Below, one piece after another: positions 1 to 64,000 of a stretch of 64,000 bases of DNA. The first letter of the stretch is position 1; every line of letters begins with the position of its first letter. The stretch is taken from positions 2,138 to 66,137 of the forward strand of contig JBGAPZ010000019.1 in NCBI GenBank assembly GCA_044220975.1, given 5' to 3'. The position numbers and the translations under genes are program-made. Source of the stretch: Micropepsaceae bacterium. GTDB taxonomy: Bacteria > Pseudomonadota > Alphaproteobacteria > Micropepsales > Micropepsaceae. The notes under the pieces were generated by a model. That model was not told the origin of the DNA. It did not search any database and worked only from the letters and a program-made list of their open reading frames with translations.

Positions 1-426
1 TTTCCAGGTAAGATGTTTGAGGGGAAAGTGACGTTCGTCTATCCCGAAGTCTCGATGACGACGCGCACCGCGAAAGTGCGCATCGAGCTTGCGAACCCCG
101 ACGGCCAACTCTTGCCCGGCATGTTTGCCTCCGTCGAGGTCGTGAGCCGATCCAGCCAACCTGTTGTGACTGTGCCCGACAGCGCCGTGATCGACTCGGG
201 CTCGCGTCAAGTCGTGCTCATCGCGCGGGGCGAAGGGCGATTCGAGCCGCGAGCGGTCACCGCCGGCCGCCGCGCCAACGGCATGGTCGAGATCGCATCC
301 GGTCTCGACGGCAGCGAGGAGGTCGTGACCTCCGCGACGTTCCTGATCGACGCCGAAAGCAATTTGCGCGCGGCGCTGCAGAGCTTCACGGCGGGCGATG
401 CGTCGGCCAAGGAGAAAACCCAATGA
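1..426 (+). CDS. C-terminal part of an RND heavy-metal efflux periplasmic adaptor (membrane fusion protein, CusB/CzcB-like); 5' end is outside the window
   Basis: The frame is open from base 1. The segment VTFVYPEVSMTTRTAKVRIELANPDGQLLPGMFASVEV is typical of metal-efflux MFPs. Its stop overlaps the next start (ATGA at 423-426). Confidence 0.7.
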   Translation, partial: FPGKMFEGKVTFVYPEVSMTTRTAKVRIELANPDGQLLPGMFASVEVVSRSSQPVVTVPDSAVIDSGSRQVVLIARGEGRFEPRAVTAGRRANGMVEIASGLDGSEEVVTSATFLIDAESNLRAALQSFTAGDASAKEKTQ

Positions 427-3400
427 TCGCCGCCATCATCCGTTGGTCGGCGAGCAATCTCCTGCTCGTGCTTATCGCGACTGCATTGGCGACGTTTGCG
501 GGCGTCTATGCGCTTGTGACGACGCCAGTCGATGCGATACCCGATCTCTCAGACACCCAGGTTATCATCTACACGGAATATGGAGGCCAAGCGCCGCAGG
601 TGATCGAGGATCAAGTCACCTATCCGCTCACGACCGCAATGCTGAGCGTGCCGCGCTCGCGCGCGGTGCGCGGGTTCTCGTATTTCGGGGTCAGCTTTGT
701 CTATGTGATCTTCGAGGACGGAACCGATCTCTATTGGGCCAGGAGCCGCGTGCTCGAATATCTGAATGCGGCCGCCCGCCGTTTGCCTGCGGGTGTCACG
801 CCCACCCTTGGACCGGACGCGACCGGCGTCGGCTGGGTCTATCAATACGCGATTGAGCATCCGACTCTGAACCTAGCCGAAACACGTACGTTGCAGGACT
901 GGTACGTTCGCTTCGCGGCCGCGAAAGCCTCGGGCGTCGCTGAGGTGTCGAGCGTCGGCGGCCTCGTTAAGCAGTATAACGTCGTTGTCGATCCGAAGCG
1001 GCTGCTTGCCCTCGGTTTGACACTCGATGACGTGCGCAAGGCCATCGCCGGATCGAACCGCGACGTCGGCGGGCGTGTCGTCGAACTCAGTGAAACCGAA
1101 CACGCCGTGCGCGGCCGCGGTTACCTGAAGAGTGCCGCTGACATCGAGGGCATCGCTCTAAAATCGATGGGCGGCGTGCCAGTGACGGTGAAAGACGTGG
1201 CGCGGGTGGAAATCGGCCCCGACGAGCGGCGTGGTGTCGCTGAACTGAACGGCGACGGCGAAGTCACCGCGGGTATTGTTGCCCAGCGGCAAGGCGCGAA
1301 CACGGTCGACGTGATCGATGCGGCGAAGAAATCGCTGAATACTCTGCTGCCGAGCCTTCCCGCAGGGACGCGAATTGTGCCGGTCTACGACCGCTCGGAC
1401 CTGATTGCGCGCGCCATCGCAACGCTCGAACGCACGCTGACCGAAGAAAGCATCATCGTCGCACTCGTCTGTATCGTCTTCCTGCTGCACGTGCGCAGCG
1501 CGCTGGTCGCGATTGTCATGTTGCCCGTGGGCGTGCTGCTCGCGTTCGCCGGCATGAAGGCGTTGGGCCTCAGTTCCAACATCATGAGCCTCGGCGGCAT
1601 CGCGATTGCGATCGGGGCGATGATCGATGCGGCCATCGTGATGATCGAGAACGCACACAAGCACATTGAACGGCTGAAGCCTGGTGAGGCGCGAACCCAG
1701 GCGATCATCGACGCCGCTGTCGAGGTCGGCCCCTCGCTGTTCTTCAGCCTGCTCATCATCACGGTCTCGTTCCTGCCGATCTTCGCGCTCGAAGCGCAGG
1801 AAGGCCGCCTATTCCACCCGCTTGCGTTCACGAAGACGTTCGCAATGGCGGCGGCCGCCTTGCTGTCGGTCACGCTCGTGCCTGCGCTGATGGTGCTGTC
1901 CATCAAGGGGAGAATTCGCAGCGAGGCGGAGAACCCGATCAACCGCTTCCTAATAGCGCTCTATCGCCCGATGATCCAGGCCGTGCTGAACGCGCGCGTC
2001 TTGACCGTCGGGATCGCGGCTTTGGTGCTTGCAGTGTCGATCTGGCCGCTCATGCGCATCGGCTCCGAATTCATGCCGACGCTGAACGAAGGCACGCTGT
2101 TCTACATGCCAACGACGTTGCCAGGCCTCTCCGTCACGAAGGCGGCCGAACTCGTGCAGACGCAAAACAAGATCATCAAGGCGTTTCCAGAAGTCGCCTC
2201 CGTCTTCGGCAAGGCGGGCCGCGCGCAGACCGCGACCGATCCCGCGCCGCTCGAAATGTTCGAAACCGTCGTCAACTTGAAACCGGAAAGCGAATGGCGG
2301 CCCGGGATGACGACAGACAAGCTGATCGCTGAAATGGACGCGAGCTTACAGTTTCCCGGCGTCTCGAACGCATGGACAATGCCGATCAAGGCGCGCATCG
2401 ATATGCTCTCGACCGGCATTCGCACGCCCGTGGGCGTCAAAGTGATCGGCCGCTCGCTCGGCGAGATCGAGACGGCGGCGCGCGAGATCGAGCGCGTGCT
2501 GCGCAAGGTGCCGGGCACCGCGAGCGCCTTCTCCGAACGCATCGGCGGGGGCTACTACCTGACGATCGAACCCGACCGGCGCGAACTCGCGCGCTATGGC
2601 CTCAGTGTAGATCAGGTGCAGGACACAATTGCGATGGCGCTCGGCGGTGAGACGGTGACTACCACCGTCGAGGGCCGCGAGCGTTACGGCGTCAACATTC
2701 GCTATCCGCGCGACATGCGGTCGGACCCGCAAACGATCGCCCGCCAGGTGATCGTGCCGATGGCCTCGGGCGGCGGCGTGCCGCTCGGCCAGGTCGCGAA
2801 AATCAAGCTCGAACAAGGCCCTTCGACGATACGCACGGAGGATGCGCAGCTCGCGGCCTATGTCTTCGTGGACGTGCGCGACCGCGACCTCGGTGGCTAT
2901 GTCGCCGACGCGCGAGCCGCCGTCGCGCGCGAGGTGAAGTTTCCGGCCGGCGTTTATCCCATTTGGAGCGGCCAGTTCGAGTATCTCGAACGTGCGGAGG
3001 CAAAGCTAATGATCGTCGTGCCGGTCACGCTGCTCATCATCTTCTTGCTGCTTTACCTCAACTTCGGCCGGCTCACGGAAACGCTGATCGTCATGGCCTC
3101 GGTGCCGTTCGCGCTGGTGGGCGGGTTGTGGCTGATGTATGCGCTGGGCTTCAATTTCAGCGTCGCGGTTGCGGTCGGCTTCATCGCGCTTGCGGGTGTC
3201 GCCGCTGAAACCGGCGTTGTGATGCTGATCTACCTCGATCACGCGCTCAAGGTCCATCGCGAGAGCGCGGCGGGGGAGGGCCGTACCCTGACGCTTGCGG
3301 ACGTCAATGCCGCCGTGATGGAAGGCGCCGTCGAACGTGTGCGCCCGAAGCTGATGACGGTCGCGGCAATCATGGCAGGCTTGCTTCCGATCATGTGGTC

Positions 3401-3569
3401 AATAGGCGCCGGCTCCGAGATCATGCAGCGCATTGCCGTTCCGATGATCGGCGGCATGGTCTCGTCGACCGTGCTGACGCTGATCGTGATTCCCGCGATC
3501 TATTCGCTGGTCAAGGGCGCCAGAGCAGGGCGCAGCGCGGCACTGGCGACCGGCGCCCGGCACGCCTGA
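423..3569 (+). CDS. cusA: CusA/CzcA-family heavy-metal efflux RND inner-membrane transporter
   Basis: 1048-aa ORF with the RND 12-TM architecture and sequence characteristic of the HME-RND family. It is translationally coupled to the upstream adaptor. Confidence 0.9.
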   Translation: MIAAIIRWSASNLLLVLIATALATFAGVYALVTTPVDAIPDLSDTQVIIYTEYGGQAPQVIEDQVTYPLTTAMLSVPRSRAVRGFSYFGVSFVYVIFEDGTDLYWARSRVLEYLNAAARRLPAGVTPTLGPDATGVGWVYQYAIEHPTLNLAETRTLQDWYVRFAAAKASGVAEVSSVGGLVKQYNVVVDPKRLLALGLTLDDVRKAIAGSNRDVGGRVVELSETEHAVRGRGYLKSAADIEGIALKSMGGVPVTVKDVARVEIGPDERRGVAELNGDGEVTAGIVAQRQGANTVDVIDAAKKSLNTLLPSLPAGTRIVPVYDRSDLIARAIATLERTLTEESIIVALVCIVFLLHVRSALVAIVMLPVGVLLAFAGMKALGLSSNIMSLGGIAIAIGAMIDAAIVMIENAHKHIERLKPGEARTQAIIDAAVEVGPSLFFSLLIITVSFLPIFALEAQEGRLFHPLAFTKTFAMAAAALLSVTLVPALMVLSIKGRIRSEAENPINRFLIALYRPMIQAVLNARVLTVGIAALVLAVSIWPLMRIGSEFMPTLNEGTLFYMPTTLPGLSVTKAAELVQTQNKIIKAFPEVASVFGKAGRAQTATDPAPLEMFETVVNLKPESEWRPGMTTDKLIAEMDASLQFPGVSNAWTMPIKARIDMLSTGIRTPVGVKVIGRSLGEIETAAREIERVLRKVPGTASAFSERIGGGYYLTIEPDRRELARYGLSVDQVQDTIAMALGGETVTTTVEGRERYGVNIRYPRDMRSDPQTIARQVIVPMASGGGVPLGQVAKIKLEQGPSTIRTEDAQLAAYVFVDVRDRDLGGYVADARAAVAREVKFPAGVYPIWSGQFEYLERAEAKLMIVVPVTLLIIFLLLYLNFGRLTETLIVMASVPFALVGGLWLMYALGFNFSVAVAVGFIALAGVAAETGVVMLIYLDHALKVHRESAAGEGRTLTLADVNAAVMEGAVERVRPKLMTVAAIMAGLLPIMWSIGAGSEIMQRIAVPMIGGMVSSTVLTLIVIPAIYSLVKGARAGRSAALATGARHA

Positions 3570-3666
3570 TGTAATTTCTGGAGAAACACGAACCACGCGT
3601 CGGCAATTCAGAAAGCACGACGTGAACGACAACACAATCACTCGGCGTATCTAGGAAGGCCTACAC

Positions 3667-3880
3667 GTGAACATTGGTCAAGCCGCAAGGGCATCTGGTG
3701 TCTCGGCCAAGATGATCCGCTACTACGAATCAATCGGGCTCGTACCGCCGGCTCGGCGGACGAAGGGCAACTACCGCAACTACGGAACCGCCGACATTGA
3801 GCGGCTCTCCTTTATCCGCAGAGCAATAGATCTGGGCTTTCCTCCCGCTCGCGTCCGTGAGTTGCTCGTGTTGTGGAGCA
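3667..3880 (+). pseudogene. Truncated MerR/CueR-family regulator; only the N-terminal HTH domain (about 70 aa) is retained
   Basis: [58 protein letters not shown]... matches the MerR-family wing-helix up to ..ELLVLW. After that the ORF (to 4059) runs antisense through the aquaporin gene, with no dimerisation helix and no C-terminal Cys metal-binding motif. Confidence 0.6.
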
Positions 3881-3924
3881 GATCAAGACGTTGCGTGGGC
3901 TTGCGCGTTCGTGACCGGAACGCG

Positions 3925-4590
3925 TCACGTCCGCTTTTCGCCTACCAGTACGCTCGCAACACCGATCGAGAGAGCAAGGCCAACGGTCTGCGCCAGCATG
4001 AAGCCCGGAACCGACGATGGCGCTATCCCCGCGAATGTATCGGTCAAGGATCGCGCTAACGTCACAGCGGGGTTGGCGAACGAAGTGGAGGAAGTGAACC
4101 AATAGGCCCCGACGATGTAGGCGGCGACGGCAAACGGGATGCGTTCTGGGTGTGATCGCGCGACACCCCAGATCGTCAATAGCAAGCCGAATGTTGCAAC
4201 AGCCTCGCCGATCTGCTCACCCGGCGTCGAACGTTCGTGCGCCGAAACCTGCAGCGGCGGCTGTGCGAACATCGCGTGTGCCAACAGTACACCGGTGACC
4301 GCGCCTGTGACCTGCGCTGCGACATAGGGCAGGGCGGTTTGCCAGGCCGTACGTCCCTGCACGCACTCGAAGGCGGTGACGACAGGGTTGAAATGCGCGC
4401 CGGAGATAGGCCCGAGCGCTGCGATCAAGGCGACGAGCACGCCACCGGTCGCGATCGAGTTTGCAAGTAGCGCGATCGCATCGTTTCCGGCTGATAGTTT
4501 TGCGCCCATGATGCCGGAGCCGACCACGGCAGCGAGAAGCATCGTGGTGCCGACGAACTCAGCGAGAGCGGCGCGCATGAGTTGGGCCAT
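3925..4590 (-). CDS. aqpS: MIP/aquaporin-family channel, AqpS-like (arsenite channel by context)
   Basis: 221-aa, 6-TM protein with two NPx boxes (HFNPVVT and ANPAVT). It is the last gene of an arsR-arsI-arsC cluster. Confidence 0.8.
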
Positions 4591-4594
4591 AATT

Positions 4595-5065
4595 TCAGTG
4601 CGGTCCTAACTCGGCAACGAGCCGCCGTAGCGCAGCGGAATCCAGCGTATCAATCGGCAAGGCAACAAGCCGGTCGGCGACTTCTCGGATTGAAGCAAAG
4701 ACCGCCTCAAACTCTGCCGAGTCCTGGGGATCAGGGAAGCTCCAATGCGCCTTCAACGGTGCCGCCGGCCAAATGGGGCAAGATTCTGCGGCGGCATTGT
4801 CACAGACAGTGACCACGAGTTGCATTTGCGGCGCCGAAGCGCTCGCGAACTCATCCCAGCTCTTCGAGCGGACGCCATCCGCCGAGATGCCATGCGTTCG
4901 CAAGGTCGCGAGCGCCAACGGGTTGACTTGACCCTTGGGCGAGCTTCCAGCGCTGAACGCCCGAAACCTCCCTTGTCCCACGTGGTTCAAGTAGCACTCG
5001 GCCAAGATCGAGCGGGCCGAGTTGCCGGTGCAGAGGAAAAGCACGTTGAAGGGCTGCTCCGTCAC
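4595..5065 (-). CDS. arsC: Arsenate reductase, LMW-PTPase (thioredoxin-coupled) type
   Basis: P-loop LCTGNSARS (CX5R) plus the downstream Cys pair VCDNAAAESC. It sits in ars context. Confidence 0.9.
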   Translation of the reverse strand: MTEQPFNVLFLCTGNSARSILAECYLNHVGQGRFRAFSAGSSPKGQVNPLALATLRTHGISADGVRSKSWDEFASASAPQMQLVVTVCDNAAAESCPIWPAAPLKAHWSFPDPQDSAEFEAVFASIREVADRLVALPIDTLDSAALRRLVAELGPH

Positions 5066-5544
5066 GCGCAGCAGCCGCTGACTTTGGCGTTTTGCGGAGC
5101 GGGTTCACACGTCCCGGCCGTGCCGCAGCATGCCGCGCCGGACGCCACCTCTGCGACTGGTGCGTCCTCGCCGTATGTCGTGGCATCGCCGAAGGTGTAG
5201 AACGTTTCCCAACGCACACCGGCGGGGTCGTTGACCCAGGTCTTGTCGCCCATCGCGTAGCAACAGCTGACCGCCACTTCGTCGAGTGTCTTTTCGCCCG
5301 CCGCTTTCAGGCGGCAGGCCAACTCGTTGAGCTCGGCGCGCGAGTCGACTTGAACGCCGATGTGATCGACGCCAGGCGCACGCGATCCACGCGCGGAGAT
5401 CGCGAAGTTCACGTGGGGGTCTTCGAGCATCCACTTCGCGTAGTCGAGCTTTACCTTGACCGGCTCCGCGCCGAACAGCGTTGAATAGAACCGGATCGAT
5501 TCATCCAAGTTAGGCACGGCGACGTGGACGTGTAGACGTTTCAT
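5062..5544 (-). CDS. arsI: ArsI-like glyoxalase/dioxygenase-fold protein (organoarsenical C-As lyase family)
   Basis: MKRLHVHVAVPNLDESIRFYSTLFGAEPVKVKLDYAKW... carries the vicinal Cys pair in SCCYAMGDKTW and a Cys-rich C-terminal tail. A strong RBS (AAGGAG) lies 7 nt upstream. Confidence 0.8.
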   Translation of the reverse strand: MKRLHVHVAVPNLDESIRFYSTLFGAEPVKVKLDYAKWMLEDPHVNFAISARGSRAPGVDHIGVQVDSRAELNELACRLKAAGEKTLDEVAVSCCYAMGDKTWVNDPAGVRWETFYTFGDATTYGEDAPVAEVASGAACCGTAGTCEPAPQNAKVSGCCA

Positions 5545-5881
5545 GGGCCTTCTCCTTTGCCTTTTTCATCGGTGCGCAGCTTGCCGGGGCACAACCGGCA
5601 CCCGCGCAGCAGTTTTCGGTGAGGAATTCGATCACGCCGTTCATCGTGTCGTACGCCGCGACGTAGATCAGCGAGCGGCCTTGACGGGTGACCGTTACAA
5701 GCCCTGTGCGCTTCAGTTGCGCGAGGTGGAACGAAAGCGTGGGCGCCGGGATGTCGAGCGTTTCGCTGATCGAGGTCGGGGTGAGACCGGGTGGTCCCGC
5801 CTGAACCAACGAACGGAACACGGCCAGCCGATGTTCCTGCGCGAGCGCTTCAAGGGCGGCAATGATCTTGTTAGATTCCAT
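5510..5881 (-). CDS. arsR: ArsR/SmtB-family metalloregulator with a C-terminal Cys cluster
   Basis: It has a winged HTH (TLSFHLAQLKRTGLV). The helix-3 position has no Cys, but the C-terminus carries ENCCAGAGC, as I recall for the Acidithiobacillus-type ArsR site. Its 3' end overlaps the arsI start by 35 nt. Confidence 0.9.
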   Translation of the reverse strand: MESNKIIAALEALAQEHRLAVFRSLVQAGPPGLTPTSISETLDIPAPTLSFHLAQLKRTGLVTVTRQGRSLIYVAAYDTMNGVIEFLTENCCAGAGCAPASCAPMKKAKEKAHETSTRPRRRA

Positions 5882-5897
5882 AATTCCATAAATATCG

Positions 5898-5907
5898 AAT
5901 TATAATT
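5898..5907. promoter_or_regulatory. AT-rich 10-bp perfect palindrome AATTATAATT just upstream of arsR; candidate promoter/operator
   Basis: Perfect palindrome 17 nt upstream of the arsR start, in an otherwise GC-rich genome. There is no experimental or comparative support. Confidence 0.3.
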
Positions 5908-6095
5908 GCGATTGTCAAGAGATGTGCGATCGATCTCCGAAGGAACCAGCCCGGATGAGGTGGAACTGGAGAAATCCGTCGTATCCGCATGCGAGATTGC
6001 TGAGGACGGGGCCATCGGTTGAGTAACAAAAACAGCCGCGCATTGCGGCGGGGAGGGACTATCGTTGTCGAGCAACCGTCAAATAATGGTGCTCA

Positions 6096-6645
6096 ATGGT
6101 AAGGCACGCCGAGACAGGGGAAGTAAGTAAGCCATCAGCGACCTCATCCGCGCCGACTCGACGTCGACCAAGGCGGCGGCGACGTCCCTCGCGCGAGGAG
6201 TTCACCGGCTACCTCGTTCGTGTGACGGACTGGCATTATCACTACTCCTTCCGCGCGACTGATCCCAAAAGCCCGCGCGACTGATCCCAAAAGCCGTTGG
6301 GACCCTGGGCCCTACCACGAGTTGTCTCATGTTGCGTTTAAGGGCGATATCGTCCTTCCTGAGAAGACAACGTTCACACGCGCCACGGTCACTTTCAGCG
6401 GCCGGAGCGGACTAATGACGCAGAGCCAAACGGAGAAAGATCGCTCAATTGGCTCCGTCACCGCGTCGGCAGACGAGTTGATGGCCTATGTTTTCGCGCC
6501 TATGGAAAGGATAGCGGAACTCGTAATCGCGGCGCAGTCGGGTCGCGTCCAGATCGTTCACTTCACGGCGACCCGGTTGCGCTACCGCATTGGTCTTGTC
6601 GTGAGCATTTCGATCGACACACGATTCGACGATGCAGAGTGGTGA
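6096..6645 (+). pseudogene. Hypothetical protein gene split into two ORFs (6096..6284 and 6322..6645) by a 22-bp tandem duplication
   Basis: Removing one 22-bp copy puts the two ORFs in one frame with no stop: ...FRATDPKS-RWDPGPYHELSHVAFKGD... I did not recognise any family. Confidence 0.45.
6251..6294. repeat. Perfect tandem direct duplication, 2 x 22 bp (CCGCGCGACTGATCCCAAAAGC)
   Basis: 6251-6272 and 6273-6294 are identical when read directly from the sequence. Confidence 0.95.
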
Positions 6646-6675
6646 CCTGCCGCTTGCTGGCGATGGGTGGTCGTA

Positions 6676-6844
6676 TTCCCTGTTTTGGAAATAGCTTTCC
6701 CTGCTCCGCCTGTTAGCGTTCCCTGTTCCTCTCGCAGGGAATTCGGAGATCAAACGGCGCAATCCTAAGGCGAAGCGGTGCTCTCGACCCCCAATTCCTG
6801 GACGACGAGCGCGAATTCGCTGTAAAATGGGGTGTATCAGGGAA
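6676..6844. repeat. Cluster of five TTCCCTG/CAGGGAA heptamers in a non-coding stretch
   Basis: Direct copies at 6676, 6697 and 6719 (spacing 21 and 22 bp). Inverted copies at 6735 and 6838. Copies 3 and 4 form a 7-bp stem with a 9-nt loop. Confidence 0.6.
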
Positions 6845-6942
6845 TTTGGCGAGAGAAATGCGCAGAGCTACAGTTCGTGCGCACTGCGCACTGCGCCATT
6901 CTCTCTCTTCGATCGCGGCAGTCGGCCGATCAAGCGTCAGGC

Positions 6943-7149
6943 TTACCGGAATTGTTCATCCGTGTCGTAGTTGGGCGGCGTGCGGAGCAGCACCGCCACG
7001 CTGATCGCAGCAACGATTGCTCCGAAATTCAGTGACGCCATTATGACGGTGTAAACAATGGTTTGTGGCGGCATCCCTATGATCGCAGCCGACATCGCGA
7101 AGCAAACGCAAATTGTCAGCCAGAGTGCTGCACCCGCGAACGCCACCAT
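6943..7149 (-). CDS. Small hypothetical membrane protein (two predicted TM helices)
   Basis: 68-aa hydrophobic ORF in an AT-richer region. No recognisable family, so coding status is uncertain. Confidence 0.3.
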   Translation of the reverse strand: MVAFAGAALWLTICVCFAMSAAIIGMPPQTIVYTVIMASLNFGAIVAAISVAVLLRTPPNYDTDEQFR

Positions 7150-7288
7150 GGTTTGGTCTCCAAACTCGCCCTGTGTGTGAAAACGTGCTGACCCGGGGTT
7201 TTGTTCCGGACAATTTCGCTAGGGGAACCGGGTGCTCGCGCGGGCGTTATGTGTCCGCCGGATTAAACGGCTGAAAGGCAGGCGTCTC

Positions 7289-7453
7289 ATGCTGCAATGG
7301 GCATTGATCTTCTTGGTCGTCGCTATCGTCGCCGGCGTCCTTGGATTTGGCGGTGTCGTCGTGATTTCGGTCGAAATTGCACGATTGCTGTTCTTCATCT
7401 TTTTGGTGCTGTTCTTGATTAGTTTGCTCGCAGGGGTCGTGCGGCGAACGTGA
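7289..7453 (+). CDS. UPF0391/DUF1328-family small membrane protein (YtjA-like)
   Basis: MLQWALIFLVVAIVAGVLGFGG... is the characteristic N-terminus of this family. I chose the ATG at 7289 over the ORF-track start at 7232. Confidence 0.75.
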   Translation: MLQWALIFLVVAIVAGVLGFGGVVVISVEIARLLFFIFLVLFLISLLAGVVRRT

Positions 7454-7459
7454 ATTGTC

Positions 7460-7481
7460 GCGGCGCCCGCAAGGGCGCCGC
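7460..7481 (+). terminator. GC-rich hairpin (9-bp stem, GCAA loop) directly after the DUF1328 gene
   Basis: GCGGCGCCC-gcaa-GGGCGCCGC, 7 nt after the stop codon. There is no clear U-tract. Confidence 0.45.
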
Positions 7482-7526
7482 AATCGCATGCGGACCGCAG
7501 GGGGACTGCCCGTGGCGAAGCTTACG

Positions 7527-8707
7527 ATGACAAGAACAATTCGCCTGTTCGCCACATTGGGCGATCACGATGCTGGTGTCGGCGTGTGTCACGCCAAATG
7601 ACTTCGATACAGGCGGGTCGATCCGCGCAGTGAGGGCGAGTGTCGCCGAGTTGGCGGCGCCCCAAACGGTCTATTTCGCGACAACGCGCTGTAACGACAA
7701 GTTGGATGCCGGTCCGCCGGAGTCAGCTGACGAAATGTATGAAGCGCTGCTGGGACGCCGCGGTGAAGCAGGACGAAATGGTGCGTCTAACGTTCGGCTT
7801 GTCGGAAGGACCCGGAATAACCTGCGGTACTGTCGGCGTGACCGTCGAACCGCTCTCTGCGGCGCCTGAAGCCGAGACGAAAATCGATCAAGTGCCGCTC
7901 AGCCAAGACTGCACCAACAACTTCACGATGCTGCGCAAAGCGGTTCTGGCAACGTCATGCCGCTGTGCACTGATTTTCGTGCACGGGTACAACACAACAT
8001 TCGCGTTCGCGGCCAAGCGTATGGCGCAACTTCAGGCCGATCTGAAGTATGAAGGCCAGCCCATTCTATTCAGCTTCGGCGCTGCCGGCCGTTTGGAAGA
8101 TTACATTAACGACACCGAGGCCGGCGAGCTCGCGGCTCCAGCTTTGAGCCAGCTGATGATCGCGCTTGCAAATGCCGGTGCCACGATCGACGTTATCGCT
8201 CACAGCATGGGCGTGCGGATCGCACTTCGCGCGATGAGCGACACCAATGCCCCCAAACTGCGGTACGCGATCCTCGCGGCGCCGGATGTCGATCCTGCAG
8301 CCTTCCTACGCTTGACCGAAAAGGCGCTTCCACACACGCAGCGGCTCACGATTTACACTTCGAAGTTCGACGTCGCGATGGCGGCGTCTGCGGCCTATCA
8401 CAATGGACGCTCGCGCGTGGCTGAAGGGATGACGCCCAAGATCGCCGACAAGCTCTCGGGCGCAGAAATCATCGATGCGACGCAAAGGGCTACCGGTCCC
8501 TATGCGCATTCCTATTTCGCCGAATCGAAGGTGATGATCGAAGATATTCGCGGGGTTCTCGCGGGCAGGGCCGCGCCGGAGCGTAAGCCCTTAATCTGCA
8601 ATATCGCCGGTGCCAAATCCGTTGTTGCGTGCACCATGCCGTGTCCCGAAGGCGCCAAATGCGGCCCCACCTGGTACGCTCGCTTCGTGCACTGGCTGCT
8701 CGATTGA
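7527..8707 (+). pseudogene. DUF900-like alpha/beta hydrolase lipoprotein, reading frame broken twice near the 5' end
   Basis: The core is IFVHGYNTTF...AHSMG (frame of ORF 7640..8707). The preceding conserved piece TVYFATTR lies in the frame of ORF 7570..7869. The signal-peptide n/h-region MTRTIRLFATL lies in a third frame starting at 7527. Removing one G at 7558-7560 and one A at about 7776-7778 restores MTRTIRLFATLAITMLVSAC... as one ORF. Confidence 0.6.
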
Positions 8708-8717
8708 AAGGCCGACC

Positions 8718-9740
8718 TTGGAACTCTTTCAAAGCGTTTCGTTGCGCGTGCTTCGCGTTCTGCTGATTGCAGCGCTGGTGCTCGGTGCGGCGTTTGCGGC
8801 CGGTGTCATCTGGTACCACGCGCCGGCCGGTAAACTGATCAACGGCATGCTGGCGCTTGCGTGGTTTGCCTTCGCGCTCTTTTGCATCGCCGCCTATGTT
8901 CGTCGAGACGACAGGCGCGCGCTAGCGGCGCTTGGCGTCCCGCTCGCTGCGATCATGACCTGGTTCATCCTCATCGAGCCTTCGAACGATCGCGTCTGGT
9001 CGCCTGAGATGGCGCGCCTGCTCACCTACACTCGCGACGGCGATATGCTTACGATCGAAAACGTTCGCAACTTCAACTGGACCGGTCCTAAAACCGCGGA
9101 CGAACGGTGGGAGACGCGTCGTTACAGCCTTGCCGGTCTCAAATCCGTCGACGTGCTTTCGCTATATTGGAAGGGGCCCCGCATCGCGCATACCTATTTC
9201 AGTTTCGTGTGGCAGAACGGCGAAGCGCTCTCGCTTTCGGTCGAAATCCGAAAGGAGACCGACGAAAACTATTCGCCCATCGCCGGCTTCTTCAAGGATT
9301 ACGAACTTTCGATCCTCGCGGGCGACGAGCGCGACTTTTATGGCTGGCGCGTCTATTTCCCGAAGGAAGATATCCAGCTGTTCCACACGCGAGCCACGCG
9401 GGAGCAAGCCGGCAAACTGCTTATCGCGCTGCTTGATTCTGCAAACGAACACGCCGTCAAGCCGGAGTTCTACAACACGCTGACCGAAAACTGCACGACC
9501 GAGGTCTGGATGTTCACCGACGCCATGGGCCTTGGCCAACCCACCGATTGGCGGCTCTTCGCGTCCGGCTACCTGCCCGAATTTCTTTACGACCTCAAGG
9601 TCCTCGATGGTTCGCGGCCCATCGAAGGCTTGCGCGAGGCGGGCCACATCATGCCGCGCGTTCGCGTGGCGCTGGACCAAAATTTGACTGGCGCTGCCTT
9701 TTCAAACGCGATCCGCGAAGGCATTCCGAACTCACGTTGA
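8718..9740 (+). CDS. DUF4105-like (Lnb N-terminal domain) membrane-anchored protein
   Basis: N-terminal TM segments followed by VWSPEMARL...NFNW...SLYWKGPRIAHTYFSF...EIRKE. The start is uncertain: I propose TTG at 8718, just after the upstream stop. Confidence 0.7.
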   Translation: MELFQSVSLRVLRVLLIAALVLGAAFAAGVIWYHAPAGKLINGMLALAWFAFALFCIAAYVRRDDRRALAALGVPLAAIMTWFILIEPSNDRVWSPEMARLLTYTRDGDMLTIENVRNFNWTGPKTADERWETRRYSLAGLKSVDVLSLYWKGPRIAHTYFSFVWQNGEALSLSVEIRKETDENYSPIAGFFKDYELSILAGDERDFYGWRVYFPKEDIQLFHTRATREQAGKLLIALLDSANEHAVKPEFYNTLTENCTTEVWMFTDAMGLGQPTDWRLFASGYLPEFLYDLKVLDGSRPIEGLREAGHIMPRVRVALDQNLTGAAFSNAIREGIPNSR

Positions 9741-9816
9741 GCGCGACGACACTGGCCGCCGCTAGTTGCTTTTGCGGGCGCTGCGGCGGAGAAGTGTTCT
9801 TTCGAGGAGGGTCGCC

Positions 9817-10137
9817 ATGCCGTTTGAATTTCAGGTGAGTTTCATCGCACTGTTTTTCGCCGGTGCGTTTCTCTGCAATTGCTTGCCGCATCTGGTTGCC
9901 GGTTTGCAGGGGATGCCGTTTCCCACGCCTTTCGCAACACCGCGCGGGATCGGCAATTCTCCGCCGCTGGTGAATTTCCTTTGGGGCGCCTTCAATTTCG
10001 GAGTTGGCGCGTATCTGCTTTCGCTCTATCCGGTGACGATCGGGCCGAATATCGCGTGCGCGATCGTTGCGGCAGGTGCGTTGGCGCTTGGCCTTTATCT
10101 TTCCGTTCACTTCGGGCGCGTGCGGCGCGGCGGGTGA
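9817..10137 (+). CDS. Small hypothetical integral membrane protein
   Basis: 106-aa hydrophobic ORF with a good RBS (GAGGAGGG) before the ATG at 9817. It is tightly packed between its neighbours. Confidence 0.5.
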   Translation: MPFEFQVSFIALFFAGAFLCNCLPHLVAGLQGMPFPTPFATPRGIGNSPPLVNFLWGAFNFGVGAYLLSLYPVTIGPNIACAIVAAGALALGLYLSVHFGRVRRGG

Positions 10138-10142
10138 GGCTG

Positions 10143-10859
10143 ATGCAAGACAGCACGCCGCCGCTCAGTCAGTTCGGTCCGAGCATATGGATTGCAGACG
10201 GGACTACCGTTTCGGTTGCTGGGTTTCGGTATCCCACGCGTATGGCTGTCATCCGGTTGGCTGACAGTGGGCTTTTCGTATGGTCGCCAGTGGCGCTTTC
10301 GGATGGCGCGCGGGCGGCAGTCGATGCGCTTGGTCCCGTCCGGTTTGTTGTTGCGCCCAATGCGCTTCACGACTTGTATTTGGCTGCATGGCAAAACGCC
10401 TATCCGGCGGCTCAATTGTTTGGAGCGCCAGGGTTGGCTGCACGGCGGACGGATCTGCGCTTTACCGGTGAGCTTGGTGAGGTACCTGAGGCGGTGTGGG
10501 CGGGCGATATCGATCAGGTGCTGATGCGCAATGCGATCACGACCGAGGCCGTGTTCTTTCATCGCGTGAGCCGGACTGTGCTGTTCACGGATTTGGTCCA
10601 GCACTTCCCTCAGGGGTGGTTCAAAGGATGGCGCGCGCTGGTGGCTCGGCTAGACCGAATGACGGGGTCTGAGCCCTCGGTGCCGCAAAAGTTTCGCTTG
10701 GGCTTCACGGATCGCCGCGCCGCCCGTCTCGCCCTTCAGCGCATTCGCGCGTGGCCGGCAGAGAAAGTGCTCATGGCGCACGGCGCTCCCGTGACCGAGA
10801 ACGGCGCGGCCTTCATCGCGCGCGTATTTGAGTGGCTTGGAGAGCCCCGCGTTCAATGA
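10143..10859 (+). CDS. DUF4336-like protein (tentatively metallo-hydrolase-like fold)
   Basis: MQDSTPPLSQFGPSIWIADG...VVAPNALHDLYL...LFTDLVQHF resembles the DUF4336 family as I remember it. I chose the ATG at 10143. Confidence 0.65.
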   Translation: MQDSTPPLSQFGPSIWIADGTTVSVAGFRYPTRMAVIRLADSGLFVWSPVALSDGARAAVDALGPVRFVVAPNALHDLYLAAWQNAYPAAQLFGAPGLAARRTDLRFTGELGEVPEAVWAGDIDQVLMRNAITTEAVFFHRVSRTVLFTDLVQHFPQGWFKGWRALVARLDRMTGSEPSVPQKFRLGFTDRRAARLALQRIRAWPAEKVLMAHGAPVTENGAAFIARVFEWLGEPRVQ

Positions 10860-10870
10860 ATACTATCGCG

Positions 10871-11767
10871 CTAAGGCCTCCCGGCGTGCGGCGCGTCGAC
10901 GGTGGCAATAAGGATTTTGCCCTTTGGCTCGTGCGCGACTTCGTGGGGGAGCGAGCTTGGCGCGGTAAGCATAAATAGCGTCTTGCCGTCTTCTCCGCCA
11001 AGCATGCAAGCGTAGCAGGGCGCCTCGGTCGCGATGACCTCAACGACTTTGCCGCCGTGCGCGACGCGGTAGCACTCGGGTGCAAGGGGGTTGGCCACCC
11101 AGATCGCGCCTTCGGCGTCCAAGCAAATGCCATCGGGAATGCGCGGCCAGAGCGAGGCCCATTCACGGCGGTTCGAAAGCGTACCGTTCGCGCCAATGTC
11201 GAACGCCGTGAGGCAGCCGCCAAGGGTTTCGCCAACGATCAGTGTCTTACCATCCGGCGTGATCACCGTTCCGTTCGGGAAATGCATGTCGCTTGCCACG
11301 ACGCTGACCGTGCCGTCGTGTTGCACCAGCGTGAGTTTTGCTGCGACGTGGTCGGCGATGACGCTTTCGGCGCCCCGCTTCGTAAGTTCCGTGTCCAGGT
11401 CGAAGCCGAAATTCCCGACATAAGCGCGGCCTTCGCTGTCCACGACCATGTCATTGCAATACCAGGTCGCAATGCCGTTCAGGTCGGCGTGGACACTCAT
11501 TTGGCCAACGGGCGTACGGCGCAAAAGCTTTCGTTTTTCCATAGAAACGATCAGCATGTCGCCGTTCGGCATCCAGCCTAAGCCCGAGGGGCGATCGTCG
11601 ATCGTGAACTCCGTTCGCACGTCGCCGCTCAAGGAAACGGATTTCACCGCATGGGCGAAGAAATCGGAAAACCAAAGCCGCCCGTCATGCCAACGCGGAC
11701 CTTCGCCGAAGTAAATGCCAGTACATAGCGTGCGGGTTTCGCGGGGCATGCTTGTCTCCTTGGGCAT
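10871..11767 (-). CDS. SMP-30/gluconolactonase/LRE-family protein
   Basis: FGEGPRWHDGRLWFSD and the beta-propeller repeat pattern. Confidence 0.85.
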   Translation of the reverse strand: MPKETSMPRETRTLCTGIYFGEGPRWHDGRLWFSDFFAHAVKSVSLSGDVRTEFTIDDRPSGLGWMPNGDMLIVSMEKRKLLRRTPVGQMSVHADLNGIATWYCNDMVVDSEGRAYVGNFGFDLDTELTKRGAESVIADHVAAKLTLVQHDGTVSVVASDMHFPNGTVITPDGKTLIVGETLGGCLTAFDIGANGTLSNRREWASLWPRIPDGICLDAEGAIWVANPLAPECYRVAHGGKVVEVIATEAPCYACMLGGEDGKTLFMLTAPSSLPHEVAHEPKGKILIATVDAPHAGRP

Positions 11768-12373
11768 TCAAGATGGTAGTGCGCCTCTGCGCAGGCCTTC
11801 GATGAATGTGTTTACGGTGAGGTCGGCGATTCGTGCAGGTTTTGCGCGGCCGGCCGGGTCGAGCCAGGTGTGCATCCAGTTGATCATGCCGAAATAGAGC
11901 ATTGTCGCCGGGCGTTTCAACGCGGGCTGGCGAGCGAGGTCTGGCCGCAGCGCGACCAAAGTTTCTTCTACGATGTCGATAAGGCGGCGCTGAATCGCGA
12001 CGATCGTTTTGCGTTGTTGGTCGCCCAGATGGCGCAACTCATTAACGAGGACGCGCTGATTGCTGGCGGCGCCGAGATAGAGTTGAATGAAGCGGCGCGT
12101 CAGCGTGCGCAGCTTTTCGTCGGGTGGGAGCTTTTTCGCTGCGATCTCTTCGGCGGCGTCGAGCAAGGCTTTCACGTGGTCGTGCATCGCGTCGAACAGG
12201 ATATCCTCTTTCGAGGCGTAGTAGTGATAGAGCAGCGACTTTGACGTACCGCAGGCTTCCGCCACTTCGCTGATCGATGTCCCGTGAAAGCCATGATCGG
12301 CAAAGAGGGCTGAGGCCTTCGCGACGATTTCGCCGCGGCGTTTCTCGTAGTTTTCAGCCTGTGTGCGCGCCAT
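11768..12373 (-). CDS. TetR/AcrR-family transcriptional regulator; candidate PaaR-type repressor
   Basis: HTH signature FADHGFHGTSISEVAEACGTSKSLLYHYYASKEDIL. I chose the ATG at 12373. It is divergent from the E1 gene, with a dyad operator between them. Confidence 0.85.
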   Translation of the reverse strand: MARTQAENYEKRRGEIVAKASALFADHGFHGTSISEVAEACGTSKSLLYHYYASKEDILFDAMHDHVKALLDAAEEIAAKKLPPDEKLRTLTRRFIQLYLGAASNQRVLVNELRHLGDQQRKTIVAIQRRLIDIVEETLVALRPDLARQPALKRPATMLYFGMINWMHTWLDPAGRAKPARIADLTVNTFIEGLRRGALPS

Positions 12374-12396
12374 TGTGGGCGCACTATAGCGGTTGA

Positions 12397-12419
12397 AAAT
12401 TGACCGTCCATTCGGTTTA
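12397..12419. promoter_or_regulatory. Operator-like dyad, site 1: AAATTGACCGTCCATTCGGTTTA
   Basis: ACCG-N6-CGGT core in the 94-bp divergent TetR/E1 intergenic region. Its first 13 nt are identical to site 2. Confidence 0.55.
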
Positions 12420-12467
12420 TTAATCGGGCTTCCGCAACCCTTGTCGATCCACTGAGAAAGTTCTTCG

Positions 12468-14552
12468 ATGTCCATCGCGATGCCGAAGCGCACCGGCACA
12501 TCCGAAAACCGCGTTGACGGCGAGGTCGATTGGCGGCGCGTCGCGTGGCTGACGCATGCTTCGCGGGCGCTCGACGAACTCGAAGAAACGAAGCTCGTTC
12601 CGGAGCGGAAGATTTTCTACCAGTTTTCCGCGCGCGGGCACGACGTTGCGCAGGTGCTGCTCGGGCTACAGCTCACGAATAAGAACGATGCTATTTGCGG
12701 ATACTATCGCTCGCGACCGATTTTGCTCGCGCTCGGTGTGTCGATTGCGGATGCGCTGGGGTCGTCCATGGCGCGGGCAGGCGGATATTCCGATGGGCGC
12801 GATATCGGCGCTGTTTTCAACTATCCCAACAGCAATGGCCCGTCGGCGCTGCCGATGTGCGGTGGCGTCGGCGCGCAGTACACGCCGACCGCGGGTTGGG
12901 CGCAGGCCCTTGAGTACCGGCGCTCGGTGTTGAACGATCGCGCGTGCGACGGTGCGATTGCAGTCGCGCTCGGCGGCGACGGATCTGTGGCGACGAACGG
13001 GTTTTGGGCGTCGCTCAATATGGCGTCGGTGTTGCGGTTGCCGATGCTGTTCTACATCGAAGACAATGGCTACGGCATTTCGGTGCCGGGCTCGTTGCAG
13101 ACGCCAGGCGGCGACATCGCGGCGAACTTGAAGGCCTTCAAACAGCTTTCGGTGATTGCGGGTGACGGAACGGATCCTGCCGAAACAGGTGCTCTGATCA
13201 AGGATGCGGTGCGCCAGGTGCGCGAGCGTCGTGGACCTGCGTTGCTTCGGTTGACGGTCCCGCGGCTTGAGGGACATTCGTTTCAAGACACGCAGACATA
13301 TAAGTCCGCGGACACGATCGCGGCCGAGAAGGCGCGTGATCCGCTGCCGAAGTTGCGTGAGCATCTGGTGCCGGCGGTGATCGACGCCGCCGAATGGGAT
13401 CGCATCGCCGCCGATGCGAGGGGCGCGGTCGAAGGTGCGCGCCGCGAGGCGGAGGCGCGGCCGGTCGCCGATCTGGCGCGGACAGCGCGGCATGTGTTCT
13501 GCGAGGGCGAGATGCAGGCGATGGGCGGGCAGGCGACGCACGGTTACGTTTCGCCGCGCACAACGCCCACGGCGCAGGGCGAGGGTCAGCGCATCAATAT
13601 GGTGACGGCGATCCGGCGAACGCTGGAGCAGGAACTCAGCATCAATCCGCGCGTGGTCGTGTTCGGCGAAGACGTGGGCCCGAAGGGCGGCGTGCATGCG
13701 GTGACGTTGGGCTTACAGGAGAAGTTCGGCCTCGCACGCGTATTCGACACGTCGCTCTCCGAAGAGGGGATCATCGGGCGTGCGGTCGGGATGTCGCTCG
13801 CCGGGCTCATGCCTGTGCCGGAGATTCAATTCCGCAAATACGCCGATCCTGCGACGGAGCAGATCAACGACTGCGGGACGATGCGCTGGCGGACGAACAA
13901 CAGGTTCGCGGCGCCCATGGTCGTTCGCATGCCGATCGGGTTCTTCAAATGCGGCGATCCCTGGCACAGTCAGACGAACGAGGTGCAATACGTACATGCG
14001 CCGGGCTGGAAGGTGGCCGTACCGTCGAATGCGGAAGACGCTGTTGGGTTGTTGCGCACGGCGCTCAGGGGCAACGATCCGGTGATGTTCTTCGAGCACC
14101 GCGCCATGCTCGATGCGCCGAGCGCGCGCAAGCCTTATCCCGGTGACGATTTCGCATTGCCGTTCGGCGAAGCGCGCGTAACACGCGAGGGTAATGACCT
14201 CACGATCGTCACTTGGGGTGCGATGGTAGAGCGTTGCGAGGAAGCGGCTGAGGGGCAGTCGGTCGAGATTATCGATTTGCGCACGTTGGCGCCTTGGGAC
14301 CGCGATGCGGTCGTCGCGTCGGTGAAGCGCACGCGACGCTGCCTGATCGTGCATGAGGATTTGATCACGGCGGGGTTTGGGGCGGAGATTGCTGCAGTCG
14401 TCGCGGAGAGCGCTTTCCTCGACCTCGATGCGCCGATCTCTCGCCTTGCGATGCCCGACATACCAAGCCCCCATAATCCCGCGCTGATGGAATGGGCGCT
14501 GCCATCGGTGGACGGCATTCGTACGAAGATCGAAGCGCTGGTGGGCTTCTGA
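12468..14552 (+). CDS. 2-oxoacid dehydrogenase E1 component, fused alpha+beta subunits (TPP-dependent)
   Basis: 694-aa protein. The N-terminal half is E1-alpha-like and the C-terminal half is E1-beta/transketolase-like (VVFGEDVGPKGGV...). The stop overlaps the E2 start. Confidence 0.85.
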   Translation: MSIAMPKRTGTSENRVDGEVDWRRVAWLTHASRALDELEETKLVPERKIFYQFSARGHDVAQVLLGLQLTNKNDAICGYYRSRPILLALGVSIADALGSSMARAGGYSDGRDIGAVFNYPNSNGPSALPMCGGVGAQYTPTAGWAQALEYRRSVLNDRACDGAIAVALGGDGSVATNGFWASLNMASVLRLPMLFYIEDNGYGISVPGSLQTPGGDIAANLKAFKQLSVIAGDGTDPAETGALIKDAVRQVRERRGPALLRLTVPRLEGHSFQDTQTYKSADTIAAEKARDPLPKLREHLVPAVIDAAEWDRIAADARGAVEGARREAEARPVADLARTARHVFCEGEMQAMGGQATHGYVSPRTTPTAQGEGQRINMVTAIRRTLEQELSINPRVVVFGEDVGPKGGVHAVTLGLQEKFGLARVFDTSLSEEGIIGRAVGMSLAGLMPVPEIQFRKYADPATEQINDCGTMRWRTNNRFAAPMVVRMPIGFFKCGDPWHSQTNEVQYVHAPGWKVAVPSNAEDAVGLLRTALRGNDPVMFFEHRAMLDAPSARKPYPGDDFALPFGEARVTREGNDLTIVTWGAMVERCEEAAEGQSVEIIDLRTLAPWDRDAVVASVKRTRRCLIVHEDLITAGFGAEIAAVVAESAFLDLDAPISRLAMPDIPSPHNPALMEWALPSVDGIRTKIEALVGF

Positions 14553-15703
14553 TGGCCGACATCATTGTTCCTGCCGAGCAGGAAGGCACGACGGCGGTCG
14601 TGAAGAATTGGCTGAAGAAAGTTGGCGAGACGGTGCGCATCAACGATCCGCTGGTCGAGATCGAGACCGATAAGGTCGCAGTCGAAATCGCGGCGACGGC
14701 GGACGGGGTTCTGTCGGAGATCCTGCTCGACGAGGGCGCCGAAGTGGAGCCTGGCACGGTGCTCGGGCGCATTGCGAGCGGTGTCGGCGTTCAAGAAACC
14801 AAATCCGCGCCCAAGTCCGCGACGCGAAGTGCTGCGGTCCAGCCACGTTCCGCGGGCGATCAGTTGCCGCCAGGCGTTCGGCGAATGCTTGCCGAGCATA
14901 GCCTTGAGGCGGGCGACGTTCCGGTCAGCGGCGATCGCCTGACGCGCGAAGACATTCAGGCATTCGTCGATGCGCGCGCGAAAGCTGCGCCGGGACCGGC
15001 CCCGCACGGTGTCACGCGGATGCCGCACGATTCCATGCGCAAGCGGATTGCCGAACATCTTTCGCAATCCGTGCGTACCGCCCCGCATGTGACCGCCGTG
15101 TTCGAAGCGGATTTCTCGGCCATCATTGCGCACAGGAACGCACACAAATCCGCGTTCGAAAAGACGGGCGCCAATTTGACGTTCACGGCGTATTTTGTTG
15201 TGGCGTGCGTGGCGGCGATGAAGGTGGCGCCTGCCGTGAACGGGCGATGGTTCGACGACCGCATCGAGATCGCGGACGACATCAATATCGGTATCGGGAC
15301 CGCGCTGGGCGAGAAGGGGTTGATCGTTCCGGTTATTCACAAAGCGCAAGCGTTGTCGCTGCTCGAGGTTGCAAAGCAGCTGAGCGATCTGACCGAACGC
15401 GCGCGGTCGGGAAAGCTTTCGCCAGCGGACGTGCGCGACGGGACATTTTCGATCTCGAACCACGGCGTTTCCGGCTCGCTTGTTGCGTCGCCCATCATCA
15501 TCAACCAACCGCAGTCCGCGATCTTAGGTGTGGGTAAGCTTCAGAAGCGCGTGGTGGTGCGCGAAGCCGGCGGAGTTGATAAGATAGAAATCCGCCCAAT
15601 GGCCTATGTGTCGCTCACGATCGATCATCGCGTGATCGATGCGTTTCAAACGAACGCGTGGTTGACGCGGTTCGTCGAGATGCTGGAGACATGGGCGGAC
15701 TAG
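14552..15703 (+). CDS. Dihydrolipoamide acyltransferase (E2) with lipoyl, E3-binding and catalytic domains
   Basis: Lipoyl motif EIETDKV, a peripheral-subunit-binding segment (PPGVRRMLAEHSL), and catalytic DHRVIDA. Confidence 0.9.
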   Translation: MADIIVPAEQEGTTAVVKNWLKKVGETVRINDPLVEIETDKVAVEIAATADGVLSEILLDEGAEVEPGTVLGRIASGVGVQETKSAPKSATRSAAVQPRSAGDQLPPGVRRMLAEHSLEAGDVPVSGDRLTREDIQAFVDARAKAAPGPAPHGVTRMPHDSMRKRIAEHLSQSVRTAPHVTAVFEADFSAIIAHRNAHKSAFEKTGANLTFTAYFVVACVAAMKVAPAVNGRWFDDRIEIADDINIGIGTALGEKGLIVPVIHKAQALSLLEVAKQLSDLTERARSGKLSPADVRDGTFSISNHGVSGSLVASPIIINQPQSAILGVGKLQKRVVVREAGGVDKIEIRPMAYVSLTIDHRVIDAFQTNAWLTRFVEMLETWAD

Positions 15704-15714
15704 GAGCAAGACGA

Positions 15715-16929
15715 ATGGCACAGCCACACATTCAAGCCGTGACGCCCTCGCTGTTCGGCGCGTTGAAGACGCAGCCGCAGGACCCTTTGCTGGCACTGAT
15801 GGCGGAGTTCCGAAACGACCCGCGCGAGGGGAAGATCGACCTCGGCGTCGGGATGTATCGCGATGCGACCGGCATCACGCCGGTCATGCGAGCCGTGAAG
15901 GCGGCCGAGCGTATCTTGCTCGAGACGCAAACGACCAAAGGCTACATGGGGACGGAAGGCGATTTTGTGTTCGTCGATTTGCTGAAGCCGATCGTCTTCG
16001 GCGAGGCGGTTGCGAAAAGCGATCGGATCGTGGGGCTGCAAACGCCTGGCGGTACGGGCGCGTTGCGCCTTGGGGCTGAGTTGATTGCGGCGGTCAGGCC
16101 GCGCGCGAAGGTGTGGCTCGGCGAGCCGACCTGGCCGAACCATCGGCCGCTTCTCAATGCGGCGCGGCTTGCGGTCGAAGGGTTCAAGCATTTCGACAAG
16201 GCGGCGCAAACGCTGCCTTTCGACGAGACGGTGGGGGCACTCAATCGCGCGGAGCCAGGCGACATCGTCGTTCTGCAAGCGTGTTGTCACAACCCAACGG
16301 GCGCCGACTACAGCATTGAGCAGTGGCGTGTCATTGCGGAGATGTTTGCGAAGCGGGGTCTCGTGCCTTTTTTCGACTTTGCCTACCAAGGCCTCGGCGA
16401 TGGGTTGGATGCGGATGCCAAAGGCATGCGCCTCGTCCTTGACCACGTGGATGAGGCGCTGATCGGTTATGCGAGCGACAAGAATTTCGGCGTCTATCGC
16501 GAGCGCGTCGGCGCGTTGTTCGTGATGGCTAACAATGGACGCGCTGCGAGTGCCGCGTACACGCAGGCGCAGGCGCTCGCGCGCGCGAACTGGTCGATGC
16601 CGTCGGATCACGGCGCCGCGGTGGTGCGGCTGGTGCTGCAATCGGCGGAACTTACGCGGGATTGGAAAGCAGAGCTCGACGGCATGCGAGCGCGCATTCT
16701 GAGCAACCGCGCCCGGCTTGCGGCGCTCAATCCTCGGCTCAGTGCGGTCGAGCAACAGCGCGGCATGTTCAGCCAAATTCAGATCGCGCCGGAGGCGGTG
16801 GCCCGTCTAAAAGACGAACATGCGGTCTACATTGTGGGCTCGGGCCGAATGAATGTCGCCGGCTTCCGCGACGATGGCGAGGTCGTTCGGTTCGCCAAAG
16901 CGCTAGCTTCAGTGAACGGCGACGGCTAA
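15715..16929 (+). CDS. Class I aromatic/aspartate aminotransferase (TyrB/AspC-like)
   Basis: FRNDPREGKIDLGVGMYRD and ...SKNFGVYRERVG (PLP-Lys region). RBS AGGAG lies before the ATG at 15715. Confidence 0.9.
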   Translation: MAQPHIQAVTPSLFGALKTQPQDPLLALMAEFRNDPREGKIDLGVGMYRDATGITPVMRAVKAAERILLETQTTKGYMGTEGDFVFVDLLKPIVFGEAVAKSDRIVGLQTPGGTGALRLGAELIAAVRPRAKVWLGEPTWPNHRPLLNAARLAVEGFKHFDKAAQTLPFDETVGALNRAEPGDIVVLQACCHNPTGADYSIEQWRVIAEMFAKRGLVPFFDFAYQGLGDGLDADAKGMRLVLDHVDEALIGYASDKNFGVYRERVGALFVMANNGRAASAAYTQAQALARANWSMPSDHGAAVVRLVLQSAELTRDWKAELDGMRARILSNRARLAALNPRLSAVEQQRGMFSQIQIAPEAVARLKDEHAVYIVGSGRMNVAGFRDDGEVVRFAKALASVNGDG

Positions 16930-18147
16930 CGACGCAAAGCCGCGAAAGCGGGCGCGGCGATTGCGTTTCGGCTGCTCGGTCAGTTCGTAGTTTGGGAAGC
17001 GCTTCATCCACTTGCCGAGAGCGATGCGGCCTTCCATGCGCGCGAGGTTCATGCCGGCACATTGGTGCGGGCCGGCCGCGAACGCCAAATGACGGTTTGG
17101 GGTTCGTGCAATGTCGAAGCGTTCGGCATCGGCGAATTCGTCTGGGTCGCGGTTTGCCGCGCCGATGCCGAGCGTGACGAACGTGCCCGGTTCAATCGCG
17201 AACCCGGCGATATCGGTTGCGCGCGTCGTGACGCGGTTGCCGAGCTGGTTCGAGCTTTCGTAGCGCAGCACTTCTTCGATCGCCGAACGGAGCAGCGTTT
17301 CGTTTGTGAGAAGACGCGCGCGCTCATCGCGGACGCGGTCGAACAGTTCGATCGCGTTGCCGATGAGGTTCGTGGTCGTTTCGTGGCCGGCATTCAGGAG
17401 GAAGACGCAGTTCTCAGCGAGTTCGGGACCGGAGAGCGGCTCGCCTTCGCTTTGGAGCAGCCGGGTTAAGACGTCATGGTCGGGGTCGCCCGGATGCTTG
17501 CGGCGTTCTTCGATTAGGATGTCGAGGTAGGCGTGGAAGTCGGTCAACGCTTGTTCGCCGCGCGCGAAGGCTTCGCGCGCGAGGACAGGTTCTAAAGCGC
17601 CCAGGATCGCGAGCGACCAGTCGCGCAGCGGCGCGCGATCGGCCATCGGGATTGCGAGCAGGTCGCCGATCACTTCGATGGGAATCGCGCCTGCGAAGTC
17701 CGCTATCGCATCGATTGCACGCTTGGCGGCCGCTTCGTCGAGTAGGCGGTCGACGAGGCGTTCAAGCTTCGGCTCGAGGGGCGCCAACGCTTTCGGTACG
17801 AGCGCACCCATGATCGAGCGCCGTACACGCGGGTGATACGGCGCGTCATTGAAGACGAGGCTCGTTGTGTGGTGACGAAACAGGCGTGAGTTGGTGCCGA
17901 ATTTCGGACCGAACTCAGCTTTCTTGTCGGAGGAGAACGTCGCCGTGTCCTGATAGACGGCGAGCACGTCGGCGTAGCGGCTTAGGAAGACGGCGCCATC
18001 AGGCAGGCGCATTACCGGATCGTGCTTGCGTAGCGCGCGGTAGGTTGGGAAGGGGTCGTCGTAGAAGCTGTCGGGCAATTTCTTCAGGTCGAAGATGCGG
18101 GCGAGATCGGCGTCGCTCATCCAAGGCGGCTTTCGATCCAATCCCAA
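16909..18147 (-). CDS. Cytochrome P450
   Basis: Heme-binding loop FAAGPHQCAGMNLAR, an EVLRY (ExxR) motif and an AGHETT I-helix. Confidence 0.9.
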   Translation of the reverse strand: MGLDRKPPWMSDADLARIFDLKKLPDSFYDDPFPTYRALRKHDPVMRLPDGAVFLSRYADVLAVYQDTATFSSDKKAEFGPKFGTNSRLFRHHTTSLVFNDAPYHPRVRRSIMGALVPKALAPLEPKLERLVDRLLDEAAAKRAIDAIADFAGAIPIEVIGDLLAIPMADRAPLRDWSLAILGALEPVLAREAFARGEQALTDFHAYLDILIEERRKHPGDPDHDVLTRLLQSEGEPLSGPELAENCVFLLNAGHETTTNLIGNAIELFDRVRDERARLLTNETLLRSAIEEVLRYESSNQLGNRVTTRATDIAGFAIEPGTFVTLGIGAANRDPDEFADAERFDIARTPNRHLAFAAGPHQCAGMNLARMEGRIALGKWMKRFPNYELTEQPKRNRRARFRGFASLAVAVH

Positions 18148-18869
18148 ACGGCCGCGGGCCTCTCGACCATCGCGTTGTGACCAGCGTCCGCAATTGTGAC
18201 CGCGTTGGTGTCGAAAGCACGCAGCTGGTCTTGTGTGACCATCGGGTCGGTTTCGCCGCGTGCCAGATGCGCGGGCGCACGAGCGGTGTCGATGAGCGCA
18301 CGCATCGGCGGTGCGCCGACGGTCATCGTTCGCGGATCATAGGCTAGGCGCCACCCATCGCTTTCCTGCACGACACCGGCGGCAGCGGCGGGTGAGTTCT
18401 TGCCGATCAATCCTGAGAGCCCTGCCACCTTCAGGTAGCGATCGACGGCTTCGTCCTTTGTGGTGAAGCGGCGCGCCGGGGCTGCGGCGAGGCCTTGCAT
18501 GCGGGTGAGTTCTTCGTCGCTCCACGCAACCTTGATGCCTAGGCCGAAGGCGCGCGATGGCGCGGCGCCGAAGGTGCCCGACGCCAACGCTAAGGCCACC
18601 GCACCGCCCATGGAGTGTCCGGCGACGATGATCTCGCGCCATGGGCCGTGGGATTGGATGAGCGCTGCCACGTCCGCGGCGTGATCGGCGAGCGCGTACG
18701 TCTCGCTGTGCGGAGACGCACCGTGGCCGCGTAAGTCGGGCGCTATCCAGCTGCCGCGCCAACGGCCGGTGTCCTGCATCGGCTGCCAAACGTGACGCGT
18801 GGCGCCCAAGCCGTGCAGCAGCACGATCAGCCTATCGCCAGTACCGCCACGGTCGGACGCGAGCCGCAT
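18117..18869 (-). CDS. Alpha/beta-fold hydrolase
   Basis: HGLG oxyanion region and GHSMGG nucleophile elbow. Its 3' end overlaps the P450 start by 31 nt, and it follows paaZ with no gap. Confidence 0.8.
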   Translation of the reverse strand: MRLASDRGGTGDRLIVLLHGLGATRHVWQPMQDTGRWRGSWIAPDLRGHGASPHSETYALADHAADVAALIQSHGPWREIIVAGHSMGGAVALALASGTFGAAPSRAFGLGIKVAWSDEELTRMQGLAAAPARRFTTKDEAVDRYLKVAGLSGLIGKNSPAAAAGVVQESDGWRLAYDPRTMTVGAPPMRALIDTARAPAHLARGETDPMVTQDQLRAFDTNAVTIADAGHNAMVERPAAVWDWIESRLG

Positions 18870-20888
18870 TCAAAGCGCGTTCATCGTCAGGAGTTCGTAG
18901 CTCGCGACCGGTTCTTCGTTCTGGTTCGTGAGCAGCACGGCCCAACGCACTTCGCCGTATTTGTCGGTGCGCGATGTCTTTTGCTTCACGGTGAGGTTCA
19001 CCTTGATGGTTTCGCCCGGCTTTACCGGCTTGATGAAGCGCAGGTTGTCGAGACCGTAATTCGCGAGCACGGGGCCCGGATCGGGATCGACGAACAAGCC
19101 GGCAGCGAACGAAAGCAAGAGATAGCCGTGCGCGACGCGGCCGCCGAACAGCGGGTTCGCGGCGGCGGCCTTCTCGTCCATGTGGGCGTAGAACGTGTCG
19201 CCCGTGAAGTGGGCAAAATGTTCGACATCTTCGAGCGTGATCGTGCGCGGTTTGGTGACGAGCGTGCGGCCGAGTTCCAATTCGCCGAAACGCAAGCGGA
19301 ACGGGTGCACGCTTTCGCGTTGCTCCGGCGCGCCAGGGAGCCAGTTGCTGGTGACCGCACTGATCGTTCGCGGCGACGCTTGAATCGCGGTGCGCTGCAT
19401 GTAGTGCATGACGCCTCGCAGGCCGCCCATTTCCTCGCCACCACCGGCGCGGCCCGGGCCGCCGTGAATGAGCGAGGGAAGCGGGGAGCCGTGTCCGGTC
19501 GATTCTTTCGCGCAGTCGCGGTCGATAACGACGAGACGGCCGTGGAACGAGGCTGCGCCGTCGATGACTTCGCGCACGACCTTTGGATCATGCGTGTAAA
19601 GCGACATCACGAGTGAGCCTTTGCCGCGATTGACGATGCTGACCGCTTCGGCGAGGCCGGTGTAGGGCATCAACGTGGCAACGGGGCCGAACGGTTCGAC
19701 GTCGTGAACCTTGGTCGCTGACAGAGGTTTGTCACAACGAAGCAGAGTTGGACCGATGAAACCGCCGTGGATAGGACTGGCGCCGTGTAGTTCGACCGGC
19801 TTCCCTCTTACGAGGCGCGCCTCCTCGTAGAGAATGTCAAGCTTCTGCAAAACATCTTCACGCTGTGCCAGGCTAATAAGCGGCCCCATTGTCACGCCTT
19901 CTTGGCGCGGATCGCCGACGACAACTTCGGCAAGCTGTTTCGTGAGTGCCAACTCTGCCGCGTCGACAACGTTCGCGGGGACAATGGCACGACGGATGGC
20001 GGTGCATTTCTGCCCCGCCTTCACCGTCATCTCGCGAACGACTTCTTTCACGAACAGGTCGAATTCGGGCGTGTCGGGTGCGGCATCGGGCCCGAGGACT
20101 GCCGCGTTCAGCGAGTCGCGTTCGGCGACGAAGCGCACGCTTTCACGCGCGATGCCAGGATGGCGTTGCAGCTTCTCCGCCGTCTCGGCCGAGCCTGTGA
20201 ACGAGACGACGTCTTGGCCTGTGAGATGGTCGAACAAATCCCCGATGGGACCGAGGAGGAGTTGAATCGCTCCTTTCGGGAGTACGTTCGCTTCAATGAG
20301 TACGCGGAATGCTGCTTCCGTGAGTTGGGCGCTGGCGGATGCCGGCTTGACGATTGCTGGAACGCCGGCGAGCAGCGTTGGTGCCAGTTTTTCCAGCATG
20401 CCCCATACAGGGAAATTGAAAGCGTTGATGTGAACGGCGGCGCCTTTCAGCGACGTCATCACGTGCTGGCCGATGAACGTGCCCTTTTTCGACAGGCCTT
20501 CGACCGCGCCGTCGGTCAGGATCGTGTCGTTTGGCAGCTCGCGGCGGCCTTTCGAGGCGTAAGCGAACAGCGTCCCCGCGCCGCCTTCGATGTCGATCCA
20601 GCCGTCGCTCTTCGTTGCGCCAGTGTCGTAGGAGAGCGCGTAGAGTTCGTCTTTGCGCGTCATGATGGCGTCGCCCAGCGCCTTCAGCATCTTGCCGCGG
20701 TCATGGAACGTGAGCTTGCGAAGGGCGGGGCCGCCTTCGTTTCGGGCGTGCGCGAGGATTGCAGCGAAGTCGCGAACTGTTTCGCCGAGTTGCGCAACCG
20801 GCTCACCGGTAATGGCGGACCGGATCGGCGTCATTGTCCCGCGCGGGGCGATCCAGGCATCCTGCGCGTAAGCTTGAAGCGCTTTCAT
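18870..20888 (-). CDS. paaZ: Bifunctional PaaZ (aldehyde dehydrogenase + MaoC-like hydratase; oxepin-CoA hydrolase/semialdehyde dehydrogenase)
   Basis: 672-aa protein with an N-terminal ALDH domain and a C-terminal hot-dog domain (FTGDTFYAHMD...GGRVAHG). Confidence 0.9.
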   Translation of the reverse strand: MKALQAYAQDAWIAPRGTMTPIRSAITGEPVAQLGETVRDFAAILAHARNEGGPALRKLTFHDRGKMLKALGDAIMTRKDELYALSYDTGATKSDGWIDIEGGAGTLFAYASKGRRELPNDTILTDGAVEGLSKKGTFIGQHVMTSLKGAAVHINAFNFPVWGMLEKLAPTLLAGVPAIVKPASASAQLTEAAFRVLIEANVLPKGAIQLLLGPIGDLFDHLTGQDVVSFTGSAETAEKLQRHPGIARESVRFVAERDSLNAAVLGPDAAPDTPEFDLFVKEVVREMTVKAGQKCTAIRRAIVPANVVDAAELALTKQLAEVVVGDPRQEGVTMGPLISLAQREDVLQKLDILYEEARLVRGKPVELHGASPIHGGFIGPTLLRCDKPLSATKVHDVEPFGPVATLMPYTGLAEAVSIVNRGKGSLVMSLYTHDPKVVREVIDGAASFHGRLVVIDRDCAKESTGHGSPLPSLIHGGPGRAGGGEEMGGLRGVMHYMQRTAIQASPRTISAVTSNWLPGAPEQRESVHPFRLRFGELELGRTLVTKPRTITLEDVEHFAHFTGDTFYAHMDEKAAAANPLFGGRVAHGYLLLSFAAGLFVDPDPGPVLANYGLDNLRFIKPVKPGETIKVNLTVKQKTSRTDKYGEVRWAVLLTNQNEEPVASYELLTMNAL

Positions 20889-20897
20889 AAAGGCCTC

Positions 20898-21689
20898 CTA
20901 GCGGCCAGTGAAGTTCGGCGTTCGCTTTTCGCCAAAGGCGGCGACGCCCTCTTTGTAGTCGTGACTGCGGCCGAGATCGCGCTGCAGATCGCGCTCGAGA
21001 TCGAGTTGCGCGTCGAGCGATTGCGACCAACTCTTGCGGATCGCGAGTTTCGTGGCACCGAGGCCTTTCGTCGGACCGTTGGCCAAGCGCTCGACCAACT
21101 TCGTCGCTTCGGTCTGCAGATCCACGTCGTCGACGGCGCGCCAGATCAAGCCCCACGCTTCGGCCTTCTCGGCGCTCAGTGGTTCGCCGGTCAGGGCGAG
21201 CGCCATGGCGCGCGGTTGGCCGGCGAGGCGCGGCAATATCCACGTGCCGCCGGAGTCGGGCACGAGACCGATGTTCGCGAACGCTTGGATGAAGCGGGCG
21301 CTCCTTGCAGCGAGAACGATGTCGGCGGCGAAGGCGATGTTCGCGCCGGCGCCTGCGGCGACACCGTTGACCGCACACACGACGGGCTTTGGCAATGCAA
21401 CGAGGCGGCGGACGAGCGGGTTGTAGCGGTTCTCGAGCGACTCGCCGAGGTCGACGCCAGCGGCTCCCGGTGCGACGGCGCGATCGGACAAATCTTGGCC
21501 GGCGCAAAATCCGCGACCCGCACCCGTGATCAGCAACGCGCGGATGTCGGGATTGCGCTCGACGGCGGTCAGCGCCTCAGCGATCTCGGCATGCATTTGC
21601 ACATTGAAACTGTTCAACCGGTCAGGGCGGTTCAGCGTCAAACGCGCCGCGTTGTTGGTCAGATCAAACAGGATGGTTTCGTAAGACAT
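20898..21689 (-). CDS. paaG: Crotonase-family PaaG-like 1,2-epoxyphenylacetyl-CoA isomerase
   Basis: LTLNRPDRLNSF...GAGRGFCAGQDL, in paa context. Confidence 0.8.
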   Translation of the reverse strand: MSYETILFDLTNNAARLTLNRPDRLNSFNVQMHAEIAEALTAVERNPDIRALLITGAGRGFCAGQDLSDRAVAPGAAGVDLGESLENRYNPLVRRLVALPKPVVCAVNGVAAGAGANIAFAADIVLAARSARFIQAFANIGLVPDSGGTWILPRLAGQPRAMALALTGEPLSAEKAEAWGLIWRAVDDVDLQTEATKLVERLANGPTKGLGATKLAIRKSWSQSLDAQLDLERDLQRDLGRSHDYKEGVAAFGEKRTPNFTGR

Positions 21690-21750
21690 GCCGCCACCTC
21701 CCAGGGGTGTCGCGGGTTGGCCCCGCGCTCTTGTGTGCTACGCTTTAGGG

Positions 21751-21773
21751 TAGAACGCGCGGACGGTCAATTT
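21751..21773. promoter_or_regulatory. Operator-like dyad, site 2 (minus-strand reading AAATTGACCGTCCGCGCGTTCTA)
   Basis: It lies in the divergent paaG/paaI intergenic region and shares a 13-nt identity with site 1. Confidence 0.5.
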
Positions 21774-21786
21774 CAGGACGGATCAC

Positions 21787-22221
21787 ATGTCGAACGCTTC
21801 GGATGCGCTCGCGCGCCGGGTTGCAGACCATATGCTCGCTCAAGAAGGAACCGGGCGTCATTGGGGGATTTCGATCGAAGAGGCACGCGAAGGTTATGCG
21901 CGGATTTCGATGGTGGTCCGCGCGGACATGCTCAACGGACATCGCATCGCGCATGGCGGCATGATCTTCGCCCTGGCGGATACGGCGTTCGCCTATGCGT
22001 GCAACTCGCGCAACGTCTCGACGGTTGCCCAGCAGGCATCCATATTGTTCATGGCCCCTGCTCTGGAAGGCGCACGATTGATCGCCGAAGCGCGGGAAGA
22101 AGCTGTCGCTGGACGTTCGGGTGCGTACGTGGTGACAGTGCGCACGACGGAGGGCGAAAACATCGCGGTGTTTCAAGGGCTTTCGCGCTCGCTTGGCGGC
22201 GCAATGCTCCCCGGCAATTAA
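21787..22221 (+). CDS. paaI: PaaI-type hot-dog thioesterase (hydroxyphenylacetyl-CoA thioesterase)
   Basis: NGHRIAHGGMIFALADTAFAYA motif, in paa context. Confidence 0.8.
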   Translation: MSNASDALARRVADHMLAQEGTGRHWGISIEEAREGYARISMVVRADMLNGHRIAHGGMIFALADTAFAYACNSRNVSTVAQQASILFMAPALEGARLIAEAREEAVAGRSGAYVVTVRTTEGENIAVFQGLSRSLGGAMLPGN

Positions 22222-22241
22222 TTGACCGATCGGTCGGCTTA
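22219..22241. promoter_or_regulatory. Operator-like dyad, site 3: TAATTGACCGATCGGTCGGCTTA
   Basis: It overlaps the paaI stop and lies about 40 nt upstream of paaA. It contains the perfect 12-bp palindrome GACCGATCGGTC (22224-22235). Confidence 0.55.
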
Positions 22242-22283
22242 TTCTACATTTCACTTGATGTTCGTTGAGGAAATCGCGCGGTC

Positions 22284-23282
22284 ATGTACACCACCGAACT
22301 GAAGGACAAGAACCAGAAATCGGCGCCCGTCACGACCGTGGCGGAGGATCCGGTGAAGCTTGCCGCGTTCGAAGCGCGGGTGGCGGCGGATGATTTCATC
22401 GAGCCCAAAGATTGGATGCCTGAGGCCTATCGCAAAACGCTGGTGCGGCAGATTTCGCAGCACGCGCACTCAGAGATCGTGGGCATGTTGCCTGAAGGCA
22501 ATTGGATCACGCGCGCGCCGAGTTTGCGGCGCAAGGCCGTGTTGCTCGCCAAGGTGCAAGATGAGGGTGGGCATGGGCTCTATCTCTACGCTGCGGCCGA
22601 GACGCTGGGCACGAGCCGCGACGAGATGATCGAAGCACTGCATTCGGGCCGCGCGAAGTATTCTACGATCTTCAACTATCCGACGTTGACCTGGGCGGAC
22701 ATCGGCGCGATCGGCTGGCTGGTCGACGGCGCCGCGATTTTGAACCAAGTGCCGCTGCAGCGGACGTCGTACGGCCCGTACGCGCGCGCGATGGTGCGGA
22801 TTTGCAAGGAAGAGAGTTTCCATCAGCGCCAAGGCTACGAGATCATGATGGTGCTGGCCGGCGGTTCGCTGGAGCAGAAGCGTCTGGCGCAGAACGCGCT
22901 CGATCGTTGGTGGTGGCCGTCGCTCATGATGTTCGGGCCGCCGGACGAGAACTCGCCGAACACGGCGCAATCCGTGCGGTGGCGAATCAAGCGCGAGACG
23001 AACGACGAACTACGGCAGAAATTCGTCGACGTGACAGTGCCGCAAGCTGAGGCAATCGGGCTCACCATTCCCGATCCGAGGCTCAAGTGGAACGAGGCGC
23101 GGGGATCTTACGATTTCGGCGAAATTGACTGGGACGAGTTCTATGCGGTCGTGCGCGGCGAAGGACAGGTCGCAAAGGAGCGCATGAAGGCACGCGTCGA
23201 AGCGTGGGAGAGCGGCGCGTGGGTGCGAGAGGCCGCGAACGCCCATGCAGCGAAGCGTACGCGTCGCGCAGCGGCGGAGTGA
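22284..23282 (+). CDS. paaA: Phenylacetyl-CoA 1,2-epoxidase catalytic subunit PaaA
   Basis: Di-iron ferritin-like oxygenase sequence (HAHSEIVG...EESFH) at the head of the paaABCDE order. Confidence 0.9.
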
Positions 23283-23287
23283 TCGTC

Positions 23288-23572
23288 ATGTCCAAGGAAT
23301 GGCCCCTTTGGGAAGTGTTCGTGCGGGCGAAGAACGGGCTCGCACACAGGCACGTGGGCAGCGTACACGCCGCCGACGAGCGTATGGCGATCGAAGCTGC
23401 GCGCGACACCTATACACGGCGGATGGAGGGCGTGAGTCTTTGGGTCGTACGGTCGGCTGATATCATCGCTTCCGATCCGGGTGAGGGCGCTGCGTTGTTC
23501 GACCCGGCGGCGGACAAGGTTTATCGCCATCCGACGTTTTATTCGATCCCCGAGAACGTAAAGAACATCTGA
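23288..23572 (+). CDS. paaB: Phenylacetyl-CoA epoxidase subunit PaaB
   Basis: EWPLWEVFVRAKNGLAHRHVGSVHA is typical of PaaB. I chose the ATG at 23288. Confidence 0.9.
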   Translation: MSKEWPLWEVFVRAKNGLAHRHVGSVHAADERMAIEAARDTYTRRMEGVSLWVVRSADIIASDPGEGAALFDPAADKVYRHPTFYSIPENVKNI

Positions 23573-24318
23573 TGGCCGAAGCCGTTCACGAATATGCGGT
23601 GCGCCTCGGCGACGACAGTCTGATTTTAGGCCAGCGGCTTTCCGAGTGGTGTGGCCATGCGCCGATGCTTGAGGTCGATCTTTCGCTGGCCAACATCGCG
23701 CTCGATCTTGTCGGGCAAGCAACGCTGTTCCTGAAGCTTGGCGGTGAAGGGCGGGGTATCGACGCGGATAAACTCGCGTTTCATCGCGACGTGCTCGACT
23801 TCAAGAACTGCCTCTTGGTCGAGCAGCCAAACGGCGACTTTGCGCAGACGATTGCGCGGCAATTCTTGTTTTCGAACTGGCAGGAGCTTTTGTTCCGGGA
23901 ACTTGTGCGCTCGAACCATGAGACGATCGCGGCGATTGCGGCCAAGGCGGTGAAAGAGGTCGCCTATCACGCGCGATTTGCGAACGAGTGGATTGTGCGG
24001 CTCGGCGACGGCACAGCGGAAAGCCGGGAGCGCATCGTCAATGGGCTCGAGTGGGTTTGGCGATTTGGCGACGAGTTGTTCGAGGTGGATAGTGTCGTCG
24101 AACCTCTGATCGCCTCAGGCGTTGCAGCCGATGTGCGCAGCCTGCGCCCAGAATGGGATGCGCGGATCGCCCGGACTTTGGCCGAAGCGACGCTGGAGCT
24201 ACCGAAACCCCGGCGCGCGGCTCTGGGCGGACGGATAGGGCATCACTCCGAGCACCTTGGCCATATTCTGTCCGCGATGCAGTTTCTGCCGCGGGCCTAC
24301 CCGGGTGCCCAGTGGTGA
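23572..24318 (+). CDS. paaC: Phenylacetyl-CoA epoxidase subunit PaaC
   Basis: 248-aa ferritin-like subunit between paaB and paaD. Confidence 0.85.
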   Translation: MAEAVHEYAVRLGDDSLILGQRLSEWCGHAPMLEVDLSLANIALDLVGQATLFLKLGGEGRGIDADKLAFHRDVLDFKNCLLVEQPNGDFAQTIARQFLFSNWQELLFRELVRSNHETIAAIAAKAVKEVAYHARFANEWIVRLGDGTAESRERIVNGLEWVWRFGDELFEVDSVVEPLIASGVAADVRSLRPEWDARIARTLAEATLELPKPRRAALGGRIGHHSEHLGHILSAMQFLPRAYPGAQW

Positions 24319-24794
24319 GCGTCGTGCAGACCGCATCGCTCAAGGATCGTGTGCTTGAGGTATTGTCACACGTGCCCGATCCTGAGATTCCGTGCATCTC
24401 CGTCGTCGATCTCGGTATCGTGCGAGACGTGCGGGACGATGCGGTCGTCATCACGCCGACATACACCGGGTGTCCTGCGACGATTACGATTGAGGCTGCG
24501 ATCCGGGGCGAGCTTGATCGTGCGGGGTTCTCACGGCTGACGATCGAGACGGCGCTGGCACCGGCCTGGACGACAGATTGGATCAGCGATGCGGGACGCG
24601 AGATGCTTCGCGCATACGGAATTGCGCCGCCACCGAAGGGCGCTGGGCGGGCGAGCTTGCGCGACGATGCTCAGTGCCCGCGCTGCGGTTCAGCGCGGAC
24701 TGAGGAGATAAGCCGGTTCGGTTCGACGCCGTGTAAGGCGTTGCATCGGTGCTTGAGTTGCGGCGAACCGTTTGACCTTTTCAAGTGTCACTGA
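24312..24794 (+). CDS. paaD: Phenylacetyl-CoA epoxidase subunit PaaD
   Basis: VPDPEIPCISVVDLGIV...TYTGCPA and a C-terminal CPRCGS...C..C motif. The GTG start at 24312 overlaps the paaC stop; the start is approximate. Confidence 0.85.
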   Translation: MVSVVQTASLKDRVLEVLSHVPDPEIPCISVVDLGIVRDVRDDAVVITPTYTGCPATITIEAAIRGELDRAGFSRLTIETALAPAWTTDWISDAGREMLRAYGIAPPPKGAGRASLRDDAQCPRCGSARTEEISRFGSTPCKALHRCLSCGEPFDLFKCH

Positions 24795-24798
24795 GCCG

Positions 24799-25878
24799 AT
24801 GTCCATCAACGCGGGCTTTCATCGTTTGACAGTTGCCGAGGTTCGCCGCGAGACGGCGGATGCGGTTTCCATTCGCTTCGATGTGCCGGCCCAGTTGCGC
24901 GAAGCGTTCGCCTTTCGCGCGGGGCAGCATTTGACGTTGAAGGCCGACATTGGTGGCGAGGACGTGCGGCGGACCTATTCGTTATGCGTTGCGCCATCGG
25001 ACGGCGAGTTCCGCATCGCGATCAAGACGATGCCGGGCGGGCGGTTTTCGACGTGGGCGAATAGCCAGATCAAAGCGGGACAAACGCTTGAAGTGCTGCC
25101 GCCGATGGGCCGCTTCGTCATGCCCGACGGCGTGCGGGCGCCGTACTACGTGGCGCTTGCGGGTGGGTCGGGCATCACGCCGGTCATTTCGATCCTGAAG
25201 ACGGCGCTGCAGGAGATAGCGCACGCGCGCGCGACGTTGCTCTACGGTAATCGAGATAGCGCTTCGATCATTTTCTTGGAGGAGCTTGCGGCCTTGAAGA
25301 ATCGGTTTCTCGACCGGCTTGAGGTCTATCACTTTCTCGAAAACGAGGCTGAGGAGATTGAGCTGTTCAACGGGCGGCTCGACGCCACGAAGTGCGACGA
25401 GGTTTTTTTCACGCTTGTCGATGTCGCGAGTGCCGATGCGTTCTTTATCTGCGGGCCGGAACCGATGATGGACGCGGCGGAGGCGGCGCTTGTCGCGCGC
25501 GGTGTGCCGGCGTCGAAGATATTGATCGAGCGCTTCACGACGAGCGCGCTTTCCGCGGAACAGATCGAGCGAATGCGCGCCTTGGAAGAGCGGGCGGCGG
25601 GCACGATGTTGACGGTGACACTGGACGGGCGGCGGTCGAAAATCGCCTTCGATGCGGCCAAGGGCAATATTCTCGAAAGCGTTCAAGCGGCGGGATTGCC
25701 GGCGCCTTATGCCTGCAAGGGTGGTGTGTGCACGACATGCCGGGCGCGCGTAACCTCGGGCACTGTCGAAATGAAGAAGAACTATGGCTTGAGCGAAGAA
25801 GAAGTGGCTGACGGCTATGTGCTGACGTGCCAAGCTATTCCGACAAGTGCGGACGTCACGCTGAACTACGACGCCTAA
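24799..25878 (+). CDS. paaE: Phenylacetyl-CoA epoxidase reductase subunit PaaE (FNR-like domain + plant-type 2Fe-2S)
   Basis: RTYSL FAD motif, GGSGITP NAD motif and a C-terminal CKGGVCTTC...C ferredoxin motif. Confidence 0.9.
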   Translation: MSINAGFHRLTVAEVRRETADAVSIRFDVPAQLREAFAFRAGQHLTLKADIGGEDVRRTYSLCVAPSDGEFRIAIKTMPGGRFSTWANSQIKAGQTLEVLPPMGRFVMPDGVRAPYYVALAGGSGITPVISILKTALQEIAHARATLLYGNRDSASIIFLEELAALKNRFLDRLEVYHFLENEAEEIELFNGRLDATKCDEVFFTLVDVASADAFFICGPEPMMDAAEAALVARGVPASKILIERFTTSALSAEQIERMRALEERAAGTMLTVTLDGRRSKIAFDAAKGNILESVQAAGLPAPYACKGGVCTTCRARVTSGTVEMKKNYGLSEEEVADGYVLTCQAIPTSADVTLNYDA

Positions 25879-25899
25879 GCCCTGCGCCTGGAGACGCCC

Positions 25900-26691
25900 A
25901 TGACCTACGAAGACATTCTCTATGACGTGCGCAGTCACGTCGCGACGATCACGCTGAACCGGCCGAAGGTGTACAACGCCTTTCGGCCGAAGACGTGCGT
26001 GGAATTGCTCGACGCGTTTGCGAAGGCGGGGTGGGACAACGACATCGGCGCGATCGTTCTAACCGGCACGGGGCCGAAGGCGTTTTGCACGGGCGGCGAT
26101 CAGTCGGACAAAGACGGGCAGTACGGCGACGGTTCGACGCGCGGGCCGGTCGGCATGCCGATCGACGAGGTACACTCGATCATCCGCGATGTGCCGAAGC
26201 CGGTGGTGGCGAAGGTTAGGGGGTTTGCGATCGGCGGCGGCAACGTGCTCGCCACGCTCTGCGATTTGACGCTGGCTTCGGAGACGGCGGTCTTCGGGCA
26301 AGTTGGGCCCAAGATGGGGTCGGTCGATCCAGGTTTCGGAACCGCATATCTCGCGCGCGTGGTCGGCGAGAAGAAGGCGCGTGAGATGTGGTACCTGTGC
26401 CGGCGCTACACGGCGCAGGAAGCGATGGCGATGGGCCTCGTCAATGCGGTGTTTCCCGACGATCAGCTGGACGCGGCGTGCGATGCGTGGTGCGCAGAAC
26501 TCGTGGAGAAGAGCCCGACCGCGATTGCGCTCGCCAAGAAGTCGTTCAATGCGGACACCGAAAGCATCCGCGGAATCGGCGGGCTCGCGTTCCAGGCGCT
26601 GAAGCTCTACTACGGCACGGCGGAGTCGAAGGAAGGCGGGGCCGCGTTCCGCGAGAAGCGGCCGCCGAATTTTCGAAAGTTCGTCGAGTAG
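25900..26691 (+). CDS. Crotonase-superfamily enzyme, MenB/BadI-like
   Basis: ITLNRPKVYNAFRP...GPKAFCTGGDQS resembles the naphthoate-synthase/BadI branch. It follows paaE after 21 nt. Confidence 0.75.
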   Translation: MTYEDILYDVRSHVATITLNRPKVYNAFRPKTCVELLDAFAKAGWDNDIGAIVLTGTGPKAFCTGGDQSDKDGQYGDGSTRGPVGMPIDEVHSIIRDVPKPVVAKVRGFAIGGGNVLATLCDLTLASETAVFGQVGPKMGSVDPGFGTAYLARVVGEKKAREMWYLCRRYTAQEAMAMGLVNAVFPDDQLDAACDAWCAELVEKSPTAIALAKKSFNADTESIRGIGGLAFQALKLYYGTAESKEGGAAFREKRPPNFRKFVE

Positions 26692-27045
26692 CTACGCGTC
26701 GAGAAGAACTTCGAAGCCGCCCATGATCAAGCGCTGACCGTCGAACGGCATACCGTCGGGCGGCGTCTGCATGCGCGGATCGGCGAACACCTTTTCATTG
26801 CCGGCGTCGCGCGCAGCCTTTGAAGGCCAAACGATCCAGGAGAAGACGACGGTTTCGTCTTCGGTCGTTTTCACGGCCATCGGGAACGACGTGGTCTTGC
26901 CCTCCGGCACATCGTCGCCCCAGCATTCGACGACCTTGAGCGCCCCGTGCTCCTTGAAGATCGGCGCAGCCATCTCGGCGACCTTTCGATAGGCCTCGCG
27001 CTTTGCCTTCGGCACTGGGATTACGAATCCATCGACATACGGCAT
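26692..27045 (-). CDS. DUF1428-family protein
   Basis: MPYVDGFVIPVPKAKREAYRKVAEMAAPIFKEHGAL. Confidence 0.7.
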   Translation of the reverse strand: MPYVDGFVIPVPKAKREAYRKVAEMAAPIFKEHGALKVVECWGDDVPEGKTTSFPMAVKTTEDETVVFSWIVWPSKAARDAGNEKVFADPRMQTPPDGMPFDGQRLIMGGFEVLLDA

Positions 27046-27057
27046 GGGTGTTCTCCT

Positions 27058-27414
27058 TTAGCGCCCCGGGATGGGCAAGCACTCCATGATCTCCACCGAC
27101 TCGCCGGGGAAGATTGCGAAGTGGGGGTGGTTCTCAAACATGCGGGCTGCAGCTTCATGCGACTCGGCGCGCACCACGACGTAACCGGACATGTTGTTCT
27201 TCGTGTCGGAAACGCCCGCGGTCGAGGCTTGTTTGGTTTTGCCGAGCGGGCCGCCTTCGACGACCACAGCGGCGTGATGTTTCGTCATCCATTCGCCCCA
27301 AGCGGCCATGCCGGCGGCGATGCGTTTTTGACGGGCGGCTTCGTCGAGCTTGCCCCACTCGGCTTGGCGCGCCGAGTTGAGGCTGCCCAGGTAGACTGCG
27401 AGAAAGGATTTCAT
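27058..27414 (-). CDS. Hypothetical small protein (possibly a dimeric alpha/beta-barrel, YciI-like fold)
   Basis: 118-aa ORF with tight spacing to co-directional neighbours. The family is not securely recognised. Confidence 0.5.
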   Translation of the reverse strand: MKSFLAVYLGSLNSARQAEWGKLDEAARQKRIAAGMAAWGEWMTKHHAAVVVEGGPLGKTKQASTAGVSDTKNNMSGYVVVRAESHEAAARMFENHPHFAIFPGESVEIMECLPIPGR

Positions 27415-27436
27415 GGGTTGCTTCCTGTGTTCAGGC

Positions 27437-27883
27437 TTAATCCGGGATTTCGGCTTCGACGAGTTTGGCTAGCAACGTCAGCGATTCCTGCCAACCGAGG
27501 TAGCAAGCCTCCGGCGGTATCATGGCCGGGATGCCCGATTGCTCAATCTGGACTTCGGTGCCGACCGAAACCTTCGATAACGCGATCGTCGTGATCATTT
27601 CGCCGGGCAGATTCGGGTCGTCGAAGACGTCGGTGTAACGCAGGCGTTCGTTCGGCGAGAGCTCTAGATACTTTCCGCCGAACGAATGGCTCTTGCCGTT
27701 CGTGAAGTTCGTGAAGCTCATTTTGTAGGTGCCGCCGACTTTCGCGTCCATGTGATGAACCTTGCCGGTGAAACCGTTCGGCGGCAGCCACTTCGCCATC
27801 GCGTCGGGGTCGAGGAAGGCGCGGTAAATCCGCGAGGCGGGTGCGCGTAACACGCGGTGGAAGCGGACGGTGTTCGTGGTCAT
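27437..27883 (-). CDS. SRPBCC/AHSA1-domain protein
   Basis: RVLRAPASRIYRAFLDPDAMAKWLPP. Confidence 0.75.
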   Translation of the reverse strand: MTTNTVRFHRVLRAPASRIYRAFLDPDAMAKWLPPNGFTGKVHHMDAKVGGTYKMSFTNFTNGKSHSFGGKYLELSPNERLRYTDVFDDPNLPGEMITTIALSKVSVGTEVQIEQSGIPAMIPPEACYLGWQESLTLLAKLVEAEIPD

Positions 27884-27897
27884 GTGATTGTTCCTTG

Positions 27898-28320
27898 TCA
27901 GTGCGGTTTCTTGGTTTCAACGTGGCGAGCGAAGTTTTTCAGGATCGCCTGCCAGCCTTCGCGCTGCTGCTCGACCGAGTGCGTGTCTTCGCTGTCGAAG
28001 GTGACGCGAACGGCGACGCCGGATTTCACAGGCGCGAATTCGACTTGCGCCTTGCGGTCGCCGAAAGCGTATTCGATCAGCTTTTGATCGACGATCTTCG
28101 TGTACGTTCCGGCGAAATCGAAGCCGAAACTGCCGTCCTTCGCCTCCATGCGCGAACTGAAGGTCCCGCCCTCACGCAGATCGACGGTTGCGGCCGTCGT
28201 GTGCCAATCGTCGGATGCGGCGTTCCATTGCTTGATATCTTCGGGCGTCACATAGGCACGCCAGACCCTGTCGATCGGGGCGGCGACGGTGGTTTCGACG
28301 GTGATCTTTTCGTGGGACAT
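27898..28320 (-). CDS. SRPBCC/AHSA1-domain protein (paralogue of the previous gene)
   Basis: TTVAAPIDRVWRAYVTPEDIKQWN. Confidence 0.75.
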   Translation of the reverse strand: MSHEKITVETTVAAPIDRVWRAYVTPEDIKQWNAASDDWHTTAATVDLREGGTFSSRMEAKDGSFGFDFAGTYTKIVDQKLIEYAFGDRKAQVEFAPVKSGVAVRVTFDSEDTHSVEQQREGWQAILKNFARHVETKKPH

Positions 28321-28387
28321 ATTTTGTTTCTCCTTTGGATTGGTGGCTAGGCCGGCGTTGCCTTGCTGCAGATTTTTTCTGGTTCCG

Positions 28388-29002
28388 TCACTGCATCGGT
28401 TCCTTCTTGGATCCGGTGAACAAAAGCTCGATGTAGCGGCGCAAATGGTCGATGCTGTCGAGCGCCACGGCTGGGCCGCCGTTCGCTTTGGCGAGGATGA
28501 AGGCGCCTTGCAGTACTGCTTGGGTATGTAGAGCCAGGCTCATCGGTGTCCAGGCGCCTTTGACGCGATACTGGCGCTGCGCTTGCGCAATATCGTCTGC
28601 GAGTGTCGCGGCATGTCCGAATATGCTCGCCTCGCATGCGGCGCGAATGCCGTCGCTTGTGGCGAAGCTTTCTTGGACGGTCGTGCCCACGAAGCAGGTG
28701 AATTCCGCAGGCGCCCCGCGCAATAGTTCCCGGCGGAGGTCGATGTAGCCAAGGATGCGATCAAGCGGATCTTTGTGGGCGTGATAGGGCGCAGCCGCGA
28801 ACATGGCACCCGTCATCTGCGACCAATGGTTCGCCGCGGCGACGGCAAGCGCGTCCTTGCTTTCGAAGTGATGGAAGAACGCACCCTTCGTGACGCCGGC
28901 CTTGTGACAGAGTTCGTCGACCGAAGTTGCGGCGTAGCCTTGCGCGCGCACGACTTCGATCGCGGCGTCGAGAAGTTTGGTGCGGGCGGTCGGCTTGATC
29001 AT
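28388..29002 (-). CDS. TetR/AcrR-family transcriptional regulator
   Basis: N-terminal HTH LLDAAIEVVRAQGYAATSVDELCHKAGVTKGAFFHHFESKD. Confidence 0.85.
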   Translation of the reverse strand: MIKPTARTKLLDAAIEVVRAQGYAATSVDELCHKAGVTKGAFFHHFESKDALAVAAANHWSQMTGAMFAAAPYHAHKDPLDRILGYIDLRRELLRGAPAEFTCFVGTTVQESFATSDGIRAACEASIFGHAATLADDIAQAQRQYRVKGAWTPMSLALHTQAVLQGAFILAKANGGPAVALDSIDHLRRYIELLFTGSKKEPMQ

Positions 29003-29057
29003 TTTTTGAACATACCGACTGGTTGGTATGTTGTCAAACGGCTCAGTTTTCTGCGAT

Positions 29058-29615
29058 TTATTCTGCCAGCGCCTTGAAATAGGCGTTGAGAAAGATGTCG
29101 TCGGCGACGGGGCCCGCAGCGTCGAGCCAATAATCGGCGATCAAGGCTGGCGACAACGCGTCGATCGCGACCAGCGCTTTGCGTAGCGCGGCCAGGTGCG
29201 CAGGATCGTTCGTGCGCGCTTCGAACCAGATGCGCTCCACCAGATCGCCTTTCGGTTCGAGCTTTACGAAACACGTCGCGTCGAAGCCGAAGCAGTGCGC
29301 GTCCGTTTGGCTTTCAGCCAAGGGATCGTTGCGCCCCAACAAACCGGACCAGAAGCGGCGCACGCGCGGCAGTAACGGTCGAAGCGCGCCTTCAGCGGCA
29401 GCAAGCGTGAGGCCGGCATCGGCGAATGTCGTCGCCGGCGGTTTGATGACGTGAACGTTCGTCCAACCAGCGCCATCTGGCGCGCGATTGCGCGTGCCGG
29501 CATCGATGGCTTCTTGCACATCCGCTACAGCCTCGCCGTGGCCCGCCATCGCGTAGAGATTGCGCATCCCTTCGTCGTCTTCGTGGATTGCGATTTCTGA
29601 TTCGGGCGACGCCAT
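29058..29615 (-). CDS. Hypothetical protein
   Basis: 185-aa ORF, 3 nt downstream of the HAD gene on the same strand. No family recognised. Confidence 0.5.
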   Translation of the reverse strand: MASPESEIAIHEDDEGMRNLYAMAGHGEAVADVQEAIDAGTRNRAPDGAGWTNVHVIKPPATTFADAGLTLAAAEGALRPLLPRVRRFWSGLLGRNDPLAESQTDAHCFGFDATCFVKLEPKGDLVERIWFEARTNDPAHLAALRKALVAIDALSPALIADYWLDAAGPVADDIFLNAYFKALAE

Positions 29616-29618
29616 GGA

Positions 29619-30329
29619 TCACGCAGCGCGGTGCGCCGCGGCCATGGCGCCCAGCGTTGGGAACTCGAAGTTTAGTTTCGGCATGTTCTCGGCAGACTTT
29701 GTGGCGCCGGAGCCCAAGCCTTTGTCGCCGCGGCGGTTGATCCAGCAACGCGCGATGCCGGCCCGTTCGGCGGGGGCATGGTCGTGATAAAGGCTTTGGG
29801 CGGTGTGGAGTAGGTCGGCCTTCGTGTGACCCAGGCGTTGGACTGCGTTCAACAGATAGTCGAAGTTCCTCGGATCCGGCTTATAGGAGCCGATGTCTTC
29901 GGCCGTGCAGATTGCATCGAATTCGACCGCGAGGCGCTTGTTCGTTGCCGCGAAGTTTTGGCGATCGACGTTTGAGAGGATCACAAGCTTGTAGTGGCGT
30001 TTCAAATAGGCGAGCGCCTCGACGGTGTCGCTGAACGGGGGCCAAGTGCCGACGGAAAGGCCGAACGCCTTGTCCATCGCTTCCGTCGTTTTCAGATTCC
30101 AGCGCTGAGCGAGTTTTGTGTGCACGCGCGCGAGGATGTCGCGATAGGGCAGCGTTGGCGTTTCGTGTTCTTGTCCGGCTTCGACGAGGCCGAAGGTCGA
30201 AAGCGCCGTTTCGCGATCAATGTGCGACGTTTCGAGCAGTGGCTGTAGCGATGCCCAAAGGCCCGTCTCCCAATCGATTAGCGTGCCGTAGCAATCGAAG
30301 GAGAGGAGCTTGAAGTCGGCGAGCTTCAT
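29619..30329 (-). CDS. HAD-superfamily hydrolase (haloacid dehalogenase type II-like)
   Basis: LLSFDCYGTLIDWE (DxYGT motif I), ILSNVD and GSYKPD motifs. I chose the ATG at 30329; the longer ORF-track N-terminus is Arg-rich and implausible. Confidence 0.8.
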   Translation of the reverse strand: MKLADFKLLSFDCYGTLIDWETGLWASLQPLLETSHIDRETALSTFGLVEAGQEHETPTLPYRDILARVHTKLAQRWNLKTTEAMDKAFGLSVGTWPPFSDTVEALAYLKRHYKLVILSNVDRQNFAATNKRLAVEFDAICTAEDIGSYKPDPRNFDYLLNAVQRLGHTKADLLHTAQSLYHDHAPAERAGIARCWINRRGDKGLGSGATKSAENMPKLNFEFPTLGAMAAAHRAA

Positions 30330-30334
30330 GACGC

Positions 30335-31126
30335 TCAGTTCCCGGTGAACGTGGGTTTGCGCTTTTCGAAAAAAGCGCCAACCGCCTCGCGAAAATCCGC
30401 GCTGTGGGCGGCGAGCAGCCATTGATCGGCGTCCATGTGCATGATCGCTTGGTCGAGCGCGCCCGCGACGCGATTGATCGAGCGCTTGATCATTTGCACG
30501 GCGATCGGCGGCAGGGCTGCGTATTCCTCCGCCATCGCGCGGGCCGCGTCGTGCAGACCTTCGCGCGGAACGACTTCGTCGAGAAAACCCCAACCGTGAA
30601 GCGTTTCGGCGTCGAAGAACTTGCCGGACATGATCATGCGTTTCGCACGTGCGGGGCCGACCAGGTGTACGCAGACCGGGACGGCGTTCCACATCAGATT
30701 GATGCCGATCTTAACTTCGCCGTAGCCGATGCGCGCGTCATTCGCGCCGATGCGGAAATCGCAGGCGGTCGCAATGCAAGCGCCGCCACCCGTTGCGATG
30801 CCTTGCACGGCGCAGATCGTGGGCTGATGGACTTCCTGAAGTGCGCGCATCATCTGACCGCCGAGTTCGAGGCCGCGGCGACGCATGAGGATCGACTGTG
30901 GGTCGCCTTGAAAGCGAGATTGGCTGAGGTCGGCGCCGATCGAGAAGTCGCGGCCTTCGGCGCGCACGATGATCGCTCGCGTTTGTTCGTCCTTGGCGAA
31001 CGACTTTGCGATCTGCTCGATGTCTTCCATCATCTCGTTCGTGATGGCATTGCGTTTATCGGGACGGTTGAGCGTGACGGTTGCGATGTGGCGGTCGCGG
31101 GCGACATCGATAAGGCCGGTTGGCAT
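30335..31126 (-). CDS. Enoyl-CoA hydratase/isomerase-family protein
   Basis: ATVTLNRPDKRNAI and the crotonase fold. I chose the ATG at 31126. Confidence 0.85.
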   Translation of the reverse strand: MPTGLIDVARDRHIATVTLNRPDKRNAITNEMMEDIEQIAKSFAKDEQTRAIIVRAEGRDFSIGADLSQSRFQGDPQSILMRRRGLELGGQMMRALQEVHQPTICAVQGIATGGGACIATACDFRIGANDARIGYGEVKIGINLMWNAVPVCVHLVGPARAKRMIMSGKFFDAETLHGWGFLDEVVPREGLHDAARAMAEEYAALPPIAVQMIKRSINRVAGALDQAIMHMDADQWLLAAHSADFREAVGAFFEKRKPTFTGN

Positions 31127-31221
31127 GGGCGAATTCCTTTGCGGAACGAGAGCTTCCTTCGGGCGGCGTTGACAGGTCAAGCGCCCGGGCTCAGGTTTGC
31201 CCCGACACGAAGGACCTCGCG

Positions 31222-32331
31222 ATGCTGAAGACGCCGATCTCCGCCGACTCGCACATCACCGAGCCGCCGAACTGCTACAGCGACTATATCGATCCGAAGT
31301 ACCGCGAGCGGGCGCCGGTGATGAAACGGCTTGCAACGGTCGGCGACGCGTTCGTGATCGACGGGATGAGCCAACCGGTGCCGATGGGGTTGGTCGCTGC
31401 GGCAGGGAAAGAGCCGTCGAAGATCACGACGCACGGCGTCGCGTTCGAGGAGCTATGGCGCAGCGGCTGGGACGCGAACTACCGCGTGGCCGATCAAGAG
31501 AAGGACGGCGTTGCGGCCGAGATCATCTATCCCACGGTCGGGATGCTGATCTGCAATCACCCGGACTTCGACTACAAGAAGGCGTGCTTCGAAGCCTATA
31601 ACCGTTGGCTGCAGGAATATTGCGCGGTGGCGCCGGATCGCTTGTTCGGCATGGCGCAAGTTTCGATGCGCACGCCGGAAGACGGCGTTGCGGAGCTCAA
31701 GGCTGCGCACGCGATGGGATTTAAAGGCATCATGATGCCGGGAGATCCTGCCGTTGAAGACTACGATAGCAAAGTCTACGATCCGGTTTGGCAGACGGCG
31801 GTCGAACTCGGCCTACCGCTTTCGTTCCATATTCTGACCGGTCGTTCGACGGCGATCGACGCGAAGCCGCGTGGACCACGCATCAACGGGTTCTTGTCGA
31901 TCATCCGCGGCTGCCAAGACATCATGGGGACGTTGATCTTCGGCGGCGTGTTCGACCGGCATCCGAATTTGAAGATCGTCTGCGTTGAGGCCGACGCCGG
32001 GTGGGTGCCGCATTACATGTACCGCATGGATCATGCCTACAAGCGTCACCGCTACTGGATGAAGGCGCCGCCGCTGAAGAAACTGCCCAGCGAATATTTC
32101 GCCGAGCACATCTACGTCACATTCCAAGACGATTGGGTGGCGTTCAAAACAAAGGACTTGTGCAACGTGCGCCGGCTGATGTGGGCGAACGATTTTCCGC
32201 ACTCGGATTCGACGTGGCCTTGGTCGCAGGAGATGCTGGCCGAGCACGCGAGCTCGCTTACTGAGCAGGAGCGGAACTGGATCTGCCACGACAACGTGGC
32301 CGAGCTTTACGGGCTCAAGCTGGCGGCATGA
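31222..32331 (+). CDS. Amidohydrolase_2-family metal-dependent hydrolase/decarboxylase (ACMSD/LigW-like)
   Basis: ISADSHITEP N-terminus and WANDFPHSDSTWP C-terminal motif. Confidence 0.8.
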   Translation: MLKTPISADSHITEPPNCYSDYIDPKYRERAPVMKRLATVGDAFVIDGMSQPVPMGLVAAAGKEPSKITTHGVAFEELWRSGWDANYRVADQEKDGVAAEIIYPTVGMLICNHPDFDYKKACFEAYNRWLQEYCAVAPDRLFGMAQVSMRTPEDGVAELKAAHAMGFKGIMMPGDPAVEDYDSKVYDPVWQTAVELGLPLSFHILTGRSTAIDAKPRGPRINGFLSIIRGCQDIMGTLIFGGVFDRHPNLKIVCVEADAGWVPHYMYRMDHAYKRHRYWMKAPPLKKLPSEYFAEHIYVTFQDDWVAFKTKDLCNVRRLMWANDFPHSDSTWPWSQEMLAEHASSLTEQERNWICHDNVAELYGLKLAA

Positions 32332-32843
32332 ACGACCGCAGATTGCTGCAGGTTCTAGGTGTCGCGGCTGTCGTGGGCGGTGTGCTCAGGACGGTGTCCG
32401 CGTTCATTCCGTGGTACGCGAACAACCCGAAGATCGAAGCGCTGGCGTTCGTGGTCGATGTGTCTGTGCTGTTCGGACTGATGGGCGTCTACTTTGCGCA
32501 CCGCGAGCGGCTTGGGTGGTTTGGCTTTGTTGCTTTTCTGATCGCGGAGACGGGGATCGCGTCCATCGTCGGTCCCGATACTGTTGCGTTCGGTATCGAT
32601 ACATACTTGGCGGGCGTGCACGCGATTGCGATCGGGCTCGCTCTGCTCGGCGTTCAAATGCTGTTGCGGCGGACCGGCACAGCGGCGGCGGCGATCTGTT
32701 GGATTCTCTCGCCCATCGTTGGCCTTGGCGGCGGTGTCATAGGCCAAGGCGAGTTTGGGTTTTTCCTCGGCGGAATTCTGTTCGCGCTAGGCTTTGTGGC
32801 GGCGGGCGTCTCGCTTGTGACGCCCGCCGCCCAATCTGCCTAG
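32328..32843 (+). CDS. Hypothetical integral membrane protein
   Basis: 171-aa ORF with multiple TM helices. Its start overlaps the upstream stop. Confidence 0.5.
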   Translation: MNDRRLLQVLGVAAVVGGVLRTVSAFIPWYANNPKIEALAFVVDVSVLFGLMGVYFAHRERLGWFGFVAFLIAETGIASIVGPDTVAFGIDTYLAGVHAIAIGLALLGVQMLLRRTGTAAAAICWILSPIVGLGGGVIGQGEFGFFLGGILFALGFVAAGVSLVTPAAQSA

Positions 32844-34963
32844 GCGACCGGGAAGCCGCGGTCGCGCATGAGCGCGTTGGTGTCGACGTCGCGGCCGCGG
32901 AAGCGGCGGAACGCTTCGTCGGGCGGGATCGAGTTGCCGACGCTCGTGATCGAGGTTTCAAGAAGCTTGCAGGCCTCTTTGTTGTAGAGGCCGCCCTTTT
33001 CCTTGAACCCTTCGTATACATCGGCCGTCATCGCATCGGCCCAGATGTAGACGTAGTATCCGGCCGAGTAGCCGTCGCCCGAGAAGATGTGTCCGAATGC
33101 GGCCGCGGGGTGGCGCAGCACCATCTCTTTCGGCATCCCGATTTCCGCCATCGTCTTGGTCTCGAAGTCGGCGATGTCGATCGATGTGTCCGGCGTCGCC
33201 GTGGTGTGCAGCTTCATGTCGTAGATCGCATTCGCCAGATATTCGACCGTCTTGAAGCCTTGGTTGAAGTTCTTCGCGGCCAAGACCTTGTCGACGAGCT
33301 CTTTCGGGATCGGCTTGCCGGTTTCATGATGCAGCGCGAACTGGTTCAACACTTCCGGCGTCGAGAGCCAGTACTCGTTCACTTGGCTTGGGAACTCGAC
33401 GAAGTCGCGCTTCACGCTGGTGCCGGCGAGCGTCGGGTAAGCGACATTCGACAACAGACCGTGCAGGGCGTGGCCGAATTCGTGGAACATCGTCTCTGCG
33501 TCGTCCCACGACAGCAGCACCGGTTCGCCGGGCTTGCCCTTGATGAAGTTCGAGTTGTTCGAAACGATCGGCGTGAGTTCGCCCTTGAACTTCTCTTGCG
33601 TCCGGTACTCGTTCATCCAGGCGCCGGATTGCTTGCCCGCGCGCGCGTACGGGTCGAAATACCAAAGGCCGATGCGCTTGCCGCCGCGGCGAACTTCGTA
33701 GACCGACATGTCCGGGTGGTAAACCGGGATGCCCGAGAGCTTCACGAACTCGATGCCGTAGACTTGGCCCGCGGCCCAGAACATGCCGTCGCGAATCTTC
33801 TCAAGCTGGAAGTACTGCTTCACTTCGTTCTGATCGATGTCGTATTTCGCTTTACGGACCTTCTCCGCATAGTAGCGATAGTCCCACGGTTCGATCTTGA
33901 TCTTCGCGCCTTCTTTGTCGGCAAGCGCCTGCATGTCGGCGACTTCTTCCTTCACGCGGGCGACGGCTGCAGGCCAGACCTTCATCATCAGGCCCATCGC
34001 GGCCTCAGGCGTTTTCGCCATGTTGTCGGCCACAATCCAATGCGCGTGGCTTGGGAAGCCCAGCAGCTGCGCGCGTTCGGCGCGAAGCTTCAAGATATCG
34101 CTCGCGACTTGGCGGTTGTTGTTGGCGTTCTGGTTGTTGCCGCGCGCGTTCCACATGCGCCACGCCTTTTCGCGTAGATCGCGGCGGTCCGAAAAGGTGA
34201 GGAACGGATCGATCGACGAGCGCGTGTTCGCGAACACCCACTTGCCTTTTTGGGCGGCGGCTTCGCGGATCGACGGCGGAAGACCTGCAAGGTCGGCTTC
34301 GCTGTCCAAGGTCAGTGAGTAGTTCTCTTCGTCGGCGAGCTGATTCTGGCTGAACTTCGTGAACAACGAGGCAAGCTTTTGGTTGATGTCCTTCAGCTTC
34401 GCTTTCTTGTCCTTATCGAGTGCCGCGCCCTGACGCGCGAAGCGCGTGTAGTAGACGTCGGTCAGGCGCTGCTGCAGCGGGTCGAGATTCGACGAGGTGC
34501 GGCTGTCGTAGACGGCCTTGATGCGCGCGAACAATGCTTCGTTCTGAATGATCTCCGACCCGAAGGCGGACAGCACGGGCGACATTTCTTCTTCGATCTT
34601 CTGCATCGCCTTGTCGTTCATGGTCGACGTATAGACGCCGAAGAACGTCTGCACGCGGCCGAACGCGCGGCCCGAATCCTCGAACGGGATGATCGTGTTG
34701 TCGAACGTGGGTGCGGCCTTCGACACGGTGATGGCGTTGATTTCGCCGCGCAGCAGGTCCATCCCCTTTGTGAAGGCGGGTTTGAAGGTGGTGGTGTCGA
34801 CCTTATCAAAGCTCGGGATGCCGCCATTTGGGCCACCCCATGGGTCAAGTAGCGGTCCCAATGCTGCTCCTTTCTGTGCCTTTGCGGCGAGCGCGAGGCT
34901 CGGCGTGGTAACGGAGAGCGCGGCCGCTGCGGCGGCGCTTTGCAAGAACGAACGTCTTTTCAT
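32840..34963 (-). CDS. dcp: M3-family peptidyl-dipeptidase (Dcp-like) with a Tat-type signal peptide
   Basis: HEFGH zinc motif and an N-terminal MKRRSFLQSAAAAAAL. I chose the ATG at 34963. Confidence 0.9.
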   Translation of the reverse strand: MKRRSFLQSAAAAAALSVTTPSLALAAKAQKGAALGPLLDPWGGPNGGIPSFDKVDTTTFKPAFTKGMDLLRGEINAITVSKAAPTFDNTIIPFEDSGRAFGRVQTFFGVYTSTMNDKAMQKIEEEMSPVLSAFGSEIIQNEALFARIKAVYDSRTSSNLDPLQQRLTDVYYTRFARQGAALDKDKKAKLKDINQKLASLFTKFSQNQLADEENYSLTLDSEADLAGLPPSIREAAAQKGKWVFANTRSSIDPFLTFSDRRDLREKAWRMWNARGNNQNANNNRQVASDILKLRAERAQLLGFPSHAHWIVADNMAKTPEAAMGLMMKVWPAAVARVKEEVADMQALADKEGAKIKIEPWDYRYYAEKVRKAKYDIDQNEVKQYFQLEKIRDGMFWAAGQVYGIEFVKLSGIPVYHPDMSVYEVRRGGKRIGLWYFDPYARAGKQSGAWMNEYRTQEKFKGELTPIVSNNSNFIKGKPGEPVLLSWDDAETMFHEFGHALHGLLSNVAYPTLAGTSVKRDFVEFPSQVNEYWLSTPEVLNQFALHHETGKPIPKELVDKVLAAKNFNQGFKTVEYLANAIYDMKLHTTATPDTSIDIADFETKTMAEIGMPKEMVLRHPAAAFGHIFSGDGYSAGYYVYIWADAMTADVYEGFKEKGGLYNKEACKLLETSITSVGNSIPPDEAFRRFRGRDVDTNALMRDRGFPVA

Positions 34964-35018
34964 GTGGTGTGTCGGGCCGCACGTCACGTAACGCTGAGGT
35001 GAAAATGTTTCCGCGGGA

Positions 35019-35516
35019 TTGTTGGCCAAAACCCTTGATCGGCGGCCCGCGATCAGTACGTTGCTCGCCCGCCGGTTGTCAGCCAGAGAAAGACGTCCCT
35101 TGACCCCTATTCCCTCGTCGAACCTGATCGTGCGCAACGTTCCCGGGAAAGGGCGGTGCGTTTTTGCTGCGCGCGACATCGCGAAAGGGGCGCTGGTTTT
35201 GGCCGACCCCATCATTCTGGTGCCTGGGGACGAATCGGATCACACGGACCTGACGGTCGTCGGGCGCTATGTCTTTCAGTGGAACGACGAGGACGATTTG
35301 GCGGTCGTGCTTGGACTCGGGAGCCTCATCAATCACGGGCTGCCGGAGAACGTGGCGTTGGTGTCGAACTATGCCGACATGACGATGGAGTTCTACGCAA
35401 CCCGCGACATCAAGACGGGCGACGAGCTCGTCTACGACTATGGCCACGACCACGAGGAGCTGTCGGAGTACTACGGCATTCCGAAGGATGCCTTGGCCAA
35501 CGTCGCGCTCGATTGA
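35019..35516 (+). CDS. SET-domain protein (putative protein-lysine methyltransferase)
   Basis: GKGRCVFAARDIAKGALV...SLINHG...ELVYDYG. The start is uncertain (TTG at 35019). Confidence 0.6.
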   Translation: MLAKTLDRRPAISTLLARRLSARERRPLTPIPSSNLIVRNVPGKGRCVFAARDIAKGALVLADPIILVPGDESDHTDLTVVGRYVFQWNDEDDLAVVLGLGSLINHGLPENVALVSNYADMTMEFYATRDIKTGDELVYDYGHDHEELSEYYGIPKDALANVALD

Positions 35517-35978
35517 TCAGTCGCGCGGATCTTGCTTCTTTTCGAACCGGCCGAAGAAGCGGTGGTCGATCGCCGCACCCAGGGTGAGCAAGATCAGCAC
35601 CATCCCGGCCGCTATGAACGCGATCGCATATTCGCCAAGGCCGCAGACCACGCCGATCGCGGCGGTGACCCAAACGGACGCCGCCGTATTCAAGCGATGA
35701 ACGTTTCCGGTTTCGTCGCGCATGATCACGCCGGCGCCCAAGAAGCCGACGCCGGCCAACACACCTTGGATGACGCGGCTCACCGCATCGGGGGAATATA
35801 CGGCCGCAAAGCCCGACACGGAGATGGTCGCCAGCGAAGCGCCGAGTGCGACCAAACCCAGCATCCGCAAGCCCGCAGGCTTGCCATGCATATCGCGATT
35901 GATCCCGATCGCACCGCCGATGGTAGCTGCTAGTCCCATGCGGATCGTAAGTTCGGCGAGGTGGCCTAAGTCAGTCAT
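35517..35978 (-). CDS. mgtC: MgtC/SapB-family membrane protein
   Basis: RMGLAATIGGAIGINR and a 4-5 TM profile. Confidence 0.8.
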   Translation of the reverse strand: MTDLGHLAELTIRMGLAATIGGAIGINRDMHGKPAGLRMLGLVALGASLATISVSGFAAVYSPDAVSRVIQGVLAGVGFLGAGVIMRDETGNVHRLNTAASVWVTAAIGVVCGLGEYAIAFIAAGMVLILLTLGAAIDHRFFGRFEKKQDPRD

Positions 35979-36136
35979 GGTGCTCCGGCTGCGCGTTGTT
36001 GCAGATGCTCAGTATACGACGGTTGAGCATCATCACCCGAATCTAACGGCCTAATCGTTAACGGCAGCTTCGTTGCGCCGCTGACGGTTCTCTGAGACGC
36101 TTGTCGAATCGGATAGCTCCGAGGGAGAGAAGCGTC

Positions 36137-37636
36137 ATGGCTGACAAGGGCACGCAGGGCGTCAGTTACGAGAAAGTCGGTGACGAGTATTTTCAGAAGC
36201 GCAAGCTGCGTCGCTATGCGGGCGTTTGGTCGCTTTGGGCGTTGGGTGTCGGTGCAGTCATTTCCGGTCAGTTTTCGGGTTGGAATTACGGGCTCGCGTT
36301 CGGGTGGGGCTCGATGTTCGCTGCGACGATCATCATCTCCATCATGTATCTGGGGCTGACCTATTCCATCGCGGAAATGGCGACGGCGTTGCCGCATACG
36401 GGCGGGGCCTATTCGTTCGCCCGCTCGGCGATGGGGCCTTGGGGCGGGTTCGTGACCGGGGTCGCGGAAAACATCGAGTACGTGCTGACGCCGGCGGTGG
36501 TCGTGTTCTTTATCGGCTCGTATATGGGTGCGATTTTGGAGACGCCGCCGGAGTTTCAACCGGTCTATTGGATATTGGGCTACGGCATTTTCGTGGCCGC
36601 CAATTTGTTCGGCGTCGAGTTGTCGTTCCGGGTGACGGTGTTCGTGACGCTGCTGGCGCTTGCGTGCCTCGTCTTCTTCTACATCGCGGCACTCCCGAAC
36701 ATGGATTTCGGCCGCTGGGCGATGAATGTGACGGCGGGACCCGATGGGGCCTTGATCGAAGCGCCGGAAGGCAACGGACCTTGGTTCCCAGCCGGGATGC
36801 ACGGCGTGCTCGCGGCGTTGCCGTTCGCAGTGTGGCTCTATCTTGCGATCGAGCAATTGCCGCTCGCGTCGGAAGAATCGATCGATCCGAAGCGCGATAT
36901 GCCGAGCGGCATCTTGTTCGGCATCTTCACGCTGATGGCGAGCGCGTTCGCAGTGCTGCTGCTCAATTCGAGCATCTCACCGGGATCGTGGGGCTTGCGC
37001 GCATCGGGCGAGCCATTGCTCGAGGGCTTCCGCACTTTGTTCGGGACGAACCTTGCGAAGGTTTTGGCGTTGGTTGCGATCGCGGGTTTGGTCGCGAGTT
37101 TCCATGCGATCATCTTCGCATTCGGACGGCAAATCTACTCGCTGTCGCGCGCAGGATATTTCCCGCGCTTCTTATCGGTGACCCACGGCACCCATCAAAC
37201 ACCGCACGTGGCGCTGATCACCGGCGCGCTGGTCGGGCTCGCGGTGATGCTGTTCGTTTGGTACGTCTATGGCGCAGACAAAGGCGGCGCCTTTATAGGT
37301 GGCGCTCTGCTCAACATGGCTGTCTTCGGCGCGATGATTTCCTATGTGCTCCAGGCAGTATCCTTCATCATGCTGCGTACGCGAATGCCGGGTATCGAGC
37401 GGCCCTATCGTAGTCCGTTCGGCATGGTGGGCGCGGGGCTCACGCTGATCATCGCGTTGGTGACGATTTACTTCCAGGTGACCGACGCGGCGTTCCAAGT
37501 GCCGGTTCTGGCTGTCGCCATCTACTATGCGATCATGATCCTCTACTTTGCCGTGTTTGGGCGCACGCAACTGGTGCTGTCGCCCGAGGAGGAATTCGCC
37601 ATGTCGCACGGTAAGGCGGACTACAAGAGCCACTGA
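36137..37636 (+). CDS. APC-superfamily amino acid/ethanolamine permease (Eat-like)
   Basis: YFQKRKLRRYAGVWSLWALGVGAVISGQFSGWN resembles ethanolamine permeases. RBS GAGGGAGAG lies before the ATG at 36137. Confidence 0.8.
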   Translation: MADKGTQGVSYEKVGDEYFQKRKLRRYAGVWSLWALGVGAVISGQFSGWNYGLAFGWGSMFAATIIISIMYLGLTYSIAEMATALPHTGGAYSFARSAMGPWGGFVTGVAENIEYVLTPAVVVFFIGSYMGAILETPPEFQPVYWILGYGIFVAANLFGVELSFRVTVFVTLLALACLVFFYIAALPNMDFGRWAMNVTAGPDGALIEAPEGNGPWFPAGMHGVLAALPFAVWLYLAIEQLPLASEESIDPKRDMPSGILFGIFTLMASAFAVLLLNSSISPGSWGLRASGEPLLEGFRTLFGTNLAKVLALVAIAGLVASFHAIIFAFGRQIYSLSRAGYFPRFLSVTHGTHQTPHVALITGALVGLAVMLFVWYVYGADKGGAFIGGALLNMAVFGAMISYVLQAVSFIMLRTRMPGIERPYRSPFGMVGAGLTLIIALVTIYFQVTDAAFQVPVLAVAIYYAIMILYFAVFGRTQLVLSPEEEFAMSHGKADYKSH

Positions 37637-37713
37637 CGGTGGAGTGACGTTTGAAGGAGGTTGCGCGCGGGCGCAGCCTCCTTTCTATTTGGGCGACATT
37701 TCGGAGCGCCCCC

Positions 37714-39081
37714 ATGGACCCCCGCCAAGTCAAGACCGCCGCGGATGCGCGCGCCATCGTCGAGGCGCGTAATCTCTCGCACGTCAAAGTCGGCGTGTTC
37801 GACATCGACGGCGTGTTGCGCGGCAAATACATGGCGCGCGACAAATTCTTCTCCGCGCTCGAGAAAGGGTTCGGGTTTTGCGACGTCGTCTTGGGGTGGG
37901 ACTCGAACGATCAGCTGTACGACAACGTGAAGCTGACCGGGTGGCATACGGCCTATCCGGACGCGAACGTGCGCGTGTTGCCGGAGACGTGCCGCGCCAT
38001 TCCGTTCGAGGGCGAAATGTTGATGTTCCTGGCGGAGTTCGAGGGCCGGGCCGAGGAATGTTGTCCGCGCGGACTTTTGCGGCGCGTGGTCAAGCGTGCC
38101 GGCGACATGGGCTTTGCTGTGAACGCGTCGGCGGAGTTCGAGTTCTTCGTCTTCGACGAGACGCCGCAGTCGGTGCGCGACAAGAACTATCGGGGCCTGA
38201 AGAATTGGACGCCGGGGTACTTCGGCTATTCGGCGTTGCGCTCGTCGGTGAACGCGGAGTTTTATCACGAGTTGATGAAGCTCGGGCGCGAGATGGATTT
38301 TCCGTTGGAGGGTTTGCACACCGAGACCGGGCCTGGCGTTCTGGAAGCGGCGATCGAGTATTGCGAGGCGGTGGCAGCCGCCGACCGGGCGGCGCTCTTC
38401 AAGACGTTCTGCAAGGTGATTGCCGAGCGGCGCGGTTTGATGGCTACGTTCATGGCGAAGTGGTCGCGCGACTGGCCGGGGCAGTCGGGGCACCTGCATG
38501 TTTCGCTCGTCGACAAAAAGGGCAAGTCCGCGTTCTACGACGAGAAGGGCGCACACCATATGTCTGATACGATGCGCTGGTTCGTCGGTGGGCAGCAGAA
38601 GCTGATGCCCGAGTTGCTCGCGATGATCGCTTGCACCGTGAATTCGTACACGCGCTTGATTCCGGGCTTTTGGGCGCCGACGGACGCGACATGGGGCTTT
38701 GAGAACAGGACGTGTGCGCTGCGTGTGATCGGAGGGTCTGCCAAGAGCCAGCGCGTCGAGTACAGGATCGCTGCGGCCGACATCAATCCCTATATCGCGC
38801 TGGCCTGTGCGATCGGGTCGGGGCTTTGGGGGATTGAAAACAGGGTCGAGCCCGACGCCGCGATCGAAGGGAATGCGTACGAGAAGAAATCGCCGAAGAG
38901 CCGCGCTTTGCCGCGGACGCTGTATGAGGCGGCCGAACGCTTGGAAGCGTCGAAGCCTGCGCGCAGTCTGTTCGGCGACGCGTTCGTGGAGCATTATGCG
39001 GCGACACGGAAATGGGAAGAGCGCGAGTTCCGCAAGGCGATTACGGATTGGGAATTGGCGCGGTATTTCGAGATCATCTGA
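37714..39081 (+). CDS. Glutamine synthetase-family enzyme, gamma-glutamyl-amine synthetase-like (PuuA/GlnA-like paralogue)
   Basis: GS catalytic-domain signatures (EFEFFVF, HTETGPGVLE, GQSGHLHVSL, NRTCALRV). I chose the ATG at 37714. Confidence 0.85.
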   Translation: MDPRQVKTAADARAIVEARNLSHVKVGVFDIDGVLRGKYMARDKFFSALEKGFGFCDVVLGWDSNDQLYDNVKLTGWHTAYPDANVRVLPETCRAIPFEGEMLMFLAEFEGRAEECCPRGLLRRVVKRAGDMGFAVNASAEFEFFVFDETPQSVRDKNYRGLKNWTPGYFGYSALRSSVNAEFYHELMKLGREMDFPLEGLHTETGPGVLEAAIEYCEAVAAADRAALFKTFCKVIAERRGLMATFMAKWSRDWPGQSGHLHVSLVDKKGKSAFYDEKGAHHMSDTMRWFVGGQQKLMPELLAMIACTVNSYTRLIPGFWAPTDATWGFENRTCALRVIGGSAKSQRVEYRIAAADINPYIALACAIGSGLWGIENRVEPDAAIEGNAYEKKSPKSRALPRTLYEAAERLEASKPARSLFGDAFVEHYAATRKWEEREFRKAITDWELARYFEII

Positions 39082-39088
39082 GGTCATC

Positions 39089-40477
39089 ATGACGGACATC
39101 GTTTGCATATCGCCGATCGACGGGCGGGAGGTGGCGCGCCGGCCAGTGGCCAGCGATGCGCAGATCGATGCGGCGTTGAAGGCCGCGCGCGCGGCGCAAC
39201 GCGAATGGGCGAAGGTTTCGATCAAGGACCGGTGCGCGTTCGCGCTCAAGTTCATGGACGCAATGATGGCCATGAACCAGGAGATCGTGCCGGAGTTGGC
39301 CGAGCAGATGGGCCGGCCGGTGCGGTTCGGCGGCGAGTTCCGCGGCTTTGAAGAGCGCGTTCGCTATATGGCGATGATCGCCGAGGATTCGCTCAAGCCG
39401 GTGTTGCCGGCCGATCCGAAGGCGGGCTTCAAGCGGATGATCAAGCGCATGCCGGCGGGCATCGTGTTTGTGGTCGCGCCCTGGAACTATCCTTATCTGA
39501 CGGCGGTAAACACGATCGTACCGGCATTGATCGCCGGTAATACGGTGATCTTGAAGCACGCCTCGCAGACGATCTTGGTCGGTGAGCGGTTCGATCAGGC
39601 GATGAAGAAGGCCGGCGCGCCGAAGGGCCTGTTCGCCAATATCGTGCTGAGCCACGATCAGACGACGCGCCTGCTGTCGTCCGGATCGGTCGACCATGTG
39701 AACTTCACGGGGTCGGTCGAAGGCGGCAAGGCGATCGAGCGGGCCGCGGCCGGTACGTTCACCACCATGGGTCTCGAACTCGGCGGCAAAGATCCGGCCT
39801 ATGTGCGGGCGGACGTGAAGCTCGACCACGCGGTCGAGAACTTGGTCGATGGTGCGTTCTACAATTCCGGCCAATGCTGCTGCGGGATCGAGCGCATCTA
39901 CGTGCACGAGGCGGTCTATGACAAATTTCTGGATGGGTTTGTGAGCCTGACAGGCCAATACGTGCTCGGCAATCCGATGGACGAGAAGACGACGTTGGGA
40001 CCGATGGCGCACACGCGCTTTGCGGAAACCGTACGCAAGCAGACGAAAGAGGCGCTGGCCAAGGGTGCCAAGCCGCATATCGACTTCAAGTCGTTCGCAG
40101 CCAACAAGGACGGTTCGCCCTATCTGGCGCCGCAGGTTTTGACGAATGTCGATCACTCGATGAGCGTGATGATGGAGGAGAGCTTCGGTCCGGTCGTCGG
40201 CATCATGAAAGTGAAGTCGGACGAAGAGGCGATCCGGTTGATGAACGATTCGCCGTATGGCCTCACCGCCGGCATTTGGACGAGCGATTTGGAGGCGGCG
40301 GAGCGGATCGGCGATCAGGTCGAGACGGGAACGGTGTTTATGAACCGCTGCGATTACCTCGATCCGGCGCTTGCATGGACGGGTGTGAAGGATACCGGGC
40401 GCGGTGCGTCGCTGTCGCCGATCGGGTACGAGATGCTGACGCGGCCGAAGTCCTATCATTTGAGACACGCTCTATGA
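39089..40477 (+). CDS. NAD(P)-dependent aldehyde dehydrogenase
   Basis: ELGGKDP and NSGQCCCGIERIYV catalytic-Cys motifs. Confidence 0.9.
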   Translation: MTDIVCISPIDGREVARRPVASDAQIDAALKAARAAQREWAKVSIKDRCAFALKFMDAMMAMNQEIVPELAEQMGRPVRFGGEFRGFEERVRYMAMIAEDSLKPVLPADPKAGFKRMIKRMPAGIVFVVAPWNYPYLTAVNTIVPALIAGNTVILKHASQTILVGERFDQAMKKAGAPKGLFANIVLSHDQTTRLLSSGSVDHVNFTGSVEGGKAIERAAAGTFTTMGLELGGKDPAYVRADVKLDHAVENLVDGAFYNSGQCCCGIERIYVHEAVYDKFLDGFVSLTGQYVLGNPMDEKTTLGPMAHTRFAETVRKQTKEALAKGAKPHIDFKSFAANKDGSPYLAPQVLTNVDHSMSVMMEESFGPVVGIMKVKSDEEAIRLMNDSPYGLTAGIWTSDLEAAERIGDQVETGTVFMNRCDYLDPALAWTGVKDTGRGASLSPIGYEMLTRPKSYHLRHAL

Positions 40478-41640
40478 CTCAGAAAGCGAATTGGAACTAT
40501 CCGACGAGCGTGCGCTTCGGCGCTGGGCGCATCGCGGAGCTTGCCGACGCTTGCAAGGCCGCCGGTATGGCGCGGCCGTTGTTCGTAACCGATCCGGGAC
40601 TGGCGGCGTTGCCGATGACGCGTGCGGCGATCGATGCGCTTAAGGCTGCGGGGCTGGGCGTCGGTGTGTTCTCGGAGATCAAATCGAATCCGGTCGAGTC
40701 GAATGTCGCTGCCGGCGTTGCCGTTCTGCGTGGTGGTAAGCACGACGGCGTCATCGCGTTCGGGGGCGGTTCGGCGCTCGACGTCGGCAAGGTGATCGCA
40801 TTCATGGCCGGTCAGACGCGTCCGATGTGGGACTTCGAAGATGTCGGCGATTGGTGGACGCGCGCCGACCCGAAGGGGATCGCGCCGGTGATTGCTGTTC
40901 CCACGACTTCCGGGACCGGCTCGGAGGTCGGCCGTGCAGGTGTCATCACGCAGGAAGCGACGCACACGAAGAAGGTGATCTTTCACCCCAAGATGATGCC
41001 GGTCACGACGATCTGCGATCCAGCGCTGACGGTCGGGCTGCCTGCGAATATTACGGCGGCGACGGGCATGGATGCGTTCGCTCATTGTCTTGAGGCCTAT
41101 TGCGCGCCGGGATTTCATCCGTTGGCCGATGGCGTGGCCGTCGAAGGTATGCGGCTGGTGCGCGAGAACTTGGCGCGTGCCGTGAAAACGGGCGGCGATC
41201 TGGAGGCGCGCGGGAATATGATGGCGGCGGCCGCCATGGGTGCTACCGCTTTTCAGAAGGGTCTCGGCGCGATCCATGCGCTTTCGCATCCCATCGGTGC
41301 GCTCTACGACACGCATCATGGGCTGACCAACGCTGTCTTCATGCCGTATGTGCTCAGCTTCAATCGCAAAGCGATCGAGGGCAAGATCGCGCGGCTTGCG
41401 GCGTATATCGGGCTTGGCGCCTCGTTCGATGCGTTCCAGGGCTTTGTGCTCAGCTTGCGCGACGAGGTCGGCATTCCGCATACGTTGAAGGGGCTGAAAG
41501 TCGACGACCGACAAGCCAAGTTGATCGCGGAGATGGCGATCGTCGATCCGACCGCGGGCGGCAATCCGATTGCGCTTGATGTGGCGGGCGCGCGGCGTAT
41601 CTTCGACATGGCGCTTAACGGTGATTTGAAAACAGTATGA
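40474..41640 (+). CDS. Iron-containing (group III) alcohol dehydrogenase
   Basis: GGGSALD and the His-rich metal-site region (HCLEAY...HALSHP). ATGA overlap with the ALDH stop. Confidence 0.9.
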   Translation: MTQKANWNYPTSVRFGAGRIAELADACKAAGMARPLFVTDPGLAALPMTRAAIDALKAAGLGVGVFSEIKSNPVESNVAAGVAVLRGGKHDGVIAFGGGSALDVGKVIAFMAGQTRPMWDFEDVGDWWTRADPKGIAPVIAVPTTSGTGSEVGRAGVITQEATHTKKVIFHPKMMPVTTICDPALTVGLPANITAATGMDAFAHCLEAYCAPGFHPLADGVAVEGMRLVRENLARAVKTGGDLEARGNMMAAAAMGATAFQKGLGAIHALSHPIGALYDTHHGLTNAVFMPYVLSFNRKAIEGKIARLAAYIGLGASFDAFQGFVLSLRDEVGIPHTLKGLKVDDRQAKLIAEMAIVDPTAGGNPIALDVAGARRIFDMALNGDLKTV

Positions 41641-42503
41641 GTTCTCCCCGACTTCTTGTCGTCGAAGGCAACACGGCCGAGGGCCGGAAGTGGCATGCGG
41701 AGGCCGGCGGACGGATCGCCAGCGACAAGTACTCCGACGTGCTGCGCAAGCTGTGTCCGGCCGCGCGCGTCGATGTGTGCTTTCCGGCGGATTTGGGTGC
41801 GAACCTTCCTGATCGTGGTGGGATCGAGGGCTATGACGGCGTCGCGATCACGGGTTCTGCGCTGCACATCTACGATCTTGGTCCGTCGATCATGCGGCAA
41901 GTGGAGCTGGCGCGCGCTGTCTTTGAGACGGAGACGCCGTTCTTCGGCTCGTGCTGGGGCTTGCAGGTGGCGACGGTGGCCGCCGGCGGCACGGTGCGCA
42001 AGAATCCCAAGGGACGCGAACTCGGCTTTGCGCGCGGCATTATGCTGACGGAAGCGGGCGAGGAGCACGACCTCTTTTGGGACAAGCCGCCTGTGTTCGA
42101 TGCGATTACCGTTCACCTCGACGAGGTCGAGGAGACGGCGCGCGGGACCACGATCCTCGCCACGAACGCCGTGAGTGCGGTGCAGGCAGCGGAGATCAAG
42201 ACCCGGCGGTGTACGTTTTGGGGCGTGCAGTATCACCCGGAGTATTCGTTTAGCGACATCGCGATCATCACGAAGCGCGTGAAGCCGATGGCGATCGAAC
42301 AAGGGCTGTTCAAGGGCGACGTCGATCACGCGAGTTATGTGCGCGAGCTCGAGGCGCTTGAGAGCAACCCGAAGGACAGTGCCTTGACCTGGCGCCACGG
42401 GATCAGCGCGGCCGTGTACGACTTTGGCGCTCGCACGCAGGAGCTCAAGAACTGGATCGAGCGGTACGTGCTGCCGATGCGGAGCAAACGCGGGCGCGTC
42501 TGA
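41637..42503 (+). CDS. Class I glutamine amidotransferase-like hydrolase (candidate gamma-glutamyl-amide hydrolase)
   Basis: Nucleophile-elbow GSCWGLQV and a downstream H-P-E (QYHPE). ATGA overlap with the ADH stop. Confidence 0.75.
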   Translation: MSSPRLLVVEGNTAEGRKWHAEAGGRIASDKYSDVLRKLCPAARVDVCFPADLGANLPDRGGIEGYDGVAITGSALHIYDLGPSIMRQVELARAVFETETPFFGSCWGLQVATVAAGGTVRKNPKGRELGFARGIMLTEAGEEHDLFWDKPPVFDAITVHLDEVEETARGTTILATNAVSAVQAAEIKTRRCTFWGVQYHPEYSFSDIAIITKRVKPMAIEQGLFKGDVDHASYVRELEALESNPKDSALTWRHGISAAVYDFGARTQELKNWIERYVLPMRSKRGRV

Positions 42504-42511
42504 AGCTTCTA

Positions 42512-45500
42512 TCAGTGAAAGTTCCTTCCTTTCGGCATGACGGCGTGGACTTTGGTAGCGGCGCGGGCGTCGTATTCGACGACCGGCTGCAGCGGGCGGA
42601 CGTTGCGCGGGTGTTTGTGCAGCTGCGCGCGTTTTGCGCCCGGTGAGGTGCCTGAGTCGGGGGCGGGGCGTTTGACTTCGTCGGCGCGCGACATCGGTTC
42701 CAACACGCTTGTGTCGGCATGAAGGTCGCTTAGCATCGGCGTCAGATCTTCGATGTGATCGGCGATCACGTGGATGACACCGCTTTCGCTTTGCATCTTG
42801 CCGCGTACGGCGGCGAAGCGTGCGCCCAGGACCTGCGGACGGTACTCCTCGAACATCTTCGGCCAGACGACGACGTTGGCGACGCCGGTTTCGTCTTCGA
42901 GCGTCATGAAGATGACCCCCGATGCCGTGCCTGGACGCTGACGCACGAGAATGAGGCCCGCAACGGTGACGGCGCGGCCGTCTTTGACCGTCGACAGCGA
43001 CGCATTTTCGACGATCTGGCGTGCGTTCAATTGATCGCGCAGGAACGAGACGGGATGCGCTTTCAGCGAGAGATGCAGATGACGGTAATCTTCGACCACG
43101 TGTTCGCCGAGATGCATTGTGGGGAGCGCGAAGTCGGGTTCGTGATTGCGCGCGGAGGCTGCCGCGAGCAGCGGCAGGTCGTCCTTATCGCCGGTGCGGC
43201 GCAGGCCGCGGACCGCCCATAGCGCTTCGCGGCGGTCGAGGCCGATGGAGCGGAACGCGTCCGCGTCGGCAAGGCGCTCGAGCGTGGAGGGGTCGAGCCC
43301 GGTGCGCAGCCAGAGGTCGCGAATGGAGTCGTAGCCTTCGCCGCGGCGTTGTTCGATGAGCGTCGCGTCCGCTTCGACGAAGCCTGAGATCTGCCGGAAG
43401 CCGAGACGCATTGCGTGCGTGGTGCGAATGTCGCCTGTCATGTCAGCGTGACGTGGGTGAATTTTCATCACGGTGTCGTGCGACATGGGCTCAAGCGTAT
43501 TGTTCCAGCGCGAGTTGTTGATGTCGGCTGGGCGCATTTCGACGCCGTGTTCTTGGGCGTCGCGGACGATTTGGGCCGGGGCATAGAAGCCCATGGGTTG
43601 CGAGTTCAGCAGTGCGGCGGCGAAGACGTCGGGGTAGTGGCACTTGATCCAGCAGGAATAATAGACGAGCAGCGCGAAGCTGGCGGCGTGGCTTTCGGGG
43701 AAGCCGTAGTCGCCGAAGCCTTTGATCTGTTCGAAGCAGCGGGCGGCGAAGTCGGGCTCGTAGCCGTTCGCAACCATGCCGTCGATGAATTTGTCTTCGA
43801 AGGATTTGATCGTGCCCAAATGACGGAACGTCGCCATGGAGCGGCGCAGGCGATCTGCTTCGGCTGGTGTGAACTTCGCGGCGACGATTGCGATGCGCAT
43901 CGCTTGTTCTTGGAACAGCGGGACGCCCAGCGTGTTCTTTAGAACCTCTTCGAGTTCGGGTTTCGGGTAGTGGACCTTTTCCTTGTTTTGGCGGCGGCGC
44001 AGATAGGGGTGCACCATGCCGCCTTGGATCGGGCCGGGACGTACGATCGCGACCTCGATGACGAGGTCGTAGAATTTTTCGGGACGAAGGCGCGGTAGCA
44101 TCGACATTTGCGCGCGACTTTCGATTTGGAACACACCGATCGTGTCGGCCCGGCAGATCATCCGGTATACGTCAGGCTCTTCCTTCGGAATTGCGGCGAG
44201 GGCGGGTTCGAGACCGTAGTGATCGTGCAGCATCTCGAGCGCTTTGCGGATGCAGGAGAGCATCCCGAGCGCGAGCACGTCTACCTTGAGGATGCCGAGC
44301 GCATCGAGGTCGTCTTTGTCCCATTCGACGACGGTGCGCTTTTCCATTGCGGCATTTGAAACCGGGATCACTTCGTCGAGCCGTCCGCGCGTCATGACGA
44401 AGCCGCCGACGTGCTGCGAGAGGTGGCGCGGAAAGTCGATGAGTTCCTGCGCCAGCATGAGTGCTTGGGAAAGGCGCTTGTCCGTGGGATCGAGGCCGAT
44501 GCGGCGGACTTCGTTCTCGATCGGTGCTTCGGTGGACCAGCCCCAGAGCGTGCCGGCGAGCGCGCCGATCGTATCTTCAGAGAGGCCGAATGCTTTGCCG
44601 ACGTCGCGGATCGCGCTTCTGCCGCGATAGCAGATGACAGTGGCGGCGAGGCCCGCACGTTCGCGGCCGTAACGCTCATAGATGTATTGGATCACTTCCT
44701 CGCGCCGCTCGTGTTCGAAGTCGACGTCGATGTCGGGCGGTTCTTTCCGTTCGGCGGAGACGAAGCGTTCGAACAAAAGATCCACCTGCGTCGGATCGAC
44801 CTCGGTGACGCCGAGGCAGTAGCAGACGACGGAGTTCGCGGCCGAGCCGCGGCCTTGGCAGAGGATTTTTTCTGAGCGCGCGAAACGGACGATGTCGTGG
44901 ACGGTGAGGAAGTAGGGTGCGTAGTTCAGTTCGCCGATGAGCTTCAGTTCGTGGTCGAGCGCGTGGCGGACTTTCGGCGCGAGGCCACCCGGGAAGCGAT
45001 GGCGGGCGCCTTCTTCGGCGTAGTGGACGAGCGCCTCTTGCGTGCTTGCGAAACCTTCCTGGGCTTCATGCGGGTATTCGTAGCGTAGATCGTCGAGCTT
45101 GAAGCGGAGGCGTTCGGCAAAGCGGATCGTCTCGTCGATGGCGTTCGGAATTTGGCGATAGAGGCGGGCGATTTCGGTCGGCGCTTTCAGGTGACGTTCG
45201 GCGTTCGCCTCAAGCCTGAAGCCGGCGGCATCGAGCGTCGTGCGTTCGCGGATGCAAGTCAGCACGTCTTGCAGCACGCGGCGCTCGGGCGCGTGGTAGA
45301 GCACATCGTTCGCTGCGATCAGCGGAACATTGTGGCGGCGGCTGAGTGCGATCAGGCGCTTGACGTGGCGTTGATCGTCGCCGGTGTAGCGCAGCGTCGC
45401 GGCGAGCCAGATCGGCATGCCGCTTAAGCGATCGAGCGTTGGGCCTGCGGTTTCCGCGTTCGGGTGCGGTGGCATGAGGATGAGCTGCAGGCCTTCGCTG

Positions 45501-45847
45501 AACTCGATCAGATCGTCGAGGCAGAGGATGCAGTCGCCCTTTTCTGCGCGATGGTTGCCCACTGATAGCAAGCGTGTCATGCGACCGTAGGCGGCGCGAT
45601 CTTGCGGGTAGGCGAGGATGTCCGGCGTGCCGTCGGCGAAGACGAGCCTGGTGCCGACATGGAGCGGGAAGTTCAGCTCTTTCGCTTGCGTGTAGGCGCG
45701 AACCACGCCGGCGACCGAGTTGCGGTCGGCGATGCCGATCGCGGCGTGTCCGAGGTCGTGCGCTTGTTTGACGAGTTCTTTCGGGTGCGATCCGCCGCGC
45801 AGGAACGCGTAGTTCGTGGTGGTGACGAACTCGATATAGCGGGTCAT
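42512..45847 (-). CDS. dnaE2: Error-prone DNA polymerase III alpha homologue DnaE2 (ImuC)
   Basis: PHP domain start YIEFVTTTNYAFLRGGSHP and a full-length Pol III alpha core. It follows imuB. I chose the ATG at 45847. Confidence 0.95.
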   Translation of the reverse strand: MTRYIEFVTTTNYAFLRGGSHPKELVKQAHDLGHAAIGIADRNSVAGVVRAYTQAKELNFPLHVGTRLVFADGTPDILAYPQDRAAYGRMTRLLSVGNHRAEKGDCILCLDDLIEFSEGLQLILMPPHPNAETAGPTLDRLSGMPIWLAATLRYTGDDQRHVKRLIALSRRHNVPLIAANDVLYHAPERRVLQDVLTCIRERTTLDAAGFRLEANAERHLKAPTEIARLYRQIPNAIDETIRFAERLRFKLDDLRYEYPHEAQEGFASTQEALVHYAEEGARHRFPGGLAPKVRHALDHELKLIGELNYAPYFLTVHDIVRFARSEKILCQGRGSAANSVVCYCLGVTEVDPTQVDLLFERFVSAERKEPPDIDVDFEHERREEVIQYIYERYGRERAGLAATVICYRGRSAIRDVGKAFGLSEDTIGALAGTLWGWSTEAPIENEVRRIGLDPTDKRLSQALMLAQELIDFPRHLSQHVGGFVMTRGRLDEVIPVSNAAMEKRTVVEWDKDDLDALGILKVDVLALGMLSCIRKALEMLHDHYGLEPALAAIPKEEPDVYRMICRADTIGVFQIESRAQMSMLPRLRPEKFYDLVIEVAIVRPGPIQGGMVHPYLRRRQNKEKVHYPKPELEEVLKNTLGVPLFQEQAMRIAIVAAKFTPAEADRLRRSMATFRHLGTIKSFEDKFIDGMVANGYEPDFAARCFEQIKGFGDYGFPESHAASFALLVYYSCWIKCHYPDVFAAALLNSQPMGFYAPAQIVRDAQEHGVEMRPADINNSRWNNTLEPMSHDTVMKIHPRHADMTGDIRTTHAMRLGFRQISGFVEADATLIEQRRGEGYDSIRDLWLRTGLDPSTLERLADADAFRSIGLDRREALWAVRGLRRTGDKDDLPLLAAASARNHEPDFALPTMHLGEHVVEDYRHLHLSLKAHPVSFLRDQLNARQIVENASLSTVKDGRAVTVAGLILVRQRPGTASGVIFMTLEDETGVANVVVWPKMFEEYRPQVLGARFAAVRGKMQSESGVIHVIADHIEDLTPMLSDLHADTSVLEPMSRADEVKRPAPDSGTSPGAKRAQLHKHPRNVRPLQPVVEYDARAATKVHAVMPKGRNFH

Positions 45848-47391
45848 GCGAAGAGCCCGTGGACGAACCAGCGCGGGGCGTTGGTTTCGCGGGCGTAGAG
45901 GCCTTCGCGGTAGAGCCAGAAGCGACGGCCTTGGCGGTCCTCGACGCGGAAATAGTCGCGGGTGAGCGGGCGGCCTTCGCCGTCGCGCCACCATTCGGTC
46001 GCGATGCGTTCGGGTCCTTCGGTCGCGGCGACCTCGTGCATGACGCGGCGCCAGAGGAAGCGAGCTGGTGGACCGTCAGGCACTTCGGCGATGGCGTCCA
46101 CTTCTTCCGGGCGCTCCAGCATGCGTAGAGGACGTTCGCAAACGGCGTCTTGCGGTTTCGGTTTTCGTGCGGGTGCGGGTAGCGGGCCGTTGCGCGCGGG
46201 TGCTTCGATGACGGCGTATTCGGGGATGTGGCTTTCGGCGAAGCCCAGACGCTTCACGCGCAGCATGCCGAAGCGCACGCCCAGGCGGTCGATCAGGTGG
46301 TCGACGTCGTCGTGGCCGTGCACGCCGTTGACAATGTCGGTTTGCGGCGCGTTCGTCTTTTCGGCCGTTATTACGGCGAGGCGTACGACGTCGAAGCCGA
46401 AGCCGGGGTCGAGTTCGTCGGCGAGCGTGGCGAAGCGTTCTCTGAACAAGCGGCAGAGTGCCTGCGGGTCGCGCAGCGGCTTTGAGGTTGCGACGGAGAG
46501 GCGGCGGACCGCGCCGTCGACGCGATAGAGCGTCACCTGCAACGCGCGGGCGCCTTCGCCGCGTTCCTCCATGCGCTTGGTGAGTTCGAGGGCGAGGTGT
46601 TCGACGATCTCCAAGACGTAGGCTTCGTGCGTGACCGGCTCGGCGAAGCAACGCTCGGCGATGTAAGGCGGCACGGGCAGGCGCGGGGTGATCGGTTCTT
46701 CGACGGTCCCTAAGGTTTCATCGAGGCGGCGGAGCAGGGCGGCGCCGAAGCGGGCGGCGAGCGGCGCACGCGGGCGGCCTTCGATGTCGGCGACCTTCTT
46801 CAATCCGACGCGGGCGAGGGCGTCGAGTTTGTTCGCGTCGAGGCGCAGCGCTGCGAGCGGTAAAGGCAGGATCGTTGCGCGAAGCTCGGCGTTGTCGATG
46901 ACGCGTTTGTCGGCGAACCGGGCCAACGCCCAGGCAGCGCCGACGGTGCCGGCGATGGCCGTGCGTGCCGTGAAGCCTTGGAGGCTTAGCTTTCGCACGA
47001 TGTCTTTGCGCATCGCTTCTTCGCCGCCGAAGAGGTGTGCGCAGCCGCTGATATCGAGCATCATGCCGGCGTCGCTCAACCCCACGAGCGGGGTGTAGCG
47101 GCCGAGCCAGTCGCAGATCGCTTCCGCGAGGCGCTGGTCGGCGGCCGGGTCGGCGTGATCGACGGCGAGGCTTGGGTGCATCGCGCGGGCGTCGGCAAGC
47201 GGCTGGCCCACGCGCAGGCCGAGCGCTGCGGCTTCAGCGTTCATCGCGCTCAGGCGGAGCGCGCTTTTGACCTCCGTTACGATGACACGCGGATCACGCG
47301 GTCTTGGCGAGCTGCCACGTTCGATCCGGTCGGTCGGCAAATGGACGAGCCAGACGGCGAGATAGCGGCGGGATTGCAAATGTGCGCTCAT
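45844..47391 (-). CDS. imuB: ImuB, Y-family polymerase-like protein of the SOS mutagenesis cassette
   Basis: YLAVWLVHLPTDRI N-terminus and position between imuA and dnaE2. The stop overlaps the dnaE2 start. The start is either ATG 47391 or TTG 47430. Confidence 0.85.
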   Translation of the reverse strand: MSAHLQSRRYLAVWLVHLPTDRIERGSSPRPRDPRVIVTEVKSALRLSAMNAEAAALGLRVGQPLADARAMHPSLAVDHADPAADQRLAEAICDWLGRYTPLVGLSDAGMMLDISGCAHLFGGEEAMRKDIVRKLSLQGFTARTAIAGTVGAAWALARFADKRVIDNAELRATILPLPLAALRLDANKLDALARVGLKKVADIEGRPRAPLAARFGAALLRRLDETLGTVEEPITPRLPVPPYIAERCFAEPVTHEAYVLEIVEHLALELTKRMEERGEGARALQVTLYRVDGAVRRLSVATSKPLRDPQALCRLFRERFATLADELDPGFGFDVVRLAVITAEKTNAPQTDIVNGVHGHDDVDHLIDRLGVRFGMLRVKRLGFAESHIPEYAVIEAPARNGPLPAPARKPKPQDAVCERPLRMLERPEEVDAIAEVPDGPPARFLWRRVMHEVAATEGPERIATEWWRDGEGRPLTRDYFRVEDRQGRRFWLYREGLYARETNAPRWFVHGLFA

Positions 47392-48277
47392 GGGATTGCC
47401 ATTCGACGCGCCATTGGCCGCACTGGCCAAAGCGGTTTTTTACAAGATCAAGCTGGAACGTGGGTGGGCCGAGCCCGCCGAACGCGTCGGGTAGACTTGG
47501 CGCGGATCCGATTTGCCAGCGCGTGGTCGCGGCGTTCGGTTCGATGGCGCTTGCGTGGCGCAGGATGAGACCGAGGCCACCCCCTTCTTGCGCGGCGAGG
47601 GCCAGACGCCTTGTCATCGTGAGGTCGAGCACGCGCGTTGCCGGCGGGAACTCCGCGATGACGGCGGCGAAACCGCGGCACTTCAGTGCCTCCCCCATCG
47701 CCCAGAGCACATCTTCGGCGCGCGGTACGTTCAGATAGATCAGCGCGCGCGTGTCGACGCCCGAGAACGTTAGGCCGGGCAAATAGGGGCGGCCGAACTC
47801 GGCGGCGGTGAAGTCGTGCTGGATATAGAGCGTGTGCGCGGTCGGCGTTTCGGCGCGTGCGGCGAGGCCGAAGACGAAGCCCGCGGCCGAGGCCATGTCG
47901 GGTGCGCCCTTCGGCATGAACTCGTGGATCGTGCCGCGCATCAGGCCGCCGTTCAGTGTCGCGTCGATCGCGGCCGCGCCGGTCGCGACGGGCGGGCGCG
48001 AACGCGGGTCGGCCTTGCGCAGGCATGCAGCTTCGATCGCCGCGATCGTTTGGCGGAGCGCCGTGCCGTCAGGTCGAGGGCTCAGTTCGCGGCGGGCAGG
48101 CGAGAGATGTAAAATCTCATCCGTTATATGCGTTATTTTGGCTGAATTCCGCGGTTTTATCCGTTCGGAATCCGTTCGGAATCCGTTATTTGCCGTATCC
48201 TCTGCATTGGGTGCGCAGACGGTTTCGAAGGTTTGCTCAGGAGACACGTCGTCCTCCGCCGCCATCGCTTTTGGCAC
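47294..48277 (-). CDS. imuA: ImuA, RecA-fold SOS mutagenesis protein (start codon uncertain)
   Basis: LNGGLMRGTIHEF and a C-terminal ..RNRFGQCGQWRVEW. The first roughly 55 codons of the ORF fall in an AT-rich repeat region that may be promoter rather than coding sequence. Confidence 0.75.
   Translation of the reverse strand: MPKAMAAEDDVSPEQTFETVCAPNAEDTANNGFRTDSERIKPRNSAKITHITDEILHLSPARRELSPRPDGTALRQTIAAIEAACLRKADPRSRPPVATGAAAIDATLNGGLMRGTIHEFMPKGAPDMASAAGFVFGLAARAETPTAHTLYIQHDFTAAEFGRPYLPGLTFSGVDTRALIYLNVPRAEDVLWAMGEALKCRGFAAVIAEFPPATRVLDLTMTRRLALAAQEGGGLGLILRHASAIEPNAATTRWQIGSAPSLPDAFGGLGPPTFQLDLVKNRFGQCGQWRVEWQSHERTFAIPPLSRRLARPFADRPDRTWQLAKTA
48163..48188. promoter_or_regulatory. Second LexA-box-like element, GTTCGGAATCCGTTC, followed by a third imperfect repeat (GGAATCCGTTA)
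   Basis: GTTC-N7-GTTC at 48163-48177, with an 11-bp unit repeated about 2.5 times. It lies inside the ORF-track imuA N-terminus. Confidence 0.45.
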
Positions 48278-48304
48278 GGTTCAGCCCTCTTTGCTCTTGC
48301 AATT

Positions 48305-48319
48305 GTTCTATATTTGTTC
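48305..48319. promoter_or_regulatory. Alphaproteobacterial-type LexA box GTTC-N7-GTTC (GTTCTATATTTGTTC)
   Basis: Exact match to the direct-repeat consensus, 28 nt upstream of the first possible imuA start. Confidence 0.65.
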
Positions 48320-48399
48320 TAGTCTAAGTGGCATTGAGAGTCAAGCACGTTTCGTCGTGGCTCGAACAATTTCGGTGACATAATAACGGCAAGCTTCCC

Positions 48400-48804
48400 C
48401 TAGGAAGCCTCTTGTCCCCATGCGCGCCAACCTTGGGTCAGCAGGTAACAAAAGAGCGTTGTGGCCGCGAGAGCGGCATCGACCGCGATGATGCTGGTCG
48501 CGGTCTCGCTGAGACGCGCTTCGACGACGGGGACCGCCTTGACGAAGAATGCCAGAAACGCCGCCACGCCCGCCTTGTGAAAGAAGACCAGCTCCCACAC
48601 GCCGGTCAGGCGGCGGGGAAAAAGTCCAAGCAACGTGAACAGGCCGGCAAAAACCAAAAAGCCGAACATCCGCCACGTCTCGATGTTGATCCGGTCGGGG
48701 GCCCAGGACTCAAACGCCAGCGCGGCGTTGGCAAAGGCGCCGACCGAGGCGATACCCAGAATGATCATCAATGTACGTGCGAGGCGGTCGCGGGCCGGTG
48801 ACAT
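48400..48804 (-). CDS. Hypothetical membrane protein (4 predicted TM helices)
   Basis: 134-aa hydrophobic ORF, divergent from the LysR gene. Confidence 0.5.
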   Translation of the reverse strand: MSPARDRLARTLMIILGIASVGAFANAALAFESWAPDRINIETWRMFGFLVFAGLFTLLGLFPRRLTGVWELVFFHKAGVAAFLAFFVKAVPVVEARLSETATSIIAVDAALAATTLFCYLLTQGWRAWGQEAS

Positions 48805-48899
48805 TTCGGTTTCTCCGTCGTTTACTGACGGCGCCAGATTGGCAAAAAGACAGATAATCGATAAGTTGCTAACTTCGTTGATCCGCTATACGTAAATAT

Positions 48900-49790
48900 A
48901 TGAACTCAGAACCGGACTGGACGCTCTATCGAACGTTTCTAACCGTCGCGAAGCTTGGCTCTCTGTCGGCGGCCGCCCGCGACTTGGGTCTCACGCAGCC
49001 GACGGTTGCGCGGCACGTCGAGAGCTTGGAGGGCGAGCTAGAGCTCGATCTATTCGTGCGTTCTCCACGCGGGTTGATTCCAACCGACATCGCACTCGCG
49101 TTGGTGCCGCAAGCCGAGGCGATCGCTGCGTCGGCCGCAACGCTGCTTCGAACCGCGGCGAGCGGCAAAGGCGAGATGACGGGCAGTGTGCGTGTCAGCG
49201 CCAGCGAGGTTATGGGCGTCGAGCGTCTGCCGCGCATTCTCGCCGATCTGCGCCGCGCGTATCCGCGTATCGATATCCAATTGGTCCTTTCGGACACAGT
49301 TCAAGATTTGCTTTCGCGCGAAGCCGATGTCGCCGTGCGGCAAGTTTTGCCGACGCAAAGCGCTCTGCTCGCCAAGAAGCTGAGGCCGACCGTGATCGGG
49401 CTCTATGCGCATCGCTCCTATTTGAAGCGCCGCGGCGAACCGCGCTCGTTGAACGAACTCGCCGATCACGATTTGATCGGTTTCGATCGATGGAGCTCCG
49501 GCACGCGGGAGATGCTGCGGCGCTTTCCCCAGGTTGAGCGGGCTCGCTTCGCGTTGCGCACGGATAGCGACCTCGCCAAACACGCGGCGGTCAGGGCCGG
49601 GCTCGGTATCAGTCTGATGCAGGCAAACATCGCCGAGCGCGAAGTGGATTTGAAACGCGTCTTGTCCGACAAAGTCTCGATCGACCTGCCGCTCTGGATC
49701 GTGATGCACGAGGATCTGAAGTCCAGCGCGGTTTGCCGCGCTGCCTTCAATGCGTTGGCGACGGGTCTATCCGCGCGCGAACGGCGTTAG
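48900..49790 (+). CDS. LysR-family transcriptional regulator
   Basis: N-terminal HTH FLTVAKLGSLSAAARDLGLTQPTVARHVESLE and a typical length of 296 aa. Confidence 0.9.
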   Translation: MNSEPDWTLYRTFLTVAKLGSLSAAARDLGLTQPTVARHVESLEGELELDLFVRSPRGLIPTDIALALVPQAEAIAASAATLLRTAASGKGEMTGSVRVSASEVMGVERLPRILADLRRAYPRIDIQLVLSDTVQDLLSREADVAVRQVLPTQSALLAKKLRPTVIGLYAHRSYLKRRGEPRSLNELADHDLIGFDRWSSGTREMLRRFPQVERARFALRTDSDLAKHAAVRAGLGISLMQANIAEREVDLKRVLSDKVSIDLPLWIVMHEDLKSSAVCRAAFNALATGLSARERR

Positions 49791-50470
49791 TGGTTTTCCG
49801 ACACGGGCAATGGGCCGGATAGCGGTTTGAACGATTTCGCTTTGGCGTGGGCTTCGGCGCGTTGGGCGGGGGTGAGTTTGCCGTGGAGTGCGCCCATCGC
49901 GGAATCGGGCGGCGGCTTCATGATGTCAAACTTCGTTTCGGGCAACATCTTGAAGCCCTCCATCGCGCCGAGGATGTACCACGTATAGGCTTCGACGACG
50001 TCGGTGCGGCCGGCATCGCCGGTCTCGAGCATGAGCCCGATGTTGTACATCGCGGGGCCGTGGCCGTACTTCGCCGCCCACAAATACCAGCGTGCTGCTT
50101 CGGGCAAACTTTCGGGAACGCCGTAGCCGTTGTCGTACATCGTTCCCAAATCCATCATGGAGCGGCGTTCGCCACCCATCGCGGCTTGCAAGTGGTACTT
50201 GCGCGCTTTCTCAAAATCGCGCTGCACCACGTTCGGCTTGCCGTCCATGTATTCGACGCCCAAGCGGCGGGCGGATTCGACGTCGCCCTGGGCCGCATGT
50301 TCCGTCCACCACGCGAGGGCTTCGGGGTATTGACCGCGACGGAAAAGGTCATCGCCTTCGGAGCGCACGGCCGGCGCCGTTTGTTCGGCCTGGGCGACGA
50401 TCGTGTGGGCGGCGAAGGGTGCGCTTGCGGCGACGACAACGGCGAGGGCGAGGCGAGCGAGAGCGTTCAT
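49787..50470 (-). CDS. Secreted Sel1/TPR-repeat protein
   Basis: Signal peptide MNALARLALAVVVAASAPFAAH and several A..G...A...LG..Y..G.GV Sel1 repeats. I chose the ATG at 50470. Confidence 0.8.
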   Translation of the reverse strand: MNALARLALAVVVAASAPFAAHTIVAQAEQTAPAVRSEGDDLFRRGQYPEALAWWTEHAAQGDVESARRLGVEYMDGKPNVVQRDFEKARKYHLQAAMGGERRSMMDLGTMYDNGYGVPESLPEAARWYLWAAKYGHGPAMYNIGLMLETGDAGRTDVVEAYTWYILGAMEGFKMLPETKFDIMKPPPDSAMGALHGKLTPAQRAEAHAKAKSFKPLSGPLPVSENH

Positions 50471-50622
50471 CGATGTTTCCACGCATGTACTTGGGGTGCC
50501 CAACTTTGCCGGGGCGGACCTCGAAATGCTAGTGGCCAAAAGACAGGTGTCCCGCTTCACAGGTGGCTTGAAGCTTTGTGGCCTATTGCGCATGGTCCGG
50601 CCCACAAAAAGGGAACGATCCA

Positions 50623-51234
50623 ATGGCGTTGAAGATTGTGGGGTCCGGCCTCGGCCGGACGGGAACCAAGTCGATGCAGACCGCGCTCAACATGCTGGGG
50701 TTCGGGCCGTGTCATCACATGGTGGAGGTGTTCGCGCATCCGGAGAGCATGGCGCTTTGGATCGAAGCCGGTCATGGCCGGGGCGATTGGGATGCGATCT
50801 TCGCCGACTACAAGTCGATGGTCGATTTCCCCGGCGCACATTATTGGCGCCAGCTCGCCGCGCATTATCCGAACGCGAAGGTGCTGCATACCGAGCGCGA
50901 TCCCGACAAGTGGTTCGATTCAACGCAGGCCACAATCTTGGCGCCGGGTTCGCCGGTCACGCAGAACGACGGTCCGATGGCGCTATTCTTTCAAAGTTTC
51001 ACCAAAGACTTTCGCGCGCATATGCACGACCGCGCGTTCATGACGGACTATTTCCGCCGGCACAACGAAGAGGTCAAGCGTACGATCGCGCCGGAGCGGT
51101 TGCTCGTCTATGAGGCGGGGCAGGGCTGGGAGCCGTTGTGCAAGTTCCTGGGCGTGAGCGTGCCGGATGCGCCGTACCCGTCCGAGAATTCAAGTGCGGA
51201 ATTCCAAGCTCGCGTCGCGTCGGGACGGCATTGA
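50623..51234 (+). CDS. Sulfotransferase-family-like P-loop protein (tentative)
   Basis: GSGLGRTGTKS PAPS-loop-like N-terminus and a length of about 200 aa. The family call is from memory only. Confidence 0.55.
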   Translation: MALKIVGSGLGRTGTKSMQTALNMLGFGPCHHMVEVFAHPESMALWIEAGHGRGDWDAIFADYKSMVDFPGAHYWRQLAAHYPNAKVLHTERDPDKWFDSTQATILAPGSPVTQNDGPMALFFQSFTKDFRAHMHDRAFMTDYFRRHNEEVKRTIAPERLLVYEAGQGWEPLCKFLGVSVPDAPYPSENSSAEFQARVASGRH

Positions 51235-51250
51235 AACGGGGCCAATCGAA

Positions 51251-51613
51251 ATGGCGGCGAAGGTTACGATCTATCACAACCCAAAATGCGGGACTTCGCG
51301 CAACGTGCTTGCGCTCATTCGCGAGGCGGGGATCGAGCCCACGGTGATCGAATATCTGAAGCATCCGCCGTCACGAACCGAACTGCTGTCGCTGATCAAG
51401 CGGTCCGGTGGAACAGTGCGCGACATGCTGCGCGCGAAGGAGGCCCTTGCCGATGAGCTTGGGCTTAACGATGCGAAGGTGAGCGAGGCGAAGATCGTGG
51501 ACGCGATGATGGCGCATCCGATCCTGATCAACCGGCCGATCGTGGTGACCGAGCGCATCGTAAAATTGTGCCGGCCGTCAGAGACAGTCCACGAGATTTT
51601 GCCGAAGAAATGA
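51251..51613 (+). CDS. arsC: ArsC/Spx-family arsenate reductase, glutaredoxin-coupled type
   Basis: IYHNPKCGTSRN catalytic motif and ILINRPIV near the C-terminus. Confidence 0.85.
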   Translation: MAAKVTIYHNPKCGTSRNVLALIREAGIEPTVIEYLKHPPSRTELLSLIKRSGGTVRDMLRAKEALADELGLNDAKVSEAKIVDAMMAHPILINRPIVVTERIVKLCRPSETVHEILPKK

Positions 51614-51620
51614 GGGTGCC

Positions 51621-52583
51621 ATGAAAGCTGCCGTCTACTACGAGAATGGTCCGCCGTCCGTATTGAAGTATGAGGATGTCGAGGATCCGATTTGTTATGC
51701 GCCGGGTGTCGTCATCAAGGTCGAGGCGGTTTCGATCGAAGGCGGCGATACGCTGAACCGCCTTGGCGGCGCCCTAATCACTTCGCCGCATATCGTCGGG
51801 TATCAGGCGGCCGGAACGATCGTTCAGGTCGGAAAAGAGGTCACGCACCTCAAAGTTGGGCAGAAGGTTGTGACGGTGAACGCGTTCGGTAGCCACGCGG
51901 AATTGCGCGCGGTGCCTGCGCGCAATGCGTGGGTCATTCCGGACGGGTTCGACGTGCGCGAAGCTTCGGCAATTCCGGTACCGTTCGGGACGGCGGATGA
52001 TTGCTTGTTCGAGTTCGGGCGGCTGAAGGCCGGCGAGACCGTGCTAGTGCAAGCGGGTGCCGGCGCGGTCGGGATCGCGGCCATTCAGCTGGCAAAGCGA
52101 GCCGGTGCGCGCGTGCTTGCGACGGCATCCAGCGACGAGCGGCTCGCGAAGTTGAAGCCGCTCGGCATGGATCACGGCATCAACTATGCGAAGCAAGACG
52201 TGGTGCAAGAGGTGATGAAGTTCACCGACAACAAGGGTGCCGACGTCGTGGTCGATCCGGTCGGCGGGTCGACGTTACAGAAAAGCCTGCTGTCGCTGGC
52301 GGCGCGCGGGCGCTGTTCAATGGTCGGCAATGCGGGGCGCGAGGCGCAGAAGCTGGATGTGTCGAGCTTGATGGCGGGCAACCGGTCGCTTACCGGCGTG
52401 TTCTTAGGCGCCGAGATTTTCACCGACCGCGTGCACGACATGATCCAACGCCACATCGACGACGCGGCGAAGGGGAAGCTCAAGGTCGTGATCGACAAGA
52501 CGTTTCCGTTGAAGGATGCGGCTGCCGCGCACGCCTATATCGAGAGCCGTCAGGCGGTCGGGCGGGTGTTGTTGATACCTTAG
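51621..52583 (+). CDS. Zinc-type alcohol dehydrogenase superfamily, NADPH:quinone oxidoreductase-like
   Basis: MDR fold with the GAGAVGIAAIQLAK Rossmann motif. Confidence 0.85.
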   Translation: MKAAVYYENGPPSVLKYEDVEDPICYAPGVVIKVEAVSIEGGDTLNRLGGALITSPHIVGYQAAGTIVQVGKEVTHLKVGQKVVTVNAFGSHAELRAVPARNAWVIPDGFDVREASAIPVPFGTADDCLFEFGRLKAGETVLVQAGAGAVGIAAIQLAKRAGARVLATASSDERLAKLKPLGMDHGINYAKQDVVQEVMKFTDNKGADVVVDPVGGSTLQKSLLSLAARGRCSMVGNAGREAQKLDVSSLMAGNRSLTGVFLGAEIFTDRVHDMIQRHIDDAAKGKLKVVIDKTFPLKDAAAAHAYIESRQAVGRVLLIP

Positions 52584-54019
52584 AACCGTCCGCCCGTGCG
52601 GAAGCCGCCGCGGCCGCCGCCGATTTTTATGCCGCCGATTTTGGGAAAGCCGCTTGAGGGCAGGCGGAAGCCACCGTCCCAAGGACTTTTGCGGCGCCGG
52701 TCGTCGTCATCGTCGTCGTCCCAGTCGCGCCTTCGGCTGTAGCCGCGGTTGAAGACGTCCCAAAGGACGGCACCTTGGATCGCGCCGCGGACGATGCCGC
52801 CGATTAGATCGCCAAGCGCGTCGTTGCGGTCGAGTTGGAACTGGCCCCAGGGGCCGTCGTAATTGTTCGCGCGGACCTTATCGCGAACGCCTTCGAGTTC
52901 GCTGCGGCGGCGAGCGATTTCGCGGGTCTCGTCGCGGATCTTCGCGACCTCGGTTTCGGCTTTTGCAATTGCGTTTTGCGCGAGTTCGATCTGCTGCACC
53001 AGCCGGTCGTCGTCGGTCGTGCGGGTCGTGCGCGCTTCGCGGTACATGGTTTGCAGGTCTTCACGCGCGATCGCCTGGGAGAGCACGGCGAGCGCCTCAT
53101 CGTGGGCACGGCGGTCGCCTTCATCCAGAAGTTTCGTGCGTTCTTGGTCGAGCGCGGCTAGCGCTGCTTGTGTTTTGGCGAGCGCTTCGCTTGCTGCCTT
53201 CAGGTCCGCTTGAGCGGTAGCAAGTTTCGTTTCGAGGGAAAGGATGCCCGCTCCCACGAGGGCCGCCCGCTCGATCTCTTCCAGCTTGTGATCTTCGTCT
53301 GCGACGCGCTTGACGAGCTCGGTCGCGTGTTCGCGCAGGCGCAGGGGAATTTCGTTCAGCAACGCGTAGTTCGGCCGCGCCGTTTCGTAACCGACAACGC
53401 GCGCGACCCAGCGGTCGATGGTGCGCGCGAAGTTGCCTGCTTTGTAATCCGCGGTCGCGAACTTGCGTTTCCACAAATACATGAATAGCGGATCGGCTTC
53501 GTAGGGTTTGCGCTTCGCGCCGAGGTCGGCTTCCGATTGTTTCGCCTTGTCTTCGGCCGCTCCAGCGACGCTTGTGACTTCCGTCAGCCGCGCCTTTTGC
53601 GCGGTCCAGGCGGGGTCGGACGCCAACTTCTGTTCGACATCGTGTTGCAGCGCTTTGATCGGTTCGCCCGCGGCTTCGACCGCGGCGGTCTTGGCGCGAT
53701 GGTCGGCTTCGGCAGCGACGACGCCGCTTTGCGCGCCGCCGTGGCGGATCAAGAGTTGATCGAGTTTCGCCTTGTGGGTGCGCAGCAAGTCCAACGCTCG
53801 GCGTTCGGCGGCGTCGAGGTCGCCCACGATCTCGTTGCGCACGAGCGCGTCTAGGCGGATGAGCGCCAGGCCGCGAAAGCTATCGGCGAGCTGCTTGCGC
53901 TGGCGTTCGGCTTCGCCGGCGGCAGACGCCAGCACCGCCGCCAAGCGGTTCTCGTTCGAGCGGACGCCGGCGATGGCGCTTTCGACTTCGGAGAGAGCGT
54001 CGCGACTGGATACCAACAT
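52580..54019 (-). CDS. Long coiled-coil protein of unknown function with an acidic run and a Gly/Arg-rich C-terminal tail
   Basis: 479-aa protein, largely heptad-like Ala/Glu/Lys/Arg-rich, with a central segment DPLFMYLWKRKFATADYKAGNFARTIDRWV. The C-terminus reads ...RDWDDDDDDDRRRKSPWDGGFR...GGIKIGGGRGGFRTGGRF. Its start abuts the upstream stop. Confidence 0.7.
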   Translation of the reverse strand: MLVSSRDALSEVESAIAGVRSNENRLAAVLASAAGEAERQRKQLADSFRGLALIRLDALVRNEIVGDLDAAERRALDLLRTHKAKLDQLLIRHGGAQSGVVAAEADHRAKTAAVEAAGEPIKALQHDVEQKLASDPAWTAQKARLTEVTSVAGAAEDKAKQSEADLGAKRKPYEADPLFMYLWKRKFATADYKAGNFARTIDRWVARVVGYETARPNYALLNEIPLRLREHATELVKRVADEDHKLEEIERAALVGAGILSLETKLATAQADLKAASEALAKTQAALAALDQERTKLLDEGDRRAHDEALAVLSQAIAREDLQTMYREARTTRTTDDDRLVQQIELAQNAIAKAETEVAKIRDETREIARRRSELEGVRDKVRANNYDGPWGQFQLDRNDALGDLIGGIVRGAIQGAVLWDVFNRGYSRRRDWDDDDDDDRRRKSPWDGGFRLPSSGFPKIGGIKIGGGRGGFRTGGRF

Positions 54020-54967
54020 CTACTCGTCGTCCCACGATGTGATGGCGCCTGGAAGCACCGACATTGTGTAACGGGGGTCGATTTCGCCGCGCTGCTTTTG
54101 GCCCAGGATGCGGTTCTCGATGATGCCGTTATCGCGCTTGTCGCGGGCGACGGCGTCGAACGTCGCTTGGGGCACGCGCTGCCCCCAAGCGTTGACGTTG
54201 TAGCTGCGGCCGTCTTCCTCGTTTGTGACGGGCATGGTGAGCGTGCGGCCGTCGGCACCGATGGGTTCGACCACGATGTAGTAGTTGCGCGCGCTCTCGT
54301 TCACGTTCGGGATGCGGAAGAATCCGGTCGTGCCGTCGGCAACGATGCGCAGTTGGTAGGTCTGGACGAGTTTCGCGCGCAAGGTTTCCAAGTTCGCGAT
54401 GGCCGTTCGCGCGCCGGTGGCATCGTTCACGGCCAGCGCCGCTTGGCCGTCGCGGAGCAGGCCGCCGGCTTCTGCTTTGACTGAATCGACCCGGGCTTCG
54501 GCGATGACGGCGGTGTGGGCGGCAGCGAGCGACTTCGGCAGCGTTTCGGTGAGTTCGATGCGAGCGGATTCGGTCGCGCGCTCGGCTGGGACGACGACGC
54601 CGTAGTGGTAACCGCCCCAGAGCGCGGTCACGCCAATCAGCAGCGCGCTTGTCCAACCGACAATCATGCCGCGCCTGACCCACATGAGCGCGAGCGATCG
54701 GCTGAGGCCCGGTAACGGTGCCGTATAGGTGAAGCGGCTTTCCTTCAGCGCTTTGATACCTTCGTCGATGGCGCCGTCCGTGACCTCGATGCCCTGGCTT
54801 TTGTAAATTTCGCGCAGGCGCTTTCTGAGATCGTCGTCGCGATTGGCCTGGCCGAGTTCACGCTCGACCAGAAGCTCGCGCTGACGGATCGTGTCGACCA
54901 CGTCCATCGCGACCATCAGTTCGTCGAGGGTCTGCGGCTTGGTCGCGACCGCGGTGGCGCCTGACAT
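54020..54967 (-). CDS. Single-pass membrane protein of unknown function
   Basis: 315-aa protein with a cytoplasmic N-domain, one TM helix (IVGWTSALLIGVTALWGGY) and a roughly 190-aa C-domain. Its start overlaps the upstream stop by 1 nt. Confidence 0.7.
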   Translation of the reverse strand: MSGATAVATKPQTLDELMVAMDVVDTIRQRELLVERELGQANRDDDLRKRLREIYKSQGIEVTDGAIDEGIKALKESRFTYTAPLPGLSRSLALMWVRRGMIVGWTSALLIGVTALWGGYHYGVVVPAERATESARIELTETLPKSLAAAHTAVIAEARVDSVKAEAGGLLRDGQAALAVNDATGARTAIANLETLRAKLVQTYQLRIVADGTTGFFRIPNVNESARNYYIVVEPIGADGRTLTMPVTNEEDGRSYNVNAWGQRVPQATFDAVARDKRDNGIIENRILGQKQRGEIDPRYTMSVLPGAITSWDDE

Positions 54968-56142
54968 CAGAGGTTGAAGGCTTTCCCTTGGGCGACGAGG
55001 GCCGCGAGCCGGCGTTTGCCGTCTTCGACGGCGTCGCGGATCTCAGCCGAGTTTTGGGTCGCGAGCTTACGCATCTCGTCGATAATGATGCGCGACTTTT
55101 CTTGGAAGTTCACGACGCTGTCGACGAGCTTCTTCACCGCGTCGGCGCGAATGGTCGGTCCGTAGCCGGCGCGAACCGCCGCTTCCTGCACCTTGTCGCC
55201 AATTTCGGAGAGAACCTCGATCGACTTCGAGACGCCTTCCTTCATCGCGTTCACGGTTTCGGTGGATTCGTGCAGGCCGAACATGCCGGTGAACGAGGCC
55301 TTGAGCGCGGTCAGAACCGTGTCGTTCGTCGAGAAGAACGAAACGGCTTGCGCGTAGATGCGTTCCTTCGCGCTCGTCGTTTGCATCAGGCGCGCCATGA
55401 TGACTTCGGAGGTGTTGTAGCCGATCGTCAGGTTGTCGCTCAGATCCTTCGCGATCTGATAGCGTTTGTCCTCGTCCTGCGTTTGGCGAAGCACCTCGTC
55501 GCGTATGAGTTCGAGCTTCGCGCGCTCGGCGGGCTCGGTGCCTGCGAAGGTGGCGACGGCGTTCGCCGCCTCGTTCAGCTTCTTCTTTGCTTCGTCGAGT
55601 TTCCACTCGGCCTTCTTCAAGACCTCCAGCGCCATGACCTCGGATTGCTTCAAGGCGCCGCGGAAATCACGGTAGGCTTCCAGGATCGCGGCTTCACGCT
55701 CAATCTGGTTCTTCGTTTCCTTCGTGACGTTGATGTAGATCTGGCGGATTTTGTCGAAGCGGTCGGCAACGTCGCCACGCGTGAGCTTCATCCATGAGTT
55801 CGTCGCGCGCTCCCAGACGCTGACCTTGCCGTCGGAAATCTGATCGACCATCGCTTTCGCATCGTCGCGGATGGAGTTGAAGCCTTCGGTGATCTGGCGG
55901 TAGCGATCGCCTACCTGCATGGCGGCCACGTGTTCGCGTACGACTTCGTTGAAGTTCGATGCCTGGTTCAGCGTGCGGGCGATGATCGTGATGCGATCTT
56001 GGTCGAGATCCGATATCTGCTGGAGAAGCGCGTTGATCGGGGCGTCTTCGCCTTTGTTCGCGGGGACGATGCCCATTTCGCGCAAGGTTGAAAGTGCGCG
56101 GTCGAGATATTGCATAGGCGAGCGGACGACGACGTCGGACAT
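54967..56142 (-). CDS. TelA/YceH-like (toxic anion resistance family-like) helical protein; the family call is tentative
   Basis: 391-aa all-helical protein whose organisation and length resemble TelA-family proteins. RBS GGGAGGAA lies before the ATG at 56142. Confidence 0.6.
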   Translation of the reverse strand: MSDVVVRSPMQYLDRALSTLREMGIVPANKGEDAPINALLQQISDLDQDRITIIARTLNQASNFNEVVREHVAAMQVGDRYRQITEGFNSIRDDAKAMVDQISDGKVSVWERATNSWMKLTRGDVADRFDKIRQIYINVTKETKNQIEREAAILEAYRDFRGALKQSEVMALEVLKKAEWKLDEAKKKLNEAANAVATFAGTEPAERAKLELIRDEVLRQTQDEDKRYQIAKDLSDNLTIGYNTSEVIMARLMQTTSAKERIYAQAVSFFSTNDTVLTALKASFTGMFGLHESTETVNAMKEGVSKSIEVLSEIGDKVQEAAVRAGYGPTIRADAVKKLVDSVVNFQEKSRIIIDEMRKLATQNSAEIRDAVEDGKRRLAALVAQGKAFNL

Positions 56143-56236
56143 CAAAGGTTCCTCCCAGCGGAAACGCGCGGAAACATGTGGCCCCTTCACGGCGGTTGTG
56201 CAAGGTTTGCGCGTAAATTATTGGCCGGAGATAGCG

Positions 56237-57019
56237 ATGATAAGGGCCGGAATCGGCGGTTGGAATTTCGCGGAATGGCGGGGGACGTTCTATCCGAAGG
56301 GGCATCCTCAGGCGAAGGAACTGGACTTTGCCTCCCGCGTGCTGACGTCGATCGAGATCAACGGCACGTTCTATCGCACGCCGTCGGCCGAGACGTTCGC
56401 GAAGTGGGCGGCGGAGGTTCCGGACGGGTTCGTGTTCTCCGTGAAGGGGCCGATGTCGGTTGTCGGCAAAGGCGTGCTCGCGGAGACGGGGCCTGCGCTG
56501 GAGCGGTTTTTTGGCAGCGGCGTTTTGGGGATGGGCGACCGGCTTGGCGCATTCTTCTGGCAGTTCATGCCGGCGAAGAAGTTCGATCCGAAAGATGTCG
56601 AAGCGTTTTTCAAGATGCTGCCGAAGGAAGCCAAGGGCCGGAAGCTGCGCCATGCCGTTGAAGCGCGGCACGCGACATTCGCGGTGCCGGAATTTGTCGA
56701 GTTGGCGCGAAAGTATGGTGTCGCGGTCGTGTTGGTGGACAGCGAGAAGCATCCGCTGATCGCCGATCCGACGTCGGACTTCATGTATCTGCGCTTGCAG
56801 CGGACACAGGAGAAGGTTGCGACCGGTTATAAGCCCGCTGAGATCAAGACGTGGGCAGCGCGCGCCAAGACATGGGACGCGGGCGGGGTGCCAGCAGATC
56901 TTGCGTTGATCGGAAAGAAGCCCGTGAAGCAGAAGCGCGACGTGTTCGTCTATTTCATCAGCGGTGCGAAGGTTCGTGCGCCGGCAGCCGCGCAGGCGTT
57001 GATCGGGGAAATTAGCTGA
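56237..57019 (+). CDS. DUF72 (YecE-like) family protein
   Basis: IGGWNFAEWRGTFYP...INGTFYR. I chose the ATG at 56237. Confidence 0.8.
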   Translation: MIRAGIGGWNFAEWRGTFYPKGHPQAKELDFASRVLTSIEINGTFYRTPSAETFAKWAAEVPDGFVFSVKGPMSVVGKGVLAETGPALERFFGSGVLGMGDRLGAFFWQFMPAKKFDPKDVEAFFKMLPKEAKGRKLRHAVEARHATFAVPEFVELARKYGVAVVLVDSEKHPLIADPTSDFMYLRLQRTQEKVATGYKPAEIKTWAARAKTWDAGGVPADLALIGKKPVKQKRDVFVYFISGAKVRAPAAAQALIGEIS

Positions 57020-57225
57020 TTGGCCACCTCTGCTTAGTCAATTGGAAGTACTTATTGCGCGGTCTTAATAGACTGACCTGTCGTTTGCGGCCGTAAAGCC
57101 TGCGGACGTGCGCACGTTGCAAGCGAAACACTACAACTTCGACCCCACTTTACGTGGAAGTAATGCTGAACGTGTAGGTATTCGCTCACGCCATCCTTGA
57201 GAATGGCCGGTGGGAGAAAAATACA

Positions 57226-57720
57226 ATGAAAACGAAGCTCATGGGATTCGTCTGCGCGGCCGCACTCGTGGCGATGCCTGCGGTCGGTATTGCGGCGACC
57301 GCGACGACGACGTTTCAGGTTACTGCGACCGTGATCTCGGTTTGCACAGTCAGTGCGACCGACCTCGCGTTCGGCAACTACGACGCCAGCGCCGGTGCGC
57401 CGAACGACAACACCAGCACTGTCAGCGTCACGTGCTCGAACGGGTCGCCTTACACGGTTGCGCTCGATGCGGGCACCGGAACGGGCGCCACGGTGGCCGT
57501 TCGCCGTATGAGCAACGGCGGCAATACGCTCGACTACAGCATGTACACGACGGCGGGCCGCACGACGGTTTGGGCTGACGGTACGGGCGGCACCTCGACG
57601 CAGGCGGGCACCGGTAATGGCGCCGGGCAGAACTTCACGGTCTTCGGCCGCATTCCGACCGGTCAGTTCGTGACCGCCGGCAGCTACGCCGACACGGTTA
57701 CGGCGACCGTCACTTACTAA
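57226..57720 (+). CDS. Spore-coat-U (SCPU) domain pilin, Csu-type fimbrial subunit
   Basis: Signal peptide, then TTTFQVTATVISVCTVSATDLAFGNYD...VTC...TVTATVTY. Confidence 0.85.
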   Translation: MKTKLMGFVCAAALVAMPAVGIAATATTTFQVTATVISVCTVSATDLAFGNYDASAGAPNDNTSTVSVTCSNGSPYTVALDAGTGTGATVAVRRMSNGGNTLDYSMYTTAGRTTVWADGTGGTSTQAGTGNGAGQNFTVFGRIPTGQFVTAGSYADTVTATVTY

Positions 57721-57751
57721 GACGCGCTTCGCTTCTTGTCTCGAACGGCAC

Positions 57752-57772
57752 CCCAGCGGGTTAACCGCTGGG
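57752..57772 (+). terminator. Hairpin (8-bp stem CCCAGCGG/CCGCTGGG, 5-nt loop) after the first pilin gene; possible attenuating terminator
   Basis: It sits 32 nt after the stop of pilin 1. There is no U-tract. Confidence 0.4.
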
Positions 57773-57838
57773 TAACCGTACTCGCGTACCGTTTATCCGT
57801 CGCCGCTTCTCATCATTGGCCGACGGAAAACAAAACTC

Positions 57839-58351
57839 ATGCGCGGGTTCGCTCAATACAGATCTAAGCTGCTGGGCCTTGTGTCCGTGGCCGTTGTCCT
57901 TGCGACGCCGGCTGCCGGTATCGCGGCCACTGCCACAACGACGTTTCAAGTCACGGCGACTGTGCTTTCGGTGTGCACGGTCAGCGCAACCAATCTTGCC
58001 TTCGGCAACTACGACGCCAGCTCCGGCACGCCGAACGACGCGAGCAGCACCGTCACAACGACGTGCTCGAACACGACCGCCTATACGGTTGCGCTCAACG
58101 CCGGTACGGGCTCGGGCGCGACGGTTGCTCTTCGCAAGATGACGAACGGCGCAAATACGCTGAATTACAGCATGTATACGACGGCAGGACGCACGACGGT
58201 GTGGGGCGACGGAACCCTCAGCACCGTCACGCAAGCCGGCACCGGCAACGGCAGCGGTCAGGCGCTCACCGTATTCGGGCGCATTCCAACGAGCCAGTAC
58301 GTCACCGCGGGCAGCTACACGGACACGGTCACGGCGACCGTCACCTACTAG
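57839..58351 (+). CDS. SCPU-domain pilin, paralogue of the preceding gene
   Basis: Same motif set as pilin 1, with long stretches of near-identical nucleotides. Confidence 0.85.
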   Translation: MRGFAQYRSKLLGLVSVAVVLATPAAGIAATATTTFQVTATVLSVCTVSATNLAFGNYDASSGTPNDASSTVTTTCSNTTAYTVALNAGTGSGATVALRKMTNGANTLNYSMYTTAGRTTVWGDGTLSTVTQAGTGNGSGQALTVFGRIPTSQYVTAGSYTDTVTATVTY

Positions 58352-58369
58352 GCGAACGAGAGGAAAGTC

Positions 58370-59209
58370 ATGCATCTATCGATTCGGGTGGGTGCATTGC
58401 GCCTTTGCGCAGCGCTGCTCGCCTCGCTCTGCGTCGCGCCGGCCTCTGCCGCCAGCCTCGAAGTCGCTCCCACAAAGCTCGTCGTCGACGGCAAGTCGGG
58501 CGCGGCCACACTCAATCTCGCCAATCGCGGGACCGTTCCGATTATCGTCCAGCTCGAAGGGTTCATTTGGGAGCAGAAGGACGGCAAGGACGTTTTGACA
58601 CCGACCGACGCCGTGCTGGTCAGTCCGCCGATGGCCCGTATTCCGCCCGGCGGGAAGCAGACGGTGCGCATCATGGCACGCGGCGACGGCACGCCCGGCG
58701 TGGAGCGGACCTTCCGCCTGTTCGCAAGCGAACTACCGGATCCCTCGACAGCCGAAGCGCGCACGATTCGCGTGCTCTTGCAGTTCAACGTGCCGCTTTT
58801 CGTCAACACGCCGTCGGTTGCCGCTCCGCAAGTCGCTTGGGCGGCGCAGATGGGCGCTAAGGGCTTGCTGCTAGACGCGCGCAACCTGGGACGGGCGCAC
58901 ACAAAGTTCACGAAGATCGAAGTTATCACGCAATCGGGGCGGCGGGTGCCGGCAACCTCAGAGGGCGTTCCTCACCTGCTCGCGGGTGCGACGCGGTTGT
59001 TTGCGGTTGCCGGTGCCTTCTCCCAAGGCGAGAAAGTGATCGTCGAGGCTCACACCGACGACAGCGACGTTGTGATCCGCGAAGCGGTCGAGGTGCATCG
59101 GTGTGATGCGCGCACTCGCGTCCATATTCGCGATCGCGCTCTACCTTGCTTCGGTGAGCCCCGCGCTTGCCGAAGCGGCCAGCGCCGAGCCGCGCAATCT
59201 CGTGCTTGA
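58370..59209 (+). CDS. Periplasmic pilus chaperone (PapD/CsuC-like)
   Basis: Signal peptide, then LEVAPTKLVV...ATLNLANRG...VQL and ...FRLF..ELP. The 3' end overlaps the usher start by about 100 nt. Confidence 0.8.
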   Translation: MHLSIRVGALRLCAALLASLCVAPASAASLEVAPTKLVVDGKSGAATLNLANRGTVPIIVQLEGFIWEQKDGKDVLTPTDAVLVSPPMARIPPGGKQTVRIMARGDGTPGVERTFRLFASELPDPSTAEARTIRVLLQFNVPLFVNTPSVAAPQVAWAAQMGAKGLLLDARNLGRAHTKFTKIEVITQSGRRVPATSEGVPHLLAGATRLFAVAGAFSQGEKVIVEAHTDDSDVVIREAVEVHRCDARTRVHIRDRALPCFGEPRACRSGQRRAAQSRA

Positions 59210-61418
59210 AGTTTGGCTCAACGGTGCGTCGCGCGGGCTCGTCGTGAGCGTGGCCGAACGCGCCGGCGATTTGTACGTCGAGCGGTCGGACCTCGGCGCG
59301 ATCGGGCTCAAGAACGTCGAAGACGGCGAATGTCAGGGCGAGCTTGTCCCGCTCAACCGCATCAGCGGCGTGCGCGCGAGTGTCGAAGAGGTCAAGCAGC
59401 TGCTCTTGGTTGTTGCGGCGCCGACGCGTCTTGCGGTTACGACGATTGGCTTGAGAGGCAGCGATCGGCAGTTCGTAGCCGACACGCCTATCACCGCCTT
59501 TGCGGCCGAGTACGATGTCGTTTTGACCGGAAGCGATGTCACTTCGTCTCTGCGAAGTACGTCGATCGACGGCACGCTGGCTCTCTCCGCGTTTACACCG
59601 ATCGGAACGTTCACGACCAACGGGTTTGCCGTCGTGGATGACAACGGTCGAAAAGCGCTTAGGCTCGACAGTTCGTGGACGATCGACGATCCGCCCGAGC
59701 TTAGGCGGCTCACTGTCGGCGATGCGGTTTCAGGCGGGGTCGGTTGGTCCCGCTCCGTGCGTTTTGGCGGCGTGCAGATCGCGCGCGACTTTTCGCTTCA
59801 GCCGGATCTCGTCACGATGCCGATGCCTGATTTCTTCGGCGAGACGGCAGTTCCGGGTTCGATCGATGTGTTCGTCGGCGCTTCGAAGGTGTTGTCCGAA
59901 GACGTGCCGGCGGGTCCCTTCGACGTACGCGACTTGCCGATCGTCACGGGGGCGGGTCAGGCGACGGTCGTTGTGCGCGACCTGCTCGGCCGAGAGACCC
60001 GCCGGACGATCAGCTACTACACGGACAGCGAGATGCTAGCGCAGGGACTGACCTCCTATAGCGTCGAGGCGGGCTTTTTGCGGAAATCCTACGGCCTGAA
60101 GAGTTTCGACTATGGCGACGCGCTCGTATCAGCGACCTTGCGGCACGGCTTGAGCGACGACTTCACGATCGAGGGACACGCCGAGGCGACGCCTTCGGTC
60201 GCAGTCATCGGTGTGGGCGGCGTGGTTTCGCTGTTCGACTTCGGATCGTTGCGCTTGGCTGGCGTGGGAAGCTCAAGCGAGGCCGGCGACGGCGGCTTCG
60301 GATCGATGGCGCTTTCCATGCAGTTCGGGCCCGCAAATCTTTTTGCCAGTTTCGAAGCGGCAACGCCGGCCTATCGCGACGTCGCCGCGATCGACGATGC
60401 GTCGTCTTTGCCACGCGAGACCTTGCAACTCGGCGGCGGGTTGGACCTTCAGGACTACGGTTCGGTGTCGATGACTTATTTGCGCCAAGAGCAGCAGAAC
60501 CACGAGCGAACGACCCTGGCGACGGCCACCTATTCGATGTCGATCGGGAGCGCCACCTTCGGTGTGACGAGTGTCTATGACGTCGAGCGCGATGCGCTTT
60601 TGGCCGAGACGTTTCTCACCGTTCCGTTGGGCGGCGGAGGGCCTTACGCCACCGCTGCAGTGACCGCGCACGAAGGTGATACGGAAGTGCGCGCGACGCT
60701 CGAACAGCCGGCCTCGCCGGACGGCGTTCTCGGGTATCGGCTGAAAGTCCGTCAGGACAGCGACTTAACACAATTCAACGCGGATGGCCGCTGGGAAGGT
60801 CAGAATGCAGCTCTCGACGGAAGGCTCGCGCTGGCCGACGGCTACTTATCGGCGCAGGCCGAAGCGGCGGGTGCGATCGTTTCGACGGGCGACGCCGCCT
60901 TCTTCACGCGTAAGCTCGACGGCGCGTTCGCCCTTGTCGATGCGGGTGCACCGGGTGTCCGTCTCTACCGCGAAAACCGCTTGGTTGCAGAATCCGACGA
61001 AAGCGGCGTCGCGTTGCTCACCGGGCTGGTACCGTTCACGCGCAATCACATTGCGGTGGATCCGGCGGGCTATGACATGTCTCAGGTGCTGGCACGAACG
61101 GACCTCGACCTCGTGCCGGGCCGCGGCGGTGCTTCGGTTAGCTTGGCGCCGGAGAAGGAGAGCCCGCTGTCGCTTTCGGTGACGCTGCCGGACGGCATAT
61201 TCCCGGACGTGGGGACGACGGTGCATTTGTCGGGCGATCCGAACCCTTGGATCGTGGGGTATCACGGGGCCTTGTTCATCGCGGACTTAAAGTTGCCGCT
61301 GGAGGTCGAGCTTGAAACCAAGTTCGGCCTGTGCCGGCTCAAGTTGACTGAGCCACCTCGTCAGACTCCGGGCGAGATCCCGCGAATGGGTCCGGTGGCG
61401 TGCGCGTTCGATCGGTGA
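59106..61418 (+). CDS. Outer-membrane fimbrial usher (CsuD-like)
   Basis: About 770-aa protein with a signal peptide MRALASIFAIALYLASVSPALA and beta-barrel-type composition. It is positioned after the chaperone. Confidence 0.85.
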   Translation: MRALASIFAIALYLASVSPALAEAASAEPRNLVLEVWLNGASRGLVVSVAERAGDLYVERSDLGAIGLKNVEDGECQGELVPLNRISGVRASVEEVKQLLLVVAAPTRLAVTTIGLRGSDRQFVADTPITAFAAEYDVVLTGSDVTSSLRSTSIDGTLALSAFTPIGTFTTNGFAVVDDNGRKALRLDSSWTIDDPPELRRLTVGDAVSGGVGWSRSVRFGGVQIARDFSLQPDLVTMPMPDFFGETAVPGSIDVFVGASKVLSEDVPAGPFDVRDLPIVTGAGQATVVVRDLLGRETRRTISYYTDSEMLAQGLTSYSVEAGFLRKSYGLKSFDYGDALVSATLRHGLSDDFTIEGHAEATPSVAVIGVGGVVSLFDFGSLRLAGVGSSSEAGDGGFGSMALSMQFGPANLFASFEAATPAYRDVAAIDDASSLPRETLQLGGGLDLQDYGSVSMTYLRQEQQNHERTTLATATYSMSIGSATFGVTSVYDVERDALLAETFLTVPLGGGGPYATAAVTAHEGDTEVRATLEQPASPDGVLGYRLKVRQDSDLTQFNADGRWEGQNAALDGRLALADGYLSAQAEAAGAIVSTGDAAFFTRKLDGAFALVDAGAPGVRLYRENRLVAESDESGVALLTGLVPFTRNHIAVDPAGYDMSQVLARTDLDLVPGRGGASVSLAPEKESPLSLSVTLPDGIFPDVGTTVHLSGDPNPWIVGYHGALFIADLKLPLEVELETKFGLCRLKLTEPPRQTPGEIPRMGPVACAFDR

Positions 61419-61524
61419 TGCAGGGGCGTCCGCCAGTGGTTGATTTTTCGTAAATAGCGGAGAGCGGTTTGCGCAAATAATGGCCGGGGTCGGTGCCGGA
61501 TGTTGCGGTACTATCGTAGGTGTC

Positions 61525-62003
61525 ATGCGTTCCATCGTCATTGCAATAGCGCGCGTCCGCGCGGTTGTTGGAGTTGTCGCAGCGCCCTGCGTGGCGGTCG
61601 CCGCAACTTGCAACACCGGTGGGCGCCCGCTGCTGGTCTCCGCCACGAATCTGAATTTCGGCAACTACACCGCATCTTCGGGGACACCGAACACATCAAC
61701 GATGACGGTGACAGTCAGTCGACAATTCGCGGCCGTGCCGCGTTCGTGGCTGCGCAGGCTGGCGTCGCACCGACATACAATCCTCGCCAAATGGCGCTCG
61801 GCGCGAACAGGTTGAACTACAACATCTTCAACCAGAACACCGACACCACAATTTGGGGCGACGGCACGGGCGGGACGCTCACCAGGAGCTATGGCGGCGG
61901 CGGAAACTCCGCGGCCGGAACGGGAATCGGCCGGATAACGACAGGCCAATACGTGACGCCCGGCGTTTACACCGACACGATAACGGTGACGATCACTTAC
62001 TGA
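61525..62003 (+). pseudogene. Third SCPU-domain subunit, interrupted by a frameshift
   Basis: The N-terminal half (MRSIVIA...ATCNTGG...LNFGNYTASSGTPNTSTMTVTVS) is in the frame of ORF 61480..61815. The C-terminal half (..AAFVAAQAGVAPTYNPRQMALGANRLNYNIF...YTDTITVTITY) is in the frame of ORF 61500..62003. The switch lies at about 61715-61745. Confidence 0.65.
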
Positions 62004-62386
62004 GCGTCGGGGATGATCGCGACGGCTTCGATCTCGACCTTCCACGCGCGGTCGATGAGGCGCGTGACGTAGACCGCGGTCGACGCGGGACGATGATCGC
62101 CCAAATGCTTTTGGCGCGCCGTGCGGATGACGCCGTTCGGATCGTCGTCGACCATGAACGTCGTCAGCTGGATGATCGCGGACGGTGGCGCGTTCTTCGC
62201 CGCGAGCGCGGCGACGATATTCGCGTAGACCTGATCGGCCTGTTCTTCCAGCGTGTCGGGCGTCGTGCCGTCAGGGCGAATCGCCACTTGGCCGGAGACA
62301 AACAAGAGCCGCGGTGACGACTTACCGTGTGGCTATAGGCCGAGCGGCGGGCTGATGGTCGCGGGGTTGTCGAGTTTCAGGGGCAT
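61997..62386 (-). pseudogene. RidA/YjgF-family protein with an in-frame TAG at codon 18
   Basis: From the ATG at 62386 the frame reads MPLKLDNPATISPPLGL-TAG-PHGKSSPRLLFVSGQVAIRPDG..., in frame with ORF 61997..62305. The stop (62333-62335) sits where this family usually has Tyr (GxYS motif). Confidence 0.7.
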
Positions 62387-62388
62387 TG

Positions 62389-63802
62389 TCAGATGTGAAT
62401 CGCGTGGCCGAGTGCTTTCAGCGCGCTCTCGTGGAAGGCTTCGCTGAGCGTCGGGTGGACGTGGATCGTGCCGGCGATGTCTTCGAGGACGGCGCCCATT
62501 TCCATGACGGTTGCGAATTCGGCCGAGAGTTCGCTGACGTGGCTGCCCACGGCCTGGATGCCGAGCACGCGGTGGTCGCTTTTGTTTGCGACGACGCGGA
62601 CGAAGCCGCCGTTGTCGGCGGCGTCCATAGAAAGTGCGCGGCCGTTCGCGGCGAAGGGGAATTGGCCGACGACGGTTTCGATGCCCGCTCTCGCGGCTTC
62701 GGCGGGGGAGAGGCCCGCGCTCACGATTTCAGGTTCGGTGAAGCAGACGGCGGCGATCGCGGCGGGCGCGAATTTGCGTTTATGGCCTGCGATGATTTCG
62801 GCGACCATTTCGCCTTGCGTTGCAGCCTTGTGTTCCAGCATCGGTTCGCCGACGAGGTCGCCCACGGCCCAGACGTTCTTCATCGACGTGCGGCACTGGT
62901 CGTCGACTTTGACGAAGCGGCCTGCCATGTCGACGCCCATGTTCTCGAGACCCCAGCCTTGCGTGTTCGGCTTGCGGCCGACGGTGACGAGGATTTTGTC
63001 GGCGGGAAGGTCCAGCGTTTTGCCGTCCGCGGTTTCGACGATGAGGGACGTGCCCTTCTTGCCGGTTTCGATGGCCTTTGCCTTCGCGCCGAGATGGATC
63101 GTTACGTTGTTCTTGTCGAGCCAGCGCTTCACGGGTGCGGTGAGGTCGGTGTCGTAGAGCGGGAGGATGTTCTTCTCCGCTTCGACGACGGTGACTTGGC
63201 TGCCCAGTTTTGCGAAGGCGATGCCGAGTTCGAGGCCGATGTAGCCGGCGCCGACGACGACGAGCTTTTCAGGCAACGTGTCGAGCATCAAGGCTTCGGT
63301 TGACGAGACGACCGCGCCGCCGAAGGGGATCGTCGGGATTTGGACGGGCAGCGAGCCTGCCGCGAGCAGCACGTGTTCGGCCGCGATCGTGACGGGGCCG
63401 GTCGCGCTGTCGACGGTGCAGGTTTTGGCGTCGGAGAATTTTGCCCAGCCGGTGACCACTTTGACCTTCGCGCGCTTCAGGAAGACCGGTGACGCCGGTG
63501 TTGAGGCGGTTGACGATGCCTTCCTTCCATTTCACGGTTTCGGCGAGATCGAGTTTCGGCGCAGCGGCGAGCTTGATCCCGTGCAGGCCTTTTGCGCTGG
63601 CGTGGCGCATGGATTCGAATTCGCCGGCTGCGTGGATGATCGCCTTCGACGGGATGCAGCCGCGGATGAGGCACGTGCCGCCGAGGCGGTCGCCTTCGAC
63701 GAGCACCGTGTCGATACCCAGTTGGCCTGCGCGGATGGCGGCGACGTAGCCGCCCGGGCCGCCGCCGACGACGAGGAGTTTCGGCTTCGGCTGTTCGGTC
63801 AT
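62389..63802 (-). pseudogene. lpdA: Dihydrolipoyl dehydrogenase (E3, Lpd) with a single-base frameshift
   Basis: The N-terminal part (VVGGGPGGYVAAIRAGQLG...GGTCLIRGCIPSK) is in ORF 63269..63802. The rest (from ..VTGWAKF) is in ORF 62389..63459. Minus-strand GGTCTTCCTGAAGCGC would read ..TGLLKRAKVKVVTGW.. if one C (plus-strand G at 63480/63481) were removed. Confidence 0.8.
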
Positions 63803-64000
63803 GATTGCATAAACATCATGGCGGGGTGTTCCAGCAGGGCTTTGACGCGCTGAATGAACATCGCGGCGTCGTAGCCGTCGACCACGCGGTGGTCGAACGA
63901 GGACGAGAGGTTCATCATCTTCCTGACTGCGATGTGACCGTTATGGACGACTGGGCGTTCGATGATCGCGTTCGGGCCGATGATCGCGACCTCAGGGTGG
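63799..64000 (-). CDS. 3' end of a 2-oxoacid dehydrogenase E2 acyltransferase (BCKDH-like); 5' part is outside the window
   Basis: My own translation of the minus strand gives HPEVAIIGPNAIIERPVVHNGHIAVRKMMNLSSSFDHRVVDGYDAAMFIQRVKALLEHPAMMFMQS*. The stop overlaps the lpd ATG. Confidence 0.75.
   Translation of the reverse strand, partial: HPEVAIIGPNAIIERPVVHNGHIAVRKMMNLSSSFDHRVVDGYDAAMFIQRVKALLEHPAMMFMQS

Follow-up and report, generated by a model that had tools for sequence, protein, structure and literature searches.

In the analysed window, a stretch of 64,000 nt from a Micropepsaceae bacterium, genes for phenylacetate degradation (paa) are found together with a TetR-family regulator gene and an operon for a 2-oxoacid dehydrogenase. 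The regulator gene, TetR1 (11768..12373, minus strand), specifies a protein of 201 aa with the Pfam domains TetR_N and TetR_C_24, which is the proposed PaaR-type repressor. It abuts an SMP-30/gluconolactonase-like gene (10871..11767, minus strand; Pfam SGL) that is probably co-transcribed with it, and this adjacency is retained only in the closest relatives (loci L001, L002, L003, and L058). Divergent from TetR1, a gene for a fused E1 alpha-beta subunit of a 2-oxoacid dehydrogenase was identified by NCBIfam (12468..14552, plus strand). Its homologues carry Pfam PF00676, PF02779, and PF02780, and its relatives in the PDB are E1 subunits of PDH and BCKDH. The E2 dihydrolipoyl acyltransferase gene (14549..15703, plus strand; NCBIfam SucB-like with 270 bits, below the equivalog cut-offs) starts within an overlap with the E1 stop codon, and the operon ends with a gene for an aromatic amino acid aminotransferase (15658..16929, plus strand; NCBIfam PRK09257, 470 bits versus a cut-off of 377).

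The paa genes, all assigned by NCBIfam, are arranged in two units. On the minus strand, paaG (20898-21689), paaZ (18870-20888), an alpha/beta hydrolase gene (18117-18869), and a P450 gene (16909-18147) are tightly packed into one operon (16909..21689). Relatives keep this gene order, and most of them also have paaK after paaZ. On the plus strand, the unit 21787..26691 comprises paaI (21787-22221), paaA (22284-23282), paaB (about 23300-23572), paaC (23572-24318), paaD (about 24315-24794), paaE (24772-25878), and a BadI/MenB-like crotonase gene (25900-26691).

Three similar dyads in promoter regions

An initial annotation of this DNA had listed three related 23-mers, AAATTGACCGTCCATTCGGTTTA (12397-12419, plus strand), AAATTGACCGTCCGCGCGTTCTA (21751-21773, read on the minus strand), and TAATTGACCGATCGGTCGGCTTA (22219-22241, plus strand). 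All three were found exactly at these positions, sites 1 and 2 indeed share their first 13 nt, and the gene context given for them agrees with the gene coordinates around each site. Site 1 precedes the start codons of both TetR1 (12373, minus strand) and E1 (12468), at distances of 23 and 48 nt, respectively. Site 2 precedes paaG (start at 21689, minus strand) by 61 nt and paaI (21787) by 13 nt, while site 3 opens with the paaI stop codon (22219-22221), and 42 nt separate its end from paaA (22284). The sites had been described as an imperfect dyad, TTGACCG-N6-CGGyTTA. A shared imperfect dyad is present, but it extends further: the full element common to the three sites is a 24-bp palindrome, AATTGACCG-N6-CGGTCAATT, at positions 12398-12421, 21749-21772, and 22220-22243. 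Likewise, the core ACCG-N6-CGGT that had been assigned to all sites is realized only in site 1; site 2 has ACCG-N6-CGTT and site 3 ACCG-N6-CGGC.

The resulting predicted operators were designated O1 to O3. O1 (AATTGACCGTCCATTCGGTTTATT, 12398..12421) is the top-scoring site of the window and is situated in the 94-bp gap between the divergent genes for paaR-like TetR1 and E1. O2 (21749..21772, AATTGACCGTCCGCGCGTTCTACC on the paaG strand), from which the paaG operon is read, is located in the divergent gap between paaG and paaI, and its right half is degenerate. O3 (AATTGACCGATCGGTCGGCTTATT, 22220..22243) begins at the second base of the paaI stop codon and holds a perfect inner palindrome, GACCGATCGGTC.

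Scanning for promoter consensus sequences yielded a predicted paaA promoter (22222..22250, plus strand) with the -35 box TTGACC, a spacer of 17 nt, and the -10 box TACATT, matching the consensus at 9 of 12 positions. Its -35 box and spacer lie within O3. A predicted TetR1 promoter (12383..12410, minus strand) consists of TGGACG, a 16-nt spacer, and TATAGT, the -35 box being placed at the centre of O1. In relatives, a TA-rich element is found at the same distance as this -10 box (alignment A1). With only 10 nt between the end of the -10 box and the ATG, the TetR1 transcript is probably leaderless or nearly so. For E1, no convincing sigma-70 -10 box was found.

Occurrence of the dyad in the window and in related loci

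The initial annotation had considered a 13-mer shared by two promoter regions unlikely to arise by chance. This argument carries little weight, as such repeats abound: the window has 487 pairs of exact shared 13-mers, compared to about 300-360 in first-order Markov simulations. The conclusion on the sites rests on comparative evidence. A weight matrix was built independently, with a training set of only E1/TetR sites from genomes with a TetR of no more than 68% identity. Applied to the whole window, it ranked O1 (34.6 bits), O3 (27.7 bits), and O2 (13.0 bits) as the top three matches, followed by a next best of 8.7 bits. Over 200 simulated windows, the highest score per window averaged 8.7 bits, and matches of at least 12 bits occurred 0.16 times per window. 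Another matrix gave 36.0, 31.1, and 16.5 bits for O1, O3, and O2, respectively. O2 is thus weak, with 13.0-16.5 bits depending on the matrix, and marginal if taken alone, but it was accepted because its position is conserved in other genomes. There, about 65 nt before paaG, the variant half-site CGTTCTAT is found.

Eighty related loci (1.39 Mb) were then scanned with a threshold of at least 12 bits. Of 109 matches, 98 fell into three promoter classes, the E1/TetR gap and the regions upstream of paaG and paaA, and none was inside a mapped gene; these counts are partly circular, as the matrix was trained on sites of the same loci, and part of the co-occurrence of the motif with TetR follows from collecting all loci via the TetR gene. 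A site orthologous to O1 is present in 41 of 43 E1/TetR1 gaps, and 19 of 24 loci have a site 40-57 nt upstream of paaA, while 12 bits are reached upstream of paaG in only 23 of 43 regions. In an alignment of 20 diverged E1/TetR gaps (A1), the flanks of the dyad are invariant or nearly so and the central 6 nt are variable; the dyad forms the chief block of conservation, and a short TTCAAC-like tail after it is also retained. The paaI/paaG gap (alignment A2) shows the same pattern, a conserved dyad with a variable centre. Hence, the motif is conserved at orthologous promoters in dozens of genomes, and the view that one operator type is common to the TetR/E1, paaG/paaI, and paaA promoters is borne out. 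The PaaX-regulated paa cluster of E. coli, serving as negative control, gave a best score of 7.0 bits. No site was detected in the promoter region of the S. meliloti E1-E2 orthologue, which adjoins an Lrp/AsnC gene; the best match at this locus, 9.8 bits, is within a coding gene.

TetR1 and known PaaR systems

The solved structure closest to TetR1 is 3ccy (2e-41), and further solved relatives include the acyl-CoA-binding TetR proteins FadR, KstR2, and MbdR. The motif SKSL(L/I)YHY at the C-terminal end of the TetR_N (helix-turn-helix) match is conserved. Searching NCBIfam, which is without a PaaR model, returned the SACE_7040 family as best hit, far below cut-off. Orthologues with 42-94% identity adjoin paa genes in Micropepsaceae, Caulobacteraceae, Terricaulis, and Sphingomonadales, and the linkage to paa persists even when the gene order has changed. 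On plasmid 1 of Paracoccus denitrificans PD1222 and on pLA3 of Novosphingobium pentaromativorans, the homologue is contained in the paa cluster and the same motif is found at paa promoters. At about 35% identity, homologues are not always linked to paa: that of Ralstonia is located about 6 kb from paaE, that of Variovorax in a different acyl-CoA cluster.

In Burkholderia cenocepacia, PaaR (BCAL0210) acts on 15-bp inverted repeats in PpaaA, PpaaZ, and PpaaH, and the operator ACCGACCGGTCGGTT, situated between -35 and -10, has been validated by mutagenesis and EMSA. The consensus of the window family, AATTGACCGACCGGTCGGTCAATT, contains ACCGACCGGTCGGTC, which agrees with this operator at 14 of 15 positions; for the 15-nt core of O3 it is 13 of 15. 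The earlier suggestion of a PaaR kind of operator, made with reference to actinobacterial operators, is thereby supported from a proteobacterial system. The two systems, likened here by operator and gene context, have more in common. In both, a TetR-family regulator, here a predicted repressor, is encoded at the paa cluster, several orthologues directly following paaE as in paaABCDE-BCAL0211-BCAL0210. Each genome has several operators, one of them near the regulator's own unit, and they lie within the core promoter, over the -35 and -10 boxes or between them. However, the window comes from an alphaproteobacterium (Micropepsaceae / Rhizomicrobium-like), the conserved element is longer, reaching 24 bp with its AT-rich AATT arms, and the E1/TetR sites are without the inner overlapping repeat. 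In addition, the regulator is divergent from a 2-oxoacid dehydrogenase-aminotransferase operon served by the same operator, an operon not described for Burkholderia.

PaaR of Corynebacterium glutamicum and of Streptomyces pristinaespiralis are also TetR-type paa repressors with palindromic operators, as proposed here. The core of the C. glutamicum motif, ACCG-NNCGNN-CGGT, shares the N6 spacing, whereas the putative motif of S. pristinaespiralis, AACGA-N4-TCGGT, differs from the element described here. PaaR of Thermus thermophilus (TTHA0973) resembles the proposed repressor in being an auto-regulated TetR-family protein that controls paa genes and is released by phenylacetyl-CoA, but its operator, CNAACGNNCGTTNG or AACnAACGTTnGTT, has 14 bp with more closely spaced AACG half-sites. 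PaaX of E. coli and Pseudomonas follows the same logic, a paa repressor released by phenylacetyl-CoA, but is an unrelated protein of the GntR family with a different operator, compare the low score of the E. coli paa region.

A predicted phenylacetate regulon and alternative explanations

Judged by sequence, the three elements are evolutionarily conserved predicted operators of a known repressor type, PaaR. That they are the operators of the repressor encoded at 11768-12373 is likely, with a probability of about 80%. For the binding of TetR1 to O1-O3, its stoichiometry, its effector, and the substrate of E1-E2, we infer the following. A TetR1 dimer, possibly two dimers, would bind the 24-bp palindrome. 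The left half-site includes TTGACC, the predicted -35 hexamer at paaA and paaG, and the centre of O1 overlaps the predicted -35 box from which the repressor gene itself is read. A repressor bound at these sites would thus keep RNA polymerase from four transcription units, TetR1(+SMP-30), E1ab-E2-aromatic aminotransferase, paaG-paaZ-hydrolase-P450, and paaI/paaABCDE-crotonase. For this regulon, as outlined before, the TetR/E1, paaG/paaI, and paaA promoters hold; SMP-30, hydrolase, P450, and crotonase are included by tight operon spacing alone and vary among lineages. By analogy with characterised PaaR proteins, TetR1 is presumably released when phenylacetyl-CoA binds to its C-terminal domain.

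The dyads could also be operators of a TetR1 that senses another ligand, phenylpyruvate, another aryl- or acyl-CoA, or phenylalanine, and is primarily the regulator of E1-E2, paa genes being recruited secondarily. In Micropepsaceae, E1-E2 is the invariant divergent partner of TetR1, three Caulobacteraceae loci (L045-L047) have no paa gene within 10 kb, and distant homologues control other CoA-ligase/acyl-CoA clusters with related motifs (L070-L076; Variovorax L085 with a 14.8-bit site). This reading is nevertheless unlikely, given that orthologue and motif occur in paa clusters without E1-E2 in Sphingomonadales and Paracoccus, that phenylacetyl-CoA is the sole metabolite common to all TetR1-type regulons compared, and that it is the documented effector of PaaR proteins with the same operator core.

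It is highly improbable that a different regulator, an unlinked factor or the product of the second TetR gene (28388-29002), binds the dyads. TetR2 is encoded about 1.7 kb past the end of the paa operon, but it was set aside: it is only 18% identical to TetR1, has another C-terminal domain (TetR_C_13), and its start is preceded at a distance of 7 nt by a different palindrome of its own, AACATACC-N8-GGTATGTT, which scores 8.7 bits with the paa matrix. Moreover, across several gene rearrangements the dyad has stayed with the TetR1 orthologues. Mere common promoter architecture, an A-tract, a -35 TTGACC, and a GC-rich spacer without any repressor site, is hardly credible. The identical 13-mer AAATTGACCGTCC is an A-tract with a near-consensus -35 hexamer, shared 13-mers are frequent as noted, and TTGACCG-N6-CGG with up to one mismatch is not enriched (14 found, 9.2 expected). 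Yet conservation extends to the second half-site, CGGT(C/T)AATT, as the reverse complement of the first but not to the 6 nt in between, the same dyad is present on the TetR side, where TTGACC is not at a -35 position, and the core corresponds to the mutationally validated PaaR operator.

With TetR1 as PaaR-type repressor, the conserved operator on the fused-E1/E2/aromatic aminotransferase operon suggests that the latter specifies a phenylpyruvate dehydrogenase complex feeding the phenylacetate pathway. The operon may make phenylacetyl-CoA directly from phenylalanine, with phenylpyruvate as intermediate; as both pathway substrate and inducer, phenylacetyl-CoA would close a positive feedback loop. 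PaaR-type control of paa genes is already known, and the same predicted switch on a 2-oxoacid dehydrogenase operon is modestly new. PglB/PglC of Streptomyces pristinaespiralis, E1-type 'phenylpyruvate dehydrogenase' subunits encoded in one operon with an aminotransferase, are a precedent for the proposed function, the likeness to the E1 of the window being one of description and operon content. They are biosynthetic, for L-phenylglycine, which according to a review can be made from phenylacetyl-CoA. Here, in contrast, the operon combines a fused E1 alpha-beta gene with an E2 gene and is found in a catabolic context under predicted control of a PaaR operator.

Gene arrangement and dyad elements of the paa region

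Searches against NCBIfam and Pfam supported the gene calls of the initial annotation. The gene for TetR1 (11768-12373, minus strand) adjoins a gene for an SMP-30-like protein (10871-11767, minus strand). Divergent from TetR1, genes for a fused E1 alpha-beta subunit (12468-14552) and the E2 (14549-15703) of a 2-oxoacid dehydrogenase are followed by a gene for an aromatic aminotransferase (15658-16929), all on the plus strand. The next group, on the minus strand, consists of genes for a P450 (16909-18147) and an alpha/beta hydrolase (18117-18869), paaZ (18870-20888), and paaG (20898-21689). On the plus strand, paaI (21787-22221), paaABCDE (22284-25878), and a gene for a BadI/MenB-like crotonase (25900-26691) are found. 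The crotonase gene after paaE (433 bits against a BadI cut-off of 467) is an unusual passenger of a paa operon, as are the hydrolase and P450 genes (16909-18869) after paaZ, a pair kept in many Micropepsaceae loci. A scan of most of the large ORFs in the window, as far as about 56 kb, revealed no further paa genes or sites.

One TetR operator had been proposed to be common to the promoters of TetR1/E1, paaG/paaI, and paaA. Reading of the window located its three 23-mers at 12397-12419 (site 1), 21751-21773 (site 2), and 22219-22241 (site 3), and sites 1 and 2 are identical over their first 13 nt. The ACCG-N6-CGGT core attributed to all three is exact only in site 1, sites 2 and 3 being one base off each. 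The shared 13-mer had been considered improbable by chance, but the 64-kb window contains 487 such exact pairs, compared to about 300-360 in Markov simulations, and this argument is therefore weak. The pattern TTGACCG-N6-CGG with at most one mismatch was not enriched in the window either (14 occurrences, 9.2 expected), and matching the 13-mer with two mismatches was uninformative. Since simple patterns were not enriched and exact 13-mers are common, an independently trained matrix and phylogenetic footprinting were used instead.

For this purpose, 80 loci encoding TetR1 relatives (94% down to 37% identity) were collected with flanks of up to 10 kb each, and the window proteins were placed on them by tblastn. 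Allowing one mismatch to ACCG-N6-CGGT, a site was present in nearly all E1|TetR gaps of these loci, and comparable sites were detected in the paaI|paaG gap and 5' of paaA. The sites in the E1|TetR gaps have the invariable form AAT(T/A)AACCG-N6-CGGTC(A/G)ATT with a variable centre. The whole element is a 24-bp palindrome with the consensus AATTGACCGACCGGTCGGTCAATT, in which the arms carry much information and the outer positions of the six central nt almost none. In the window, its 24-bp forms are located at 12398-12421 (O1), 21749-21772 (O2), and 22220-22243 (O3).

Because circularity had to be avoided, a matrix was retrained on 28 E1|TetR sites from distant genomes only, those with a TetR at most 68% identical, and the window was then scanned. 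The three reported sites were the top matches with 34.6, 27.7, and 13.0 bits, a frame overlapping site 3 reached 14.3 bits, and the next independent match in the window scored 8.7 bits. Simulation of 200 windows gave a mean maximum of 8.7 bits and, per window, 0.16 matches of at least 12 bits. In 1.39 Mb of related loci, 98 out of 109 matches of at least 12 bits fell into three promoter classes, a count that is in part circular, as the 80-locus matrix was trained on sites of the same loci. These classes are located upstream of TetR1 (46 matches, representing 41 of the 43 E1|TetR gaps), upstream of paaG or paaZ (27), and upstream of paaA (25). Not a single match of at least 12 bits lay inside a mapped gene of these loci, and this lack of matches elsewhere tells more than the promoter-class count.

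MAFFT alignments of the E1|TetR and the paaI|paaG gaps revealed the dyad as the chief conserved block between the start codons. In the E1|TetR gap, it is followed by a short TTCAAC-like conserved tail; the paaI|paaG gap shows conservation of a -10-like TAA and of a leader hairpin as well. Site 2 is weak by itself; many genomes share its position, about 65 nt 5' of paaG, and its variant right half CGTTCTAT. Conservation at orthologous promoters, suggested as a check in the initial annotation, was thus observed both by matrix scan and in alignments. The small GC-rich hairpin of the paaG leader (21711-21727, minus strand; CGCGGG-GCCAA-CCCGCG) is situated between the promoter and the Shine-Dalgarno sequence GGGAGGTGG and is kept in a subset of Micropepsaceae loci. 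One of its pairs shows a compensatory change, G-C to A-U, in two of them (L005 and L058).

TetR1 and the likeness of the dyads to PaaR operators

The PaaR operator of B. cenocepacia, the 15-bp inverted repeat ACCGACCGGTCGGTT, agrees with the consensus core defined here, ACCGACCGGTCGGTC, at 14 of 15 positions and with site 3 of the window at 13 of 15. In B. cenocepacia, the repeat is located between -35 and -10 of PpaaA and PpaaZ and is needed for repression; it is bound by the TetR-type regulator PaaR, which is released by phenylacetyl-CoA (PMC2770484, PMC9493321). Two negative controls were included. The PaaX-regulated paa cluster of E. coli yielded no dyad match (best score 7.0 bits), and the E1-E2 promoter region of S. 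meliloti contained no site, the best match of that locus, 9.8 bits, lying inside a coding gene. Control of paa genes by PaaR-type regulators is an established finding for Burkholderia, Thermus, and Corynebacterium; for Alphaproteobacteria, it has been predicted (PMC13186573), and PMC3840689 cites a comparative study on PaaR. The principle of PaaR regulation of paa genes is already known. Judged by sequence, the dyads appear to be palindromic operators: they lie in predicted core promoters of paa operons, match the validated PaaR operator, and are conserved at orthologous promoters. PaaR-type regulation was thus correctly recognised in the initial annotation as far as these putative binding sites are concerned, and the comparison shows a Burkholderia-type candidate operator conserved across Alpha- and Betaproteobacteria.

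A consensus scan predicted the paaA promoter TTGACC-17-TACATT, of which O3 contains the -35 box and the spacer. The conserved block upstream of paaG consists of TTGACC, 17 nt, and TAA(A/G)nn; therefore O2, like O3, covers -35 box and spacer. For TetR1, the predicted -35 box is found at the centre of O1, and 10 nt separate the end of the -10 box TATAGT from the ATG. Such an arrangement suggests an auto-repressed transcript that is leaderless or nearly so. No convincing -10 box was found for E1. O1 is 48 nt away from the E1 start codon in a gap of 94 bp, so that any E1 promoter located there overlaps the operator or reads through it. By analogy with characterised PaaR systems, a TetR dimer, or a pair of dimers, would sterically repress these promoters via the dyads, and phenylacetyl-CoA would relieve repression.

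TetR1 has the architecture of the TetR family (Pfam: TetR_N, 5.8e-16; TetR_C_24, 1.9e-20). Fifty-nine TetR structures were matched at E <1e-5, among them the acyl- or aryl-CoA-binding regulators FadR, KstR2, and MbdR. At the C-terminal end of the TetR_N (HTH) match, SKSL(L/I)YHY is conserved in orthologues and homologues. NCBIfam contains no PaaR model; in its scan of TetR1, every match was far under its cut-off, the best being the SACE_7040 family with 77.8 bits versus 250. Linkage of TetR1 orthologues to paa genes, determined by tblastn in the 80 loci, is kept across taxa and several rearrangements. The gene layout of the window is the same throughout Micropepsaceae/Rhizomicrobium. In several loci of Sphingomonadales and Caulobacteraceae, the orthologue is found directly after or convergent to paaE, and in Terricaulis and HN_bin10 1-2 kb from paaE. 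Plasmid 1 of Paracoccus denitrificans PD1222 and pLA3 of Novosphingobium pentaromativorans carry a homologue within the paa cluster, and the motif is located there in the paaN|paaG gap, 5' of pcaF-paaA, or 5' of paaA and paaG. The accessions of these Paracoccus and Novosphingobium TetR proteins had no match in the supplement of a 2026 paa survey.

Taken as putative operators of a PaaR-type TetR1, the dyads are explained with a probability of about 0.8. That TetR1 responds to a different effector is unlikely, because phenylacetyl-CoA is the sole metabolite common to all regulon variants. Binding of the dyads by another protein is very improbable. The second TetR gene of the window (TetR2, 28388-29002, minus strand) was considered and rejected: TetR2 shares only 18% identity with TetR1, its C-terminal domain is of another type, and its gene has a distinct palindrome of its own just 5' of the start. 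Least probable of all, the shared sequence could reflect promoter architecture only, a reading contradicted by the dyad symmetry, which is conserved around a variable centre.

The palindrome preceding the TetR_C_13-type TetR2 gene by 7 nt (29009-29032, AACATACCGACTGGTTGGTATGTT) has an 8+8+8 layout (AACATACC / GGTATGTT), differs from the paa dyad (8.7 bits), and is probably the operator of TetR2 itself.

Homologues from Ralstonia and Variovorax were tried as bridges from TetR1 to BCAL0210 and discarded. The former is encoded about 6 kb from paaE in a locus without the motif and the latter is part of another acyl-CoA cluster, so these loci provide no proof of orthology to BCAL0210. Distant TetR1 homologues (32-41% identity) are encoded in five Rhodocyclales loci (L070, L072, L074-L076) and on a Variovorax plasmid (L085). 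Their 3' neighbours are a PaaK-like CoA ligase paralogue (278 bits versus a cut-off of 646) or a MaoC/enoyl-CoA hydratase cluster. A related dyad, e.g. AGTTGACCGCTCGGTCGGCCTATG or AATATTCCGTCTGGAAGGTTTATT, is present between homologue and neighbours in four of the five Rhodocyclales loci and in L085; L074 had no dyad match of at least 12 bits. Control by the TetR1 subfamily seems to extend to several aryl- and acyl-CoA pathways.

The 2-oxoacid dehydrogenase-aminotransferase operon

The strongest and most conserved operator belongs to the operon for the fused E1, E2, and, where present, the aromatic aminotransferase. Its inclusion in the PaaR regulon, as predicted from the operator, would be a moderately interesting extension beyond known regulation. 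The E1 fusion has NCBIfam matches to the alpha and beta models of PDH E1, and the lipoyl E2 to SucB- and PDH-type E2 models; PDB relatives of E1 are PDH and BCKDH E1 subunits. A dedicated E3 gene is absent from the operon, and the window has a single E3-like match, at 62431-63483 (36% identity). A shared housekeeping E3 would suffice, so that this absence does not exclude function. In a Caulobacteraceae MAG (L050), an E3 (dihydrolipoyl dehydrogenase) gene at 7328-8818 with a 22-bit PaaR-type site at its 5' side is located directly upstream of the TetR1 orthologue and adjoins paaE.

Synteny of the operon with paa genes persists even in loci with a relocated TetR gene. In one such locus (L048), paaZ is followed by the convergent genes for aminotransferase, E2, and presumably E1, the locus ending within E2. 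Phenylpyruvate is a candidate substrate on account of this synteny, the aromatic aminotransferase, and the PaaR-type operator. From gene context, the simplest reading of the putative operon function is conversion of phenylalanine via phenylpyruvate to phenylacetyl-CoA: the aminotransferase would form phenylpyruvate, and E1-E2 together with a shared E3 would yield phenylacetyl-CoA. In most Rhizomicrobium relatives (L008, L011, L012, L023, and others), paaK lies between paaZ and the hydrolase gene, its product being 52-59% identical to PaaK of P. denitrificans. The cluster in the window and in its closest relatives (L003, L005, L007, L009, L058) lacks paaK, consistent with a PaaK-free module, and PaaK, PaaJ, and PaaH were not detected by tblastn in the whole 64-kb window.

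On S. meliloti pSymB (CP140934.1, 25607-28824), a fused E1 orthologue, 73% identical, is encoded with E2. The divergent neighbour of this pair is an Lrp/AsnC regulator and not a TetR, with neither paa genes nearby nor a PaaR-type site. Regulators of this enzyme pair therefore differ between lineages, and the S. meliloti arrangement is a caveat for the phenylpyruvate reading. The search for E1 homologues returned only close Rhizomicrobium relatives, giving no information on function. In literature searches for a phenylpyruvate dehydrogenase complex, the only precedent found was PglB/PglC of Streptomyces pristinaespiralis, named 'phenylpyruvate dehydrogenase' (PMC10685826).

With somewhat less than an even chance, the operon may specify a dedicated lipoamide-dependent phenylpyruvate dehydrogenase module, working without free phenylacetate or PaaK and brought under PaaR control in Micropepsaceae and some Caulobacterales. 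The inducer-producing step would then itself be controlled by PaaR, a positive feedback entry to the paa pathway. If true, this would be a further aerobic, CoA-conserving route from phenylalanine to phenylacetyl-CoA. The regulon reconstruction, which is well supported, concerns an uncultured soil alphaproteobacterial lineage (Rhizomicrobium/Micropepsaceae). It offers a candidate function for a widespread fused-E1 2-oxoacid dehydrogenase labelled by current pipelines as 'pyruvate dehydrogenase', '2-oxoisovalerate dehydrogenase', or 'transketolase C-terminal domain protein'.

Other gene groups in the window

A gene for a DnaE2-type error-prone polymerase (1160 aa) is located on the minus strand within 42512-48277; ahead of it lie an ImuB-like gene of the Y family and an ORF of 327 aa without a Pfam match. 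This arrangement looks like an imuA-imuB-dnaE2 mutagenesis cassette. At 3925-5544 (minus strand), genes for a MIP-family channel, an ArsC-like low-molecular-weight phosphatase, and a glyoxalase-family protein are found side by side, resembling an arsenic-resistance cluster; a gene for an AcrB-type RND pump (423-3569, plus strand) lies upstream of this row.

Follow-up and report, generated by a model that had tools for sequence, protein, structure and literature searches.

The closest described systems to the locus reported here are the branched-chain complex BCKDH, the PglB/PglC pair, the ligase PaaK and the indolepyruvate/phenylpyruvate:ferredoxin oxidoreductases (IOR, PPFOR). The bkd operon of Pseudomonas putida has an Lrp/AsnC regulator, and the net chemistry of IOR and PPFOR is arylpyruvate + CoA -> arylacetyl-CoA + CO2. 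The PDH-like PglB/PglC of Streptomyces pristinaespiralis were proposed to convert phenylpyruvate to phenylacetyl-CoA (PMC7089894). This was the sole precedent that full-text literature searches brought up, which fits the view of the initial annotation that a dehydrogenase-complex route to this thioester is not a textbook one.

We analyzed a 64,000-nt stretch of DNA (the window) from Micropepsaceae bacterium (GCA_044220975.1, contig JBGAPZ010000019.1, positions 2,138-66,137, forward strand). At 12468-16929 (+), the window contains a tightly packed operon of three genes, the products of which are an E1 of 694 aa with alpha and beta fused, a 383-aa E2 with a lipoyl domain, and a 404-aa aminotransferase of the aromatic type. 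A divergent TetR gene lies on one side, and paaZ, paaG, paaI and paaABCDE adjoin. As judged from sequence, the operon probably makes phenylacetyl-CoA from phenylalanine without the usual ATP-consuming ligase, and a phenylpyruvate-type 2-oxoacid dehydrogenase complex is a credible reading of its products.

Gene content of the locus

The features of the locus are as follows.

11768..12373, minus strand: TetR-family regulator, divergent from the E1 gene (Pfam TetR_N, TetR_C_24)
12400..12417, plus strand: operator-like site 1, TTGACCGTCCATTCGGTT, an ACCG-N6-CGGT dyad in the 94-bp TetR/E1ab intergenic region
12468..14552, plus strand: fused E1 alpha/beta (694 aa), TPP-dependent 2-oxoacid decarboxylase/dehydrogenase component; a single chain has the Pfam domains E1_dh, Transket_pyr and Transketolase_C
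14552..15703, plus strand: E2 dihydrolipoyl acyltransferase, 383 aa (lipoyl domain with ETDK, shortened peripheral-subunit-binding segment, 2-oxoacid_dh catalytic domain with DHRVID)
15715..16929, plus strand: aromatic-type aminotransferase of Class I (subfamily I-alpha), encoded by the final gene of the operon (NCBIfam PRK09257)
16909..18147, minus strand: cytochrome P450, position kept in Rhizomicrobium-like relatives
18117..18869, minus strand: alpha/beta-fold hydrolase, adjoining the P450 gene and kept in relatives
18870..20888, minus strand: paaZ, bifunctional oxepin-CoA hydrolase / aldehyde dehydrogenase (TIGR02278, 996 bits, cutoff 563)
20898..21689, minus strand: paaG, epoxyphenylacetyl-CoA isomerase (TIGR02280, 405 bits, cutoff 345)
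21753..21770, minus strand: operator-like site 2, TTGACCGTCCGCGCGTTC, in the paaG/paaI intergenic region
21787..22221, plus strand: paaI thioesterase (Pfam 4HBT; tblastn, 72% identity to PaaI of a related locus, L008)
22222..22239, plus strand: operator-like site 3, TTGACCGATCGGTCGGCT, in the paaI/paaA intergenic region
22284..25878, plus strand: paaABCDE, phenylacetyl-CoA 1,2-epoxidase genes (family matches; PaaB via tblastn)

Pfam and NCBIfam matches at these coordinates confirmed the E1/E2/aminotransferase operon of the initial annotation. Gene content, domain integrity and operon packing were observed directly. In particular, the domains of all three proteins are complete with catalytic motifs readable from the sequence, the E2 start overlaps the E1 stop, and the gap between E2 and the aminotransferase is just 11 nt; these features speak for a phenylpyruvate module. 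The E2 ORF was listed from 14492, but translation most likely starts from the ATG at 14552, which overlaps the E1 stop (TGATG) and gives a protein that begins MADIIVP. Likewise, the aminotransferase ORF was listed from 15658 and likely starts at the ATG at 15715, 11 nt past the E2 stop and preceded by GGAG; it overlaps the convergent P450 gene at the 3' end.

The E1 sequence contains the TPP/Mg motif GDG...EDNGY, a GHS loop and WHSQ in the beta domain. It scored below cutoff on every NCBIfam model, including the PDH models (231 vs a cutoff of 321, 224 vs 454 and 128 vs 411 bits), the 231 bits being the match of its beta domain to the PDH E1-beta model. The best solved relative of the alpha domain was the Thermus BCKDH alpha subunit at 103 bits, compared with about 57 bits or less for the remaining solved E1 alpha subunits, and its identity to any characterised BCKDH alpha subunit was only about 30%. 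That the nearest solved E1 alpha is a branched-chain enzyme counts against a phenylpyruvate module, as does the public annotation of the family as '2-oxoisovalerate dehydrogenase E1' or 'pyruvate dehydrogenase'. The initial annotation had called for the E1 to be placed against characterised complexes, and this comparison found it not close to any characterised PDH or BCKDH; by these scores the E1 belongs to a clade of its own, apart from both. Full-text literature searches found no biochemical or genetic data on any member of this E1ab clade.

The E3-binding domain claimed for E2 was recognisable upon alignment with orthologues, where a 2-residue loop deletion was evident, but Pfam gave no detection even at E <= 1. 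This shortening of the subunit-binding segment in the lineage weighs against a working phenylpyruvate complex, and so do two further observations that agree with the initial annotation: the operon contains no E3 gene, and a 1-nt frameshift interrupts the sole lpd of the window (62392-63802). This lpd is preceded by another E2 gene at the window end and therefore belongs to a different complex. In six other loci (Shinella, Martelella, Mesorhizobium and Daeguia), Lpd directly follows E2, and thus the E1ab-E2 pair appears to work as part of a full E1-E2-E3 complex.

Aminotransferases of subfamily I-alpha accept Tyr, Trp and Phe. The aminotransferase of the window matched the NCBIfam model PRK09257, 'aromatic amino acid transaminase', with 470 bits, where 377 is the cutoff. 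Its top PDB match was the Paracoccus denitrificans aromatic aminotransferase 1AY4 (345 bits), in favor of a phenylpyruvate module; on the opposite side, E. coli AspC was a close second (326 bits) and the subfamily takes in aspartate aminotransferases too.

The presence of paaABCDE, paaG, paaZ and paaI was upheld by family matches together with tblastn for paaB and paaI, the identity of which rests mainly on tblastn similarity to orthologues in related loci. PaaA matched TIGR02156 with 522 bits, PaaC scored 286 bits, PaaE reached 414.5 bits, slightly under the NCBIfam cutoff of 420.8, and PaaD was identified with a zinc ribbon; the L008 PaaI gave 139 bits on TIGR02286 (cutoff 119). The initial annotation also reported no paaK, paaF, paaH or paaJ in the 64 kb. 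In the window, no ORF had an AMP-ligase P-loop, the PaaK of a relative gave no tblastn match, and no paaJ thiolase was present; a scan of approximately 40 ORFs of the window against Pfam or NCBIfam brought up no paaH (3-hydroxyacyl-CoA dehydrogenase). The role of paaF could fall to a generic enoyl-CoA hydratase, encoded by an ORF at 30335-31180 (-). As paaH and paaJ, which the pathway needs anyway, are also missing from the window, absence from these 64 kb says little about the genome.

Operator motif and conservation across relatives

The TetR ORF was listed to 12499 and likely starts at the ATG at 12373, giving 201 aa, with a family median of about 200 aa (26 loci). Its top PDB match was 3ccy, and it matched 3vpr, Thermus PfmR, with 62 bits; the regulator is probably acyl-CoA-sensing and PaaR/PfmR/FadR-like. 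The operator-like dyad said to be common to the operon and the paa genes was indeed found: TTGACCG-N6-CGK occurs three times in the 64 kb, and all three sites lie within the three promoter regions of the cluster. Site 1 overlaps TTGACC, a -35-like hexamer, and site 3 likewise overlaps a -35-like hexamer, that of a promoter-like sequence ahead of paaA. Sharing of the motif was also observed in relatives, where the core TGACCG-N6-CGGT is located upstream of E1ab in 11 related loci, and sphingomonad, Caulobacterales and Rhizobium loci have the same motif ahead of paaA.

Synteny was compared in 80 species genomes with E1 at >= 71% identity (orthologues at 71-96%), and paa linkage was counted in the 44 loci having full 10-kb flanks. 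We observed that the gene order is conserved: E2 adjoins E1ab in 78/80 loci, and an aminotransferase homologue flanks the pair in 34/80. At least one paa gene was nearby in 28 of the 44 full-flank loci, at least three in 24, and paa genes or the aminotransferase in 35. The remaining nine had neither, as did a further locus on S. meliloti pSymB, and both observations count against a phenylpyruvate module. Linkage of E1ab to paa genes extends over several Alphaproteobacteria orders; surveyed taxa included Rhizomicrobium, Sphingobium/Sphingomonas, Terricaulis/Hyphomonadaceae/Caulobacteraceae, Sinorhizobium saheli, Ensifer, Rhizobium lusitanum and Pseudoroseomonas. In Marinobacter, the order is SNF-family transporter, aminotransferase, Lrp, E1ab and E2, an arrangement resembling a unit for amino-acid catabolism. 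Other, more distant fused E1s at 39-57% identity stand alone, with neither E2 nor paa genes adjoining, which likewise sets the E1ab clade apart.

The families recurring in the 80 neighborhoods were paa genes, the aromatic-type aminotransferase, PaaK, PaaI and 3-oxoadipyl-CoA thiolase. The proposed survey supported co-occurrence of E1ab-E2 with paa genes (28/44) but revealed no conserved tie to the absence of paaK. Rhizomicrobium-like relatives carry paaK within this cluster, flanked by the hydrolase gene and paaZ, whereas paaZ directly follows the hydrolase gene in this window; the absence of paaK consequently fails in part as an argument for a bypass. PaaK and E1ab share one cluster in 16/80 loci, which tells against the phenylpyruvate assignment and means that the E1/E2 complex is not a simple PaaK replacement. 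PaaK is missing within 10 kb in about half of the E1ab-bearing paa clusters, which is only suggestive of a bypass.

Proposed function and alternative explanations

We consider it fairly probable that the operon constitutes a phenylalanine-dedicated 'amino acid to acyl-CoA' module. The initial proposal that E1/E2 and a transaminase feed the paa pathway is supported by the paa linkage, the common operator and the E1 clade, and the paaK argument fails in part. The substrate and product that we infer give the following scheme. The aminotransferase would convert L-phenylalanine to phenylpyruvate, which the fused E1 would decarboxylate with thiamine diphosphate before reductively phenylacetylating the lipoyl-lysine of E2; the E2 core would then transfer the phenylacetyl group to CoA. 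Lipoamide would be reoxidised with NAD+ by a dihydrolipoyl dehydrogenase coded elsewhere and probably common to other complexes, and the phenylacetyl-CoA would pass to PaaABCDE, PaaG and PaaZ, coded by the adjoining genes. One operator type, ACCG-N6-CGGT inside TTGACCG-N6-CGK, is common to the operon and the paa operons in this lineage. It is most likely bound by the adjacent TetR-family repressor, for which phenylacetyl-CoA is the probable inducer; elsewhere, the divergent position of TetR is taken by an Lrp/AsnC regulator in other lineages. If this is true, the thioester is formed bypassing free phenylacetate, the ATP-to-AMP cost of PaaK is spared and NADH is gained.

A broad-specificity branched-chain-type complex for the 2-oxoacids of Leu, Ile, Val, Met and perhaps Phe, with paa proximity as merely one of several uses or a matter of shared amino-acid regulation, is an unlikely explanation. 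In its favor, the Thermus branched-chain E1 is the top solved relative of the alpha domain, '2-oxoisovalerate dehydrogenase E1 component' is the name given in JGI/KEGG-style annotation, paa genes are missing near several loci, and a divergent upstream Lrp/AsnC regulator is present in 44/80 E1ab loci, which also counts against the phenylpyruvate module. However, the alpha domain is just about 30% identical to its characterised BCKDH counterparts, the operator motif is common to the operon and the paa promoters, and no acyl-CoA dehydrogenase or other branched-chain catabolic family recurs across the 80 neighborhoods. Additionally, S. meliloti has a separate canonical bkd operon.

We regard as improbable that the substrate is another aromatic 2-oxoacid (4-hydroxyphenylpyruvate, indole-3-pyruvate or phenylglyoxylate) yielding an aryl-acyl-CoA, possibly with the P450 and hydrolase. 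The breadth of the aminotransferase subfamily and its nearest relative, pdAroAT, would allow this, and PaaI-type thioesterases handle hydroxyphenylacetyl-CoA, as the NCBIfam model name says. The P450 and hydrolase genes that the Rhizomicrobium group keeps between E2 and its paa genes point the same way but are limited to that one lineage, whereas the neighbors conserved across orders are epoxidase genes, with phenylacetyl-CoA as the substrate; among the surveyed neighborhoods, catabolic genes of the box, hpa or iaa type are not recurrent. An ordinary pyruvate or acetoin dehydrogenase paralogue lying near paa genes by chance is very improbable. Some GenBank records say 'pyruvate dehydrogenase' and the beta domain matches the PDH E1-beta model, but all PDH models fall well below their cutoffs and the paa promoters have the same operator. 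Chance is excluded by the 28/44 linkage, which spans several orders and was counted over 20 kb in multi-megabase genomes.

Comparison with known systems

BCKDH (P. putida bkdR-bkdA1A2B-lpdV; Thermus thermophilus E1, PDB 1UM9) likewise has an alpha/beta-type E1 with TPP, an E2 made up of a single lipoyl domain, a segment for subunit binding and the catalytic core, and an E3 that is shared or downstream, and it follows a transaminase with oxidative decarboxylation to an acyl-CoA; an Lrp-family regulator also lies divergently upstream in most non-Rhizomicrobium E1ab loci. In contrast, the window E1 joins alpha and beta in a single 694-aa chain, the alpha domain is distant (about 30% identity), the operon is located beside paa genes and has an aromatic-type aminotransferase rather than branched-chain catabolic genes, and in this lineage it has a putative TetR-type operator common to the paa promoters.

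PglB/PglC of the L-phenylglycine operon have the same proposed reaction as the window E1, and their pathway similarly uses an aminotransferase, PglE, to convert Phe to phenylpyruvate. They differ in serving secondary metabolism, for the antibiotic precursor phenylglycine, and in being two separate subunits from an operon without E2. PaaK, acting after phenylpyruvate decarboxylase and phenylacetaldehyde dehydrogenase, also supplies phenylacetyl-CoA to PaaABCDE, and in relatives it is found in the same gene clusters as E1ab-E2, probably in the same regulon; it activates free phenylacetate with ATP, whereas the complex would perform NAD+-dependent oxidative decarboxylation of a 2-oxoacid. IOR and PPFOR would share the net chemistry of the window complex but are an unrelated, ferredoxin-dependent and mostly anaerobic family with iron-sulfur clusters, whereas the window complex is of the lipoamide- and NAD+-dependent type, suited to aerobes.

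Organization of the operon and the adjoining genes

The operon and its surroundings are arranged as follows.

Genes of the operon and its immediate neighbourhood
12468-14552, +: fused E1 alpha/beta (E1ab, 694 aa), with Pfam E1_dh, Transket_pyr and Transketolase_C within a single chain
14552-15703, +: lipoyl acyltransferase (E2, 383 aa), most likely start ATG 14552, overlapping the E1 stop (TGATG)
15715 onwards, +: class-I aminotransferase (404 aa), its ATG 11 nt past the E2 stop and behind GGAG; PRK09257
12373 (likely start), -: TetR-family regulator (201 aa), divergent from E1ab; TetR_N, TetR_C_24
Downstream of the operon, - (opposite strand): P450, alpha/beta hydrolase, paaZ and paaG, by family matches
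After paaG, +: paaI, paaABCDE and then a BadI/MenB-like crotonase, by family matches and tblastn

The window has a high GC content (~62%), and its nearest relatives are Rhizomicrobium-like Alphaproteobacteria. The fused E1, E2 and aminotransferase, described in the initial annotation as an operon beside paa genes, were confirmed as such by domain matches and gene packing. The translation and alignments of E1ab show GGDGS...EDNGYGIS, LEGHSF and WHSQ, and the protein has the features of a heteromeric-type E1, namely a TPP-binding alpha domain, a GHS loop and a beta domain of the transketolase type that carries the catalytic His.

The E2 gave Pfam matches to Biotin_lipoyl (58.6 bits) and 2-oxoacid_dh (219 bits), and its sequence carries ETDKV with the lipoyl-Lys and TIDHRVIDA of the acyltransferase core (DHRxxD). 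The E3-binding domain ascribed to this protein from the sequence was recovered in part: Pfam reported no E3_binding domain, even at E <= 1, but the segment was recognisable in the alignment with a 2-residue deletion in its GTGxxGR loop (~residues 105-140). In the window the subunit-binding segment reads PPGVRRMLAEH...VSG--DRLTREDIQAFV, whereas the orthologues have the canonical SPAVRR...GTGRGGRITR.D. The deletion was confined to the Rhizomicrobium group (the window and L004 and L008, two of the relatives' loci carrying E1ab, which are given L numbers here), and E2 orthologues of other orders keep the canonical loop.

The aminotransferase scored 470 bits against the NCBIfam model PRK09257, 'aromatic amino acid transaminase' (cutoff 377). 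Its top PDB match was pdAroAT of Paracoccus denitrificans (1AY4, 345 bits), with E. coli AspC close behind (326 bits), and the motifs DKNFG, GRMNVAG and LARANWS were read from its sequence, in which the PLP-Lys and the Arg residues for the substrate carboxylate are present. It is predicted to be a class I, subfamily I-alpha enzyme of the aromatic type, a preference for Phe or Asp lying beyond the reach of sequence.

No dihydrolipoyl dehydrogenase (E3) gene was found within the operon. The sole lpd of the window (62392-63802, -), noted earlier as frameshifted, is indeed broken into two reading frames: CTTCCTGAAG, near 63485-63495, has one C too many, and the frameshift is either real or an assembly error. 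Because this lpd comes after the 3' end of a different E2 gene (...SFDHRVVDGYDAAMFIQRVKALLEHP..., 63803-64000, at the window edge), it belongs to a separate 2-oxoacid dehydrogenase operon.

We also observed several features in the neighbouring regions. The P450 and alpha/beta-fold hydrolase genes (16909-18869, -) separate the E2/aminotransferase genes from the paa genes, and the position of the pair is kept in L003, L004, L006, L008, L011, L018, L021, L023, L027 and L029; the pair has no obvious role in the paa pathway and is conserved throughout the Rhizomicrobium-like group. The crotonase directly 3' of paaE (25900-26691, +) scored 434 bits against the 2-ketocyclohexanecarboxyl-CoA hydrolase model (cutoff 468). 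A BadI/MenB-like ring-cleaving crotonase is puzzling inside a paa cluster, and in the related loci reaching that far no equivalent was detected 3' of paaE by tblastn. The ORF at 21745-22254 (-) was rejected as a gene, being an antisense shadow of paaI. Farther away, an ImuA-like gene (47294-48277) has a gene for a DnaE2-type error-prone polymerase (1160 aa) close by, and the region 42512-48277 (-) resembles an imuA-imuB-dnaE2 mutagenesis cassette; the highest GC of the window is found between the two genes. The stretch 5900-8600 has a lower GC (0.58) and few ORFs with the codon bias of the remaining window.

Relationship of E1ab to other E1 proteins

E1ab was placed using PDB and NCBIfam score comparisons and a representative search. 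As evident from the NCBIfam scores, it lies far under the PDH cutoffs, both for the alpha models TIGR03181 and TIGR03182 (128 vs 411 and 116 vs 394) and for the beta models PRK09212 and PRK11892 (231 vs 321 and 224 vs 454). Among solved structures, the alpha domain matched the Thermus branched-chain E1 alpha with 103 bits and ~30% identity, the BCKDH alpha subunits of P. putida and human with 50-56 bits, and other solved E1 alpha subunits with ~57 bits or less. The beta domain matched the beta subunits of PDH and BCKDH equally well (~230-267 bits), and no close relationship to the characterised BkdA1/A2 or BCKDHA/B was found in these structures.

In a search of 1.84 billion representatives, the identity of full-length fused relatives fell fast, from 57, 50 and 47% to 41% or less. 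Four more distant fused E1s were looked up, with identities of 57, 50 (Chloroflexota), 41 and 39% (Longimicrobiales), and no E2, Lpd or paa genes lay nearby at any of their four loci (L082, L084, L085 and L086). L082, from a Chloroflexota MAG, and L085, which is Longimicrobiales-like, hold lone fused E1s without an apparent partner. Judged by the PDH and BCKDH scores, the sharp drop in identity and the solitary distant fused E1s, the E1ab clade (identity of 70% or more), which has a dedicated E2, is a distinct orthologous group. The initial annotation had proposed clustering with branched-chain or acetoin complexes as grounds for rejecting its reading; we found no tight clustering with PDH or BCKDH, the two families compared.

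Linkage to paa genes, shared operator and paaK

The E1ab clade is widespread and generically annotated. A scan of one genome per species gave at least 577 matching stretches, and the neighbourhoods of the best 80 of these loci (71-96% identity, up to 10 kb on each side) were compared by tblastn with the window proteins and by clustering of all neighbouring ORFs.

Neighbours of E1ab in the best 80 loci (of at least 577 matching stretches); full-flank loci number 44
E2 adjoining E1ab: 78 of 80
Upstream Lrp/AsnC regulator: 44 of 80
Aminotransferase beside E1ab-E2: 34 of 80
TetR homologue: 28 of 80
paaK within 10 kb: 16 of 80
One or more paa genes within 10 kb: 28 of 44
Three or more paa genes within 10 kb: 24 of 44
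paa genes or an aminotransferase homologue: 35 of 44

The families that recurred in the 80 loci were paa genes, the aromatic-type aminotransferase and Lrp or TetR regulators, together with PaaK, PaaI, 3-oxoadipyl-CoA thiolase and Lpd. The co-occurrence with paa genes, which had been put forward as a matter for a neighbourhood survey, was found across several groups: Rhizomicrobium; Sphingobium and Sphingomonas; Terricaulis, Hyphomonadaceae and Caulobacteraceae; Sinorhizobium saheli, Ensifer and Rhizobium lusitanum; and Pseudoroseomonas. Chance cannot account for this linkage, given neighbourhoods of 20 kb in genomes of several megabases. The aminotransferase gene is located 5' of E1ab in sphingomonads and 3' of it in Caulobacterales and the window lineage. 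The unit of Marinobacter consists of an SNF-family transporter, aminotransferase, Lrp, E1ab and E2, and that on pSymB of S. meliloti of Lrp, E1ab and E2 with nothing further. In six loci of Shinella, Martelella, Mesorhizobium and Daeguia, an Lpd gene (TIGR01350, 530 bits, cutoff 409) was found directly 3' of E2, which argues that the E1ab-E2 pair works as a classical E1-E2-E3 complex.

One relative, L003, is recorded as 'uncultured Flavobacteriaceae bacterium' and has the gene order of the window with 76-90% protein identity. Both properties fit a Rhizomicrobium-like alphaproteobacterium, and the MAG label is probably a binning error.

The operator-like dyad of the initial annotation held up, the same motif being present ahead of the operon and the paa operons and kept in relatives. 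There are exactly three matches to TTGACCG-N6-CGK in the 64 kb (0.74 expected), at 12400, 21755 (-) and 22222, in the TetR/E1ab, paaG/paaI and paaI/paaA intergenic regions; the pattern was derived from the window's own sites, and its conservation in relatives is the real test. The core TGACCG-N6-CGGT precedes E1ab in 11 related TetR-type loci and paaA in many loci, including those of sphingomonads, Caulobacterales and Rhizobium. Two of the window sites overlap -35-like TTGACC hexamers. The imperfect dyads were recognised by inspection and pattern searches, the automated repeat search not reporting them, and a looser GACCG-N6-CGGT with one mismatch was discarded as too unspecific (62 matches vs ~32 expected). 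The ACCG-N6-CGGT dyad resembles the operator published for PaaR repressors of the TetR type.

The TetR_C_24 domain of the divergent regulator is that of the FadR-like group among TetR regulators. Its closest PDB match was the uncharacterised 3ccy, and it scored 62 bits against 3vpr, Thermus PfmR, a regulator of phenylacetate and fatty-acid metabolism. Since the operator motif is common to both sets of genes and kept in relatives, and the TetR protein is probably PaaR/PfmR-like, the operon of the window lineage is predicted to share a regulon with the paa genes. Outside this lineage, an Lrp/AsnC regulator lies divergently upstream of E1ab.

The initial annotation had also found no paaK, paaF, paaH or paaJ in the window. 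The absence of paaK, paaJ and paaH stood: the 64 kb hold neither an ORF with the AMP-ligase P-loop nor a paaJ thiolase, tblastn with a relative's PaaK gave no match, and paaH was not seen among the ~40 ORFs scanned. A place for paaF may be filled by a third crotonase-family ORF (30335-31180, -), ~4.5 kb from paaE, a generic enoyl-CoA hydratase that is below all equivalog cutoffs and overlaps the 5' part of a listed HAD-hydrolase ORF (29619-30692); it could be a candidate PaaF stand-in. As paaH and paaJ, which are needed anyway, are also missing, the absence of paaK from the window cannot be extended to the genome. In many Rhizomicrobium-like relatives (L006, L008, L011, L018, L021, L023 and L029 among them), paaK lies between the hydrolase gene and paaZ, a slot that is empty in the window, L003 and L004; L027 has both paaK and the aminotransferase. 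PaaK scored 633 bits against TIGR02155, slightly under the cutoff of 646.3, and its P-loop has GKPT, not GxPK. Among loci with at least five paa genes, paaK was within 10 kb in 14 and not in 16. The proposed correlation of the complex with a lack of paaK was thus not upheld, paaK being clustered with it in 16 of the 80 loci. The presence of the complex together with PaaK in many genomes therefore fits two parallel entries, Phe via the complex and free phenylacetate via PaaK, and not a simple replacement.

Proposed route and comparison with known systems

The conversion of Phe to phenylacetyl-CoA is the least settled step of the aerobic paa pathway. The known routes use either three enzymes and ATP or ferredoxin enzymes that are sensitive to oxygen. 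On the basis of family chemistry and gene neighbourhood, we propose that the aminotransferase would convert Phe to phenylpyruvate, which E1ab would decarboxylate on TPP while phenylacetylating the lipoamide of E2. The E2 would then move the acyl group to CoA, and the lipoamide would be reoxidised with NAD+ by an Lpd used in common. PaaABCDE would epoxidise the resulting phenylacetyl-CoA. Such a route would spare the ATP of PaaK and gain one NADH.

That the operon is a module for Phe to phenylacetyl-CoA via an E1/E2 complex is the best-supported reading, and we favour it with moderate confidence. A broad branched-chain-type complex would agree with the Thermus enzyme giving the highest alpha-domain score, but appears unlikely: no association of E1ab with branched-chain catabolic genes was found in the 80 neighbourhoods, and no acyl-CoA dehydrogenase family recurred there. 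We consider it improbable that the complex acts on another aromatic 2-oxoacid; an aromatic-type aminotransferase would suit such a substrate as well, and the adjoining genes are those for phenylacetyl-CoA. The family is currently labelled 'pyruvate dehydrogenase', '2-oxoisovalerate dehydrogenase' or 'transketolase C-terminal domain-containing protein', and an ordinary PDH or acetoin paralogue would match the first of these names; set against the PDH cutoffs and the paa linkage, this explanation is very improbable.

On the reading as a Phe to phenylacetyl-CoA module, the complex is of the 2-oxoacid dehydrogenase type, with a probable new substrate and a new pathway role. Our judgement is evenly divided on the wider proposal that the E1ab-E2 clade is a true phenylpyruvate dehydrogenase complex and the main aerobic Phe entry in many Alphaproteobacteria and some Gammaproteobacteria, standing in for paaK as the activating enzyme in about half of the clusters and induced through the phenylacetyl-CoA regulon.

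If true, one NAD+-linked step would close pathway-reconstruction gaps in hundreds of alphaproteobacterial genomes, lipoamide-dependent 2-oxoacid dehydrogenases, a textbook enzyme family, would gain a new substrate class, and metabolic engineers would have an ATP-free route to phenylacetyl-CoA. A confirmed function would also correct the labels of the E1ab family (at least 577 stretches in species-representative genomes). The idea is easily testable, as cultured, genetically tractable carriers exist in Sinorhizobium meliloti, Sphingobium and Marinobacter.

The term 'phenylpyruvate dehydrogenase' reportedly occurs in a pristinamycin/phenylglycine paper (PMC10685826). In the full-text literature, whose coverage leaves out most subscription journals, no description of a catabolic phenylpyruvate dehydrogenase complex was found, and phenylpyruvate is unmentioned in the GapMind carbon-source paper and its supplements. 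The one precedent retrieved is the PDH-like PglB/PglC, for which a conversion of phenylpyruvate to phenylacetyl-CoA has been proposed as part of L-phenylglycine biosynthesis in Streptomyces pristinaespiralis (PMC7089894). Compared by description with that system, the operon is similar in that it too has an aminotransferase, and it adjoins paaABCDE, paaG and paaZ. As in the PglB/PglC type, the making of phenylpyruvate and the consumption of phenylacetyl-CoA would both be encoded alongside E1ab, an arrangement that is kept in its relatives.

Follow-up and report, generated by a model that had tools for sequence, protein, structure and literature searches.

Membrane-repair modules of the PspA/ESCRT-III type combine a helical scaffold with a small membrane anchor. 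For TelA, sub-membrane structures that oppose the entry of phages or xenobiotics are proposed in a jumbo-phage account (PMC7824862), and a meeting abstract links TelA to phospholipid domains and, together with XpaC, to daptomycin binding (PMC6811118). The three-gene module described here is real, widespread and uncharacterized, and it is of the TelA-plus-membrane-partner type.

The locus lies on the minus strand of the window, by which we mean the whole 64,000-nucleotide stretch of DNA that was analyzed; all coordinates below are minus-strand features of this window. Three open reading frames with stop-free translations occupy positions 56142-54967 (gene 1), 54967-54020 (gene 2) and 54019-52580 (gene 3), and the stop-to-start joining noted in the original prediction is present at both junctions, as a TGATG with a 1-nt overlap at 54967 and as a TAG followed directly by ATG at 54020/54019. 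A GGAGGA ribosome-binding site (56150-56155) is seen in the sequence 7 nt before the ATG of gene 1 at 56142. The neighbors of the trio are a DUF72 gene in divergent and a zinc-binding dehydrogenase gene in convergent orientation, the source genome holds only one copy of the module, and the nearest named relatives carry the labels Micropepsaceae or Alphaproteobacteria. Promoter and terminator scans gave no signal exceeding that of shuffled sequences. Profile searches found no recognizable enzyme domain in the trio, and no named system in PADLOC, NCBIfam or PHROGs matched it, both as anticipated from the letters alone. Genes 1 and 3 matched no family in Pfam, NCBIfam, PADLOC or PHROGs, and the sole match of the PADLOC 2.0 component profiles to the trio was LmuB to gene 3 (E 0.15-0.18).

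The trio is inherited as a single unit and travels together outside the source genome. Of 317 genome loci, the 80 best were examined: tblastn showed gene 2 in 77 and gene 3 in 74, giving 74/80 complete loci, and in the six incomplete loci the contig ends no more than 900 nt from gene 1. Strong gene 1 matches and the gene 2 head were detected in the same 5 genomes of an even sample of 301 Pseudomonadota; a sixth gene 1 match in this sample (E 1e-7) was rejected because it aligned only over a coiled coil of a long, helical-tailed membrane protein. Within the genus, gene 2 occurs in 23/24 genomes, gene 1 in 22/24 and TelA in 1/30. Intact copies of the trio reside on Pseudomonas, Methylorubrum and Rhizobium megaplasmids (gene 1 being found on 11 plasmids of 0.3-1.4 Mb), on prophage-like contigs, where an integrase and a repressor-like gene flank it, and in jumbo phage phiR1-37, as g190-g192. 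The trio is also found on archaeal contigs, with one copy inside an RNA polymerase-NusA-S12-EF-2 cluster. Among 50,697 records of a phage collection, gene 1 was found in 2, both of one phage, and a scan of viral contigs with a single distant homologue as the query yielded no match. Gene 1 was not detected in phage Dfl-JY45, which has genes 2-3, or on a Rhodanobacter plasmid, where gene 2 is the only one of the three. The Ter/Yce-type context that had been suggested for the locus was not borne out, as clustering of the genes flanking 62 of the 80 genome loci revealed no family in more than 8 loci. Ter, vWA or PRTase neighbors are not conserved, one StiP gene lies near one plasmid copy, and the flanks contained no defense genes.

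Stoichiometric co-production, read originally from the tight junctions, does not hold as a property of the family. In 73 loci whose starts were called automatically, the gap between genes 1 and 2 ranges from -8 to 399 nt, with the 1-nt overlap in 18/73 and a gap above 100 nt in 15/73 (one of which comes from a wrongly called start); between genes 2 and 3, distances above 100 nt occur as a single true gap and as two artefacts of frameshifts. Many of the long gene 1-2 gaps form long hairpins (folded without a shuffled control), and a terminator is annotated after g190 in phiR1-37. The arrangement of the genes was also determined in the best 80 of 490 distant metagenome loci, many of which look planctomycete-like judging by their neighbors: gene 1 is divergent from genes 2-3 in 46 and in tandem with them in 14, a further 14 are too short for an orientation call, and in 6 gene 1 stands without a nearby partner despite long flanks. 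As 46 divergent and 14 tandem arrangements exist among these 80 loci, the linkage of the genes outlasts rearrangement. In the phiR1-37 transcriptome report, g190-g192 are highly transcribed from the earliest time points and through infection (PMC4848604), and its Table S2 gives constitutive transcript values of 32,683-41,993 for g190, 13,922-16,006 for g191 and 16,261-24,416 for g192, with g190 exceeded by only two or three genes among g129-g283. None of the three genes is marked as a virion protein in that table, and the values listed there put the gene 1 transcript at ~1.7-2.7 times those of genes 2 and 3. The separable layouts and the transcript excess in phiR1-37 indicate that gene 1 behaves as a subunit that is both abundant and separable, and that genes 2-3 behave as a pair. 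Together, these data show that genes 2 and 3 are a fixed pair, with gene 1 expressible separately and in excess. Two sequencing runs contained less than 10% of the words; an RNA run covering gene 1 alone, with distant contigs, was rejected because conservation by itself suffices to explain such coverage.

Gene 1 (391 aa) is far better conserved than genes 2 and 3, and its family comprises 614 clusters at 50% identity (E up to 0.001), with the automatic names "cell surface protein" (NCBI) or "merozoite surface protein 3b". The model predicted from an alignment of 83 rows (pLDDT 76) is all-helical, as had been proposed, and a transmembrane helix is absent, with hydropathy above 1.6 over a 19-residue window in 0/83 homologues. 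The proposed placement of gene 1 near the TelA family stood at the level of fold and failed at the level of Pfam membership. In a viral fold search, TelA-annotated phage proteins appeared at ranks 3, 5, 6 and 31, with full-length alignments at E 3.7e-4 to 3.5e-2 and TM scores of 0.27-0.49 (up to 0.49/0.52, between predicted models only), and gene 1 scored 0.96 against an Atlas cluster in which 52% of the members are TelA, so that the shared full-length fold has moderate support. The Pfam TelA profile (PF05816) matched neither gene 1 nor any of its 83 homologues at E 0.01, nor any protein of the source genome. Alignment of gene 1 to 22 TelA sequences with hhalign was weak (probability 11.7%, E 0.0025, 202 columns) and collinear over the C-terminal half. 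We read the predicted structure as a remote TelA fold, and this does not imply membership in the TelA family. PDB sequence searches, with either gene 1 or its alignment as the query, gave coiled-coil or chance matches only. The PDB fold searches were led by ClyA-family chains, including XaxA (Z 10.3, rmsd 6.9, 231 aligned), AhlC (Z 9.4) and ClyA (Z 9.1), with MakE, AhlB and SmhB in the other search; the threshold for helical proteins is ~13, and scores below it are common for helical bundles and reachable by chance. Foldseek placed the ClyA family at E 4.4e-3, with nothing below E 0.001, and PspA ranked 37th (Z 8.0, 134 residues).

Gene 2 (315 aa) is a full member of DUF6384 (PF19911; E 1.2e-116, 389.6 bits, residues 9-312), an assignment overlooked in the original prediction. 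The architecture proposed there agrees with what was found: a cytoplasmic helical N-domain (~residues 9-100; 54668-54943) precedes the sole hydrophobic stretch, a transmembrane helix at residues 101-119 (54611-54667) with a predicted N-in/C-out topology, and ~195 residues follow, containing a helical stalk (54371-54610) and a confidently modeled C-terminal beta head (54023-54370) with no clear solved match. A K/R excess lies on the N side of the membrane helix in 107/138 homologues and on the C side in 7/138, and stalk length varies from ~62 to 256 residues across 113 homologues. Modeled alone, the head reached pLDDT 93; fold searches with this model returned nothing clear (best VIA at Z 3.3, weak OB-like rows, best Foldseek E 0.29), and a PDB sequence search with the head gave coiled-coil or chance matches only. 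For a predicted structure, absence of a solved match does not prove a new fold. A search of proteins of 848-2420 residues for long gene 2 fusions, itself a weak test, found none. In many distant loci gene 2 is a mini form that stops just past the membrane helix, and every one of these mini forms retains the N-domain. Gene 2 is a membrane anchor, and the cytoplasmic domain with the membrane helix is its indispensable part. The N-domain is a candidate partner of gene 1; in two cases, phage Dfl-JY45 and the Rhodanobacter plasmid, gene 1 and the N-domain were jointly undetected.

Gene 3 (479 aa) has no Pfam family. Its coiled coil carries a conserved aromatic block, a variable linker of low complexity is also present, and the protein ends in an FxTGGxF motif. 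The central block that had looked conserved, DPLFMYLWKRKF at residues 176-187 (53459-53494), is conserved across the family alignment of 72 rows; in this region L182 is invariant, and F179, Y181, Y192, D202 and A206 are each at least 90% conserved. Both parts of the tail that had been called unusual, the Asp7 run (52700-52720) and the Gly/Arg tail, are present, with poly-Asp being a lineage-specific element of the linker that is mostly limited to the closest relatives. The conserved element of the tail is its last seven residues, FRTGGRF (52583-52603), a candidate ligand of the gene 2 head; the tail may resemble the Gly-rich tails of TPM-domain proteins. A signal-like N-terminus is lacking in gene 3 and was found in 0/111 homologues, Pfam IM30 matched none of 72 members, the Atlas placed gene 3 in unnamed clusters only, and a PDB sequence search gave coiled-coil or chance matches only. 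Phage g192 was matched by the gene 3 HMM at E 1.8e-6 (reversed sequence, E 1), and by a gene 3 alignment built without g192 at a probability of 82.9% (E 9e-6).

The head of gene 2 and the tail of gene 3 vary together. Genes 2 and 3 are both complete in 105 loci, to which the comparison was confined; there the FxTGGxF motif is present in 84/89 loci with the head and 1/16 without it, with the pattern defined from the same data and the loci including kin, hence not independent. A matrix derived from 65 alphaproteobacterial tails separates the remaining 24 head-bearing loci from the 16 head-less ones. A tree gives 5 changes and only 3 well-supported independent pairs, in which the same direction was counted 2.8 times and the opposite 0 (sign test p 0.25). 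A predicted head-tail complex scored 0.41 against 0.01 for the best control, with contacts agreeing in at least 48% between runs and a partner pLDDT of 47; this is weak support, as the mark was reached by 116/157 solved and 2/215 mismatched pairs, but those reaching it with scores of at most 0.60 were 18 solved pairs and both mismatches. Covariation and predicted complex are two weak lines in agreement for a head-tail pairing. The predicted topology places the gene 2 head and the gene 3 tail on opposite sides of the membrane. As gene 3 has no signal-like N-terminus, a head-tail pair, if real, meets across the membrane.

By analogy with TelA, we tentatively read the trio, with a little less than even confidence, as a non-enzymatic membrane-protection module made of a TelA-fold scaffold, a DUF6384 anchor and a coiled-coil partner, its oligomerization, contacts and function being inferred from TelA. 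Gene 1 would oligomerize, as TelA would, at the cytoplasmic membrane face, to which the N-domain of gene 2 would bring it; gene 3 would be a rod-like partner co-made with gene 2, and the assembly would stiffen or seal the membrane at sites that peptides, pores or incoming phage damage or penetrate. Most speculatively, the outward head of gene 2 may bind the terminal FxTGGxF of gene 3, an encounter possible only at places where a breach or crossing of the membrane occurs. Against the scaffold reading stand the very weak sequence link between gene 1 and TelA, whose own mechanism is unproven, the phage and prophage carriage, which suits phage exclusion at least equally, and the six distant loci with gene 1 and no partner nearby. 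A bolder version, which we consider clearly unlikely, would make the trio a cross-membrane machine of bacteria, archaea and phages, in which the DUF6384 head, as an outward receptor of unclassified fold, catches the FxTGGxF of the cytoplasmic gene 3 only upon a breach of the membrane or threading of the tail through it, and thereby nucleates the TelA-fold scaffold at the lesion, with phages using it to seal the cell or exclude competitors.

The membrane-protection reading overlaps with one in which the trio acts at the membrane as a superinfection-exclusion or anti-phage system, through a block of DNA entry or an attack on early infection vesicles, mobile and domesticated in some lineages. The intact, early and highly transcribed trio of phiR1-37, which its source table does not list in the virion (PMC4848604), is consistent with this, as are the prophage-like contigs, on which an integrase and a repressor-like gene enclose the trio, the large plasmids, the phylum-wide patchiness (5/301), the far greater conservation of gene 1 than of its partners, and the role against superinfection proposed for jumbo-phage TelA (PMC7824862). 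However, the module is single-copy and near-universal in the genus, its flanks hold no defense genes or conserved neighbors, the best PADLOC match is at E 0.15 with no effector domain, and gene 1 is rare in phage collections; we regard this reading as on the whole rather unlikely.

Both fold searches of the PDB with gene 1 returned ClyA-family chains (XaxA, Z 10.3), which would suit a pore or export channel, with gene 1 as a helical pore by gene 2 and gene 3 threaded tail first until the head catches it outside, and such a channel would solve the head-tail topology problem. It is nevertheless very doubtful: Z below 13 is common for helical bundles, no Foldseek match fell below E 0.001, the hydropathy limit was exceeded by 0/83 gene 1 homologues (amphipathic insertion would still be possible), 0/111 gene 3 homologues have a signal-like N-terminus, and no immunity gene is present. 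Literal resistance to tellurite or toxic anions, as the name TelA says, draws on the fold likeness to TelA-annotated proteins only; with no conserved Ter neighbors, gene 1 outside Pfam TelA and conserved columns without Cys/His-rich metal sites, it is hardly credible.

A literature search yielded no paper with the term DUF6384, a family without assigned function, and none on the three-gene module, whose genes could be listed in the supplements of bioRxiv preprints and of the jumbo-phage review. In the searched literature, the partners, the mini forms and the head-tail covariation of DUF6384 were not found in print. TelA-type proteins have links to phage competition and to the tolerance of peptide antibiotics, and this self-contained module names partners for them, including a natural minimal form of scaffold, tail-anchored N-domain and coiled coil. 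It is present in tractable hosts (the Methylorubrum extorquens AM1 megaplasmid and phage phiR1-37) and offers a concrete, testable peptide-domain interaction; if true, the proposed function would assign a role to DUF6384 and may point to a new kind of membrane-breach sensing.

Among known systems, ClyA-family alpha pore-forming proteins share the long helical bundle, at fold scores that are not decisive. PspA/ESCRT-III modules would share the anchor-recruited assembly of the working model given here, whereas no Pfam match to this type was found and PspA is just the 37th match of gene 1 (Z 8.0). Dionysus (DinABC), directed against jumbo phages, is likewise composed of three genes, acts at the membrane and includes a ClyA-like subunit, but it has a TerB-like DinB and a DinC with four membrane helices, and the module has neither feature (bioRxiv 10.1101/2025.09.30.679545). 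TelA/KlaB/YaaN (PF05816) with XpaC resembles the module in length, all-helical build, fold, a co-encoded membrane-anchored partner and carriage by jumbo phages. In the 22 TelA loci, profiles of gene 2 found no match among the flanking genes (best E 0.57), and gene 3 reached E 0.008, a coiled-coil level. Unlike TelA/XpaC, the module is without Pfam TelA membership, has DUF6384 as the partner, and adds a third, coiled-coil subunit and an optional extracytoplasmic head.

At its downstream end, the module converges on a zinc-binding dehydrogenase gene (window 51621-52583, + strand), and the stop codons of this gene and of gene 3, which encodes the coiled-coil protein, overlap at window 52580-52583, so that a terminator has no space between them. 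On the other side, a DUF72 gene (window 56237-57019, + strand) is divergent from the TelA-like gene 1, with ~94 bp between the two, and adjoins the module in close relatives only.

The junction between gene 1 and gene 2, the membrane anchor gene, contains long palindromic elements of 140-220 nt in eight relatives' loci (L005, L007, L009-L011, L040, L041 and L045). These elements differ among the loci, representing independent insertions at the same junction. They are possibly miniature mobile repeats with a stabilising effect on the transcript of gene 1. In a further locus, a VapD-like gene (L076:7218-7574; NF041506, E 1e-17, below cut-off) is inserted between genes 1 and 2.

The module itself was found as an insertion in an archaeal RNA polymerase-NusA-S12-EF-2 gene cluster (L172:2027-6158). 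Plasmid copies were observed, in single cases each, near a type IV CRISPR csf2 gene (L088:16797-17122), a PRTRC system (L120:1-5050) and a StiP gene (L090:4501-5571).

Eight loci with record titles of Flavobacteriaceae or Leptospira (L003, L006, L008, L009, L012, L015, L019 and L057) encode proteins 73-98% identical to alphaproteobacterial copies, and their assemblies are probably contaminated or mislabelled. One candidate gene 1 homologue, L086 (also G002:C117), was rejected as a false match: it is a membrane protein of 736 aa whose tail is long and helical, and by eye it is ZorA-like.

Elsewhere in the window, judging from translations, positions 42512-48277 (- strand) look like an imuA-imuB-dnaE2 mutagenesis cassette, and a cluster at 57226-62003 (+ strand), in which small pilin-like genes appear to be repeated, resembles Csu-type chaperone-usher fimbriae.
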